Positions 1 through 32,000 of a DNA stretch of 32,000 bases are shown here, piece by piece. The stretch is taken from positions 110,738-142,737 of the forward strand of contig CANFLV010000009.1 of the NCBI GenBank assembly GCA_947448025.1, read 5' to 3'. Positions within the stretch are counted from its first letter, which is position 1. The number at the start of each line of letters is the position of its first letter. The notes under the pieces are model-generated. The model saw only the letters and a program-made list of their open reading frames with translations, was not told the origin of the DNA and ran no database searches. A program made the translations under genes and the position numbers. Source of the stretch: Oxalobacteraceae bacterium (lineage in GTDB: Bacteria; Pseudomonadota; Gammaproteobacteria; Burkholderiales; Burkholderiaceae_D).

Positions 1-56
1 GGCTATCGGGCGCCGCCAGACTGGGGCCTTTTTAAGCCTGGCGGCGCCCGATAGCC
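1..56. repeat. GC-rich perfect palindrome (19-bp arms 1-19 / 38-56, 18-nt loop), REP-like or terminator-like
   Basis: ggctatcgggcgccgccag at 1-19 is the exact reverse complement of ctggcggcgcccgatagcc at 38-56. The window edge may truncate the context. Confidence 0.6.
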
Positions 57-145
57 CTGACTCTGGGACCGGCATTGAAGCGCGACCAAGTCCAAAACCC
101 CATCCGGATGGGTCGCTGGCTGAGCCTCGCTGGACTATCAGAGGT

Positions 146-205
146 ATCCGCCTTGCGCGCCCCATCCCTTAAAAAGTCAGCAGGGATGGGGCGCGCAGGG
201 CGGAT
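146..205. repeat. GC-rich palindrome (23-bp arms, one mismatch), REP-like or terminator-like, downstream of the LysR gene
   Basis: atccgccttgcgcgccccatccc (146-168) pairs with gggatggggcgcgcagggcggat (183-205), with one T.G position. The loop ttaaaaagtcagca resembles the loop of the first palindrome. A third 14-nt palindrome, cccatccggatggg, lies at 99-112. Confidence 0.55.
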
Positions 206-236
206 GCCGGGCACAGAAGCCGACGCATTCAGCGCC

Positions 237-1175
237 CTATTTACCCGTCAATTCCTTACCAACCGTACCGATCAGATTACGCAGCCACTTATGTTCGCTG
301 GCATGATGCGAACGGTCATGCCATAGCTGGTAAAAGCGCATAGGCGGAAATTTGATCGGCACTGTGAAGGTTTTCAGCGGCAGCGTTTTTTCATAAAACC
401 GCAGGAATTGCCGGCCAGTCGTTAGCACGAGATCGGTCTGCAACATCATGTAGGGCATCTGGCCAAAGTAAGCCGACTCCACCACTACATTGCGACGCAT
501 ATCATTGCGCTCCAAATAGCTCTCGATCACGCCGTAATACCCTGGCAGCATCTGCGACGGCGCAACATGCGGCAGCGACAGATAATCTTCGACCGTCATG
601 CCGTCCGGCTCGGTACGTTTGGCATAGGCGCAGTCGGCGCGCATGCTGCAGGCGATCGGGTCCTGGAATAGTTTCGATAAATGCAGATGCGCGGGCGGCT
701 CATCCCAGTTTGCCACCACGAGATCGAGCTCGCCGTCCGACAACATGCGCGCATAGTCGACGTCGCGGCCGATGTGGTGAATGACCACGCGGCTGTTCGG
801 CGATTCACGCCGCAGCTTGGCCACCACATTCGGCAGGAACTGGCTGTCGAGATAATCGGGGGCGGCGATATGGAAAGTGCGCGCTTCATCCTGCGCTTCG
901 AAGGGCTGCTTTTGCACGAACAGGCGTTCGGTTTCTTCGAGGATGCGCTTGGCCGGACGCATCAGGCTTTCACCGTGCTGGGTCGGCACCATGCCGCGCG
1001 AGCCGCGCACCAGCAAGGGGTCGCCGGTAAGCTCACGCAGCTTTCGCAGGGAAGCCGAAATCGACGGCTGTGGCTGGTTCAGCTTCAAGGCCACGCGCGA
1101 GACGTTTTTTTCCGATAGCAGCATGTACAGGATGCGGATCAGGTGCAGGTCTATGTGGCTGGGCAACTTGGCCAT
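237..1175 (-). CDS. LysR-family transcriptional regulator
   Basis: 312-aa ORF. It has an N-terminal wHTH (LRILYMLLSEKNVSRVALKLNQPQPSISASLRKLRELTGDPLLVRG) followed by a LysR-type substrate-binding domain of typical length. Confidence 0.85.
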   Translation of the reverse strand: MAKLPSHIDLHLIRILYMLLSEKNVSRVALKLNQPQPSISASLRKLRELTGDPLLVRGSRGMVPTQHGESLMRPAKRILEETERLFVQKQPFEAQDEARTFHIAAPDYLDSQFLPNVVAKLRRESPNSRVVIHHIGRDVDYARMLSDGELDLVVANWDEPPAHLHLSKLFQDPIACSMRADCAYAKRTEPDGMTVEDYLSLPHVAPSQMLPGYYGVIESYLERNDMRRNVVVESAYFGQMPYMMLQTDLVLTTGRQFLRFYEKTLPLKTFTVPIKFPPMRFYQLWHDRSHHASEHKWLRNLIGTVGKELTGK

Positions 1176-1277
1176 GGAGAAGTTCCGGTTATATGCAGGG
1201 ACTGATGTGGAATATACCGGATTCCGGATAAGCGTGGCAGCGGGTATTTGTTTGCTGCAACGTGAAAATCGGCAAAG

Positions 1278-1312
1278 AAAAAGCCGGCATGGTCACCCCA
1301 TGCCGGCTTTTT
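1278..1312 (-). terminator. Rho-independent (bidirectional) terminator downstream of the porin gene
   Basis: Stem gccggcatgg (1283-1292) / ccatgccggc (1298-1307), flanked by an A-run and a T-run. Confidence 0.75.
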
Positions 1313-1358
1313 CCTGCGCCGCATAGACATCGCGGCCCGGAAGTTTCAGACTAAATGA

Positions 1359-2384
1359 TCAGAAACGGTGACGGATACCAACGCCGAAGCTAGTGCCGTC
1401 GTCGAATTTTGTCACTTTATTGCTCATCAGCATTGAGTACAAATCTGTACGCTTCGAGATGAAGTAATCGTAACCAACTGTCGCCGTTTCACTCTTGACT
1501 TCAGATGCCGTACCGATTGTACGGTTGGTTACAGCGTAACCGGCGAGAACCTTGCCGGCACCGACTGGAACGCTCACGCCGATAGAAGTTGTATCCGACT
1601 TGTCTTGGGAAATTACAGCTGCATTGTTTTTAGTTTCATCGTAAGTTGCAAACAACTTTGCAAGACCAAAGTCGTACGCACCGCCGACGAAGCTAGCCTT
1701 TTGCCTTGAAGTATCGAGTGCACCGCCTGGATTTTTCACTTCGACTTCATGGTAGTACGCAGTCAATGACAATGGGCCATTGAAATACAGTGCGTTGATA
1801 CCGACGTTGTTCTTGCTGGTGTTACCAACTACTTCACCCAACTGGTAATGCAGGTTGACTGTCAGGCCGCCGATCGATGGTGTCGTGTACTTGATCTGAT
1901 TGCTCCAGCCAGTATCGCCATTGATAGTCGAGGTCAACGTGCGCAGCACGAGAGGTGAAAAGGCAAAAGAATCGCCAAACGGGTTAAACAGGATCGTCGG
2001 CAGGAAGTTTGGTGCCAGACCGCGGCCAACTTGCACTTCACCGAAACCGCCGCTCAGAGTAAGGTTCGCATCGCGCGAGAACAGCGTGTCGCCAGGGAAA
2101 CGGCCAGCTGCACCGGTATCACCCTGCAGGAATGCGTTCAGGACAAATTTGGCCTTCAAACCTGAGCCCAGATCTTCAACGCCGCTGAAGCCAATATAGG
2201 ATGTGGTCATACCGCCGCTGTTGACAACGACTTTGCTCTTCGCATTATCAGCGTTTTGCATCGAGCCAACATAAGTGTCGAATAAGCCGCCGACAGTCAC
2301 GCTCGATTGCGCCATTGCAGGTGCAGCAAAAGCGCCTGCCAGGGCGACAGCCAACACGGCCTTTGTAAATTTAGTGGATTGCAT
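1359..2384 (-). CDS. Gram-negative general porin (outer-membrane beta-barrel)
   Basis: 341 aa with signal peptide MQSTKFTKAVLAVALAGAFAAPAMAQ. The sequence has an alternating beta-strand pattern, is Gly/Tyr-rich, and ends in the motif GVGIRHRF with a terminal Phe. GGAGA SD lies before the ATG. Confidence 0.85.
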   Translation of the reverse strand: MQSTKFTKAVLAVALAGAFAAPAMAQSSVTVGGLFDTYVGSMQNADNAKSKVVVNSGGMTTSYIGFSGVEDLGSGLKAKFVLNAFLQGDTGAAGRFPGDTLFSRDANLTLSGGFGEVQVGRGLAPNFLPTILFNPFGDSFAFSPLVLRTLTSTINGDTGWSNQIKYTTPSIGGLTVNLHYQLGEVVGNTSKNNVGINALYFNGPLSLTAYYHEVEVKNPGGALDTSRQKASFVGGAYDFGLAKLFATYDETKNNAAVISQDKSDTTSIGVSVPVGAGKVLAGYAVTNRTIGTASEVKSETATVGYDYFISKRTDLYSMLMSNKVTKFDDGTSFGVGIRHRF

Positions 2385-2772
2385 GGGTTCTCCGGGTTAT
2401 AACAAAAAAACTAATGAGGGGATGGTCAAGGTCAAATGACTTATTCCGAAAACAAGTATTGCCAGAAGTTGTCTGTAGGAATGATAACAAACGCAAGCAA
2501 GCAAACCTATTTTTCCGCTATGAAAATGCTGTTTTGTTTCCAATAGCCAACAGTCAATTTGTGCGCTGCACCCAGGCGATGCGCAGGTGCAGCAAAATCA
2601 CTGGAACAGTGCGCCTTTTGCACGAAAAGTGGCTGCACACAGCGCTCAAGTCAGTCGACTGGCAGCAGCAAATCGCCACAATCGCGTAAGAACATGGCGC
2701 CAGATAATCTTGCTTTAGAGAAAATATCGATATGGATTACAATTCACAATCGAATCAAATTTCGACTGGCTC

Positions 2773-2815
2773 ACAAATTGCTTTTTCGCACCGCACCATG
2801 CAGCAAGCAATTTGT
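2773..2815. promoter_or_regulatory. 11-bp inverted repeat, candidate operator upstream of the BMP lipoprotein gene
   Basis: acaaattgctt (2773-2783) and aagcaatttgt (2805-2815) are perfect reverse complements, about 40 nt upstream of the ATG at 2854. Confidence 0.3.
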
Positions 2816-2853
2816 TTGACTGCGCACATTTACTTACACTTTGGGGAAACGTT

Positions 2854-3993
2854 ATGCTGGATTTCAAGAAACGGAACATGCTCAAGTCGGGCTTGTTGAT
2901 CGCTGCATCAGTAGCGCTGCTGGCAGGTTGCGGCAAGAAGGAAGAAGCCAAGCCGGTCGAAGCACCCGTTGCTGCCGCGGCACCGAAGCCTGAACCACTG
3001 AAAGTCGCTTTCGTCTACGTTGGCCCAACTGGCGATGCCGGCTGGACTTTTGCGCATGACAATGGCCGCAAAGCCCTCGAAGCCGAATTCGGCGACAAGA
3101 TCCAGACGACGTTTGTTGAAAAAGTACCTGAAGGCGCCGACGCAGAACGCGTCTTCCGCGATCTGGCAACACAAGGCAACAAGATCATTTTTGGCACGAC
3201 CTTCGGCTACATGGAGCCGATGCTCAAAGTCGCCAAGGATTTCCCGGACGTGAAATTCGAACACGCGACTGGCTACAAGACTGCGCCTAACATGGCCGTC
3301 TACGAGACCAAGACTTTCCAGGGCGCTTACCTGGCTGGCGTCGTTGCCGGCAAGATGACCAAGACGAACAAGCTCGGCGTGGTCGCATCGTTTCCGATTC
3401 CTGAAGTCATCCGTAACATCAATGCCTTCACCCTCGGCGCGCAATCGGTCAACCCGAAGATTTCCACACGCGCAGTCTGGATCTCGTCATGGTTCGATCC
3501 AGCCAAAGAGCGTGATGCTGCCTTGTCGATGATCGGCCAGGGCGTTGACGTGCTGATCCAGAACACGGATTCGCCTGCAACATTGCAAGCCGCTGAAGAA
3601 AAAGGCGTGTTCGCATTCGGCTGGGATTCCGACATGTCGGCTTTCGGTCCTAAGGCACACCTCGGTTCAGCCGTCATCGACTGGGCTCCGTACTACAAGA
3701 AGACCATCCAGGCTGTCCTCGACGGCAAATGGGCAACTGGCGAAACATGGTGGGGCGTTCAAGAAGCGTCGATCGATCTGGCCAGCCTCAACGCCAGCGT
3801 ACCTGATGACGTGAAAAAGCTCGTCGCCGACAAGAAAGCTGAACTGGCATCGGGCAAGGCTATTGTATTCTCAGGTCCATTGCTGGACCAGGCTGGCAAA
3901 GAGAAAGTCGCTGCCGGTAAAGATGCAGAAATCGGCATGCTCAAAGGCATGAACTTCTACGTCAAAGGCGTACAAGGTACTATCCCGAAATAA
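2854..3993 (+). CDS. BMP-family (Med/PnrA-like) substrate-binding lipoprotein, probable purine/nucleoside-type ligand binding
   Basis: The ORF was trimmed to the ATG at 2854, which has a GGGGA SD upstream. Lipobox LLAGC follows a hydrophobic signal. The motifs VAFVYVGPTGDAGWTFAHD and GVVASFPIPEV are typical of BMP/PnrA-type binding proteins. Confidence 0.8.
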   Translation: MLDFKKRNMLKSGLLIAASVALLAGCGKKEEAKPVEAPVAAAAPKPEPLKVAFVYVGPTGDAGWTFAHDNGRKALEAEFGDKIQTTFVEKVPEGADAERVFRDLATQGNKIIFGTTFGYMEPMLKVAKDFPDVKFEHATGYKTAPNMAVYETKTFQGAYLAGVVAGKMTKTNKLGVVASFPIPEVIRNINAFTLGAQSVNPKISTRAVWISSWFDPAKERDAALSMIGQGVDVLIQNTDSPATLQAAEEKGVFAFGWDSDMSAFGPKAHLGSAVIDWAPYYKKTIQAVLDGKWATGETWWGVQEASIDLASLNASVPDDVKKLVADKKAELASGKAIVFSGPLLDQAGKEKVAAGKDAEIGMLKGMNFYVKGVQGTIPK

Positions 3994-4030
3994 GCTGGAT
4001 GCATAGCGCTGCGGTTTGAATGCAGCATGA

Positions 4031-4060
4031 GGGCTGCCGGCAATGTCGGCAGCCCTTTTT
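4031..4060 (+). terminator. Rho-independent terminator after the BMP gene
   Basis: gggctgccg (4031-4039) / cggcagccc (4047-4055) followed by TTTTT. Confidence 0.8.
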
Positions 4061-4085
4061 CTATTTTGAATTCAGAAAGTCAAAG

Positions 4086-5087
4086 ATGATCGATCCGGTA
4101 TTGTTCAACGACTGGCACCCGGTCGCCGCCAGCGCCACTCTGGCCAGCGGTACGCTGCAGCCGGTACGCCTGCTCGAACACGACTTGCTGGTCTGGCGCA
4201 GCGATGACGGCGCCGTGCATGCCTGGGACGAACGCTGCCCGCATCGTGGTGCGCAATTGTCGCTTGGGACGATACAACAGGACCGCCTCGTATGCGCCTA
4301 TCATGGCTGGCAATTCGATGCGAGTGGCCAGTGCACCTTGCAGCCAGCGCATCCGCACGACACACCGCCGGCGACCGCGCGCGCGATGCAATATCTGGCG
4401 CAGGAAGCTTATGGCCTGGTATGGGTTTGTCTGGGCAAACCAGCGCGTGCCTTGCTGCCTTTTCCAGAGCATGCCGATCCACGCCTGCGCAAAGTGCTCT
4501 GCGGCCCATATCGCGTCAATACCAGCGGCCCGCGCATCATCGAGAACTTCCTCGACATGGCGCATTTTCCCTTCATTCACACCGGCATCCTCGGCGCGCC
4601 CTCGCATACGGAAGTACCCGACTATACGGTGGCGGCTTACGATGACGGGCTCGGCGAGGCCGGCATGCAGGGCGTGATCGCGACGCATTGTTTTGCGTAT
4701 CAGCCGCGCTCGAATTTACTGGCCAGTGAAGGCTCGATGGTCGAATACACTTATCGCGTCGTGCGCCCGCTGAGCGCCATCCTGACCAAATTACCCTTGC
4801 AGCAGGATGGCTTCGATGAAGCGATCAGCCTGCATGTGCAGCCACTGGACGAAGAACAATCACAGGCGTGGATCGTGCTGGCGATGACGAATGACGCGTC
4901 GACGGATGAGGAAATGCGCGCCTTCCAGGATACGATTTTCGGGCAAGACCTGGCGATCCTCGAGTCGCAGCGACCGAAGCGCGTGCCGCTACATCCGGGC
5001 ATGGAAGTGCCGCAGCGCGCCGACCGATTATCTGCGGCTTACCGGCGACTACTGCTGCAATTGGGGATGACTTACGGCGTGATGTAA
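4086..5087 (+). CDS. Rieske [2Fe-2S] non-heme-iron oxygenase alpha-subunit-like protein (VanA/PaO/N-demethylase-like class)
   Basis: Rieske motif CPHRGAQLSLG...CAYHGWQF. The start was placed at ATG 4086 because the upstream part of the ORF overlaps the terminator hairpin. About 334 aa, with no adjacent beta subunit. Confidence 0.8.
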   Translation: MIDPVLFNDWHPVAASATLASGTLQPVRLLEHDLLVWRSDDGAVHAWDERCPHRGAQLSLGTIQQDRLVCAYHGWQFDASGQCTLQPAHPHDTPPATARAMQYLAQEAYGLVWVCLGKPARALLPFPEHADPRLRKVLCGPYRVNTSGPRIIENFLDMAHFPFIHTGILGAPSHTEVPDYTVAAYDDGLGEAGMQGVIATHCFAYQPRSNLLASEGSMVEYTYRVVRPLSAILTKLPLQQDGFDEAISLHVQPLDEEQSQAWIVLAMTNDASTDEEMRAFQDTIFGQDLAILESQRPKRVPLHPGMEVPQRADRLSAAYRRLLLQLGMTYGVM

Positions 5088-5100
5088 CGCCGCCACAGCA

Positions 5101-6522
5101 TCAGCGCGCAGCCAGCAATTCCCGCGTCGCCTGGCGTGCCACGCTTCCCAGCTCCGCCATATCGAGGCCGGGAATGACATCGTTCTGCACGACGACATTC
5201 CCGCCGACGAACAGCCATTCCAGCCGCGGCCGGCCACCCGACGCGACGGGTCCGATGGCCGGATCATGCAGGCCAAAATAACGCGGGTCATCCAGCGCAT
5301 ACACCGCCAGATCCGCCGCACAGCCGGGCGCAATGCCATTCACGCCAGACAATCCGAGCACCTTCGCGCCACCCGTCGTCCCCCAGCGCACGACATCTTC
5401 CACCGTCGCCTGATCCGCGCCACCTTCAAACGTCCCGCCGGCATAACGCGGCCGCGCCGCTTCACCGCCGCGCGCGCGTTGCATCAGCCATGCGGCGTGT
5501 GCTTCCGAAATCATGTCGGCCGCTTCATTCGAGGCGGCGCCGTCGACGCCGATCGAAATCGCCACGCCCGCTTCTTCGAGCGCGCGTATGGGCGCGATGC
5601 CGCTACCAAGACGGCCATTGCTTTGCGGGCAGTGTGCGATGCCGGTGCCGGTCTGGCCGAGCAGGACGATTTCTTCGGGATCGAGTTTGACGAGATGCGC
5701 GAACCAGACGTCAGTGCCAAGCCAGTCATGACGCGCCACGAATTCCAGCGGCGAGCAGCCGTGCTTGGCGTGTGCAACGTCCTGATACCCGACTGTCTCC
5801 GATAAATGGCTGTGGAGGCGTATGCCGAGCTTGCGCGAAACAGCCGCCATCTCGCGCAGCTCCGTGGGCATAACTGAAAACAGTGGCGTGGTCGGCGCCA
5901 TCACGACACGGCGCATCGCGGTCGGTGAAGGGTCGTGATACAGCGCCGTGAGCCGCTCGACATCGGCAAGGTAATGCTCGAAAGACTCGGGCCGCAGTGC
6001 GCTCGGCAATTCGGCTTCGAGCTGGCGCGTCTGCGTCGCGCCGCCACGGCACAGCACGAAGCGCACACCGAGAGCCTCAGCTTCCTCAAAGAGGATCGCC
6101 GAGGTATCAAAGGGCATGTCCGGGTAATACAGATAATTATGATCAGCCACCGTACCGCAGCCTGAGCGCACCAGTTCAACAAGACCAATGCGCGCGGCGA
6201 GGCGGAACAGGCGCTCGTCGAAACGCGCGCGGTAGTGATAGGGCGTAGCGGCAAGCCAGTCGGTGAGCGACATATTCAAGCCACCGGGATCGCCCTTCAA
6301 CAGCGACTGGAACAGATGGTGATGGGTATTGACCCAGGCCGGATAGACGACACCGCCTTTCGCATCGATGACGCGCTCACCCGGCAAAGGCTGGAGCATG
6401 CCAATTTCGTGAATCACGCCATCAATGACACGAATACCGGCGCCGTCGTGACGTGCTGCCGAGCCGGCATGGCCAGTCATGATCGCGCCGCAATGGGTAA
6501 GAAGAAATGAAGATGTCGTCAT
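5101..6522 (-). CDS. Amidohydrolase-superfamily deaminase (8-oxoguanine deaminase / AtzB-like)
   Basis: Metal-binding HxH motif in WVNTHHHLFQSL, later HSHLSET, and GVDGAASNE. Length and order match the 8-oxoguanine deaminase-type enzymes I recall. The ORF was trimmed to ATG 6522 (MTTSSFLLTHCGAI...); the upstream 68 codons look non-coding. Confidence 0.75.
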   Translation of the reverse strand: MTTSSFLLTHCGAIMTGHAGSAARHDGAGIRVIDGVIHEIGMLQPLPGERVIDAKGGVVYPAWVNTHHHLFQSLLKGDPGGLNMSLTDWLAATPYHYRARFDERLFRLAARIGLVELVRSGCGTVADHNYLYYPDMPFDTSAILFEEAEALGVRFVLCRGGATQTRQLEAELPSALRPESFEHYLADVERLTALYHDPSPTAMRRVVMAPTTPLFSVMPTELREMAAVSRKLGIRLHSHLSETVGYQDVAHAKHGCSPLEFVARHDWLGTDVWFAHLVKLDPEEIVLLGQTGTGIAHCPQSNGRLGSGIAPIRALEEAGVAISIGVDGAASNEAADMISEAHAAWLMQRARGGEAARPRYAGGTFEGGADQATVEDVVRWGTTGGAKVLGLSGVNGIAPGCAADLAVYALDDPRYFGLHDPAIGPVASGGRPRLEWLFVGGNVVVQNDVIPGLDMAELGSVARQATRELLAAR

Positions 6523-6927
6523 GGGGAAGCCTGAGGCTGAAGTGGGTGGTGCGCTGATCGGATCGGACAATATCCCAGGATCAGCCAGCAAGATTCTTGC
6601 CATACGAAATGAGACGGGCGCGCCGCCACATGCTGATGTGCCCAACATTTGCACCAAGACAAAGTTCCTGCAAATGAAATATTGCACAAATACAATGCAA
6701 AAACCCCGTGATTGCGCGAAAATCATGCGTCACCCGACCGCACCCGCACTATTACCGCCGACGCCGGCCGTCATGGCGAAACGGCAATATCGTGGCGCTG
6801 CGCTGGAACAAGTCACAAATCGCGTTCAGGTATGGATGTTGCTTAGTTTCAATTCAGTACGGCTACCGGCAGATGATCGCCGACGCCCGTTTGCTTTTGA
6901 TTACATTAACGAACAGGATTCCCCCCC

Positions 6928-7959
6928 ATGAAATTTTCTCACACTGTACGCAAGACGCTTGCCCTGCTGCTGTGCGCCGCCTCGGCTCAGGTTTTTGCCC
7001 AGGAAACCAAAGTCAAATTCCAGCTCGACTGGCGCTTCGAAGGCCCTGCGGCGCTATTCCTTGTGGCCAAGTCAAAAGGTTACTTCGCCGAAGAGAAACT
7101 CGACGTCACGATCGACGCCGGCAATGGTTCCGGCAATGCGGTCAACCGAGTAGCGTCGGGCTCCTATGACATGGGCTTCGCAGACTTGGCCGCGCTGATG
7201 GAATTCATCGCCAACAATCCAACTGCACCGACCAAGCCGGTCGGCGTAATGATGGTCTACAACGACACGCCTGCAGCCGTCATGGCTCTGAAAAAATCCG
7301 GCATCAAGACGCCAGCCGATCTGGTCGGCAAAAAGCTCGGCTCACCAGTGTTCGATGCCGGCCGTCGCGCTTACCCTATCTTTGCCAAGGCCAATGGTCT
7401 TGATGCGACGAAGGCAAACTGGGTCAGCATGGATCCGCCACTGCGCGAAACCATGCTCGTCAAAGGCGATGTCGATGCGATCACCGGCTTCTATTTCACC
7501 TCGCTGCTGAACCTGAACGCGCGCGGCATAAAAGATGAGGAAGTCGTCGTCCTGTCCTATCCAAACTATGGCGTAAAACTCTACGGTAACGCCATCATCG
7601 CCTCCGACAGCTTCATCAAGCAAAAGCCGGAAGCGATCAAGGGATTCCTGCGCGCCTTCGCCAAAGCCTCGAAAGACGTCATGGCCAATCCGGAAGCCGC
7701 GATCAAGGTCTTGAAAGAGCGTGACGGTCTCGTTGACGAGAAGCTCGAATTGCGTCGCCTGAAACTGGCCATCACCAGCGCGATCGCGACACCGAATGCC
7801 AAGGCCGAAGGTTTTGGCCAGATTTCCGGTCCGCGCCTGTCGCTGATGGCATCGCAAGTCTCGGACGCTTACAACACCAAGACGCGTGTCGACCCTAACC
7901 TGATCTGGAATGCGTCCTTCCTGCCATCGAAGGCGGAATTGAACGTTTTCCCGAAATAA
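6928..7959 (+). CDS. ABC transporter substrate-binding protein, NMT1/THI5-SsuA/TauA-like (NitT/TauT family)
   Basis: 343 aa with signal peptide MKFSHTVRKTLALLLCAASAQVFAQ. The N-terminal motif KFQLDWRFEGPAALF is typical of NMT1/SsuA-like binding proteins. It is followed by a cognate ATPase and permease. Confidence 0.8.
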   Translation: MKFSHTVRKTLALLLCAASAQVFAQETKVKFQLDWRFEGPAALFLVAKSKGYFAEEKLDVTIDAGNGSGNAVNRVASGSYDMGFADLAALMEFIANNPTAPTKPVGVMMVYNDTPAAVMALKKSGIKTPADLVGKKLGSPVFDAGRRAYPIFAKANGLDATKANWVSMDPPLRETMLVKGDVDAITGFYFTSLLNLNARGIKDEEVVVLSYPNYGVKLYGNAIIASDSFIKQKPEAIKGFLRAFAKASKDVMANPEAAIKVLKERDGLVDEKLELRRLKLAITSAIATPNAKAEGFGQISGPRLSLMASQVSDAYNTKTRVDPNLIWNASFLPSKAELNVFPK

Positions 7960-7988
7960 GCAGCATGACCGGCAATTGATCGGCTCCA

Positions 7989-8017
7989 GCCCTCATCCAT
8001 GGATGAGGGCTTTTTTT
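7989..8017 (+). terminator. Rho-independent terminator/attenuator between the binding-protein and ATPase genes
   Basis: gccctcatcc (7989-7998) / ggatgagggc (8001-8010) followed by TTTTTTT. Confidence 0.7.
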
Positions 8018-8060
8018 ACTGCACAATTTGCCACTCGTTTGTCACCTAGCGAAAGCCACT

Positions 8061-8837
8061 ATGTTTGTCGACTTCAAGAATGTTTTTCTGGCGTATAACG
8101 AGTCGTCCGACTTCGCGGTCGAAGACATCAATTTGCAAGCCAAGGAAGGCGAATTCATCGCCATTGTCGGCCCCTCGGGCTGCGGCAAATCCACCTTCAT
8201 GAAACTGGCCACAGGCTTGAAACCGCCGACCAAAGGCAGCGTGCGCATTGATGGCGCCGATGTCACGGGCCCATTGAAGATCGTCGGCATGGCCTTCCAG
8301 GCGCCGACCTTGCTGCCATGGCGCACAACGCTGGACAATGTCTTGCTGCCGCTCGAGATCGTCGAACCTTACCGCAGCAATTTCAAGCGCAACAAGGCCG
8401 AGTATGTCGAACGCGCGCTGGCCTTGCTGAAGACGGTCGGTCTGGATGGCTATGCGAATAAATTTCCGTATGAGCTGTCAGGCGGCATGCAACAGCGCGC
8501 CTCTATTTGCCGCGCGCTGATTCATGAGCCGAAGATGCTGCTGCTCGATGAGCCTTTCGGCGCGCTCGATGCCTTCACCCGGGAAGAACTGTGGTGCGTG
8601 TTGCGCGACCTGTGGACGGAGCGTAAATTCAACGTCATCCTCGTCACGCATGACCTGCGCGAAGCGGCCTTCCTGGCTGATACGATTTACGTCATGAGCA
8701 AACGTCCGGGCCGCATCGTCGCGCGCAAAGAAAATACCCTGTCACGTCCGCGTGATATCGAGGTCACCTACACCGAACCGTTCTCGGTGCTCGTGCATGA
8801 ATTACGCGAACATATTGGCCGCGTACGTAGCACCTGA
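8061..8837 (+). CDS. ABC transporter ATP-binding protein (NitT/TauT family)
   Basis: Walker A GPSGCGKST, signature LSGGMQQR and Walker B LLLDEPFGALD are present. Start chosen at ATG 8061; TTG 8028 is possible. Confidence 0.9.
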   Translation: MFVDFKNVFLAYNESSDFAVEDINLQAKEGEFIAIVGPSGCGKSTFMKLATGLKPPTKGSVRIDGADVTGPLKIVGMAFQAPTLLPWRTTLDNVLLPLEIVEPYRSNFKRNKAEYVERALALLKTVGLDGYANKFPYELSGGMQQRASICRALIHEPKMLLLDEPFGALDAFTREELWCVLRDLWTERKFNVILVTHDLREAAFLADTIYVMSKRPGRIVARKENTLSRPRDIEVTYTEPFSVLVHELREHIGRVRST

Positions 8838-8884
8838 GCCGGCAAGTCCAACGCACCCCTGAAACCCATTTCGAGACTGACGCC

Positions 8885-9652
8885 ATGCATCCAAAAACCT
8901 TCAAACGCTTAGCCCCATGGCTGCTGTTTGCCACCATCCTGCTGATCTGGCAAGCCATCTGCAGCATCTTCGCCGTATCCGAATTCATTTTCCCCAGCCC
9001 GATCGCGATCGGCCAGTCCATGATCGAATTTTCCGGCTCGATCGCCGAACATGCCGTGCGCACCTTCTGGGTGACGATGGTCGGCTTTGCGCTGGCTGTC
9101 GTCGTCGGCGTCGTGCTGGGCATGATCATCGGCTCGTCACCGCTGCTGTACTCGGCCGCGTATCCGCTGATGACGGCGTTCAATGCCCTGCCCAAGGCAG
9201 CCTTCGTGCCTATCCTCGTAGTCTGGTTCGGCATCGGTGCTGGTCCGGCCATTTTGACAGCCTTCCTGATCTCGTTTTTCCCGATCATGGTCAACATCGC
9301 CACGGGTCTGGCGACGCTGGAGCCGGAGCTGGCCGATGTGCTGCGCGTACTCGGCGCGAAACGCATGGATGTCATGTTCAAGGTCGGCTTGCCGCGCTCG
9401 ATGCCTTACTTTTTTGCTTCGCTGAAGGTCGCCATTACGCTGGCATTCGTCGGCTCAACTGTATCGGAAATGACCGCCTCAAATGAAGGCATAGGCTACC
9501 TGCTGGTGTCTGCCGGATCGTCGATGCGCATGCCACTGGCGTTCGCCGGACTGGTGACGATCGGTGCGATGGCGATGGCGATGTATGAATTGTTTGCGGT
9601 GATAGAGAAGCGCACGACCGGCTGGGCGCATCGCGGCAACGACGGGAAGTAA
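8885..9652 (+). CDS. ABC transporter permease (BPD_transp_1 type)
   Basis: 255 aa and multi-span hydrophobic. It carries an EAA-like loop (LEPELADVLRVLGAKRMDVMFKVGLPRSMPYF). Confidence 0.88.
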   Translation: MHPKTFKRLAPWLLFATILLIWQAICSIFAVSEFIFPSPIAIGQSMIEFSGSIAEHAVRTFWVTMVGFALAVVVGVVLGMIIGSSPLLYSAAYPLMTAFNALPKAAFVPILVVWFGIGAGPAILTAFLISFFPIMVNIATGLATLEPELADVLRVLGAKRMDVMFKVGLPRSMPYFFASLKVAITLAFVGSTVSEMTASNEGIGYLLVSAGSSMRMPLAFAGLVTIGAMAMAMYELFAVIEKRTTGWAHRGNDGK

Positions 9653-9760
9653 TTCGATATTGGCACTACCTGCTGCGCGGCCCGGATGCCGTCGCAGCAG
9701 CGCGTCTAACTGGGGAAGTGAGGCTGGCGCCTGTCCCTACAACAGAGGTGACTTCCGGCT

Positions 9761-10099
9761 TTAGCGAAAAAAATGCGCCAGATTCGAAATGGGTACCCCA
9801 TAGCCGCGCGCAACGCGAATCATCAACTTGAAACCCGGCTCGCCATATTGACCATTTTCGATTTTAGACAAAACCGAATTCGACACACCACTACCTTGAG
9901 CATCATCCTGACGACTGGCGATTGCCACTGCCGTCTTTGACATCCGACGCGCTTGCCTCACGGCCGCAAGATAGGCGTGGTATTCAAGGAAATCGCTAGG
10001 ATTAATCAGCTCGCTCGCTGCCTCCGCCTCGCATGGATCCGATTTAAGCCGGGATTTACGAGCTGCCTTGCTTTGCATGAAATCGCCAAGAATTTGCAT
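9761..10099 (-). CDS. Small helix-turn-helix (XRE-like) DNA-binding protein
   Basis: 112 aa. The C-terminal segment VSNSVLSKIENGQYGEPGFKLMIRVARGYGVPISNL resembles the Cro/C1-type HTH. There is no clear SD. Confidence 0.5.
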   Translation of the reverse strand: MQILGDFMQSKAARKSRLKSDPCEAEAASELINPSDFLEYHAYLAAVRQARRMSKTAVAIASRQDDAQGSGVSNSVLSKIENGQYGEPGFKLMIRVARGYGVPISNLAHFFR

Positions 10100-10325
10100 G
10101 ATCTTGTCCAGTTATAGGCGCACAGGGAAATACCTACGTTTCACCCGACCTGACTATAGTGTTATTTCCATACGGAAACAATTAGACTTGCGACTAATAA
10201 GTCGCAGCTTTTCAATAAATAAATGGCCGATTTGCCAGAATTGCCTGCCGCGCGATCAGATGCCTCGCGCATGCACATCGCTGAGCAGCAATTACACGGA
10301 TCAAAAAATCCTTCATGCCATCCTG

Positions 10326-10358
10326 AAAAGCAAAAAGCCCAACCTGAACAGATTGGGC
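10326..10358 (-). terminator. Rho-independent terminator of tRNA-Arg
   Basis: On the minus strand, GCCCAA-loop-TTGGGC is followed by TTTTTGCTTTT, immediately 3' of the tRNA. Confidence 0.7.
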
Positions 10359-10394
10359 CAAACGCTGGAAACCCGCATGCATGCTGGGTTTGAA

Positions 10395-10470
10395 TGGTGC
10401 GGCTGGCTGGAATCGAACCAGCGACCCTTGGCTTCGGAGGCCAATACTCTATCCACTGAGCTACAGCCGC
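10395..10470 (-). tRNA. tRNA-Arg (anticodon CCG), CCA encoded
   Basis: The reverse complement reads GCGGCTGTAGCTCAGTGGATAGAGTATTGGCCTCCGAAGCCAAGGGTCGCTGGTTCGATTCCAGCCAGCCGCACCA. It folds by hand into a cloverleaf with a 7-bp acceptor stem, anticodon loop CTCCGAA, and a T-arm with TTCGATT. Confidence 0.92.
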
Positions 10471-10701
10471 ATTAAAGATGCCCGAACAGGCTTACCGACT
10501 GTCACGAGAGGCAAGCAGGATACCGTTTTTCTGCGGTGCCGTCCATGGAAAGCACCGATATTACGTTCCAAATTGCACGCGTTTCGTCTACAATCGAGGG
10601 TTTTGGCGGGGTCATGCGTTACGCAAGCGCAGATCGAACCGGCGTTACTGCATTTGCAGAGCGATTTCAAAACGAATTCAATTATTAGTGACGAGGGAAT
10701 A

Positions 10702-11256
10702 ATGAGCGACGCACATAACGAACACGAATCCGCCATCCGGACACCGAACCAGCTGATCGCGGCAATTGCTGCAGGATTTCTGATTCCGATTATTATCATC
10801 GTCTTGCTGGTGAAGTTTGTTTCCAGCGCAAACCAGGTTGGCGCCGGCTCCGAAGGCTTGACGCCTGCTGCGATCGCCACGCGCATCCAGCCTGTTGCTG
10901 ACAAGGGTTTTACCCTGAAAGATGTGAACGGTCCGAAAGTCTTGCAAGGCGGCGCTGAAGTCTACAAAGCCGTTTGCGCAGCTTGCCATACAGCGGGTGC
11001 AATTGGCGCGCCGAAATTCGGCGACGCAGCCGGCTGGGCGGCACGCATCGCCCAGGGTTACGACACACTGGTGTCACATGCCGTAATGGGCATTCGCGGC
11101 ATGCCAGCCAAGGGCGGCAATGCCGACCTCGACGATATCGAAGTCGCGCGCGCCGTAGTCTACATGGCCAACGAAGCGGGCGGCAAATTCAAGGAACCGG
11201 CTGCACCAGCTGCGGCGGCTCCTGCAGCGTCAGCAGAAGCACCAGCTGCAAAATAA
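10702..11256 (+). CDS. Membrane-anchored c-type cytochrome (cytochrome c5 family)
   Basis: ATG at 10702 is preceded by a GAGGGA SD. It has an N-terminal TM helix (LIAAIAAGFLIPIIIIVLLV), heme motif CAACH, distal Met in GMPAKGG, and an Ala/Pro-rich tail. The longer ORF from 10381 overlaps the tRNA and was rejected. Confidence 0.85.
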   Translation: MSDAHNEHESAIRTPNQLIAAIAAGFLIPIIIIVLLVKFVSSANQVGAGSEGLTPAAIATRIQPVADKGFTLKDVNGPKVLQGGAEVYKAVCAACHTAGAIGAPKFGDAAGWAARIAQGYDTLVSHAVMGIRGMPAKGGNADLDDIEVARAVVYMANEAGGKFKEPAAPAAAAPAASAEAPAAK

Positions 11257-11287
11257 TTCGCTCTGCTATCTGGCGAAATCTACAAGA

Positions 11288-11319
11288 ACGGGTGCACAGC
11301 AATGTGTGCCCGTTTTTTT
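11288..11319. terminator. Rho-independent terminator between the convergent cytochrome c and Lrp genes
   Basis: acgggtgcaca / tgtgtgcccgt stem (two G.U pairs) with loop gcaa, followed by TTTTTTT. Confidence 0.7.
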
Positions 11320-11339
11320 ATGGCCGTCTCCAATGATCG

Positions 11340-11834
11340 TTAAACAGCGATGCGCGTCTCGAATTTGCTGCGATGAATGGAAAAAAAAGTTCGCACATTC
11401 CGCACATTGGCTTGCGTTGCGAACAGCCGATGCGCCAGCGCATGATAGGCCGGCATGTCCGCCACCTGCATCATCAATATAAAATCCGGACCCGGCGATA
11501 CCCGATAACACTGCAGCACCGCCGCCTCATGAGCGACCATCTGCTCGAAGGCCACCATTTTTTCGCTCGCCTGCTGGTCGAGCGTGATTTCAACGATCGC
11601 CATCAATGTCGCACCGACCATCTGCGGCGCCACGATGGCGACCTGGCGCTCGATCACGCCCGCATCCACGAGCCGCTTGACGCGCCGCAAGCAGGTCGGC
11701 GGCGACACATGCACGCGCGCCGCCAGCACGTTATTGTTCAATGAGGCATCGGCTTGCAGGGTATTGAGGATGCGACGGTCGATCTCATCGAGAACCAAGG
11801 CTGGTGAGTCGCCTAATAATTGCGTCATATTCAT
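11340..11834 (-). CDS. Lrp/AsnC-family transcriptional regulator
   Basis: 164 aa. It has an N-terminal HTH (LDEIDRRILNTLQADASLNNNVLAARVHVSPPTCLRRVKRLVDAGVI) followed by a RAM/AsnC_trans_reg-type C-terminal domain. It is divergent from glmS. Confidence 0.85.
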   Translation of the reverse strand: MNMTQLLGDSPALVLDEIDRRILNTLQADASLNNNVLAARVHVSPPTCLRRVKRLVDAGVIERQVAIVAPQMVGATLMAIVEITLDQQASEKMVAFEQMVAHEAAVLQCYRVSPGPDFILMMQVADMPAYHALAHRLFATQANVRNVRTFFSIHRSKFETRIAV

Positions 11835-11970
11835 ATCTCATTTGAATTAATATTTCATACCGATCATACAACGGAATAATAATTCATGAAATAGCTTATT
11901 AAGACTACTTATTTCAACCAACAGCCTCTAGCATGGAGGAATCCATTTTAGATTCCCAGTAGAGGTCATC

Positions 11971-13788
11971 ATGTGCGGCATCGTCGGCGCAGTAGCGCAA
12001 CGCAATATCACCCCAATCTTGCTCGAAGGCCTGAAACGGCTCGAATACCGCGGCTATGACTCCTGCGGCGTGGCACTGCATGTCGATGGCCAGCTGCAGC
12101 GTTCGCGCAGCACCTCGCGCGTGGCAGATCTCGAGCAACAGATTGCGCAATCGGGACTGGCCGGCTTCACCGGTATCGCCCATACGCGCTGGGCCACGCA
12201 CGGCGCACCAGCGTCGCACAATGCGCATCCGCATTTTTCGCGCGAGCGCATCGCCCTGGTTCATAACGGCATCATCGAGAACCATGAAGAATTACGCGCC
12301 GAACTGACGGCGCTCGGCTATGTTTTTGAGAGCCAGACCGATACCGAAGTCATCGCCCATCTGGTCGACCACATGTATTCAGGCGACCTGTTCGAGACCG
12401 TGCAGCAGGCCGTCAAACGACTGACCGGCGCGTATGCGATTGCGGTGTTTTCACGCGACGAGCCACACCGCGTCATCGGCGCACGGCAAGGCTCACCGCT
12501 GATCGTCGGCGTCGGTAAAGGCGAGAACTTCCTCGCCTCGGACGCGATGGCGCTGGCCGGCACGACGAACCAGATTATTTATCTCGATGAAGGCGATGTG
12601 GTTGACTTGCAGATGCAGCGCTACTGGATTGTCGACGCGAACGGCAAATCGGTCGAGCGCGAAGTGCGCACCGTACATGCGCATTCGGGTGCGGCTGAAC
12701 TCGGGCCATATAGGCACTACATGCAAAAGGAAATCTTTGAGCAACCGCGCGCCATCGGCGATACGCTTGAGGGCGTCACCGGCATCATGCCGGAGCTGTT
12801 CGGCGACAAGGCCTACGGGATTTTCAAGCAGATTGATTCGGTGCTGATCCTCGCCTGTGGCACCAGCTATTACGCCGGCCTGACGGCGAAATACTGGATT
12901 GAAGCGATCGCCAAAATTCCGGTCAATGTCGAGATCGCCAGCGAATACCGCTACCGCGACAGCGTGCCCAATCCGCAGTCGCTGGTCGTGACGATTTCGC
13001 AAAGCGGCGAGACCGCCGACACGCTCGCCGCGCTCAAGCATGCGCGCAGCCAAGGCATGCTCCACACACTCACCGTTTGTAATGTCGACACCAGCGCGAT
13101 GGTGCGAGAATGCGCGCTGGCCTACATCACGCGCGCCGGCATCGAGGTCGGCGTGGCCTCGACGAAAGCCTTCACGACCCAGCTGGCTGCGCTGTTCCTG
13201 CTGACTCTTTCGCTGGCGCAGGTCAAGGGACGCCTCAGCGACGCCGCAGAAAGCGCTTACCTGAAACAGATGCGCCATTTGCCGCTGGCGATTTCAGCCG
13301 TGCTGGCGCTTGAACCACAGATCATCGCCTGGTCCGAAGATTTCGCAAGGCGTGAAAACGCGCTTTTCCTCGGGCGAGGCCTGCATTATCCGATCGCACT
13401 GGAAGGCGCCTTGAAGCTCAAGGAAATCAGCTACATTCACGCCGAAGCGTATCCGGCAGGCGAACTGAAACACGGTCCGCTAGCACTGGTAACAGACCAA
13501 ATACCAGTGGTGACGATCGCACCGAATGACACCCTGATTGAAAAACTGAAGTCGAACATGCAAGAAGTGCGCGCACGCGGCGGACAGCTGTATGTCTTCG
13601 CCGATGCCGATTCACGCATTACGCCCAGCGAAGGCGTGCATGTGATCCGCCTGCCGGAGCATTATGGCCAGCTCTCGCCTATCCTGCATGTGGTGCCGCT
13701 GCAGCTGCTGGCGTATCACACGGCGCTGGCGCGTGGAACCGATGTTGACAAGCCGCGTAATCTGGCAAAGTCCGTCACAGTGGAGTAG
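11971..13788 (+). CDS. glmS: Glutamine--fructose-6-phosphate aminotransferase (isomerizing)
   Basis: 605 aa. The protein starts with the catalytic MCGIVGAV, has two SIS domains, and ends in the canonical KSVTVE. GAGG SD is present. Confidence 0.97.
13769..13787 (+). repeat. attL core: 19-bp direct repeat within the last glmS codons
   Basis: AGTCCGTCACAGTGGAGTA here versus AGTCCGTCACGGTGGAGTG at 23839-23857 (17/19). Both encode SVTVE plus a stop. Confidence 0.8.
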
Positions 13789-13808
13789 TTCAGCTAGTGA
13801 GTAATTTT
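13788..13808. repeat. Left terminal inverted repeat of the island (P' arm)
   Basis: gttcagctagtgagtaatttt matches the reverse complement of 23817-23837 (gttcagctcgtgagtaatttt) at 20/21 positions. Confidence 0.8.
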
Positions 13809-14102
13809 GACGATATTTCAGCACTTTTGTTGGTCGTTAAACTGAAAACACAGGCTCTTTACATTGGACCCTATACAACTAGTCAGCGACGACTGTTTAA
13901 TAGGGTCTTTTTGTTGCGCGAGCGAGATAAATTAACTTTTGAGGCAATCGCTAAGCTGTTGACGAGGTCAGGTACACGGTCTGCGAAAGGCTGCTTGCTA
14001 GGCGCTGAGCATGTCTTTTCTATCTACAAGAAAGGCAGACTTAGGCAAGAACGACTCACTTTGAAGGTTAAACCAGAGTTAATGGACCTGTGGCTTGAAT
14101 GA
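13797..14102 (+). CDS. Small putative DNA-binding protein at the island's left end (possible regulator or recombination directionality factor)
   Basis: 101 aa with a GTG start. The GGAG of the glmS terminal codons sits about 11 nt upstream. It is a distant paralogue of ORF 23855-24145 (shared ...L.LR....IA......G....G......VFSI.KK....ERL). Confidence 0.5.
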   Translation: MSNFDDISALLLVVKLKTQALYIGPYTTSQRRLFNRVFLLRERDKLTFEAIAKLLTRSGTRSAKGCLLGAEHVFSIYKKGRLRQERLTLKVKPELMDLWLE

Positions 14103-14314
14103 TGTCCTTTAACAGGACATCGTTGGATATCACCGTTTGATGTCTGTTCTATTTGGAATATCCGTGTCGTCACGGGACACTTGCGCTTTGAATACACTCA
14201 GGACCAGCTAGAACCGCCGCTGCGCAGTTTTCGCTATTAAATGCGCACAAAGATGCTGCGCAAAGAAAAACTACTCAAAACGCAATTAAGGTGTCGCAGA
14301 TTGGATGTGCGGTT

Positions 14315-14599
14315 TCAAGTGTCACGACGAAGCTGCTCAGCATCCAGCTTTTGAAATTCAAGATTCGCTCTCTTTTGCATCGTCTCAACACGATCCTTAG
14401 CAACGCGAATGTCATGCTTAGTGGGCTGAGTAATGTTTGATTGCCTTCCGAGCAGTGTCGTTAGCCCGTTAATCATATCGCTTTGTTTAAGCTGCACGGG
14501 TAGCGGGACTGCTGGTACGCGGTGCTTCTTGTTTTGTGGCTTCGCCAGAGTGGTTGTGATGAATTCATGAATGCGCATGAATCTATTTATCTTGCTCAA
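14315..14599 (-). CDS. Hypothetical protein (94 aa), overlapping the upstream wHTH gene by 17 nt
   Basis: ORF only. It overlaps the stop region of 14583-14960, which suggests co-translation. I recognise no motif. Confidence 0.4.
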   Translation of the reverse strand: MSKINRFMRIHEFITTTLAKPQNKKHRVPAVPLPVQLKQSDMINGLTTLLGRQSNITQPTKHDIRVAKDRVETMQKRANLEFQKLDAEQLRRDT

Positions 14600-14960
14600 T
14601 ACATTGCAGATAAGTGTTCAATACAACATTTTTGTATGACTCAAATGCATCGGTGAGTCTCTTTGTAGCCATGATATACCGACAGCGTTTGTCATCAGTG
14701 TCGCAAACAACCTCGCACCAACCGCCTACAATAAACTGCTCCAGTACATTTCTGACGCCACGCTCACTGTATTTCAATGTGCTGAACAGACGCTTAAGTG
14801 TCAAAGGCTTCAAGGTACAGCTACAGTGCGCTATGAGAATAAACAGGTCAAAAGCAACGCGACTTTGACTCAGAGGGAGGTTGCGCTCCTCCCAAAGTCG
14901 TATATCAATTACGCCTTTGGAAAACTTTGAAGTAACAGTTCTGATTTCGCTTGTACCCAT
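14583..14960 (-). CDS. MarR-like winged-helix transcriptional regulator
   Basis: 125 aa. The segment LTLKRLFSTLKYSERGVRNVLEQFIVGGWCEVVCDTDDKRCRYIMATKRL fits the MarR HTH-wing pattern (D-x-R in the wing). Confidence 0.5.
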   Translation of the reverse strand: MGTSEIRTVTSKFSKGVIDIRLWEERNLPLSQSRVAFDLFILIAHCSCTLKPLTLKRLFSTLKYSERGVRNVLEQFIVGGWCEVVCDTDDKRCRYIMATKRLTDAFESYKNVVLNTYLQCIEQDK

Positions 14961-15010
14961 CTGCTTTTAGTAAGTCAGACGAGCGTATTCCCACCCCAAT
15001 AAAATTCCTA

Positions 15011-15202
15011 CTATTTTTGCATGCAATTAATGCCTGCAAAAATTGCAGATATTTTAGCTTGCTTCCGATACCGACATAGAACACATTTAATAGCCAAAAT
15101 TAAAATAGTTACAACACCTCCTATTATTAAAATAAAAATCAACTGTGAGGCGAAAAAATAATACATTATTAGAAATAGAAAAATAAATGGATAACATGAC
15201 AT
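15011..15202 (-). CDS. Tiny two-span hydrophobic membrane protein (63 aa)
   Basis: The ORF consists almost entirely of two hydrophobic stretches. The region is AT-rich, so a chance ORF cannot be excluded. Confidence 0.3.
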   Translation of the reverse strand: MSCYPFIFLFLIMYYFFASQLIFILIIGGVVTILILAIKCVLCRYRKQAKISAIFAGINCMQK

Positions 15203-15256
15203 CGTTAAATGTGATCACCGGATGTCTGCTTTGGCTCCAATTCAAGTGGAATAAAA

Positions 15257-15517
15257 ATGAATGAAAAATCAATTAGAGAAAAGAAAATCAAAGAATGCTT
15301 GCAAGGACTTGAGAACATTCATCAAGTCATTGAATCAACCAAATTAGATAACGAAAAATGGCGTGAAGAGGCAGCGAAATCCTTTGAGCGTCAGCTTTCA
15401 GCGCTTCGTTTATGGCAGTCAGAGAGTAGATTATTAAAAAATTATCAAATTGCATTCATATCATTTGCGGGCGTCTTAGCTGGTGGAGTTTTAGGCGTAA
15501 TTATTAAATATAGTTAG
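15257..15517 (+). CDS. Small coiled-coil protein with C-terminal TM anchor (86 aa)
   Basis: A charged heptad-like N-terminal region is followed by YQIAFISFAGVLAGGVLGVII at the C terminus. Confidence 0.4.
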   Translation: MNEKSIREKKIKECLQGLENIHQVIESTKLDNEKWREEAAKSFERQLSALRLWQSESRLLKNYQIAFISFAGVLAGGVLGVIIKYS

Positions 15518-15543
15518 TAAATTTATTGATTTCAGGATTTTAA

Positions 15544-16146
15544 ATGAAATGCGTCAATTGCAATAATTGGTATATGAAAAATACCGATAAATTTTGCTCT
15601 GAATGTGGAGCCAATCAGAAAATTGAATCAAATAAATTTACAAATTTGGAAATCCAATATAATAAATCTAATTTTCAATCAACTTCAACATCGACATTAA
15701 AAATTTTAAAAATATTAATATTAATTTTGGTGACTGTATTCACATTGTTATTCGCACTTGGCACTATGGTGGATTCAAGAATAAATTCATTTGAAAAGGG
15801 ATCTAATTATAGATGGCATAAAGGTTCATGTTCTATATTCCAAGAAACTAAAGTAAAGTGCCTGAATGAGATGGACTACAAGTACCTGTGCAAACACAGT
15901 GATGGTTTTACCTACTTTGCGCTAATGGAACTAGCCGTAAGAAATCAAGTGTATTCAATAGCGAGAGAAGCATCAAATTTACATAAAGAAATTTTTTGGA
16001 CTGGATCTAACGAGTGCCGCGCTTCAATTACAGCTACTGCAATTATTCGCGGAAATTCATCAGCAGATACAACAACTGGTGTAGTAGAAGAGTTTCATAT
16101 TTCAGAAGACGGTGAAATTTTAGTCGCTAGTTGGTCGGGCATTTAA
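15544..16146 (+). CDS. Zinc-ribbon / single-TM protein with ~125-aa C-terminal domain of unknown function
   Basis: N-terminal CxxC...CxxC (MKCVNCNNWYMKNTDKFCSECGANQ), a TM helix (ILKILILILVTVFTLLFALGTMV), and a Cys-containing C-terminal domain. AGGA SD is present. Confidence 0.6.
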   Translation: MKCVNCNNWYMKNTDKFCSECGANQKIESNKFTNLEIQYNKSNFQSTSTSTLKILKILILILVTVFTLLFALGTMVDSRINSFEKGSNYRWHKGSCSIFQETKVKCLNEMDYKYLCKHSDGFTYFALMELAVRNQVYSIAREASNLHKEIFWTGSNECRASITATAIIRGNSSADTTTGVVEEFHISEDGEILVASWSGI

Positions 16147-16316
16147 TAAATCAACAACTAACCTAATAACAGATAGCTTAATGCTATTAAATTATCCCCA
16201 ATAAATAAATTATAGATGCCAATATAAATTTCTTGCAAATTAATGAAAATTAGATATAAATTTCAAAGTGAGATAATCAATTTGAATTTTCTAAATTAAA
16301 TATATCCCTTTATGCA

Positions 16317-16628
16317 ATGTTGCAATTCAATCTAACTGTCAGTCAGGCAACTAACCACTCTGAAGAAGATGCGGCTAAATACTCAGTCGTTTTAGTGTTT
16401 TTATTTGGTAGAACCGAAATGCCAGATGCTATGCATTCCTATTTTCAAGCTGCGAAACTACTAGATAAAAATGCGACTGAAATAATTGGATTAGTTTCTA
16501 AAAAATCAATAATGAATACCGAAGTCGATGTTATTTCGTTTTGCAATAAGCAAAGATCGGAATACGATTATTTGAACCACATGACAAAAGGCAAACGGAA
16601 TGTATTGAAGTACTTAGACAGTTTTTAA
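16317..16628 (+). CDS. Hypothetical protein (103 aa)
   Basis: ORF only, in an AT-rich region. Confidence 0.3.
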   Translation: MLQFNLTVSQATNHSEEDAAKYSVVLVFLFGRTEMPDAMHSYFQAAKLLDKNATEIIGLVSKKSIMNTEVDVISFCNKQRSEYDYLNHMTKGKRNVLKYLDSF

Positions 16629-16932
16629 AAATAATTAATTTGCCAATGATTAACCATTTTCACATTTCGAAAGTAATCGACCAAAAATATTTTTCGAATA
16701 TTTTTAATTTGCAAAATGACAAAATTCTTACAATTAATTTTAAAAGCATTTTTCTGACACCTCAAGTTCTTTCCTAGTCTTTAAATGATATTTTTCGATC
16801 GATCAGTGAGCGCTTTTACTTATAGTTCAGCCGCGAAAAGCGTTTTAATCTCTACTTTAGTTTTTCAGTTGTAATCCGTCTTAGCAACAACACATTCCCA
16901 ACCTTATAGAGGCGAATGAACATTAGTTTTGC

Positions 16933-17045
16933 CTGATGGATTCCGTCGTCAATGATTTATTTTCTTGCCATAGCCTTGCCATCACGCAACACGATGCGAG
17001 TGCTAGTAATATATGTATTGAATTAAGTAGTTAGCCCTGTATTTT
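16933..17045 (+). repeat. Copy 1 of a 113-nt diverged direct repeat (relic of a duplicated coding segment)
   Basis: An ungapped hand alignment with 17420-17532 gives 77/113 identical positions. One shared reading frame is conserved at the protein level (..AITQ.DA.S.NICIE..). Confidence 0.6.
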
Positions 17046-17180
17046 TTAATCTACTTTAAAAATCAGAGAGCAGAATATTGAAAAGCCATCAGATAACTCT
17101 TAAATCAGCAGTAAGGTTACTGGTAGAATATTTTGTGATTCATTACTAAATACCTCCAAATATAAAATCGAGGATTAAAT

Positions 17181-17423
17181 ATGAAATGTGTTAGTTGCAA
17201 TAATTGGTATATGAAAAATACTGATAAATTCTGTACTGAGTGTGGAGCATCTCAGAATGTATCTCAGAATGCCGCTCAAAATTTTACACAAAATGCCGAA
17301 CCGGTGAATTCAATTTTCAACAGCGAGAAGCCGAAATTTTCAATGGTTAAAATAATATTATACTTATTAACCATATATTTCGCTATTTACATATTTAGGG
17401 CAGTATTCCTCAGTATGTTCTGA
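17181..17423 (+). CDS. Zinc-ribbon / single-TM protein, short paralogue of 15544-16146 (possibly truncated by frameshift)
   Basis: The N-terminal sequence MKCVSCNNWYMKNTDKFCTECGASQ is nearly identical to the paralogue. The first ~75 nt are highly similar, and the AGGA SD is conserved. A TM helix sits at the C terminus. Confidence 0.55.
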   Translation: MKCVSCNNWYMKNTDKFCTECGASQNVSQNAAQNFTQNAEPVNSIFNSEKPKFSMVKIILYLLTIYFAIYIFRAVFLSMF

Positions 17424-17532
17424 TTGACGCCATCGGCGACGAAAGGCATTTTCGCCATTGTCGTGCTATCACGCAAGACGATGCGCACAGTGGCAATATA
17501 TGTATTGAGATTGGTGGTGAGCTCTGTGATTT
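17420..17532 (+). repeat. Copy 2 of the 113-nt diverged direct repeat
   Basis: See 16933-17045. It lies in an open frame (17399-17656) that has no start codon and is -1 relative to the 17181-17423 gene. Confidence 0.6.
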
Positions 17533-17639
17533 TCATGCATGTATTTATCTACGCATGAAGTACGGAACCAGCAATAGCTGGCAGTTGTTCTCTCACAAGA
17601 TAATTGAGCCTCCCTTTACTAGACGCTCGGCATTGTCAA

Positions 17640-18086
17640 TCATTTGGCAAATCTAGCCTTCACCGAATCCGCGGCTTGCTCAATCTGCACATCAAGCGAG
17701 CCATCCAGAACAGCTTCCTGCAAGCGACTTAGAACCGCAAGCAGTTCATCGCCATTCGCGACTTCAACCGCATTCTTCCCTTTCGCCAAGTCAATCACCT
17801 TGTTGCCGTAGAAAATCTGTACAGCAAGCTTCTTAGTATCAACTTGAACAAACCACCATTGCTTGACGCGCTTGTTTATTTCTACCAGTGAAGTCATGCC
17901 AGTAACTTCATTGCGCACATTTCGCGTCCGTTTCACCGTGAACATTTCGTCTTTGCTCATCGCCTGAGCCATTGCAATCTGCACCTTCAATTTTTCATTC
18001 AATTTATTACGCCTGAAAACTACCGGATCAACTGTACTTTGGCGCTTCGCATTGACTAATTTCAGACTTGAAAGAATTGCACTCAT
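17640..18086 (-). CDS. Hypothetical protein (148 aa), divergent from the Rep-like gene
   Basis: A clean ORF with balanced composition (MSAILSSLKLVNAKRQSTVDPVVFRRNKLNEKLKVQIAMA...). I can name no motif. Confidence 0.5.
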   Translation of the reverse strand: MSAILSSLKLVNAKRQSTVDPVVFRRNKLNEKLKVQIAMAQAMSKDEMFTVKRTRNVRNEVTGMTSLVEINKRVKQWWFVQVDTKKLAVQIFYGNKVIDLAKGKNAVEVANGDELLAVLSRLQEAVLDGSLDVQIEQAADSVKARFAK

Positions 18087-18201
18087 TGAAATTTCCTTGT
18101 GTATTGATGTGTGTAATCATTTTCGTTCCGAATCTCCTTGATTCCTAGCCTGGATCATTTGGTTATTTCACGGTATTCATTGGTTTGGCATAAATAAACT
18201 A

Positions 18202-18753
18202 ATGATGATCCCAATAGATAAATTTCAAGAAAAGCACTTCGAAATACTAGATAAATTTCGCTCAAAGAATGAGGAATGGATTTTGCAACATCAACATCTG
18301 ATCACACATTCATTAACATTGACATTTGATTGCCGACATCTACTTCGTACTCTGAACAAATACCAAAGTTCGCAAACTCTTAATCATCCAGATGTAGTTG
18401 AATGGCTTCAAGCAAGCATGAGGTATTTTAAGAATAGGCTTAATAAATCACTGTATGGAAATCGACGCGGGAGAATTTTACTGATACCCGTTATTGAAGG
18501 ACTTGGAATAGATCAAAAGCCACACTACCACTGCCATCTTGGCGTTAGTAAAGATCGATTCGATGCAGTTGAAGCAAAGGTAAAAAGTATTTGGAAGGAA
18601 GTTCCGTTTGGTGGAACTCAAGTCGTAGTCAAACCATATAGAGATCATGGATGGGTTGGCTATTCTACAAAGAACACTTTGTTCGCAAACAGGGAGAGCA
18701 TCGATTGGATGAATATCCTCCTGCCCACATGTTCTTCATCTACTGCTGAGTAA
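18202..18753 (+). CDS. Small HUH-superfamily Rep/relaxase-like protein (putative rolling-circle initiator)
   Basis: Three ordered motifs: SLTLTF (motif I-like), KPHYHCHLGV (HUH motif) and GWVGYSTKN (YxxK catalytic Tyr motif). 183 aa. Confidence 0.5.
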   Translation: MMIPIDKFQEKHFEILDKFRSKNEEWILQHQHLITHSLTLTFDCRHLLRTLNKYQSSQTLNHPDVVEWLQASMRYFKNRLNKSLYGNRRGRILLIPVIEGLGIDQKPHYHCHLGVSKDRFDAVEAKVKSIWKEVPFGGTQVVVKPYRDHGWVGYSTKNTLFANRESIDWMNILLPTCSSSTAE

Positions 18754-19224
18754 TTGCTCCTTTGGATGAGGCGAAAGGGATCAGTTGATTCTTTAATAGC
18801 GGAGCCATGTCAATTTTCTGAAAGATCGCAATCAATGCTGTAAGGCTAGCAACTAGGTCTTTACTGAAGGTGATGTACAAGGCATGGCAAGCAAGAACTC
18901 AACGACAATTAAATATGCGCAGAAACAGGATCAATAATTGGTTGGCTCGCGCAAAATCATCGGGATAGTAATCAAGTGTACAGATATCGATTAGATCCAC
19001 GCATAAGCGATTTTCTTAAGTTAGTGACCTAGGCATTTGCAAACTGGCTTATCTTTTAAATTCAGTCAGCAGCGAAATCAAAGCAAATGTAAATTTCATT
19101 TGATTATTCGCTAACTCATTGAATTCATTAAACATCCAATATTTCACCTAAAGACTTGTCCGACCTAATCAATGGGTTCAGAATAAATACAGATCAATCA
19201 TTTGATATGTAAGGGAAATCTAAA

Positions 19225-19827
19225 ATGGCACAAGCAAAAGTACTGAATGAAAAAGAAGTCCGCAAAGTATTGCTCTATATCGCTGCACGCAAACATGCTG
19301 CCAGAAATCGGGCAATGTTCACGCTGTTGAATTTCACTGGTATGCGGGTCGGTGAGTTGGCAGCACTTCGTTTGTGCGATGTCTTGTCAAAGGACGGCGG
19401 CATTCGTGAAGAAATCTATTTGTCTGTAGATCAGACGAAGGGATCAAAGGGGCGCACAGTTGTTGTGTCGCAAAAAGCGCAGGAAGAAATCAGGAACTAC
19501 CTGCAAGCCCGCTTTAAACTGAAAGACTTACTGGCGGTGACAATGACAGACACAGGTCGTGCTCTGTTCACGACACAGAAAGAGCCGAATCGCGGCTTCA
19601 CTGCGTCAACATTAGCGCAGCACTTTCATTACATGTACAAAGGCGCAGGCATCACTGGCGCAAGCTCACACAGTGGTCGTCGTGGCTTCATCACGAACCT
19701 GGCGAACATGGGCGTATCAGTTCGCGTGTTGATGGAACTCGCTGGTCACAAGTCGCTGGCTGTGACGCAGAAATACATTGATGTAAATCCCAAGATGATG
19801 CGTTCAGCAGTGGAATTGCTCGGATAA
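19225..19827 (+). CDS. Tyrosine site-specific recombinase, catalytic domain only (200 aa)
   Basis: Catalytic signature in order: R in TGMRVGELAAL, K in TKGSKGRTV, HxxR in HSGRRGF, H in AGHKSL, and Y in TQKYIDV. There is no N-terminal SAM-like core-binding domain. AGGGA SD is present. Confidence 0.8.
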   Translation: MAQAKVLNEKEVRKVLLYIAARKHAARNRAMFTLLNFTGMRVGELAALRLCDVLSKDGGIREEIYLSVDQTKGSKGRTVVVSQKAQEEIRNYLQARFKLKDLLAVTMTDTGRALFTTQKEPNRGFTASTLAQHFHYMYKGAGITGASSHSGRRGFITNLANMGVSVRVLMELAGHKSLAVTQKYIDVNPKMMRSAVELLG

Positions 19828-19832
19828 AGAAA

Positions 19833-19852
19833 AAGCCAGCAGTAGCTGGCTT
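19833..19852. terminator. Bidirectional terminator between the convergent recombinase and H-NS-like genes
   Basis: aagccagc / gctggctt stem with loop agta. There is a good T-run on the minus strand (TTTTTCTTT) and a weak one on the plus strand. Confidence 0.6.
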
Positions 19853-19873
19853 GTTCACAAGGAAAATATTCAC

Positions 19874-20164
19874 TTAGATTTCAAACTGAGCGCGATCTTT
19901 ACCTTCCATCCATTTCGGCGTTCTACCGCGCCCTGACCATGTCAAACCAGTTGCTGGATCACGATACTTGGGCATGACCTTGCTTTCAGTGCTGACCTTA
20001 CGAGCGCGCTTAGCGCCGCCAAAAATGTCATCGGCAGTTAGATGATATTCAGCAATGATCGCTTTAATTTTACTGATGGCATCAGAAAGTTCATTCTGGC
20101 GCACTTGATCGATTTGTGCTTCGAGTGCTTCTTTTTGCTTGATGAGTTCTGCGAGCGTGGACAT
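19874..20164 (-). CDS. H-NS-family nucleoid-associated protein (Burkholderiales Bv3F/H-NS-like)
   Basis: 96 aa. It has an N-terminal coiled coil (LIKQKEALEAQIDQVRQNE) and a C-terminal DNA-binding motif, KYRDPATGLTWSGRGRTPKW. GGAG SD is present. Confidence 0.85.
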   Translation of the reverse strand: MSTLAELIKQKEALEAQIDQVRQNELSDAISKIKAIIAEYHLTADDIFGGAKRARKVSTESKVMPKYRDPATGLTWSGRGRTPKWMEGKDRAQFEI

Positions 20165-20203
20165 GTTTTGTTACTCCGTTAATAAATTTTTCTAGCCATT
20201 ATA

Positions 20204-20902
20204 TTACTCTGGAAAGCGTCCTTGGCGTACGGCGTCAATAATTTCGTTTGCTTTACGAAGATATCTACTTACAGCATTGATGGCAGTTGCGCTATCTAAA
20301 ACATTTATCTTATCGAGATCGCTCCGATTTAAGTCCATCGCAAGTGGTGATGGTAGTTTATCGACTTTCCACAAATTATTTTTATATCGCTTCTCTCGTT
20401 CCAAATAGAACTTACGGACTGACTTTAACAACTCACGCGATGTTGGCTTTTGACCATTCGTGATTTCAAGGAGTTTTTTGTTCTGATCGAAAGTATGCAA
20501 GTAAGCACGATATGTTGACGGTCTAATTTCAGCGCCGAGACGAACGCGTAACTGACTCAATTCAATTGGTTGATGACCGATTTCCATCAGAAATTTTCGA
20601 ACTTGTTCACCGATCTGTGTGCTTGTCTGTGATTTTGGCACGCGCAAAAGGTAAGTTACATCATCTGCCTTGCCTTCGTCAATTTGCTCAACCAAGGATG
20701 GAGTTAAGGAGATTACTTTTTTCCCGATTTCTTCCCACCATTTATCGAATTTATAAGTTTCGATATTACCCCACTCCCTATAAAGGTCGATTTTTACTTT
20801 CGACTTATCTTCTGCAATTGCTCTTCGTAAGAATTCGAACCAAAGTCTATAAGCTTCTTTGCTCTGAGCGCGTGGTGCGCGTTGTATTTTTTGGATTGTC
20901 AT
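20204..20902 (-). CDS. Hypothetical protein (232 aa) with Trp/Phe-rich N-terminal motif YRLWFEFLRR
   Basis: A clean ORF, divergent from 21164-21958 across a repeat-containing intergenic region. No SD. The motif is reminiscent of regulators on mobile elements, but I cannot assign a family. Confidence 0.45.
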   Translation of the reverse strand: MTIQKIQRAPRAQSKEAYRLWFEFLRRAIAEDKSKVKIDLYREWGNIETYKFDKWWEEIGKKVISLTPSLVEQIDEGKADDVTYLLRVPKSQTSTQIGEQVRKFLMEIGHQPIELSQLRVRLGAEIRPSTYRAYLHTFDQNKKLLEITNGQKPTSRELLKSVRKFYLEREKRYKNNLWKVDKLPSPLAMDLNRSDLDKINVLDSATAINAVSRYLRKANEIIDAVRQGRFPE

Positions 20903-20953
20903 TTATAAATTAATTAAATGTGAAAAAGTTAATTATTGATCTTCTTAAATCAA

Positions 20954-21013
20954 CGAGTCAATAACTCACTTATGAGATATTTGAGAATTACATTTTTCTA
21001 TATTATGGGTCTA
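20954..21013 (+). promoter_or_regulatory. Copy 1 of a ~60-bp direct repeat in the divergent promoter region
   Basis: cgagtcaataactcacttatgagatatttgagaatta... is repeated exactly 100 bp downstream. The first 37 nt match at 31/37. It contains a TTGAGA -35-like hexamer. Confidence 0.5.
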
Positions 21014-21053
21014 TTGATTGATTAACTCTTGCTTAAAGATTTTAATTTGTTAG

Positions 21054-21113
21054 CGAGTCAATAACTGACTTTTCAAATATTTGAAAAATAGTGTTTTTTG
21101 CATAATAGAGTCT
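21054..21113 (+). promoter_or_regulatory. Copy 2 of the ~60-bp direct repeat in the divergent promoter region
   Basis: cgagtcaataactgacttttcaaatatttgaaaaata... contains TTGAAA, a 16-nt spacer, then TAATAG, a promoter-like arrangement facing 21164-21958. Confidence 0.5.
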
Positions 21114-21163
21114 GAATCAATTAATTATAACTTTAAATACAACCACTTAAATAAGGCACTCAT

Positions 21164-21958
21164 ATGAACAACATCGCTCAAAGTAACATTATTACTCTTC
21201 AAGATAATGAAAAAACTCAACATGAATTTGTAACATTATGCTTAAACACTACAAATTTAAAAATGCAAAAAGATGACTACATATCTTCATTTAATTCGTT
21301 CGCAGCAAAAGCCGCTCAAACCACACTTGAAATGTGTCGTGTTGTCCAAGAAGCGAAAGTTGATTTAGACAAAAATAATTTTGAAAGCTTTTGTCAGGCA
21401 ATCGGTCACAGAAGTAACGATAGCACAATTCGAAAATATCTCGCTATCGGCGCAAGGTATTCTGAACTTCATGCAGTTGCTGATCGCTTACCTAATTCAT
21501 GGACTAGCATTTATTTAATTACAATGATTCCTCCTGAAAAATTATTGACTATGATAGACGATGTGAATTCATTTAAAAATATGACTGCACAAAAGATTAA
21601 GCAATTAATATCAACCGATAATGCGTCGTCAGAAAAGACCGTCAATAATTCATTGCTTGAAAATGCAGCAGTGTCAATTTATTTCGAAAAATCGCCGTCA
21701 ATTATTGAATGGAATACTTTAAAGATGCAATTGAAGGCAATTTCAGGATTCGACTCGTTAAAAATACGCATCGAATTTTCAAATAAATTCGAAAAAATTC
21801 ATGAGCATTCAAAAAATAATAATCGTGATGCTGCGAAGCGAACTCGTGAAATAAAAGCAGAGACGAAAAAAAATGTCGATGAAAAAAATTATGTCTACAA
21901 TCCAGCCTTTGACTATGGTGGTGCATATGATTTTGATCTAGGTGAATTCATTTCTTAA
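21164..21958 (+). CDS. Hypothetical protein (264 aa), possibly DUF3102-like DNA-binding protein
   Basis: The segment AAQTTLEMCRVVQEAKVDLDKNNFESFCQAIGHRSNDSTIRKYLAIGARY resembles the plasmid/phage DUF3102 pattern as I recall it. The C-terminal region is Lys-rich. AAGG SD is present. Confidence 0.45.
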   Translation: MNNIAQSNIITLQDNEKTQHEFVTLCLNTTNLKMQKDDYISSFNSFAAKAAQTTLEMCRVVQEAKVDLDKNNFESFCQAIGHRSNDSTIRKYLAIGARYSELHAVADRLPNSWTSIYLITMIPPEKLLTMIDDVNSFKNMTAQKIKQLISTDNASSEKTVNNSLLENAAVSIYFEKSPSIIEWNTLKMQLKAISGFDSLKIRIEFSNKFEKIHEHSKNNNRDAAKRTREIKAETKKNVDEKNYVYNPAFDYGGAYDFDLGEFIS

Positions 21959-21983
21959 AAAAGGCAGCTTCGGCTGCTTTTTT
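21957..21983 (+). terminator. Rho-independent terminator
   Basis: aaaaaaggcagc ttcg gctgctttttt hairpin immediately after the stop codon. Confidence 0.8.
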
Positions 21984-22133
21984 ATGTCCATTTTCTGTTC
22001 CATTTAGAACTTCTCTTTCCCGACGAATTTAAATAAAAATTCATTCAAATTTTACTTCTCATCGGATAGATATTTTTGAACAAAGGCGCTATGCTTTGTT
22101 ACAACTATTCATTATCAAATTTGGAATTATTCC

Positions 22134-23801
22134 GTGGTCAACACATTTCCCGTCAAGACTACCCTTCACATCTATACCCGCGTCTCCAGCGTGGCACAGG
22201 CTGAGCAAGGTACCTCACTTGAGTCTCAGCGCGACCTCGGAATCAAGAAGGCAAATGATCTTGGATTTGAATTCAAGGTCTGGAACGAAGGTGGTCATAG
22301 CTCGCATCATGAAGACATTGCCGACCGTCCAGAGCTGAATTCACTGTATGTGGCGATGCAGGCGGGTCAAGTAAAGCATGTGTGGGTCTATGACCCTTCT
22401 CGTATTTCACGAAATGACCAAGTTGCCTCTGCATTCAGGTATGCATGCAGCAAGCATGGTGTCACGCTCTATACAAAGGACGGAGTTTTTGACCTTTCCA
22501 ATCCAAACGACAAGTTTTTGAAGCAATTGCTGGACGCTGTTGCTGAATTTGATAATGTCACACGAGCAGAGAGGACGCGCCTCGGAAAACTAAACCGTGT
22601 TCGTTCCGGTAGTTGGCATGGCGGACAGGCACCTTTTGGCTATAAGTTAGAAGACCGAAAGTTAGTTGTCGTTGAAGAAGAAGCAAAGTGGGTTAAACGC
22701 ATCTTTCAAGAATTGGTCAAAGGCAGTGCGGCAACTCACATTAAACAAATCCTTGATTCCAATGGTGTCAGTCCGCGCCGGAAGAAAGGATTATGGACGC
22801 TCGGATCAATCAATGCGCTGCTGACGAATACGCACTACTCCGGACATTACCTCTATACCGACAAGAAGTCCGAGCAAACGATTGAAGTTCAATGTCCAAG
22901 CATCGTTGATCAGACGACATGGAATGCGGCTCAATACAAACGCTCACGCGAAGTGATCAGACAGTCACAGAAGAACGCCACGGAAAAGAATTTTTACCTT
23001 CTTCGGGACTTGATGTTTTGCGAACATTGCGGTCGCGCTATCAGTGGTCGGATGAACAAGTCTCGCGCAGAATCTAGTTACTACTGCCCGAACAAAGAGC
23101 GTGCATGGGCAAAGAATGGCGGATCAGAGACGCCGTGGAGGCGTGGCACAGGTTGCGGATTTGATCGCGCCATGAACATTCCGCAGACAGACAAGTTGGT
23201 CTGGGAATTGGTCACATCGCTTCATTCAAAGTCCAGCATCCTGAAAGAAGAAGTCAAACACCGATTGCTCAACCAGAATGGCGTGAAAATTCGTACTGAT
23301 GCTGAAATCAGGACAATTCAAGCCAAGCTGCGAAAGTTGCAGAAGAATTACAAGCTCATCAGCGAAACACTCGGCAATCTTGAGGCAAACAAGTTGATCG
23401 GCAAGATCAATGATGTCAGTTACGAGACCACTGTGCAGCGAATTCGGGAAGAACTAGGCAGCATTGAAACCGAACTTGCCAACGCAAGGCTTGAATTGGC
23501 GGGAACGGCGGAATCACGGAAGTGGGTGAACTGGTTGAAGGCGTTTGGCGAAGAAGTAGAGATGCTGGACGCGTTGACCGATGGAGAGAAAAAGGAGTAC
23601 ATCGGTGGCTTGGTAAAGCGGATTGATGTGCGTTACAGCAACGACAACCGTGAACACATACTCACTCTGACGATGCAGTTACCCATCGTCAATGACGGTA
23701 TCAAAAAGCTACGGTCTGGGCAAGAAGGTCGGGAATACGAAGTGACGCCCGGAACAGAAACCATTACCGTGGCATCCAAAAAAAAAGACCGGCGCGGCTA
23801 G
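22134..23801 (+). CDS. Large serine recombinase (integrase-type)
   Basis: 555 aa with a GTG start. It has an N-terminal resolvase catalytic domain (LHIYTRVSSVAQAEQGTSLESQ, VWVYDPSRISRN) and a recombinase domain (WHGGQAPFGYKL). A zinc-ribbon (CEHCGRAISG...YYCPN) and a long coiled coil follow. Confidence 0.92.
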   Translation: MVNTFPVKTTLHIYTRVSSVAQAEQGTSLESQRDLGIKKANDLGFEFKVWNEGGHSSHHEDIADRPELNSLYVAMQAGQVKHVWVYDPSRISRNDQVASAFRYACSKHGVTLYTKDGVFDLSNPNDKFLKQLLDAVAEFDNVTRAERTRLGKLNRVRSGSWHGGQAPFGYKLEDRKLVVVEEEAKWVKRIFQELVKGSAATHIKQILDSNGVSPRRKKGLWTLGSINALLTNTHYSGHYLYTDKKSEQTIEVQCPSIVDQTTWNAAQYKRSREVIRQSQKNATEKNFYLLRDLMFCEHCGRAISGRMNKSRAESSYYCPNKERAWAKNGGSETPWRRGTGCGFDRAMNIPQTDKLVWELVTSLHSKSSILKEEVKHRLLNQNGVKIRTDAEIRTIQAKLRKLQKNYKLISETLGNLEANKLIGKINDVSYETTVQRIREELGSIETELANARLELAGTAESRKWVNWLKAFGEEVEMLDALTDGEKKEYIGGLVKRIDVRYSNDNREHILTLTMQLPIVNDGIKKLRSGQEGREYEVTPGTETITVASKKKDRRG

Positions 23802-23816
23802 ACACTAACGCCCCAA

Positions 23817-23837
23817 AAAATTACTCACGAGCTGAAC
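23817..23837. repeat. Right terminal inverted repeat of the island (P arm)
   Basis: aaaattactcacgagctgaac; its reverse complement matches 13788-13808 at 20/21. Confidence 0.8.
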
Positions 23838-23838
23838 C

Positions 23839-23857
23839 AGTCCGTCACGGTGGAGTG
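23839..23857 (+). repeat. attR core: second copy of the glmS-terminal 19-mer
   Basis: AGTCCGTCACGGTGGAGTG, 17/19 identical to 13769-13787. Confidence 0.8.
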
Positions 23858-24145
23858 ATCCCGGAAGGACCTCTTCCCCAGAGGTCCGCTGAACCACCTC
23901 TCACATCTCTCATCATTAGCAGCGGACCAGTCACTCTCGACATTCGTCCGCTGAGTCCTTACCAGCAAGAGCTGATCGACACGATCCTGAAGCTAAGGGC
24001 TGCTCATTGGTCGGACCGTCAGATCGCAAACCACTTCAATCTTTTCGGCTGGATGACGCCGAGAGGACATCCCTTCATTCCCCAAAGTGTTTTCTCGATC
24101 CGGAAGAAGTATGCGAAGCGGTTAGAGAGACTTGGCGGGAAATGA
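23855..24145 (+). CDS. Paralogue of the island left-end small protein (relic of a second, truncated element)
   Basis: 96 aa with a GTG start inside the attR core. The segment LSPYQQELIDTILKLRAAHWSDRQIANHFNLFGWMTPRGHPFIPQSVFSIRKKYAKRLERL aligns with 13797-14102. It occupies the same position relative to the core repeat. Confidence 0.45.
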   Translation: MIPEGPLPQRSAEPPLTSLIISSGPVTLDIRPLSPYQQELIDTILKLRAAHWSDRQIANHFNLFGWMTPRGHPFIPQSVFSIRKKYAKRLERLGGK

Positions 24146-24544
24146 TGGGAGAGTCGAGTCTACTCCGGCGCCCCCCTGTCAGAACGAAGATAACTTAAGT
24201 GTTATTTGATGTTTTATATAAAAGATCGGGACGTTATCCCACGAGGTTCGGTACACCCTCGTCACCTACCGCCTTCAGTTTCTTCACCTTTGGACGAGGA
24301 TCTTCAATGCGAAGTCCTGTCCGTTTGATCCGTGAAATCGATTTGATCACCTCACCCATCGGCATCTTGTGAATGGTCTGACCAAATTCAGATGAGAAAG
24401 GCGCTTGCTGCAATTCGGTAAGTTTCGTTTGGATTCATGTCTGATAGGGTATCAGTCGCTATGCTGCGCGGGGTGCATGCTGAAGTAAGTTTGGCGAACG
24501 ATGCCAGCCGGCCAATCACCCGCTGGCATCCATTGCACGGTCCC

Positions 24545-26923
24545 TTACCAGGCATAGGCCGCCTTCAGGTAGTAGAAGCGGCCGTTAAAACCATTTGGTG
24601 CAAAGCCGCTGTATGGATTGATACCGCCGTTATTCAGATTGCCTGCGGACGTCACCTGGTCAGGATAGCGATTAGTCGCATTGTCTGCGCCAGCCGTTAT
24701 GCGCACATTGCTGGCCAGGCGGTAAGTGGCCGACAGATCGAGCACCCATTGCGGCGAATAGACCTGATCCAAAGTCGCATTGTTTTGCGGAACCTTGAAA
24801 CTGCCGTAGCGGGTGGCGACGGCGCGGGCATTCCAGCTGCCGATGCCGTAGTCGGAGGCCAGGCTGAACTTGTCGCGTGGCGAGCCGACGGTGGCCCGAT
24901 TGATCGATTGACGATCAATCAGCAGCAGACCGTTTTTGGTCAGGACATCTGGATTGGTCGCGACATTTTCCACGGTGTTTTCATTGTGGTTATAAGCCAG
25001 CGTCAAGTCTAAACGACCGACGGCGTCCAGCTTGAGACGGTAAGTACTCACAATGTCGATACCTGTAGTGCTCGTATCGACCGCATTGGTGAAGTAGCGG
25101 GCGGCGCCCACCGGCGTGCCCTGAGCCGCCAGGGTGCCCTTCAGCGCATCAGGTAGGGTCATGTTCGCCGACAGGAAGACGCGGTCATTGAGATCGACGC
25201 GATACAGGTCGACCGTCGTGGTCCACGCAGCGTTCGGCTGCAGCTGCAGGCCGATACTGTAGTTATGCGCCTTCTCCGCTTTCAGTGGTTTGGCGCCAAG
25301 GGCCAGAGCGGCCGCGCTGTTGACCGCGAATGTGCCGGTTTCTATCGGCGTGTTGACACCATTGACCACGGAGAAGTTGGTCGTCGTGATGGTGTAGAAC
25401 TGCTGCGCCAGCGACGGTGCACGGAAGCCCGACGAAATCGTCGCGCGCAGTGCGACCGCCTCGCTGAAGCTGTAGCGCGCCGCCGCCTTGGCCGAAGTGG
25501 TATTGCCGAAGTCACTATAACGTTCGTGACGCAATGCGCCCGATACGGAAAACTGCTCGTTGACATTGGTCTCCACGTTGGCATATATCGAGCTGTTATG
25601 CCGGCTGTTACTGCCGGCATTGACCGGTCGGAAGCCCGAAAAACCTTGCGCGCCGCTGCCAGAGTAAGAAGCGGCGTCACCGGCATCGATTTCATAGCGT
25701 TCGCGCCGCGCTTCAGCACCGACTGCAAGCGTAAGTGGAGAACTCAAGCCATCAACCGCGAACTCGCGCGCGAAATCTGCGTTGAGCACAGTCTGCACAT
25801 TGTCCAGGTTACCGGCATGGAAATGGGTGGGACTGACCGCACCAAGGTCCTGGTTCACGGTATTGTCAAGATCAAGGCGGAAGTTATTGCTGCCCTGGTT
25901 CAGGCTGAGGTCCCAGCGCCAGGCGCCGAGCTCGCCGCGTAGGCCTATGACCAGCGATTCGTCACGTGTCGTGCTGTTCTCGAGCGGCAGGAAGCCCTGT
26001 GGGTAAATAGGCGTGCGTGGAGCGGTACCGTTGAGCGCGGTGCGCCAGGTCGCAGCAGCCGAGGTGTCGCGGGTGCTAAAGCCGGCGAAAGCGTAGGCGT
26101 CGACAGCCTCCGAGAGGCGATACTCGCTATTGACGAAGGCACTGCGTGGTGTCGAATCTGGGTCGCCGAAGCGCTGGTTGATCTGGCCATAGCGAGGTTC
26201 GGCCGGATTGCGCAGGTCGGGACCGGCACGATTGGTCGAATTGCGGTCGTCTGCTTCCAGCGACAGGCGAACCCAGCCTTGGCTGCCCAATCCAAAGCCG
26301 GTCGAGCCGAGCAGGGAAGTCTGGCGCCCGTCGTGCAACTGATACTGGCCAATCGAAGCGGAGACATCGCCACCGTCAGCGCCTTTTTTCAGGATGATGT
26401 TGATGACGCCGGCGATCGCGTCGGAACCATATTGTGCGGCAGCGCCGTCGCGCAATACTTCCACGTGGTCGATAGCCGACAGCGGGATCGCATTCAGATC
26501 CACCGGCGCGGAACCGCGTCCCTGGGTACCGTTCACGTTGACGACTGCGGAAGTATGACGACGCTTTCCATTGACCAGCACCAGTACCTGGTCAGGCGAG
26601 AGACCACGCAATTGCGCAGGGCGCACTGCATCGGACGCATCAGCCCCGGACGGGCGAGGAAAATTCAGCGAGGGCAGCAAACGACCCAGTACGGTGGCCA
26701 GCTCGGTAGAGCCGGTTGACTGCAGTTCGCGTGAGCTGAGGATATCGACCGGCGATTCGGAATCGACCGTGCGGCGATTCTTGATATAGGTACCGGTCAC
26801 CAGGAGCGATGCAATATCGTCCGGTGCTGCCTGCTGAGCGAATGCCGGAACGCCGGCGGAAAAAATCAGGCTCAATGCCAGGGCAATACGTGATGGGCGG
26901 AACGGGTTATGGCGGGCTTGCAT
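24545..26923 (-). CDS. TonB-dependent outer-membrane receptor
   Basis: 792 aa with a signal peptide ending AFAQQ. The plug domain carries LRGLSPDQVLVLVNGKRR and IDHVEVLRDGAAAQYGSDAIAGVINIILK. A long beta-barrel ends in an aromatic residue (AAYAW). GAGAGAAGG SD is present. Confidence 0.92.
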   Translation of the reverse strand: MQARHNPFRPSRIALALSLIFSAGVPAFAQQAAPDDIASLLVTGTYIKNRRTVDSESPVDILSSRELQSTGSTELATVLGRLLPSLNFPRPSGADASDAVRPAQLRGLSPDQVLVLVNGKRRHTSAVVNVNGTQGRGSAPVDLNAIPLSAIDHVEVLRDGAAAQYGSDAIAGVINIILKKGADGGDVSASIGQYQLHDGRQTSLLGSTGFGLGSQGWVRLSLEADDRNSTNRAGPDLRNPAEPRYGQINQRFGDPDSTPRSAFVNSEYRLSEAVDAYAFAGFSTRDTSAAATWRTALNGTAPRTPIYPQGFLPLENSTTRDESLVIGLRGELGAWRWDLSLNQGSNNFRLDLDNTVNQDLGAVSPTHFHAGNLDNVQTVLNADFAREFAVDGLSSPLTLAVGAEARRERYEIDAGDAASYSGSGAQGFSGFRPVNAGSNSRHNSSIYANVETNVNEQFSVSGALRHERYSDFGNTTSAKAAARYSFSEAVALRATISSGFRAPSLAQQFYTITTTNFSVVNGVNTPIETGTFAVNSAAALALGAKPLKAEKAHNYSIGLQLQPNAAWTTTVDLYRVDLNDRVFLSANMTLPDALKGTLAAQGTPVGAARYFTNAVDTSTTGIDIVSTYRLKLDAVGRLDLTLAYNHNENTVENVATNPDVLTKNGLLLIDRQSINRATVGSPRDKFSLASDYGIGSWNARAVATRYGSFKVPQNNATLDQVYSPQWVLDLSATYRLASNVRITAGADNATNRYPDQVTSAGNLNNGGINPYSGFAPNGFNGRFYYLKAAYAW

Positions 26924-27190
26924 GGGTGGCCTTCTCTCTTTATCAACAAAATGTGAGGAGAGACTAGCAGCCCGGGCAACTATTGCCGACGAATCATTTC
27001 AAGCTAAGAAATTCGTAAATTGACTATTGATACTGGCGAACTCGTCTGCACAATTTGTTCGACAACATCGCCACATCAGGCGAACACGATCTGCATATTC
27101 AAATGCAAAATCATTCGTTTCCTTTGCCCGGCCCGAGCCGCAAACTGATTGCTCCAATCATCAATTTGAAGTTGGCAAAGGACCAAAATC

Positions 27191-27727
27191 ATGACCGCCT
27201 CCGCTTTGATCGCCGACAAGTCGGCATCTTCCCTACGCAACAATTCTGCCCGGCTGGATCCGCTTTCCAGCAAGGCCACCGGGCACGATTCGCCGGTGCT
27301 GCAGCGCGCCGAGGAGAAAGCCAGGGCCGGCAATCTGCCATTCGCCGGCTCGCTCAATCCGCGCGACGCATGGGGACTGCATCTGGCTGGCGACGCACTG
27401 ATCGTCGATGTTCGGACGGCGGAAGAACGCAAATTTGTCGGCTATATTCCCGGCACCGCGCATGTGGCCTGGATGACCGGCATCTCGCTCACGCGCAATC
27501 CGCGCTTTGTCAAGGAACTGGAGTCGCGTGTCGGCCGTGATGCCAATATCCTGCTGCTATGCCGCAGCGGAAAACGTTCTGCCTTGGCGGCCGAGGCTGC
27601 CGCCAAGGCTGGCTTCCAGCATGTATTCAATATCCTTGAAGGCTTCGAAGGCGATCTCGACAACCAGCAGCGCCGCGGCGAATTCAACGGCTGGCGTCAT
27701 ACCGGCCTGCCGTGGGTGCAAGACTGA
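27191..27727 (+). CDS. Rhodanese-domain sulfurtransferase with ~55-aa low-complexity N-terminal extension
   Basis: 178 aa with active-site loop CRSGKRS. The rhodanese fold markers LIVDVRTAEE and GW...GLPW are present. AGGA SD lies 8 nt upstream. Confidence 0.85.
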   Translation: MTASALIADKSASSLRNNSARLDPLSSKATGHDSPVLQRAEEKARAGNLPFAGSLNPRDAWGLHLAGDALIVDVRTAEERKFVGYIPGTAHVAWMTGISLTRNPRFVKELESRVGRDANILLLCRSGKRSALAAEAAAKAGFQHVFNILEGFEGDLDNQQRRGEFNGWRHTGLPWVQD

Positions 27728-28692
27728 TGAGCAAGGCACTGCGCGACTCGACCGAAGCCTATCAGAAAGTCGGCGGCTGGGGCGTCGGCGATATCGTCGC
27801 CGGCTTGCGCGCCGAGCGTGAACGCTGGCGCAATTCGCATCAACGCTCGCGCGAATTCGCCGTGCGGGAATTCCCGGCCCGCACAGCCCTACGTGAAATT
27901 GTCGAGTCGCTGTGCGGCGTGTTGTTCCCGATGCGGTTGGGGCCGACCGACCTGCATCAGGAAGGGGAGGATCACTTTGTCGGCTATACGCTCGACACCG
28001 CCCTTAATGCTCTGTATGAGCAGGTCCTGCTCGAACTGACCTATCAGCGTCGCCTGCTGGGAGTGCGGGCCGATACTGTTGCGGTCGACGCAGCCGTGAT
28101 CGTGCGCGCGTTTGGCGGCGCATTGCCCGGCCTGCGGCGCCTCCTGGATTCGGACATTGAGGCCGCCTTCCAGGGCGACCCGGCGGCGCGCAGCGTGGAT
28201 GAAGTGCTGCTCTGCTATCCCGGCGTGCTGGCAATTATTCACTATCGCCTGGCACATACGCTGTTTGGCCTGGGCGTGCAGCTGATCGCCCGCATCCTTG
28301 CTGAAATTGCCCATTCCATTACCGGCATCGACATCCATCCGGGCGCCCGCATCGGCGCCAGCTTCTTTATCGACCACGGTACCGGTGTGGTAATCGGCGA
28401 GACCACGGTCATCGGTAGCAGGGTGCGGCTCTATCAGGCGGTGACGCTGGGTGCCAAACGCTTTGCCATGGCGCAGTCCGGCAAACTCGAAAAAGGCGGT
28501 GCCCACCATCCCATCCTCGAAGACGATGTCGTGGTCTATGCGGGCGCTACCATCCTCGGTCGCATCACTATCGGACGTGGTTCCAGCATTGGCGGCAATG
28601 TCTGGCTAACGCGCAGCGTGCCGCCCGAGAGTCAGGTGACCCAGGCCAGCCTGCTGCAGGCGCCGGTCGACGCAGTTGTGAGCCTTTCATGA
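27727..28692 (+). CDS. cysE: Serine O-acetyltransferase (long EpsC-like form)
   Basis: The ATG overlaps the rhodanese stop (TGATG). The left-handed beta-helix hexapeptide region is GIDIHPGARIGASFFIDHGTGVVIGETTVIGSRVRLYQAVTLG. About 321 aa. Confidence 0.85.
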   Translation: MSKALRDSTEAYQKVGGWGVGDIVAGLRAERERWRNSHQRSREFAVREFPARTALREIVESLCGVLFPMRLGPTDLHQEGEDHFVGYTLDTALNALYEQVLLELTYQRRLLGVRADTVAVDAAVIVRAFGGALPGLRRLLDSDIEAAFQGDPAARSVDEVLLCYPGVLAIIHYRLAHTLFGLGVQLIARILAEIAHSITGIDIHPGARIGASFFIDHGTGVVIGETTVIGSRVRLYQAVTLGAKRFAMAQSGKLEKGGAHHPILEDDVVVYAGATILGRITIGRGSSIGGNVWLTRSVPPESQVTQASLLQAPVDAVVSLS

Positions 28693-28924
28693 ACGCCGGA
28701 ATTGCCATCGTTGCCAGTTTCGGGCAGGCAGTGCGCCATTTTCGTGAACAGAAACTTGGTCGCAGGAACGATTGGCCGCAACCGCAGACCTGAACCGTTC
28801 GTATCTCGGTCAGGTGGAACGCGGACAGGCCCTGCCATCGCTGGCGACTGCCAAAAAACTGGCGGCAGCGCTAGATGTCTCGCTCGCCGAGCTGGTCGAC
28901 TTATGGGAATGCAGCCAACCCTAG
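28689..28924 (+). pseudogene. XRE-family HTH regulator interrupted by a frameshift
   Basis: Frame A (ATG 28689, ATGA overlap with the cysE stop) gives MNAGIAIVASFGQAVRHFREQKL and then stops at 28793. The adjacent frame continues WSQERLAATADLNRSYLGQVERGQALPSLATAKKLAAALDVSLAELV to TAG 28924. The total span is 236 nt, one short of a multiple of 3. Confidence 0.6.
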
Positions 28925-28996
28925 CGCAATCATACCGGATTGTTTTACGCATTTTCGTCATTCACTTTCACCCACCCAAAAACAAGGAGCCTTTCC

Positions 28997-29923
28997 ATGA
29001 CACAAACCAGAGAGCCGACCGCACTGGGCGACATCGCCGCCCGGCAGTTAGCCAATGCGACCAAGAGTACTGCACAACTTTCCACCATCTCGCCGCGCTG
29101 GCTGGTGCATTTCCTGCAATGGCTGCCGGTTGAAGCCGGTATCTATCGGCTCAACCAGGTAAAAAATCCGCGCGACGTGCTGGTGGCCTGCACCGGGCGC
29201 GACGAGTCGGAGCTGCCGCAAACCTTTGTTGACTACGAGGAGCAGCCGCGCGAATATTTCCTCAATTCTGTTGCGACGGTCCTGGATGTGCATACCCGTG
29301 TCTCCGACCTGTACAGCAGCCCGCATGACCAGATCAAGGAACAGCTGCGCCTGACAATTGAAACCATCAAGGAACGCCAGGAAGCCGAACTGATCAACAA
29401 TCCCGACTATGGCCTGCTGGCCAATGTTGATGACGAACAGCGCATTTCCACTCTGACCGGAGCGCCGACTCCTGATGATCTCGATGACCTCTTGACCAAA
29501 GTCTGGAAAGAGCCGGCCTTCTTCCTCGCCCATCCGCTGGCGATCGCCGCCTTCGGTCGCGAGTGCACGCGTCGTGGCGTACCGCCACCAACGGTTTCGC
29601 TGTTCGGTGCACAGTTCCTGACCTGGCGCGGCGTGCCACTGATCCCATCGGACAAAATTTCGGTCGATGGCGGCAAGGCCAAGATCCTCCTGCTGCGCGT
29701 AGGTGAAAAACGCCAGGGCGTGATCGGCCTGTTCCAGCCTGGCCTGCCGGGCGAGCAAAGTCCGGGTCTGTCGGTGCGCTTCATGGGCATCAATCGTAAT
29801 GCCATCGCGTCTTACCTGATCTCGCTGTATTGCTCGATCGCGGTACTGGTGCCGGATGCATTGGCAGTTCTTGAAGATGTTGAAATTGGCAAATACCATG
29901 ACTACCCTGACACCTACAAGTAA
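28997..29923 (+). CDS. Family 2A encapsulin nanocompartment shell protein (SrpI-like, no cNMP-binding insertion)
   Basis: ATG 28997 lies 7 nt after AAGGAG. The 308-aa protein carries ALGDIAARQLANATKS, SPRWLVHFLQWLPVEAGIYRLNQVK, WKEPAFFLAHPLAIAAFGRECTRRGVPPPTVSLFG, WRGVPLIPSDK and LSVRFMGINR. These match my recollection of Family 2A shell proteins. The neighbourhood is the canonical rhodanese/cysE/cysteine desulfurase set. Confidence 0.85.
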   Translation: MTQTREPTALGDIAARQLANATKSTAQLSTISPRWLVHFLQWLPVEAGIYRLNQVKNPRDVLVACTGRDESELPQTFVDYEEQPREYFLNSVATVLDVHTRVSDLYSSPHDQIKEQLRLTIETIKERQEAELINNPDYGLLANVDDEQRISTLTGAPTPDDLDDLLTKVWKEPAFFLAHPLAIAAFGRECTRRGVPPPTVSLFGAQFLTWRGVPLIPSDKISVDGGKAKILLLRVGEKRQGVIGLFQPGLPGEQSPGLSVRFMGINRNAIASYLISLYCSIAVLVPDALAVLEDVEIGKYHDYPDTYK

Positions 29924-31700
29924 TCACCCGGGCCTCGGCGGCAGTCCACTGCCGGTTCTGCCGGATGAGGCGATCCTGGGACGTTTGGCTTCAGCATTCT
30001 TCCGGGCCCTGCCCAATGAAGACGCCGGCCAGTCTGGCGTCAGTGGGCTCAGTCATAGAGTGAACCAGCCGGACACCGGTGCGCCTGTACTGCTATCTTC
30101 GGCTGAGACGCAGCCGGCCTCAGCGGCCACGGTCGCACCGCCAGGTCGTGCTGCCGGCCTCGGCCTGCCGTTGCACTTTGCTCCTGCCTTGCCACAGGTC
30201 GGCCAGCCTGAGGTCGTGTCGGCCCAGGGCCAGGCTGCCTACTACTTTATCGAGCATGCGCTGGCACCCCAGGCACAAGCTGTAGGCGGGGAAAATCGCA
30301 TTGGCGCGCGTAGTTTCGGTCTGCCTGGTGAAGGCGCGCTGCATGGCGCACTCGATGCGCTTGCCGCGAGCCGTACGCCACTGCCGCAACGCGATACGCC
30401 GGCGCAAGGCGGGCAGTTCTACTTTCTTGACACGGCGCTCGCGCCGGCCCTGGCCCCGGCGGCCCATCCAGCTTTCGATGTGCATGCTGTCCGGCGAGAC
30501 TTTCCCATCTTGCAAGAGAAGATCAAAGGAAAAAACCTAATCTGGTTCGACAATGCGGCGACGACCCAGAAGCCGCAGTCGGTGATCGACAGGCTGGCCT
30601 ATTTCTACGCGCATGAAAACTCCAACATCCATCGTGCCGCGCATGAACTGGCAGCGCGCGCCACCGACGCCTATGAAGGGGCACGCAACAAGGTTCAGCG
30701 CTTTCTTGGCGCTGGCTCGAGTAGTGAGATTGTCTTCGTGCGCGGTGCGACCGAGGCGATCAATCTGGTGGCGGCCAGCTGGGGCGAACAAAATATTGGC
30801 GAAGGCGACGAGATTATCGTCTCTCATCTCGAGCATCACGCCAATATCGTGCCGTGGCAGCAGCTCGCTACACGTCGCGGTGCGCGCCTGCGTGTGATTC
30901 CAGTGGACGACAGCGGTCAAATCCGGCTGGATGAATTCCAGCGCCTGCTCAATCCGCGCACCCGTTTGGTCGCCATAACGCATGTCTCGAATGCGCTTGG
31001 CACCATCACACCGGTCAAGCAAGTGATTGATGCGGCTCATGCGGCGGGCGCGCTGGTGTTAGTCGACGGCGCTCAGTCGGCCTCGCATTTGCGCGTCAAT
31101 GTGCAGGAACTGGACGCCGACTTCTTTGTATTTTCCGGGCACAAGATATTTGGCCCGACCGGTATCGGCGTTTTGTATGGCAAAAAGGCCTTGCTCGACC
31201 AGATGCCACCCTGGCAGGGTGGGGGTAACATGATCGCCGATGTCACCTTCGAACGCACGGTCTACCAGCCGGCGCCGAATCGCTTTGAAGCAGGCACCGG
31301 CAATATCGCCGATGCGGTCGGCCTGGGGGCAGCTCTCGATTATGTCGAACGCATTGGCCTGGAAAATATCGCAGGCTACGAGCATGCCCTTTTGGCCTAT
31401 GCGACGCGCGGACTGGCGTCGATTCCGGGCGTGCGACTGGTCGGTACGGCGGCGGAGAAGACCAGTGTTGCGTCCTTCGTACTCGACGGTTATACGACCG
31501 AGCAGGTGGGACAGGCGCTCAACGACGAGGGCATCGCCGTGCGCTCAGGCCATCACTGCGCCCAGCCTATCCTGCGGCGCTTTGGTCTGGAGGCGACGGT
31601 GCGGCCCTCATTTGCTTTCTATAACACCTGTGAAGAGATCGACCAGCTGCTCAATGTGGTCAGGCGCCTGGCACGCGGAAAGGGTAAATTGGTGCTCTGA
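29898..31700 (+). CDS. SufS/NifS-type cysteine desulfurase with ~190-aa disordered N-terminal encapsulin cargo-loading domain
   Basis: The C-terminal ~400 aa is a class V aminotransferase, with PLP Lys in FSGHKIFGPTGIGVLYG and catalytic Cys in RSGHHCAQPILRRFG. The N-terminal region is Pro/Ala/Gly-rich and has no fold signature. The start is uncertain (ATG 29898, 29877 or 29856), and all three overlap the shell gene's 3' end. Confidence 0.88.
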   Translation: MTTLTPTSNHPGLGGSPLPVLPDEAILGRLASAFFRALPNEDAGQSGVSGLSHRVNQPDTGAPVLLSSAETQPASAATVAPPGRAAGLGLPLHFAPALPQVGQPEVVSAQGQAAYYFIEHALAPQAQAVGGENRIGARSFGLPGEGALHGALDALAASRTPLPQRDTPAQGGQFYFLDTALAPALAPAAHPAFDVHAVRRDFPILQEKIKGKNLIWFDNAATTQKPQSVIDRLAYFYAHENSNIHRAAHELAARATDAYEGARNKVQRFLGAGSSSEIVFVRGATEAINLVAASWGEQNIGEGDEIIVSHLEHHANIVPWQQLATRRGARLRVIPVDDSGQIRLDEFQRLLNPRTRLVAITHVSNALGTITPVKQVIDAAHAAGALVLVDGAQSASHLRVNVQELDADFFVFSGHKIFGPTGIGVLYGKKALLDQMPPWQGGGNMIADVTFERTVYQPAPNRFEAGTGNIADAVGLGAALDYVERIGLENIAGYEHALLAYATRGLASIPGVRLVGTAAEKTSVASFVLDGYTTEQVGQALNDEGIAVRSGHHCAQPILRRFGLEATVRPSFAFYNTCEEIDQLLNVVRRLARGKGKLVL

Positions 31701-31725
31701 AAAGGGCGCAGACAGACAGAGAAAA

Positions 31726-31750
31726 GGGCTCGTGCGGGCCCTTTTTTTTT
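31726..31750 (+). terminator. Rho-independent terminator of the encapsulin operon
   Basis: gggctcgtgcgggccc hairpin followed by nine T. Confidence 0.7.
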
Positions 31751-31779
31751 CTACTTACGCCACATGCAGCAGCGAAGGC

Positions 31780-32000
31780 TGTGGTGGTCAACTAATTTCG
31801 GACACAGCGATAGGTCTTTTTTCTGCCATGTTCCGTTCAAAGACGGCAGGCGGCAGATTGCCCAATACTGAATTGAGCCGTTCACTGTTGTAGAAGCCAA
31901 CGATGTACGACACGATGTCGGCCTTGGCTTCGGCTTGATTGGCATAGGTGCGCTGCCATACGCGCTCCATCTTGAGGTTAAGGAAGAAACGTTCAGCCAC
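31780..32000 (-). mobile_element. IS3-family insertion sequence, end fragment (transposase OrfB C-terminus, continues beyond the window)
   Basis: The minus-strand frame ..AERFFLNLKMERVWQRTYANQAEAKADIVSYIVGFYNSERLNSVLGNLPPAVFE.. matches the conserved end of the IS3 rve-domain transposase. The stop at 31788 lies inside a candidate terminal repeat, TGTGGTGGTCAAC (starting at 31780); that IS boundary is inferred. Confidence 0.75.

Follow-up and report, generated by a model that had tools for sequence, protein, structure and literature searches.

An integrative island probably placed in the last codons of glmS by a large serine recombinase

The window, the whole 32,000-nucleotide stretch of DNA analyzed here, contains a glmS gene whose 3' end runs into an AT-rich element, which in turn ends shortly after a gene for a large serine recombinase (LSR). 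From glmS to the DNA beyond the right element end, the features are as follows (coordinates, strand, description).

11971-13788, +, glmS, 605 aa, with Pfam SIS and GATase domains
13777-13778, +, crossover dinucleotide AC at attL, the first two bases of the Thr603 codon
13779-13808, +, P' half-site of attP at the left element end; its outer 21 nt (13788-13808) are a terminal inverted repeat
13797-14102, +, o101, first gene of the element, 101 aa, helix-turn-helix-like, conserved family
14315-14960, -, two ORFs of 94 and 125 aa with no assigned function, conserved in close relatives only
15257-17423, +, the most AT-rich, variable cargo, with ORFs of 86, 200, 103 and 80 aa
17640-18086, -, DUF6641 protein (PF20346, E 4.7e-10)
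18202-18753, +, candidate HUH/rolling-circle Rep-like protein, 183 aa (weak PF23343 match)
19225-19827, +, tyrosine recombinase, 200 aa, catalytic domain only (PF00589, E 3.4e-27)
19874-20164, -, H-NS-like protein, 96 aa (PF00816, E 2.2e-14)
20204-21958, two ORFs with no assigned function, 232 aa (-) and 264 aa (+)
22134-23801, +, LSR, 555 aa, with Resolvase, Recombinase and Zn_ribbon_recom domains
23817-23846, +, P half-site of attP at the right element end; its outer 21 nt (23817-23837) are a terminal inverted repeat
23847-23848, +, crossover dinucleotide AC at attR
23849-24378, +, B' side: the original glmS tail (G GTG GAG TGA), then a ~0.5-kb remnant of an older island

The element spans 13779-23848 (10,070 bp) and contains no recognizable transfer genes. 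As an earlier note on this DNA had reported, its ~10 kb are AT-rich relative to both flanks, with a G+C content of 0.398 in 13789-23838 against 0.567 on the left and 0.596 on the right, and a 19-mer at the end of glmS (13769-13787) recurs at 23839-23857. The two copies, the only ones in the window, differ at two positions, and a match of this kind arises in 0 of 100 shuffles. Directly inside these direct repeats lie 21-nt terminal inverted repeats, at 13788-13808 (+) and 23817-23837 (-), which the earlier note had overlooked; they contain a single mismatch and likewise occur in 0 of 100 shuffles. The junctions hold no Rfam family and no tRNA, a promoter scan gives no excess over background, and scans for promoters and terminators find nothing between glmS and o101. 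Two assembled contigs from ERR10482443 break near attR, one ending at 23828 (L013) and the other starting at 23973 (L022); at the contig level this break is no evidence of heterogeneity.

The target gene remains complete, and glmS homologues of 605 aa are 90–97% identical to it over 100% coverage. Its last 10 nt, comprising the third base of the Thr603 codon, Val, Glu and TAG, come from the element: the P' arm has N-GTG-GAG-TAG, so that glmS regains Thr-Val-Glu-stop and stays intact. The P' arm thereby repairs the end of glmS, which reads ...KSVTVE-TAG through the left repeat, and the crossover falls in the third-last codon (13777-13778, Thr603); both regeneration of the C-terminus by the element and a crossover inside the coding end had been proposed from the initial reading. 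An SVTVE-stop tail is retained in glmS of the sampled Beta-, Gamma- and Alphaproteobacteria. The glmS tail is by itself partly dyad-symmetric, with A..TC at positions -8 to -5 matched by GA.T at +5 to +8. Because all four half-sites share this symmetry, the sequences around the two junctions appear as a 19-bp direct repeat, which is not a duplication since the element half-sites simply resemble those of glmS. The crossover itself involves just 2 bp, the AC found at 13777-13778 and again at 23847-23848, not 19 bp.

The attP site of an LSR is an imperfect palindrome of ~50 bp, and attP and attB need share only a central non-palindromic dinucleotide; a tyrosine recombinase requires a longer identical overlap (6–8 bp), and insertion by a transposase leaves a target duplication. 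When the two ends of the element are joined in silico, they form a 62-bp palindrome centered exactly on the AC of the Thr603 codon. The reconstructed attP palindrome is centered on AC in 11 of 11 two-ended loci, with 19–28 of 40 positions matching, versus 5–20 of 40 for attB, which is not palindromic. The arms have different sequences in different subfamilies, but within any one element they match and covary. Furthermore, AC is all that attL and attR have in common at their centers in two relatives (L024 and L028), and its occurrence as the sole common sequence in several relatives is the signature of a 2-bp serine-recombinase crossover. A non-palindromic dinucleotide at the center of a palindromic attP fits what is expected of LSR attachment sites, and the site architecture thus supports serine recombination.

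The recombinase gene was recognized in the earlier note as a 555-aa LSR gene ending 38 nt before the right repeat, and its product matches the Resolvase catalytic domain (PF00239, E 1.3e-19), the Recombinase domain (PF07508, E 1.5e-15) and the Zn_ribbon_recom zinc ribbon (PF13408, E 1.7e-4), the last at 22.3 bits, just under the gathering threshold of 25.3; precomputed PF13408 matches are present in many LSR homologues. The residues Y14, R16, V17 and S18 of the YxRVS motif, which includes the nucleophilic serine, are invariant in 14 family members, as are Cys296, 299, 318 and 341, located in and after the zinc-ribbon region. Judged by its sequence, the protein is a complete and genuine LSR. 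It matches serine integrases of solved structure (E 1e-9 to 4e-4), and its best PHROG match is an integrase family; the nearest phage and plasmid LSRs are no more than 27% identical to it. NCBIfam models for CcrA, CcrB and CcrC score 75.5, 71.9 and 52.3 bits, respectively, against cut-offs of 700–900, and the LSR is on these scores not an orthologue of any of the three.

Comparisons with related loci tie this recombinase family to glmS. Among 89 related LSR genes from Beta-, Gamma- and Alphaproteobacteria (29–83% identity), 85 have a glmS tail of the form AC-NGTNGAR-stop within ~150 nt of the LSR 3' end; the linkage holds over ~110 related loci, and 1.17 Mb of related loci contain 122 glmS-tail cores where 1.7 are expected by chance. 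Four relatives (L076, L078, L079 and L088) have no glmS-like core. Members of the family abound in freshwater Betaproteobacteria (Limnohabitans, Polaromonas, Polynucleobacter, Methylophilaceae) and also occur in the other two classes. Element sizes range down to 3.1 kb, and in the minimal relative (L035) o101, a small resolvase and the LSR are the only genes found among those searched for; a small resolvase also lies beside the LSR in some subfamilies. Three relatives are located in IMG/VR contigs.

Two relatives provide views of the predicted recombination partners. The earlier note had proposed comparison with an unoccupied site, and a sister species (L136) is indeed without the 10-kb element, precisely at the junction predicted: the window with the element excised in silico aligns to it without gaps (272 of 302 positions identical), reading from the glmS core into 23859 onward. 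A metagenome contig (L054), from a relative 83% identical, is circularly permuted with respect to an integrated relative (L055), and the switch between parent sequences at its P-AC-P' junction falls exactly at AC. This contig has no exact end overlap, its tail being a diverged variant of its head, and it could derive from a tandem duplication instead of a free circle.

The sister species also clarifies the right flank. Directly after its glmS lies an AT-rich island whose start is 89% identical to the segment to the right of the window's element; this DNA is not native host sequence but a leftover from a second, earlier island of the same type. The first gene of the remnant, o96 (23855-24145), encodes an o101 homologue (29% identity, E 6e-5). 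Its homology to the first element gene (13797-14102) was overlooked in the initial reading. The 0.5-kb remnant beyond the right repeat thus makes the locus a tandem array, and a true tandem array of two distinct elements is present in another relative (L059).

The cargo is varied. Two paralogous zinc-ribbon proteins with a hydrophobic segment are encoded in 15257-17423, and their 87-nt 5' regions are 84% identical. The DUF6641 gene is a backbone gene common to related elements, present in 23 related loci and with one weak plasmid match, and the 264-aa protein recurs in distant subfamilies. Searches of the cargo ORFs with NCBIfam and PHROGs return nothing except a PHROG family of unknown function that matches DUF6641, and PADLOC matches no defense system. 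The mini tyrosine recombinase and the H-NS-like silencer named in the earlier note are both clear from their Pfam domains, the latter from an H-NS C-terminal domain; the tyrosine recombinase is Xer-like by NCBIfam, at scores below the cut-offs, and is a backbone gene of the closest clade (28 related loci). The Rep-like HUH assignment stands in part: the motifs SLTLTF, HYHCH and YSTK are visible in the 183-aa protein, the Pfam match (PF23343, E 3.6e-4) is weak and below cut-off, and no relative is found among plasmids or solved structures.

Taken together, the LSR domains, the attachment-site architecture and the linkage of LSR to glmS across ~110 loci support the earlier proposal of LSR-mediated integration, and 13779-23848 is very likely an integrative island placed in the end of glmS by the LSR. 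Integration by the 200-aa tyrosine recombinase (19225-19827), with the 19-bp repeat as core site, would suit the block of identity, the good PF00589 domain and the conservation of the gene in the closest clade; however, the gene is not detected in most glmS-located subfamilies, including the 3.1-kb relative, the protein has no N-terminal DNA-binding domain, the 2 bp common to the L024 and L028 junction centers are too few for a 6–8-bp overlap, and the attachment site always adjoins the LSR gene. This reading is highly improbable. Somewhat less so, and still improbable, is a prophage remnant or phage satellite with the LSR as its phage integrase: LSRs are common in that role, as the best PHROG match reflects, and the IMG/VR location of three relatives fits, but genes for structural proteins, packaging or lysis are absent from the Pfam and PHROGs results, phage and plasmid LSRs are distant even at their closest, and elements can be as small as 3.1 kb. 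A Tn7-like or other transposon at attTn7, with the repeats as its target-site duplication, has in its favor that glmS is the classic Tn7 target and that terminal inverted repeats are present. Its gene content refutes it: the absence of tnsABCD-like genes noted earlier is borne out by the 15 ORFs between the repeats, which carry no Tns-like Pfam domain, and the element as a whole has no TnsA, B, C, D, TniQ or DDE domain and no ends of Tn7 type. Moreover, the insertion lies within the coding sequence and not ~25 bp downstream, and the repeats differ at two positions; they are not duplications, because those of relatives differ at most wobble positions. The chance that such a transposon explains the locus is negligible.

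Whether the window copy is still active is a separate matter. It may be mobile at present, and the main alternative is that the LSR inserted it in the past and that it is now fixed and immobile, through lost regulation or selection against excision, which is possible although we consider it unlikely. In its favor, all ~20 contigs of the window species, from several samples and MAGs, carry the island in the same place at 99.97–100% identity, and neither an attB nor an attP form of the element is found: these contigs show no circular junction or empty site of the exact element, when the exact proteins for glmS, the LSR, the TonB-dependent receptor and the AsnC regulator are looked up, only same-strain contigs with the island in place come back, and the predicted attB pattern is absent from metagenome_contigs, where the only copy found of the exact LSR (P0001) is without a JGI source. 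On the other hand, the samples come from a single clonal population in related lakes, the full-length LSR keeps every family-invariant residue, the arms differ at just 1 of 21 positions, and the 83%-identical relative exhibits a P-AC-P' junction.

In the integration mechanism that we propose, a circular form would carry a ~62-bp palindromic attP between the LSR gene and o101, in the order LSR, attP, o101. The LSR would bind attP together with attB, the latter made up of the last ~20 nt of glmS coding sequence and ~20 nt downstream, and would catalyze the reaction; by analogy with LSR biology, both sites would be cut at the central AC of the Thr603 codon and the half-sites rotated and religated. 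An attL left by a different island could also act as attB, since hosts differ in the outer part of B', and this would explain the tandem arrays, including the second-island remnant in the window. Use of attL-type sites is not what one expects of canonical LSRs, and tandem accretion would depend on a heterologous P' arm being read as a B' arm. From their domains, the H-NS-like protein would silence AT-rich DNA, and maintenance or mobilization of the excised circle may fall to the Rep-like HUH protein and the small tyrosine recombinase.

The o101 protein may have a part in this control. For this family, 221 homologues and 417 clusters at 50% identity are found, and members match the N-terminal half of the Pfam Recombinase domain (PF07508). 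An AF2 model contains a confident three-helix core, for which Foldseek against the PDB finds nothing significant (best E 0.87); profile–profile comparison of o101 with the element's own LSR is negative. The inner 9 nt of the P' half-site resemble the glmS tail and the o101 start codon lies within the outer 21 nt, so positioned that in the integrated form of the window's subfamily o101 begins 9 nt behind the glmS stop codon, and in the circular form it follows the LSR gene directly, on the other side of attP. It is a rather speculative suggestion that the o101 family comprises a new type of accessory or directionality factor for serine integrases, made of stand-alone homologues of the LSR helix-turn-helix half, with the corollary that the conserved glmS half-site is essentially all that the LSR requires. 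If so, o101 and the integrase would bind one and the same inner half-site motif; with the arrangement split on integration, expression of o101 would signal which of the two forms, circular or integrated, the element is in, and would determine the direction in which recombination runs; and attB would be near-universal across diverse bacteria with a conserved glmS tail.

No description of a serine-recombinase island at glmS turned up in a literature search, and this widespread LSR family seems undescribed. In one study of Methylophilaceae, an island next to glmS was interpreted as a 'tycheposon' of the tyrosine-recombinase kind (PMC10872708). The family appears to be an unrecognized driver of flexible islands beside glmS.

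Several known systems share features with these islands. Like the integrases of phiC31, Bxb1, A118, TP901-1 and SPbeta (SprA/YokA), the LSR has a three-domain architecture and an attP that is an imperfect palindrome of ~50–60 bp with a non-palindromic central dinucleotide. It differs from them in sequence, with no more than 27% identity, and in its non-phage cargo; in this family the core is inverted relative to the int gene between subfamilies, the 'convergent' subfamily (L032-L037) having the flipped orientation, and the known directionality factors gp3, gp47 and SprB are unrelated to o101. Tn7 and Tn7-like elements (TnsD/TniQ-directed, including CASTs) use attTn7 downstream of glmS; Tn7 employs a DDE transposase with TnsABC+D, and its insertions lie ~25 bp beyond the stop codon, flanked by a 5-bp target duplication. 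Both kinds of element use the conserved glmS 3' end as a safe harbor without inactivating the gene, but here a conservative 2-bp LSR crossover takes place inside the Thr603 codon, with no tns genes and no target duplication. Two unrelated chemistries, a Tn7-type DDE transposase and a serine recombinase, have thus converged on the same few dozen bp, and the serine recombinase goes beyond Tn7 in cutting within the coding sequence and then repairing it. Alongside mini-Tn7, an integrase made of one protein whose natural attB lies in a conserved gene tail would offer a second route to single-copy chromosomal insertion in Gram-negative bacteria.

The closest parallel in organization is with the SCC elements (SCCmec) that, in staphylococci, the LSRs CcrA/CcrB or CcrC insert into the 3' end of rlmH (orfX); the SCC features compared here are established general knowledge. 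In both, insertion by an LSR falls within the last codons of a conserved housekeeping gene, whose reading frame the element restores, short direct repeats carry the integration site with imperfect terminal inverted repeats inside them, self-transfer genes are absent, and elements accumulate in tandem at one site (here in L059 and in the window remnant). The likeness is one of organization, not of membership, and the islands at glmS are a real, SCC-like family of probably mobile elements with a new target. They differ from SCC in their proteobacterial hosts, in targeting glmS and not rlmH/orfX, in having one LSR (with a small resolvase in some subfamilies) and not a CcrA/CcrB pair, and in a conserved, RD-like small protein encoded across attP, which may be a new type of control factor.

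The AT-rich element at 13779–23848 lies inside the end of glmS and is bounded by two nested sets of repeats. The 19-mer at the end of glmS, AGTCCGTCACAGTGGAGTA, does recur at the right end as the earlier note had claimed, with two mismatches; no such match arises in 100 dinucleotide-preserving shuffles, and the repeat finder lists it as D14. Directly inside these direct repeats are 21-nt terminal inverted repeats that the note had missed, with one mismatch (0/100 shuffles), reaching 27 nt at 89% complementarity in the repeat finder (I2). The other features that the note reported also stand. G+C content is 0.398 between the repeats versus 0.567 and 0.596 in the flanks, the recombinase reading frame that ends 38 nt before the right repeat carries Resolvase, Recombinase and zinc-ribbon domains, and glmS continues across the left repeat to a regenerated C-terminus, ...KSVTVE-TAG.

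11971–13788: glmS, 605 aa
13769–13787 and 23839–23857: 19-nt direct repeats
13788–13808 and 23817–23837: 21-nt terminal inverted repeats
13797–14102: o101, the first gene of the element, 101 aa
22134–23801: large serine recombinase (LSR), 555 aa
23855–24145: o96, a small open reading frame just past the right repeat

A tRNA-Arg(CCG) gene, 1.5 kb upstream of glmS (10395–10470, minus strand), is unconnected with the island junctions.

Joining the right end of the element to its left end in silico yields a 62-bp site composed of a 21-nt arm, 20 central nucleotides and the arm inverted, with its dyad symmetry centred on the AC of an ACN threonine codon, the third-last codon of glmS (13777–13778 at the left junction, attL, and 23847–23848 at the right junction, attR). 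For the window and ten two-ended relatives, attP was rebuilt from the element half-sites P (from attR) and P' (from attL), and attB from the host half-sites B (from attL) and B' (from attR). P and the reverse complement of P' are in register around AC in all 11 loci, matching at 19–28 of 40 positions, whereas B and B' match at only 5–20 of 40. The arm sequences vary by subfamily (TTACTCACnAGCTGAAC, TTACTCACTTGCAT, TTACCCCCTACCT and ACCCCCGTTGGAAAC, with TTGAACACTCTTCCGAAC in a SAR116 alphaproteobacterium), yet both arms of any one element match each other, a covariation such as would be expected for two half-sites of one recombinase dimer. The half-site consensus has A at -8 and TC at -6/-5 common to B, P, P' and B', and the glmS tail, AAG TCN GTN AC N GTN GAG TAR, has the same partial dyad symmetry; judged from these sequences, the inner half-sites of the element mimic the glmS tail.

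It is characteristic of large serine recombinases that a long palindromic attP encloses a shared 2-bp, non-palindromic core. In two related loci, L024 and L028, the bases flanking AC differ between attL and attR (e.g., gtg-AC-c versus gtc-AC-g), leaving AC alone as the central identity, and the 19-bp direct repeat is therefore rejected as a duplication. A 2-bp core is likewise incompatible with the 6–8-bp overlap of tyrosine-recombinase integration and with the target duplication of a transposon insertion. With crossover at AC, the element provides the third base of Thr603, followed by Val, Glu and the TAG stop, and the original glmS tail (G GTG GAG TGA) stays behind at attR.

The LSR contains the invariant catalytic motif Y14-R16-V17-S18 and has conserved cysteines both within the zinc-ribbon region and past it. 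It matches the solved serine integrases SPbeta YokA/SprA, phiC31, A118 and TP901-1 at E-values of 1e-9 to 4e-4, and against the curated XisF and Ccr models its scores stay far under the cut-offs. A search of 5.8 billion proteins returned 747 relatives, mostly ~555 aa; phage and plasmid records contain no relative above 27% identity. Scans of one genome per species, metagenomes and IMG/VR supplied 112 related loci (1.17 Mb in total), in which 122 'SVTVE' cores are found versus 1.7 expected by chance. The sequence AC-NGTNGAR-stop lies at most ~150 nt from the LSR 3' end in 85 of the 89 genes with enough downstream sequence, and glmS itself is found in 39 loci, i.e., wherever the locus sequence extends far enough. 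This link between LSR and glmS tail persists down to 29% LSR identity and spans Betaproteobacteria (Limnohabitans, Polaromonas, Polynucleobacter, Methylophilaceae and Rhodocyclaceae), Gammaproteobacteria (Marinomonas and Lysobacter) and Alphaproteobacteria (SAR116). Two arrangements occur: that of the window, with o101 following glmS and the LSR last, all in the same direction, and one in which the LSR is convergent on glmS and ends 35 nt from AC (L032–L037, L086, L090, L094 and others). The circular order LSR, attP, o101 is the same in both, and the asymmetric core alone is flipped relative to the genes. In four loci with LSRs 54–59% identical (L076, L078, L079 and L088), no glmS-like AC-Val-Glu-stop core follows the LSR gene, and these may use a different or retargeted att site; in at least the first three, the LSR runs straight into an o101-like reading frame.

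The smallest relative, at L035 1559–4666, is a 3.1-kb element in glmS in which only an o101 homologue, a small resolvase and the LSR are detected, likely the core mobility module. In many subfamilies, the LSR is directly preceded by a second serine recombinase, a small one that is 27–32% identical to the LSR catalytic domain over ~165–200 aligned residues (L029, L030, L032–L037, L040, L045–L047 and many metagenome loci); the element in the window lacks one.

Comparisons among loci provide evidence of movement. L054, a SPAdes contig of 10,032 bp that lacks glmS, matches in circularly permuted order the integrated element of L055, which comes from a sister sample: L054 1–4067 corresponds to L055 5943–10009, and L054 4053–9978 to L055 72–5997, at 99.4–99.9% identity. 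Its junction reads P-AC-P', and the arms are palindromic at 20 of 26 positions. AC is preceded by the attR base and followed by the attL base, which maps the exchange to the dinucleotide. An exact overlap of the contig ends was looked for and not found, which leaves the contig compatible with either a free circle or a tandem duplicate. Further P-AC-P' junctions are present in L059/L060, L064, L089, L104, L113 and L132; those in L108, L118 and L126 are weaker candidates. In L059, the sequence past the junction matches the left end of the first element at only 90% identity before diverging; two different elements lie there in a true tandem array. Separately, L049 (minus strand) contains three glmS-tail cores, at 6281, 7622 and 16563, and a fragmented LSR; its arm types are ordered P'(A)...P(B)-core-P'(B)...P(A), which is not an outcome of simple tandem insertion and may stem from fusion of two attP sites (attP x attP) or from an attP inside the element.

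The island is present in every sampled genome of the species in the window, and this copy is therefore only putatively mobile. The host, an Oxalobacteraceae bacterium, has a glmS 90–92% identical to its Undibacterium and Noviherbaspirillum counterparts. The most similar other glmS (97% aa), in L136, is followed directly by a homologue of window 23841–24378 (89% nt; o96 91% aa), and the 10-kb element is absent. The empty site that the earlier note predicted for a close relative is seen here: the window minus 13779–23848 aligns to L136 gap-free across the junction (272/302), versus only 196/315 for the unexcised window.

The DNA following glmS in L136 is itself AT-rich (0.41 versus 0.58) and begins with the o96 homologue, in the same position as o101 in the window. 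The earlier note had missed that o96 is homologous to o101 (29% identical, E 6e-5). The window keeps only ~0.5 kb of this type of DNA, ahead of a TonB-dependent receptor gene (24545–26923). In the window, glmS is therefore followed by an intact 10.07-kb island, then by what is left of an older one, and then by host DNA. In the next-closest loci, L137 and L138 (glmS 96%), all that is left after glmS is a decayed o101-like reading frame, which suggests that older islands have been lost by deletion, leaving scars. This frame (L137 11819–11960, and L138) reads ...PLYQRQLLNAILLR..., and no island is present there. In the half-site consensus, hosts do not share a conserved outer B' arm, and the attL of a heterologous island could therefore plausibly serve as attB, which would account for the tandem arrays. 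Just past the original glmS stop is a perfect 8-bp hairpin, GGACCTCT-TCCCC-AGAGGTCC (23867–23887), kept in L136 and with its 5' arm also in L044; it may be a P'-type arm of the older island or a glmS terminator. GCTGAACCA, directly after it, echoes the P arm.

Farther right, the window contains a family 2A encapsulin operon (27191–31700; Pfam labels from gene tables).

27191–27727: rhodanese
27712–28692: serine O-acetyltransferase-like hexapeptide protein
28940–29923: SrpI-like encapsulin shell
29856–31700: cysteine desulfurase with a long disordered N-terminal extension

Just past it, at the right edge (31788–32000 and beyond; L005 19655–21668), an IS3-type transposase (rve and rve_2 fragments) is split by an IS110-family transposase.

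Backbone genes common to the relatives are o101, DUF6641, a 200-aa tyrosine recombinase and the LSR; the other genes are variable. Among the cargo previously proposed, the H-NS-like protein is well supported by domain search, whereas Pfam support for the Rep-like HUH protein is weak, although the motifs SLTLTF, HYHCH and YSTK are visible in its sequence. Defence, conjugation and phage structural genes were not detected in the cargo. Two cargo genes (200 and 80 aa) share a zinc-ribbon N-terminus, MKC(V)xCNNWYMKNTDKFCxECGA, ahead of a hydrophobic segment, and their 87-nt 5' regions (15534–15620 and 17171–17257) are 84% identical (D1 of the repeat finder).

The start codon of o101 lies within the P' arm, 9 nt past the glmS stop. 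Its close homologues number 221, nearly all of 101 aa, and the family comprises 417 clusters at 50% identity. An AF2 model has a confident three-helix core with no significant match in the PDB; its weak matches repeatedly include chains of the Bxb1 and SPbeta integrases. Several family members match Pfam Recombinase in its N-terminal half, and two exceed the cut-off (P0421, 8e-19; P0505, 2.7e-5), and o96 matches the same region (E 0.023); profile comparison of o101 with the LSR of the element is negative. Given the reality of the family, the start in the P' arm, the Recombinase matches and the presence in the minimal element, o101 is regarded as belonging to the recombination module, probably as a DNA-binding relative of the helix-turn-helix in the recombinase domain.

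Full-text literature searches turned up no account of serine-recombinase islands at glmS; in a Methylophilaceae paper, an island next to glmS is taken to be a tyrosine-recombinase tycheposon (PMC10872708). The glmS-specific LSR islands form a large family that is apparently undescribed so far. Tn7-like elements have the target gene glmS in common with the island and nothing else. The island is not a member of the staphylococcal SCC elements, since it matches neither the Ccr models nor the rlmH target. SCC elements are the closest in organization, sharing with the island an LSR, insertion into the last codons of a housekeeping gene with the frame restored, direct and inverted repeats, and tandem arrays.

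What the first reader, a model, noticed from the sequence alone, without database searches (positions are those of the whole stretch)
23817..23858. The island ends reconstruct a dyad-symmetric attP
Seen directly: the 21 nt just inside the right core (23817-23837, aaaattactcacgagctgaac) are the reverse complement of the 21 nt at and just after the left core's final G (13788-13808, gttcagctagtgagtaatttt), with a single mismatch.

Joining the two ends across the core gives arm(21) - c - core - arm(21).

Inference: this is the imperfect inverted-repeat architecture expected for a serine-integrase attP. It supports the exact boundaries and suggests the element is still excision-competent. It also gives a defined attP/attB pair targeting a universally conserved gene end, which is of potential use as a genome-engineering tool.
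Basis: seen in the sequence. Interest (0 to 1): 0.65.

Follow-up and report, generated by a model that had tools for sequence, protein, structure and literature searches.

The report
Serine-integrase attP split across a glmS island
The two ends of a 10-kb foreign island inserted at the end of the essential gene glmS really are the two halves of a mirror-symmetric docking site for the island's own serine integrase; this is an ordinary kind of mobile-element site, but it belongs to a widespread integrase family, not found described in the papers searched, that always cuts at the same two bases of glmS.

Summary
13788-13808 and 23817-23837 are reverse complements (20/21; none expected by chance). 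Joined, the ends give a 62-bp site: 30 nt, AC, 30 nt, with the dyad axis in the middle of AC (13777-78 and 23847-48, the Thr codon of glmS ...SVTVE*).

The island (13779-23846, 31-45% GC) encodes an intact large serine recombinase (22134-23801) 15 nt from the right arm.

Comparative evidence supports the attP reading:
- All 27 relatives of this recombinase with readable flanks (27-83% identity; several proteobacterial classes) carry an arm plus a glmS-end mimic.
- In 12 islands bounded at both ends, the arms are symmetric about the same AC. They co-vary (12.75/14 matches within islands, 8.44/14 between; permutation 0/20000).
- attL and attR differ at -1 in 9/12 and at +1 in 9/12, and on both sides in 5. 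Only AC is shared, as expected for a 2-bp serine crossover.
- Two environmental contigs carry the uninterrupted P-AC-P' junction. One is a unit-length circular permutation of a related island.

Excision of this particular copy is not shown: every contig of this population has it integrated. Verdict: real, a new member of a known kind.

The parts
11971..13788 (+). glmS (605 aa). It carries the attB left half-site in its last codons. Its final 7 coding nt and its stop codon (13779-13788) are supplied by the island.
   Evidence: ORF and translation. Pfam GATase/SIS on the identical gene in L001. The C-terminus ...NLAKSVTVE* is kept after insertion.
13747..13808 (+). attL: B half (13747-13776, glmS codons), crossover dinucleotide AC (13777-13778), P' half (13779-13808 = AGTGGAGTAG + arm TTCAGCTAGTGAGTAATTTT).
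   Evidence: The P' half is identical or near-identical in L007, L008, L032 and in the free attP of L047.
13779..23846 (+). Island body, 10,068 bp, which with one copy of AC gives a 10,070-bp unit. GC is 31-45% against about 58% in the flanks.
   Evidence: Composition profile. Boundaries from attL/attR. Identical island in other metagenome and MAG contigs.
13797..14102 (+). Small conserved ORF at the P' end (101 aa as listed). The true start is probably the TTG at 13830, which is Met12 in homologues. Three-helix, HTH-like. Candidate accessory factor (directionality factor or regulator); function unknown.
   Evidence: Homologue at the same end of islands in L007, L008, L012, L013, L019, L021, L022, L032, L033, L035. 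221 database homologues, all unnamed. Alignment. AF2 model pLDDT 71.6. No significant fold match. No Pfam, PHROG or NCBIfam family.
19225..19827 (+). 200-aa tyrosine recombinase, catalytic domain only. Part of the backbone in close relatives; not the integrase of this site.
   Evidence: PF00589, 3.4e-27. Xer-like. No homologue inside 7 of 12 bounded islands that have the same att architecture.
22134..23801 (+). Large serine recombinase (555 aa), the integrase.
   Evidence: Resolvase + Recombinase + Zn_ribbon_recom. phrog_95 integrase, 8e-79. Invariant R16/S18 in the YxRVS motif. Distant match to SPbeta, PhiC31 and A118 integrase structures.
23817..23878 (+). attR: P half (23817-23846 = arm AAAATTACTCACGAGCTGAA + CCAGTCCGTC), crossover AC (23847-23848), B' half (23849-23878 = original glmS end GGTGGAGTGA + downstream).
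23855..24145 (+). Relic: 96-aa paralogue of the small ORF, preceded by a degenerate P'-like arm (TCCCGGAAGGACC). Left-end remnant of an older island of the same superfamily.
   Evidence: 29% identity to the 101-aa ORF, E 6e-5. 45% to the small ORFs of L022 and L028. Homologues sit directly after attR in L012, L028, L035 and L049. Arm resemblance to L022/L027 TCCCGTTAGGGGGTA.

Best explanation
The two 21-nt arms are the outer parts of the two half-sites (P and P') of the attP of a 10.07-kb integrative element. They were separated when the element's large serine recombinase (LSR, 22134-23801) recombined attP with an attB that straddles the glmS stop codon.

Reconstructed attP: AAAATTACTCACGAGCTGAACCAGTCCGTC-AC-AGTGGAGTAGTTCAGCTAGTGAGTAATTTT.

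Inferred mechanism, by analogy with characterised LSRs:
- An LSR dimer binds each att site.
- All four strands are cut at the central AC, the first two bases of the Thr codon in ...Ser-Val-Thr-Val-Glu-stop.
- The subunits rotate and the strands are religated.

The inner 10 nt on each side of AC in attP imitate the glmS end (CCAGTCCGTC / NGTGGAGTAG). Insertion therefore rewrites the last codons synonymously and supplies a new stop codon, leaving GlmS unchanged.

Shown by sequence: the symmetry, the register, the LSR, conservation and co-variation across islands, restriction of attL/attR identity to AC, and natural uninterrupted attP junctions in relatives.

Inferred only: LSR binding, cleavage chemistry, directionality, and current activity of this copy.
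For: 1. The inverted repeat is real and non-random.

2. An intact LSR with all three domains and the catalytic Ser lies next to the P arm.

3. Every relative with a readable 3' flank has an arm followed by TCNGTNAC-NGTNGARTRR. These came from the genome scan (LSR 29-83% identity; Limnohabitans, Polaromonas, Polynucleobacter, Methylophilaceae, Nitrosomonadales, Marinomonas, Lysobacter, SAR116).

4. In 12 islands with both ends, the arms match at 245/312 positions when the axis is placed in the middle of AC. With the axis shifted by 1-3 bp the count is 62-100/312.

5. Arm sequences differ between subfamilies but the two arms of one island agree: 12.75/14 against 8.44/14, permutation 0/20000. This is expected if one protein dimer reads both arms.

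6. attL and attR differ at position -1 in 9/12 islands and at +1 in 9/12. They differ on both sides in L008, L012, L022, L027 and L019, so only AC is common. AC is non-palindromic.

7. A 10,032-bp metagenome contig (L047) carries LSR, then AAAATTACTCACTACCTGAACCAGTCCGTC-AC-CGTGGAGTAGTTCAGCTAGTGAGTAATTTT, then the small ORF, with no glmS. Its -1 base matches the attR type and its +1 base the attL type of its closest integrated relative L008. Its two ends map 176 bp apart in that island, so it is a unit-length circular permutation.

8. A 15-kb IMG/VR contig with a 27.5%-identical LSR has an equivalent uninterrupted site, and no glmS in the 11.3 kb held.

9. [quoted passage not shown]
Against: - There is no biochemical or read-level evidence for this copy.
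- All contigs of this population are in the integrated state: 11/11 with this GlmS and 16/16 with this TonB receptor. No empty site was found.
- The symmetric region here (62 bp) is longer than the 40-50 bp usual for characterised attP sites. The outermost 6 nt are symmetric only in some subfamilies.
- The reconstructed attB shows essentially no dyad symmetry (3-12/25), and no zinc-ribbon-domain motif could be recognised in it.
- Positions -1 and +1 are codon wobble positions. Post-integration drift could contribute to some mismatches, although L047 argues against this.
- L047 has no terminal overlap, so a circle is not proven. A tandem-array junction would look the same, and such arrays exist (L033).
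Confidence: 0.9

Rival explanations
1. The att sites are genuine but this copy is a fixed, no longer mobile resident. It would lack a working directionality factor or expression, so the symmetry reflects history rather than present excision competence.
For: Only integrated forms were seen in all contigs of this population. No attP of this exact sequence was found in viral or metagenome scans; the single metagenome hit is a relative with 78% nucleotide identity over the LSR gene. No recognisable directionality factor is present. Decayed relatives exist: L027, 1.76 kb with a truncated LSR, and the relic at 23855-24145.
Against: The LSR ORF is full length with invariant catalytic residues. Both arms are intact at 20/21. 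Assemblies rarely capture rare excised circles, so their absence is weak evidence.
Confidence: 0.35
2. The outer arms, or part of them, are operator sites for the small HTH-like protein encoded at the P' end (a regulator or excision factor) rather than, or in addition to, LSR-binding motifs.
For: The small ORF is co-conserved with the LSR across the whole clade and abuts the P' arm. Its model is a three-helix bundle with weak resemblance to HTH DNA-binding domains. Symmetry in the window subfamily reaches +/-30, beyond the usual LSR footprint.
Against: The fold matches are not significant (all E > 1). The arm positions -24..-11 and the dyad centred on the crossover fit the standard LSR half-site layout. 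Characterised LSRs need no accessory protein for attP x attB recombination (PMC3556126).
Confidence: 0.07
3. The 200-aa tyrosine recombinase (19225-19827) is the integrase, and the arms are its core-type binding sites flanking an overlap region.
For: A PF00589 catalytic domain is present and conserved in close relatives.
Against: Seven of 12 bounded islands with the same att architecture contain no homologue of it, whereas all contain the LSR. Tyrosine recombinases need an identical 6-8 bp overlap (established knowledge), but attL/attR identity is only 2 bp in five islands. The protein also lacks any N-terminal DNA-binding domain.
Confidence: 0.02
4. The arms are terminal inverted repeats of a transposon using the glmS-downstream hotspot (Tn7-like).
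For: glmS is the classical Tn7 attachment region (established knowledge), and the element has terminal inverted repeats.
Against: No DDE transposase or Tns-like proteins appear among the island ORFs. The junction lies inside the Thr codon, 9 nt upstream of the stop, not about 25 bp downstream of it. There is no 5-bp target duplication. Instead the flanking repeats are polymorphic mimics that share only AC across the family.
Confidence: 0.01

Closest known systems
Phage-type large serine integrases and their att sites (A118/LI, PhiC31, Bxb1, TP901-1, SPbeta SprA)
   Same: Resolvase + recombinase + zinc-ribbon domain order. attP is an imperfect dyad centred on a non-palindromic 2-bp crossover. 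Identity with attB is needed only at those 2 bp. The integrase gene lies next to attP. The A118 reference values are in PMC3556126.
   Different: Only a remote sequence relationship: best PDB match E 1.4e-9 to SPbeta integrase, at most 27% identity to any deposited phage and at most 25% to any plasmid record. Hosts are mostly freshwater Beta- and Gammaproteobacteria. The target is the glmS stop region, with codon mimicry on both sides of the crossover. The dyad extends to 62 bp. attB has almost no symmetry.
SCCmec / CcrAB integration into the 3' end of rlmH (orfX)
   Same: Serine recombinase(s) insert an island into the last codons of a conserved housekeeping gene while preserving the reading frame. 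The island is flanked by direct repeats with inverted repeats just inside, and tandem or composite arrays form at the site (my knowledge of SCC elements). There is a weak NCBIfam resemblance to CcrA/B/C.
   Different: A single LSR rather than a CcrA/CcrB pair. Scores are far below the Ccr cut-offs (72-75 bits against 700-900). The target gene and host phylum differ.
Tn7 / TnsD (and some CRISPR-associated transposon) homing to attTn7 at glmS
   Same: The highly conserved 3' end of glmS is used as a safe, near-universal landing site without inactivating the gene (established knowledge).
   Different: The chemistry is entirely different: DDE transposition with a 5-bp duplication about 25 bp downstream of the stop, against conservative serine recombination inside the Thr codon. 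No Tns proteins are present here.

Membership tests
Large serine recombinase (LSR) integrase / att system | Recombinase with an N-terminal resolvase catalytic domain (Ser nucleophile), a recombinase domain and a zinc-ribbon domain | tested here: met
   PF00239 1.3e-19, PF07508 1.5e-15, PF13408 1.7e-4. R16/S18 are invariant in 14 homologues. phrog_95 integrase 8e-79.
Large serine recombinase (LSR) integrase / att system | attP of about 40-50 bp or more with imperfect dyad symmetry centred on the crossover | tested here: met
   30 + AC + 30 with 24/30 symmetric positions in the window. 245/312 at register 0 against 62-100/312 when shifted, over 12 islands.
Large serine recombinase (LSR) integrase / att system | Strand exchange at a central non-palindromic dinucleotide; attP/attB identity required only there | tested here: met
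   By comparison only. The nearest attL/attR mismatch is at -1 in 9/12 and at +1 in 9/12 islands, and on both sides in 5. The free attP of L047 agrees. The cleavage chemistry itself is not testable with these tools.
Large serine recombinase (LSR) integrase / att system | An uninterrupted attP exists on the free or excised element | tested here: inconclusive
   Found for relatives: L047 (LSR gene 78% nucleotide identity, unit-length permutation) and L054/L055. Not found for this exact element. Circularity was not proven.
Large serine recombinase (LSR) integrase / att system | attB of about 40 bp with its own imperfect dyad and zinc-ribbon motifs placed closer to the centre than in attP | tested here: inconclusive
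   Reconstructed attB sites show 3-12/25 symmetric positions, about chance. The right half beyond the stop codon is unconserved among hosts.
Large serine recombinase (LSR) integrase / att system | Unidirectional attP x attB reaction reversed by a directionality factor | not testable with these tools
   The only candidate is the conserved small ORF 13797-14102, which has no recognised family or fold.
Tn7-like transposon at attTn7 | TnsA/B/C/D-type proteins, a 5-bp target duplication, and insertion downstream of the glmS stop codon | tested here: not met
   No such families among the island ORFs. The junction is inside the Thr codon, with no 5-bp duplication.
Tyrosine-recombinase integrative element | A tyrosine integrase in every member and an identical 6-8 bp overlap region between att sites | tested here: not met
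   A Tyr-recombinase homologue is absent from 7/12 bounded islands. Identity is reduced to 2 bp in 5 islands.
SCC-type cassette (CcrAB/CcrC) | Ccr recombinase equivalogues and the rlmH target | tested here: not met
   CcrA/B/C scores are 52-75 bits against cut-offs of 700-900. The target is glmS.

The most novel reading that the evidence does not exclude
This island represents a deep clade of large serine recombinases that was not found described in the papers searched. Members share less than 30% identity at the extremes and occur across Beta-, Gamma- and Alphaproteobacteria and in virus-like contigs. All home to the same AC dinucleotide in the glmS ...SVTVE* end, making the clade a serine-recombinase counterpart of Tn7's attTn7 homing. 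The target requirement would lie essentially in the universally conserved coding half-site. The family could then supply broad-host-range landing-pad integrases, and it would naturally build tandem arrays at glmS. A subclade in which the asymmetric centre is inverted relative to the element body would be a natural demonstration that the central region alone sets insertion orientation.
Probability: 0.45. Interest if true: 0.6.

Novelty: new member of a known kind. Interest (0 to 1): 0.45.

Why it matters
The result gives a precise, comparatively validated attP (62 bp) and crossover dinucleotide for an uncharacterised serine integrase. Its natural target is the end of glmS, a gene present with nearly the same C-terminal codons in almost all bacteria.

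Related islands sit in hosts whose sequences downstream of the stop codon are unrelated. The family therefore seems to need little beyond the conserved coding half-site, which is what a broad-host-range, marker-free landing-pad tool complementary to Tn7 would require.

Biologically, it shows that glmS is a hotspot exploited by a second, mechanistically unrelated class of mobile element. These elements accumulate in tandem there.

The mechanism itself (attP dyad, 2-bp crossover) is textbook.

Tried and rejected
- **Empty site.** I looked up contigs encoding exactly this GlmS (11 contigs) and exactly the neighbouring TonB receptor (16 contigs). All carry the island. The 96-aa flank ORF is not on record.
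- **Free attP of this element.** The junction pattern found nothing in viral contigs. In metagenome contigs it found only a relative, L047. An ACTCAC-type general attP pattern found nothing in viral contigs.
- **Closest LSR homologues on 11-12 kb contigs (P0002, P0013).** These turned out to be integrated forms, not circles.
- **Function of the small ORF.** No Pfam, PHROG or NCBIfam family. The AF2 model is usable only for residues 28-90. Foldseek against the PDB gave no match with E < 1.
- **A third glmS-end copy in the window**, which would bound the relic. None was found.
- **Deposited phages and plasmids.** No LSR above 27% identity.
- **Literature.** Five searches combining glmS with serine recombinase/integrase terms found only papers that mention Tn7 and serine integrases as separate tools. 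This is a weak negative, because most subscription journals are not in the library.
- **Explanations rejected.** Tn7-like transposon, tyrosine-recombinase site and chance repeat were considered and rejected (see rivals).
- **attB motif search by eye.** I looked for an attB zinc-ribbon-domain motif shifted about 5 bp inward and saw no convincing match.

Full report
**1. The observation**

The left junction reads ...AAGTCCGTCACAGTGGAGTAG|TTCAGCTAGTGAGTAATTTT. The right junction reads AAAATTACTCACGAGCTGAAC|CAGTCCGTCACGGTGGAGTGA.

The 21-nt arms 13788-13808 and 23817-23837 are reverse complements with one mismatch. A search allowing 3 mismatches finds only these two copies in 32 kb, against 0.00 expected in shuffles. 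An independent repeat search extends the pair to 27 nt at 89% (I3). The chance of at least 20/21 at one fixed register is 1.5e-11.

**2. Surroundings**

- glmS (11971-13788) ends ...NLAKSVTVE*.
- Between the two glmS-end copies lies a block of 31-45% GC in a roughly 58% GC context.
- Its last gene (22134-23801) is a 555-aa large serine recombinase (LSR). It has Resolvase, Recombinase and zinc-ribbon domains and matches phrog_95 integrase at 8e-79. The catalytic R16/S18 are invariant among homologues. It has only remote similarity to the SPbeta, PhiC31 and A118 integrase structures.
- Its stop codon is 15 nt from the right arm.
- Other island genes: a catalytic-domain-only tyrosine recombinase, an H-NS-like protein, DUF6641, a weak Rep-like protein, and unknowns.
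- No transposase is present.

**3. Geometry**

Joining the ends gives AAAATTACTCACGAGCTGAACCAGTCCGTC-AC-AGTGGAGTAGTTCAGCTAGTGAGTAATTTT. That is exactly 30 nt, AC, 30 nt, with 24/30 symmetric positions.

The AC (13777-78 in attL; 23847-48 in attR) is the start of the Thr codon of ...SVTVE*. This is expected if DNA to the right of AC is element-derived in attL and host-derived in attR.

**4. Relatives**

The LSR has hundreds of homologues. A genome scan returned 29 loci with 29-83% identity, from Limnohabitans, Polaromonas, Polynucleobacter, Methylophilaceae, Nitrosomonadales, Marinomonas, Lysobacter, SAR116 and others. Every locus with a readable flank shows an arm followed by TCNGTNAC-NGTNGARTRR.

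Twelve islands, ranging from 1.8 to 10.9 kb, have both ends in hand. Three results follow.

- *Register.* Arm-to-arm matches are 245/312 with the axis in the middle of AC. They fall to 62-100/312 with the axis shifted by 1-3 bp.
- *Co-variation.* Arm sequences differ among subfamilies (ACTCACTAGCTGAA, ACCCCCGTTGGAAA, AACACTCTTCCGAA and so on), yet the two arms of one island agree. Matches are 12.75/14 within islands against 8.44/14 between islands, and 0 of 20000 permutations reach the observed sum.
- *Crossover.* attL and attR differ at -1 in 9/12 islands and at +1 in 9/12. They differ on both sides in L008, L012, L022, L027 and L019. The only sequence common to all pairs is AC.

Identity of only two bases excludes a tyrosine-recombinase overlap region. 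It matches the serine-integrase rule documented for A118: attP 50 bp, exchange between the central 2 bp, and those 2 bp alone set orientation (PMC3556126). AC is non-palindromic.

**5. Natural attP forms**

A pattern spanning the predicted junction found one metagenome contig, L047 (10,032 bp). It carries the LSR gene (78% nucleotide identity), then AAAATTACTCACTACCTGAACCAGTCCGTC-AC-CGTGGAGTAGTTCAGCTAGTGAGTAATTTT, then the small ORF, and no glmS.

Compared with its closest integrated relative (L008, Limnohabitans), its -1 base matches the attR type and its +1 base the attL type. Its two ends map 176 bp apart inside the L008 island, so it is a unit-length circular permutation. It has no terminal overlap, so a circle is likely but not proven; a tandem junction would look alike.

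A generalised pattern found a second case on a 15-kb, 30% GC IMG/VR contig with a 27.5%-identical LSR: ATACCCCCTGTCAGAGTCAATCGGTT-AC-AGTGGAATGATTCTGACGGGGGGTAT, followed by a small-ORF homologue. No glmS occurs in the 11.3 kb held.

**6. Which recombinase**

All bounded islands contain the LSR. Seven of the 12 contain no homologue of the tyrosine recombinase. L019 is a 3.1-kb island holding only the small ORF, a small resolvase and the LSR. The LSR is therefore the integrase.

**7. What is not shown**

- All 11 contigs with this exact GlmS and all 16 with the exact neighbouring TonB receptor carry the island.
- No empty site and no attP of this exact element was found.
- Excision competence of this copy is therefore open.
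- The reconstructed attB has no appreciable dyad symmetry (3-12/25). Sequence beyond the stop codon is unrelated among hosts. Recognition probably rests on the glmS coding half-site plus the last codons, but that is an inference.

**8. The right flank**

23855-24145 encodes a 96-aa paralogue of the island's small left-end ORF (29% identity, E 6e-5). It is preceded by TCCCGGAAGGACC, which resembles the P' arm of the L022/L027 subfamily. Homologues of this relic sit directly after attR in L012, L028, L035 and L049. L033 has three sites in series, with a P-AC-P' hybrid in the middle.

New islands thus insert into the attL of resident ones, which retains the glmS half-site, and older ones decay distally.

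**9. Comparison and novelty**

In mechanism and membership this is an LSR integrase/att system. The domain, dyad, central-dinucleotide and adjacency criteria are met. Unidirectionality and the directionality factor are untestable here.

It resembles SCCmec/Ccr in inserting into the 3' codons of a housekeeping gene. It resembles Tn7 only in the choice of glmS.

No related LSR above 27% identity exists among deposited phages or plasmids. Five literature searches found no description of a natural serine-recombinase element at glmS. That is a weak negative given the library's coverage.

It is a new member of a known kind, of moderate interest mainly as a family-level finding and a possible tool.

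Noticed in passing
L016 4820-4860, L017 12353-12390, L018, L019 1559/4666, L021 2691/12362: In a subclade (LSR about 52% identical, with an extra small resolvase gene upstream) the island sits in the opposite orientation relative to glmS. The LSR converges on glmS, and the glmS-end mimic next to the LSR is reverse-complemented. The asymmetric centre (AC plus about 10 nt each side) is inverted relative to the element body while the symmetric arms stay in place. This is a natural illustration that the centre sets orientation.
   Followed up: partly
window 23855-24145; L033 16563/7622/6281; L035 2093/11715/14534; L011 about 2500; L012 11756-12007; L049 222-422 and 8745-8972: Tandem accretion at glmS. 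A second small-ORF homologue or P'-like arm follows attR in several loci. L033 has a P-AC-P' hybrid site between two islands. The window retains only a roughly 0.3-0.7 kb relic of an older island.
   Followed up: partly
window 13797-14102 (alternative start TTG 13830): A small three-helix protein gene is co-conserved with the LSR across the whole clade, always at the P' end. In the integrated state it lies 8 nt after the glmS stop and so is probably read through from glmS. In the attP form it lies downstream of the LSR gene. Most homologues have Met at residue 12, and the 11 codons before it overlap the arm, so the annotated start is doubtful. Its function is unknown; it is a candidate directionality factor or regulator.
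   Followed up: partly
window 19225-19827: A 200-aa tyrosine recombinase consisting of the catalytic domain only (Xer-like, the size of Fim-type invertases). It is conserved in the backbone of close relatives but absent from 7 of 12 bounded islands. Its role is unknown; it might resolve multimers of a circular form.
   Followed up: partly
window 17640-18753: A DUF6641 protein (phrog_31551, 4.6e-22) and an adjacent 183-aa protein with a weak hit to the Rep ORF2/G2P family (E 3.6e-4, below the cut-off) are conserved in the backbone of relatives (L007, L047, L051, L053). This hints that the excised form might replicate.
   Followed up: no
window 15534-15620 and 17171-17257: An 87-nt direct repeat (84% identity) marks the starts of two paralogous small zinc-ribbon/transmembrane protein genes (15544-16146, 17181-17423) in the most AT-rich cargo region (about 31% GC).
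   Followed up: no
window 19874-20164 (-): An H-NS C-terminal-domain protein is encoded inside the AT-rich island. It may act as a self-silencing or xenogeneic-silencing factor.
   Followed up: no
window 23867-23887: A perfect 8-bp hairpin, GGACCTCT-TCCCC-AGAGGTCC, lies just downstream of attR with no T-run after it. It sits inside the relic region, and L028 has a partly similar flank.
   Followed up: no
L027 243-2000; L019 1559-4666: Very small family members. One is a 1.76-kb island whose LSR lacks about the first 46 residues and is probably a decayed deletion derivative. The other is a 3.1-kb island carrying only the small ORF, a small resolvase and the LSR.
   Followed up: no
L026, L028 (record titles): Lake-metagenome MAGs that carry these islands are titled 'Klebsiella pneumoniae' and 'Bordetella parapertussis'. 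These look like mislabelled taxonomy for freshwater Burkholderiales-type contigs.
   Followed up: no

Follow-up and report, generated by a model that had tools for sequence, protein, structure and literature searches.

The window, the whole stretch of 32,000 nucleotides that was analysed, contains an operon of five co-directional frames in the order rhodanese, acetyltransferase, XRE-family regulator, encapsulin shell and desulfurase. The features of the operon and its direct neighbours are:

24545-26923, minus strand: TonB-dependent receptor, divergent, neighbour upstream
27027-27054, plus strand: candidate sigma-70-like promoter, TTGATA-16-CACAAT, tentative, from a consensus scan only
27191-27727, plus strand: rhodanese, single-domain sulfurtransferase of 178 aa, N-terminally extended, active-site loop C124-RSGKRS (PF00581, 8W14)
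27727-28692, plus strand: serine O-acetyltransferase of 321 aa, CysE/EpsC type (PF00132, NF041874)
28689-28924, plus strand: XRE-family (HTH_3) regulator pseudogene (frameshift; HTH_3 match after repair)
28925-28996, plus strand: shortened XRE-to-shell intergenic region of 72 nt, lacking the box and the -35 element of relatives (alignment to relatives)
28997-29923, plus strand: Family 2A encapsulin shell of 308 aa, HK97 fold, no cNMP-binding domain (PF19307, NF041162, 8T6R)
29898-30467, plus strand: N-terminal domain of the desulfurase for cargo loading, about 190 aa (motifs, composition); the first 26 nt overlap the shell gene
30468-31700, plus strand: catalytic domain of a SufS-type (class V, PLP-dependent) cysteine desulfurase (PF00266, NF041166, TIGR01979, 8KG1)
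31726-31750, plus strand: intrinsic terminator closing the operon (RNA fold)
31788-32000, minus strand: C-terminus of an IS3-family transposase, neighbour downstream

The four intact genes each match curated models or solved structures with E-values of 1e-12 to 1e-268. The 308-aa protein matched the SrpI-like family of Pfam (PF19307, E 3.3e-108) and passed the NCBIfam model NF041162, named 'family 2A encapsulin nanocompartment shell protein', with 532.8 bits at a cut-off of 380 and a coverage of model positions 1-295 of 295. A profile-HMM search of 28997-29923 had been proposed in the original prediction, and its outcome was strongly positive. Solved shells (PDB 8T6R, 6X8M, 9KSL and 8WOL) were matched at E 3e-170 to 3e-142. 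The cryo-EM shell 8T6R of Acinetobacter baumannii 118362 is 83% identical over 300 aa in a gap-free alignment, and SrpI of Synechococcus elongatus PCC 7942 aligned with E 7e-148 over residues 2-303. With curated HMMs and a solved structure of 83% identity, the fold of the shell can already be regarded as settled. The original prediction considered the shell gene to be commonly annotated as hypothetical. This is no longer routine, since shell and cargo are both named by current curated models of Pfam and NCBIfam.

The Pfam search detected no cNMP-binding domain in the shell, a feature that separates Family 2A from Family 2B. Family 2B encapsulins (PDB 9BHU, 9BJE) have a homologous HK97-fold core (E 1e-85 to 1e-91), but their shells have an additional cNMP-binding domain (about 200 aa), and of the 450 positions of the 2B model only 212-449 are covered by the window shell. 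The Family 2B examples have a terpene cyclase as cargo, in contrast to the desulfurase of the window.

The desulfurase exceeded the cut-off of the model for the family 2A cargo cysteine desulfurase (NF041166, 891.1 bits, cut-off 800). Matches to PF00266 (E 7e-151) and to PDB 8KG1 (E 7e-193) were also strong. The SufS-type group II assignment is based on the class V aminotransferase fold with the PLP-lysine motif SGHK at residues 413-416 and the catalytic-cysteine motif GHHC at 551-554. The N-terminal domain is of low complexity, with 54% A+G+P+S+Q, and has the motifs LGRLASAFFRALP (residues 27-39), AAYYFIEHA (113-121) and GQFYFLDTA (172-180). They correspond to the cargo-loading motifs 'LARLANEFFS' and 'AASPYYFLDG' defined for S. 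elongatus (Nichols et al. 2021, PMC8049743); unlike S. elongatus, the window cargo has two YYF-type motifs. A cargo with a disordered loading domain and both motif types is thus directly adjacent to the shell gene. The assignment to Family 2A and the long disordered extension of a SufS-type desulfurase had both been predicted, and both are borne out by the dedicated models for shell and cargo and by the motifs.

In a rival reading, the desulfurase would be an ordinary free SufS for iron-sulfur cluster assembly, with the 308-aa protein as an unrelated remnant of a prophage HK97 capsid. The catalytic domain indeed also matches the generic sufS model (TIGR01979, 569.8 bits, cut-off 475), and genes of mobile elements are located nearby. 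However, no sufBCDE and no genes for phage structural proteins are adjacent. The shell scores above the cut-off of the family 2A equivalog and has an 83% identical counterpart in a solved encapsulin. The desulfurase likewise exceeds the cut-off of the model specific for the cargo and has the loading domain, and hundreds of genomes keep the two genes in synteny. On these sequence comparisons, the combination of free SufS and prophage capsid is effectively refuted.

The rhodanese and the serine O-acetyltransferase are encoded in the same direction directly upstream of shell and cargo, as in the four-gene operon type. The rhodanese matched PF00581 (E 7e-12) and, over residues 34-178, the encapsulin-associated rhodanese of A. 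baumannii (PDB 8W14, E 2e-57); the 145 aligned residues include a common CRSG(K/N)RS loop. The acetyltransferase has a Hexapep match (PF00132). It scored 159.6 bits with the EpsC-type SAT model NF041874 (cut-off 150), whereas its 167.8 bits with the cysE equivalog TIGR01172 are under the cut-off of 210.65.

The gene junctions are coupled. The rhodanese stop and the cysE start share TGATG at 27725-27729, and the cysE stop and the XRE start share ATGA at 28689-28692; both had been reported before and were read in the sequence. The shell gene is preceded by a ribosome-binding site, AAGGAG at 28984-28989. It had been claimed to overlap the desulfurase gene by at least 26 nt. The in-frame ATG at 29898 yields exactly 26 nt in a frame that ends at 31700, and there are further in-frame ATGs at positions 29877 and 29856. 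Of the 77 loci compared, which include the window, 64 have the ATG of the 26-nt overlap in frame. All five co-directional frames and their boundaries were recovered from the sequence and the list of open reading frames as first described. Through TGATG, ATGA and the conserved 26-nt overlap, the genes would be translationally coupled. These operon features are far beyond chance.

At least 548 relatives were found as confirmed matches among GTDB species genomes, and the best 80 of the 548 were taken as related loci for comparison. The gene order rhodanese, acetyltransferase, shell and desulfurase, with or without XRE in the third position, is common to almost all of the 80. It is one of four published operon types, and 1462 desulfurase encapsulin operons have been catalogued (PMC10836720). 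The gene set had been recognised as the signature of a known sulfur nanocompartment, in agreement with the A. baumannii operon J517_0525-0528, which has been expressed, imaged and solved (shell PDB 8T6R, rhodanese PDB 8W14; Benisch et al. 2024, PMC10836720, PMC11284452). The four genes and their order are the same in A. baumannii and in the window, and the A. baumannii cargo also has a long disordered N-terminal domain. In contrast to the window, A. baumannii has no XRE gene between acetyltransferase and shell, because the locus tags are consecutive. The host class also differs: the window is betaproteobacterial and Rhodocyclales-like by best matches. The SrpI/CyD system of S. elongatus (PDB 6X8M, 6X8T) is cyanobacterial and plasmid-borne, unlike the window, and a rhodanese is absent from the main text of its description (Nichols et al. 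2021, PMC8049743).

The closest relatives are seven betaproteobacterial Family 2A loci (L001-L007) from Dechloromonas, Azospira, Accumulibacter and Azonexaceae, including Dechloromonas hortensis (L007). Identities to the window are 88-91% for the shell, 67-74% for the acetyltransferase and 63-72% for the rhodanese, and the 26-nt overlap of shell and cargo is identical. In all but L002, a PALP (CysK-like) gene separates the rhodanese gene from the acetyltransferase gene. Its absence from the window suggests a slightly different pathway context. The lineage of the window is represented by metagenome assemblies only.

We assign the region, with a probability of about 0.93, to the Family 2A ('desulfurase') encapsulin systems and to their published four-gene type; the mechanism is predicted from the homologous systems of S. 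elongatus and A. baumannii, and shell and cargo would be transcribed by read-through. No evidence contradicting the family assignment was found. The locus is an ordinary member of an already characterised system in which the shell packages a cysteine desulfurase. The A. baumannii shell has been shown to assemble with the desulfurase as its only cargo and to store sulfur (PMC10836720). Assembly and loading are predicted for the window because its shell is 83% identical to this shell. The 308-aa HK97-fold protein would self-assemble into a T=1 icosahedral shell of about 24 nm and package the desulfurase via the disordered N-terminal domain with its LGRLASAFF and YYF/FYF motifs. The encapsulated enzyme would convert L-cysteine to alanine, and the released sulfur may accumulate as stored elemental sulfur. 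The co-expressed rhodanese would act as a thiosulfate/persulfide sulfurtransferase and probably aids sulfur remobilisation (biochemistry of the encapsulin-associated enzyme: PMC11284452). The acetyltransferase would feed cysteine synthesis. The operon itself adds little that is new: the system has been characterised structurally and biochemically, current NCBI models name it automatically and it has been catalogued in more than 1000 genomes. The locus is one further uncultured betaproteobacterial example.

The single unusual trait is the decay of a small regulator gene and of the DNA target presumed for it; many relatives have both. The XRE frame has a 1-nt deletion after 28751 and reaches a premature TGA at 28791-28793, while the remaining helix-turn-helix continues in another frame to a TAG at 28922-28924. 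With one base restored, the translation covers positions 2-55 of 55 of the HTH_3 profile (E 2.5e-15); a full-length match was obtained only after this repair. The DNA alignment to three intact orthologues has a single-base gap at this site, which confirms the decayed gene of the original prediction. The gene is a pseudogene in this lineage, because the deletion splits the helix-turn-helix domain. An assembly error was ruled out: the identical 238-nt stretch (28689-28926) is present in 13 loci, the source contig of the window among them. These come from 10 sample or assembly accessions, and the recurrence of the same deletion demonstrates that it is real.

The operon as a whole could be viewed as a decaying, non-functional remnant of a nanocompartment that is being lost. 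The XRE frameshift and the box deletion fit this view, as do a nested IS3/IS110 directly downstream, a low-GC island with recombinases upstream and the lack of the cysK-like gene of the closest relatives. It is nevertheless very improbable. None of the four structural and enzymatic genes is truncated; they score above curated cut-offs, have lost no catalytic or loading motif and retain the coupled junctions. Across contigs of the 10 sample or assembly accessions they are near-invariant (0-4 mismatches in up to 4510 nt).

The XRE gene is intact at the corresponding position in 43 of the 80 related loci, among them all of L001-L007. In the XRE-bearing relatives, a conserved box precedes the shell gene by about 95 nt, TTGnTGGC(T/G)ATAGC(A/C)(T/G)GTTGA-N17-GAnAnT. 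The box tracks XRE (40 of the 43 loci with the gene vs none of the 37 without), with the box defined post hoc on the same loci as those counted. L002-L007 have it at this distance from the shell start with no more than 2 mismatches, and L001 has a degenerate version only. In the window, no match with up to 2 mismatches was found anywhere, and the lone match with 3 mismatches is at chance level. A sigma-54 reading of the box was rejected by inspection, as the spacing of TGGC to TTG is 2 bases too long for the sigma-54 consensus. No published mention of the regulator-and-box pair was found in the searchable literature.

We propose, at even odds and from sequence patterns, that the XRE protein of about 75 aa encoded between acetyltransferase and shell is a fifth component of the system. 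It would bind the palindrome-containing box, with its centre near position -42 of an internal promoter of sigma-70 type, and transcription of shell and cargo would be switched apart from the rhodanese and acetyltransferase genes. The box core GCTATAGC is palindromic and centred near -42. This region is a typical site for a dimeric helix-turn-helix protein. A role of XRE as activator seems slightly more likely than as repressor, because the putative box geometry resembles that of lambda CI at PRM. Alternatively, the box may be a promoter that was inherited together with the XRE gene, and the co-occurrence would then reflect shared descent. The box holds a good -35 element, TTGAAG, and after the non-conserved 17-nt spacer a -10-like GAnAnT; binding by XRE is putative, and the post hoc definition of the box also favours this explanation, which appears possible rather than probable. 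Against it, XRE presence and absence are interleaved within the genera Undibacterium and Zoogloea, and the box follows the gene. The Zoogloea locus L024 has lost XRE and kept the TTGA and GACACT elements, but the palindromic half is gone. An independent scan of metagenomes gave 106 exact matches of the box that could be assessed, and 67 of them were located at most 260 nt upstream of a shell gene. Of these 67 sites, 65 have an XRE gene upstream (58 within 120 nt, 7 farther), and nothing indicates that XRE is absent at the other 2. The palindromic core near -42 also argues for a binding site.

With XRE as a switch, the window would be its natural knock-out, since it has lost both the regulator and the operator, including the -35 element. 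The inactivation of XRE by a fixed 1-nt deletion and the deletion of the box with the -35 element are specific to this lineage. It follows that shell and cargo are most likely transcribed only by read-through from a promoter upstream of the rhodanese gene. Published clues to the regulation of desulfurase encapsulins are an induction under sulfur starvation and a reported lack of connection to FisR; expression increased about 10-fold under sulfur limitation, and the induction was shown for S. elongatus and A. baumannii (PMC10836720). The modest added value of the locus is regulatory: the pair of XRE and box, found in about half of the relatives, is a directly testable candidate switch, and a lineage lacking both provides a natural comparison.

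The candidate promoter upstream of the rhodanese gene is located in the divergent intergenic region of 267 nt (26924-27190). It is tentative, and none could be identified with confidence: the consensus scan of this region found 2 promoter-like sites, not above the 1.9 expected from shuffles. A short-word blastn of the window's intergenic regions against the 80 related loci detected no nucleotide conservation upstream of the rhodanese, and therefore no shared operator or CysB-type site can be proposed there. The Rfam scan of the whole window found no riboswitch or leader near the operon; its sole find was a tRNA at 10398-10470. Repeats in two intergenic regions were short and imperfect, with no demonstrable significance. 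The neighbouring TonB receptor, the decayed XRE and the insertion sequence had been correctly named. The receptor was rejected as a conserved partner, with one distant match only (L008, 37% identity, downstream of the operon). The terminator had also been predicted. It was missed by a simple consensus scan and confirmed by folding: a GC-rich hairpin (31726-31741) is followed by a U-run to 31750, with a folding energy of -27 kcal/mol, z = -4.87 and 0 of 200 shuffles equally stable.

The interpretation of the locus at 27191-31700 (+) as a Family 2A encapsulin-cysteine desulfurase operon is supported by models of the shell and cargo proteins and by solved homologues. Reading of the sequence also bore out all structural statements of the original prediction on the operon. 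The rhodanese stop and the acetyltransferase start share TGATG at 27725-27729, and the acetyltransferase stop and the start of the short XRE frame share ATGA at 28689-28692. The shell and desulfurase genes overlap, the desulfurase ATG at 29898 lying 26 nt 5' of the shell stop. The terminator folds at -27 kcal/mol (z = -4.87), and 0 of 200 shuffles were equally stable. Both predicted neighbours, a TonB-dependent receptor and an insertion sequence, are present.

Operon features and neighbours in the window
24545-26923, minus strand: TonB-dependent receptor, upstream of the operon
27191-27727, plus strand: rhodanese gene (reading frame, PF00581)
27727-28692, plus strand: serine O-acetyltransferase gene (reading frame, hexapeptide repeats)
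28997-29923, plus strand: shell gene (reading frame), preceded by AAGGAG at 28984-28989
29898-31700, plus strand: desulfurase gene (reading frame)
31726-31750, plus strand: terminator hairpin and U-run (RNA fold)
31788-32000, minus strand: C-terminus of an IS3 transposase, downstream of the operon

The 308-aa product had been proposed as a Family 2A shell protein. A profile-HMM search of 28997-29923 was positive for Pfam PF19307 'Type 2A encapsulin shell protein SrpI-like' (E 3.3e-108) and for the NCBIfam equivalog NF041162 (532.8 bits, cut-off 380), with model positions 1-295 of 295 covered. Alignment to the Family 2B model is confined to its last 238 positions, so the cNMP-binding domain is absent. 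Solved shells agreed: the protein matches that of A. baumannii (8T6R, E 3e-170, 83% identity over 300 aa without gaps), SrpI of S. elongatus (6X8M, E 7e-148) and the 'Major membrane protein I' (MMP-I) entries 9KSL and 8WOL.

The desulfurase was recognised as SufS-type with a long N-terminal extension, as predicted. It passed the cargo-specific model NF041166 (891 bits, cut-off 800) and the SufS models, and matches PDB 8KG1 (E 7e-193). Residues 1-190 are of low complexity, with 54% A+G+P+S+Q versus 34% in the catalytic domain. They contain the motifs LGRLASAFFRALP (27-39), AAYYFIEHA (113-121) and GQFYFLDTA (172-180), counterparts of the loading-domain motifs 'LARLANEFFS' and 'AASPYYFLDG' of the S. 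elongatus cargo (Nichols et al., PMC8049743). The PLP-lysine motif SGHK (413-416) and the catalytic-cysteine motif GHHC (551-554) are both present. Of the 77 loci compared, including the window, 64 have the ATG of the 26-nt overlap in frame; it is located in the His-Asp codons (CAT GAC) of the shell gene. It is lost in loci with CAC for this histidine, which argues for ATG 29898 as the real, translationally coupled start. Public gene calls likewise give a 600-aa product. The rhodanese has the active-site loop C124-RSGKRS and matches the crystal structure of the encapsulin-associated rhodanese of A. baumannii (8W14, E 2e-57). The hexapeptide-repeat serine O-acetyltransferase scored above the cut-off of the EpsC-type model but did not reach that of the strict cysE model.

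In a scan with each GTDB species represented by one genome, at least 548 related loci were confirmed. Among the best 80, shell identity was 83-91%, and the order rhodanese, acetyltransferase, shell, desulfurase was found in almost all by tblastn mapping of the window proteins. Azospira, Dechloromonas, Accumulibacter and other Azonexaceae scored highest, which makes a Rhodocyclales-like betaproteobacterial source likely. Several loci (L001, L003-L007, L012, L032, L035, L066, L071, L075) carry an additional segment of about 1 kb between the rhodanese and acetyltransferase genes; in L003, this segment is a PALP-family (CysK/CysM-like) gene (4721-5698; PF00291, E 1e-72). Together with its XRE gene, L003 would be a six-gene variant; the window lacks the PALP gene.

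Such operons are well known. Benisch et al. (2024, PMC10836720) described 1462 Family 2A desulfurase encapsulin operons from 11 phyla in four organisations, one being the four-gene order rhodanese, acetyltransferase, shell, desulfurase. The shell is a T=1 particle of about 24 nm whose only cargo is the desulfurase; sulfur is stored in elemental form, and sulfur limitation causes about 10-fold induction (PMC10836720). Andreas and Giessen (2021, PMC8346489) counted 813 proteobacterial Family 2A desulfurase systems, in which acetyltransferase and rhodanese show the highest enrichment among accessory genes. The window locus has all sequence-level characters of Family 2A desulfurase encapsulins, from which assembly, loading and induction would be predicted. 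It is a further, ordinary case of a well-characterised system.

The XRE gene had been described as decayed, and alignment with three intact orthologues confirmed a broken frame. A single-base gap after 28751, directly 5' of the invariant TGGTCGCAGGA (W-S-Q-E), leaves a 34-codon stub with the remainder out of frame; with one base restored, a full-length HTH_3 match is obtained (E 2.5e-15). An assembly error was ruled out as the cause: the 238-nt XRE stretch is identical in 13 fetched loci from 10 sample or assembly accessions (two ENA assemblies, one being the source contig of the window, two NCBI MAGs and six Logan runs). This recurrence indicates a real, fixed mutation. Over the operon, 0-4 differences separate these contigs from the window.

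An HTH_3 protein of about 75-95 aa, with helix 1 in frame, is encoded between acetyltransferase and shell in 43 of the best 80 loci. When the sequences 5' of the shell gene were compared by k-mers, a conserved box emerged, TTGnTGGC(T/G)ATAGC(A/C)(T/G)GTTGA, followed by a non-conserved 17-nt spacer and GAnAnT. Allowing up to 2 mismatches, it was found in 40 of these 43 loci, about 83-142 nt (93-99 in most cases) 5' of the shell start, and in none of the 37 without XRE. Elsewhere, 2.1 Mb scanned gave only 6 weak matches. Since the box was derived from the same loci, metagenome contigs were scanned for an exact 18-mer as an independent test. Of 120 matches, 106 had enough downstream sequence, and 67 of these were followed by a Family 2A shell gene in the same orientation within 260 nt. 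In 65 of the 67, an XRE gene was found upstream (58 within 120 nt, 7 farther), the other two giving no sign of its absence. By rough estimate, the remaining matches are near the chance level for an 18-mer in such a collection.

The layout reads as a sigma-70-type promoter, with TTGAAG as -35 and GACAAT/GATACT as weak -10 element. The palindromic core GCTATAGC is centred near -42. Together, these features suggest a putative internal promoter for shell and cargo under XRE control, with binding and direction (activation or repression) both inferred. We put the probability that XRE and box are a genuine regulator-operator pair at about 0.5. Many of the closest loci also have GCTTAT-N11-ATAAGC just 3' of the -10-like element. 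In a Zoogloea MAG without XRE and acetyltransferase genes (L024:6861-7001), TTGA and GACACT are retained 5' of the shell gene, but the left half of the box, with the palindrome, has diverged; this single case would fit operator decay after XRE loss.

In the window, the box is wholly absent, including from 28925-28996. The closest relatives have an XRE-to-shell spacer of about 100-115 nt; that of the window measures 72 nt and is recognisable only downstream of the -10 element. With the XRE gene broken and the box absent, regulator and presumed operator have decayed together in this lineage. A consensus scan detected no terminator-like site between 28692 and 28997, so shell and cargo are probably transcribed by read-through from upstream. 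In PMC10836720, PMC8049743 and PMC8346489, the searchable text does not mention any XRE or helix-turn-helix component of such operons. Within the limited set of literature searched, no paper linked encapsulin, cysteine desulfurase and helix-turn-helix, and encapsulin and XRE occurred together in a single paper, a review on the recruitment of mobile genetic elements. The XRE and box module, with its paired loss in the window, is a small lead on the regulation of these compartments.

In Undibacterium sp. SXout20W (L065, about 6880-6975), the acetyltransferase-shell spacer is filled by a long tandem run of GATTTT/TTTTGA hexamers, perhaps an element of variable length.

The window comes from the end of a metagenome contig of 115.6 kb (ENA ERZ27263722), and its proteins are without names in the public collection. 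In the parent contig (L081:12792-15252), the IS3-family transposase past the operon is interrupted by an IS110-family element; thus, the insertion sequences are nested. Further features lie upstream.

Other features of the window
10381-11256, plus strand: mechanically listed ORF with cytochrome c domains (residues 189-263)
10398-10470, minus strand: tRNA gene (Rfam, 73.6 bits)
11971-13788, plus strand: glmS
19225-19827: tyrosine-integrase fragment, 200 aa
22134-23801: large serine recombinase, 555 aa

A low-GC island (about 13789-24000; GC 0.31-0.45 versus 0.55-0.62 in the flanks) starts directly after glmS. The sequence immediately 3' of glmS is known as a classical hot spot for insertions (attTn7-like). 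Besides integrase fragment and recombinase, the island holds an H-NS-like gene and several ORFs without Pfam match. The tRNA gene overlaps the 5' end of the cytochrome c-domain ORF; translation of this ORF probably begins farther downstream.
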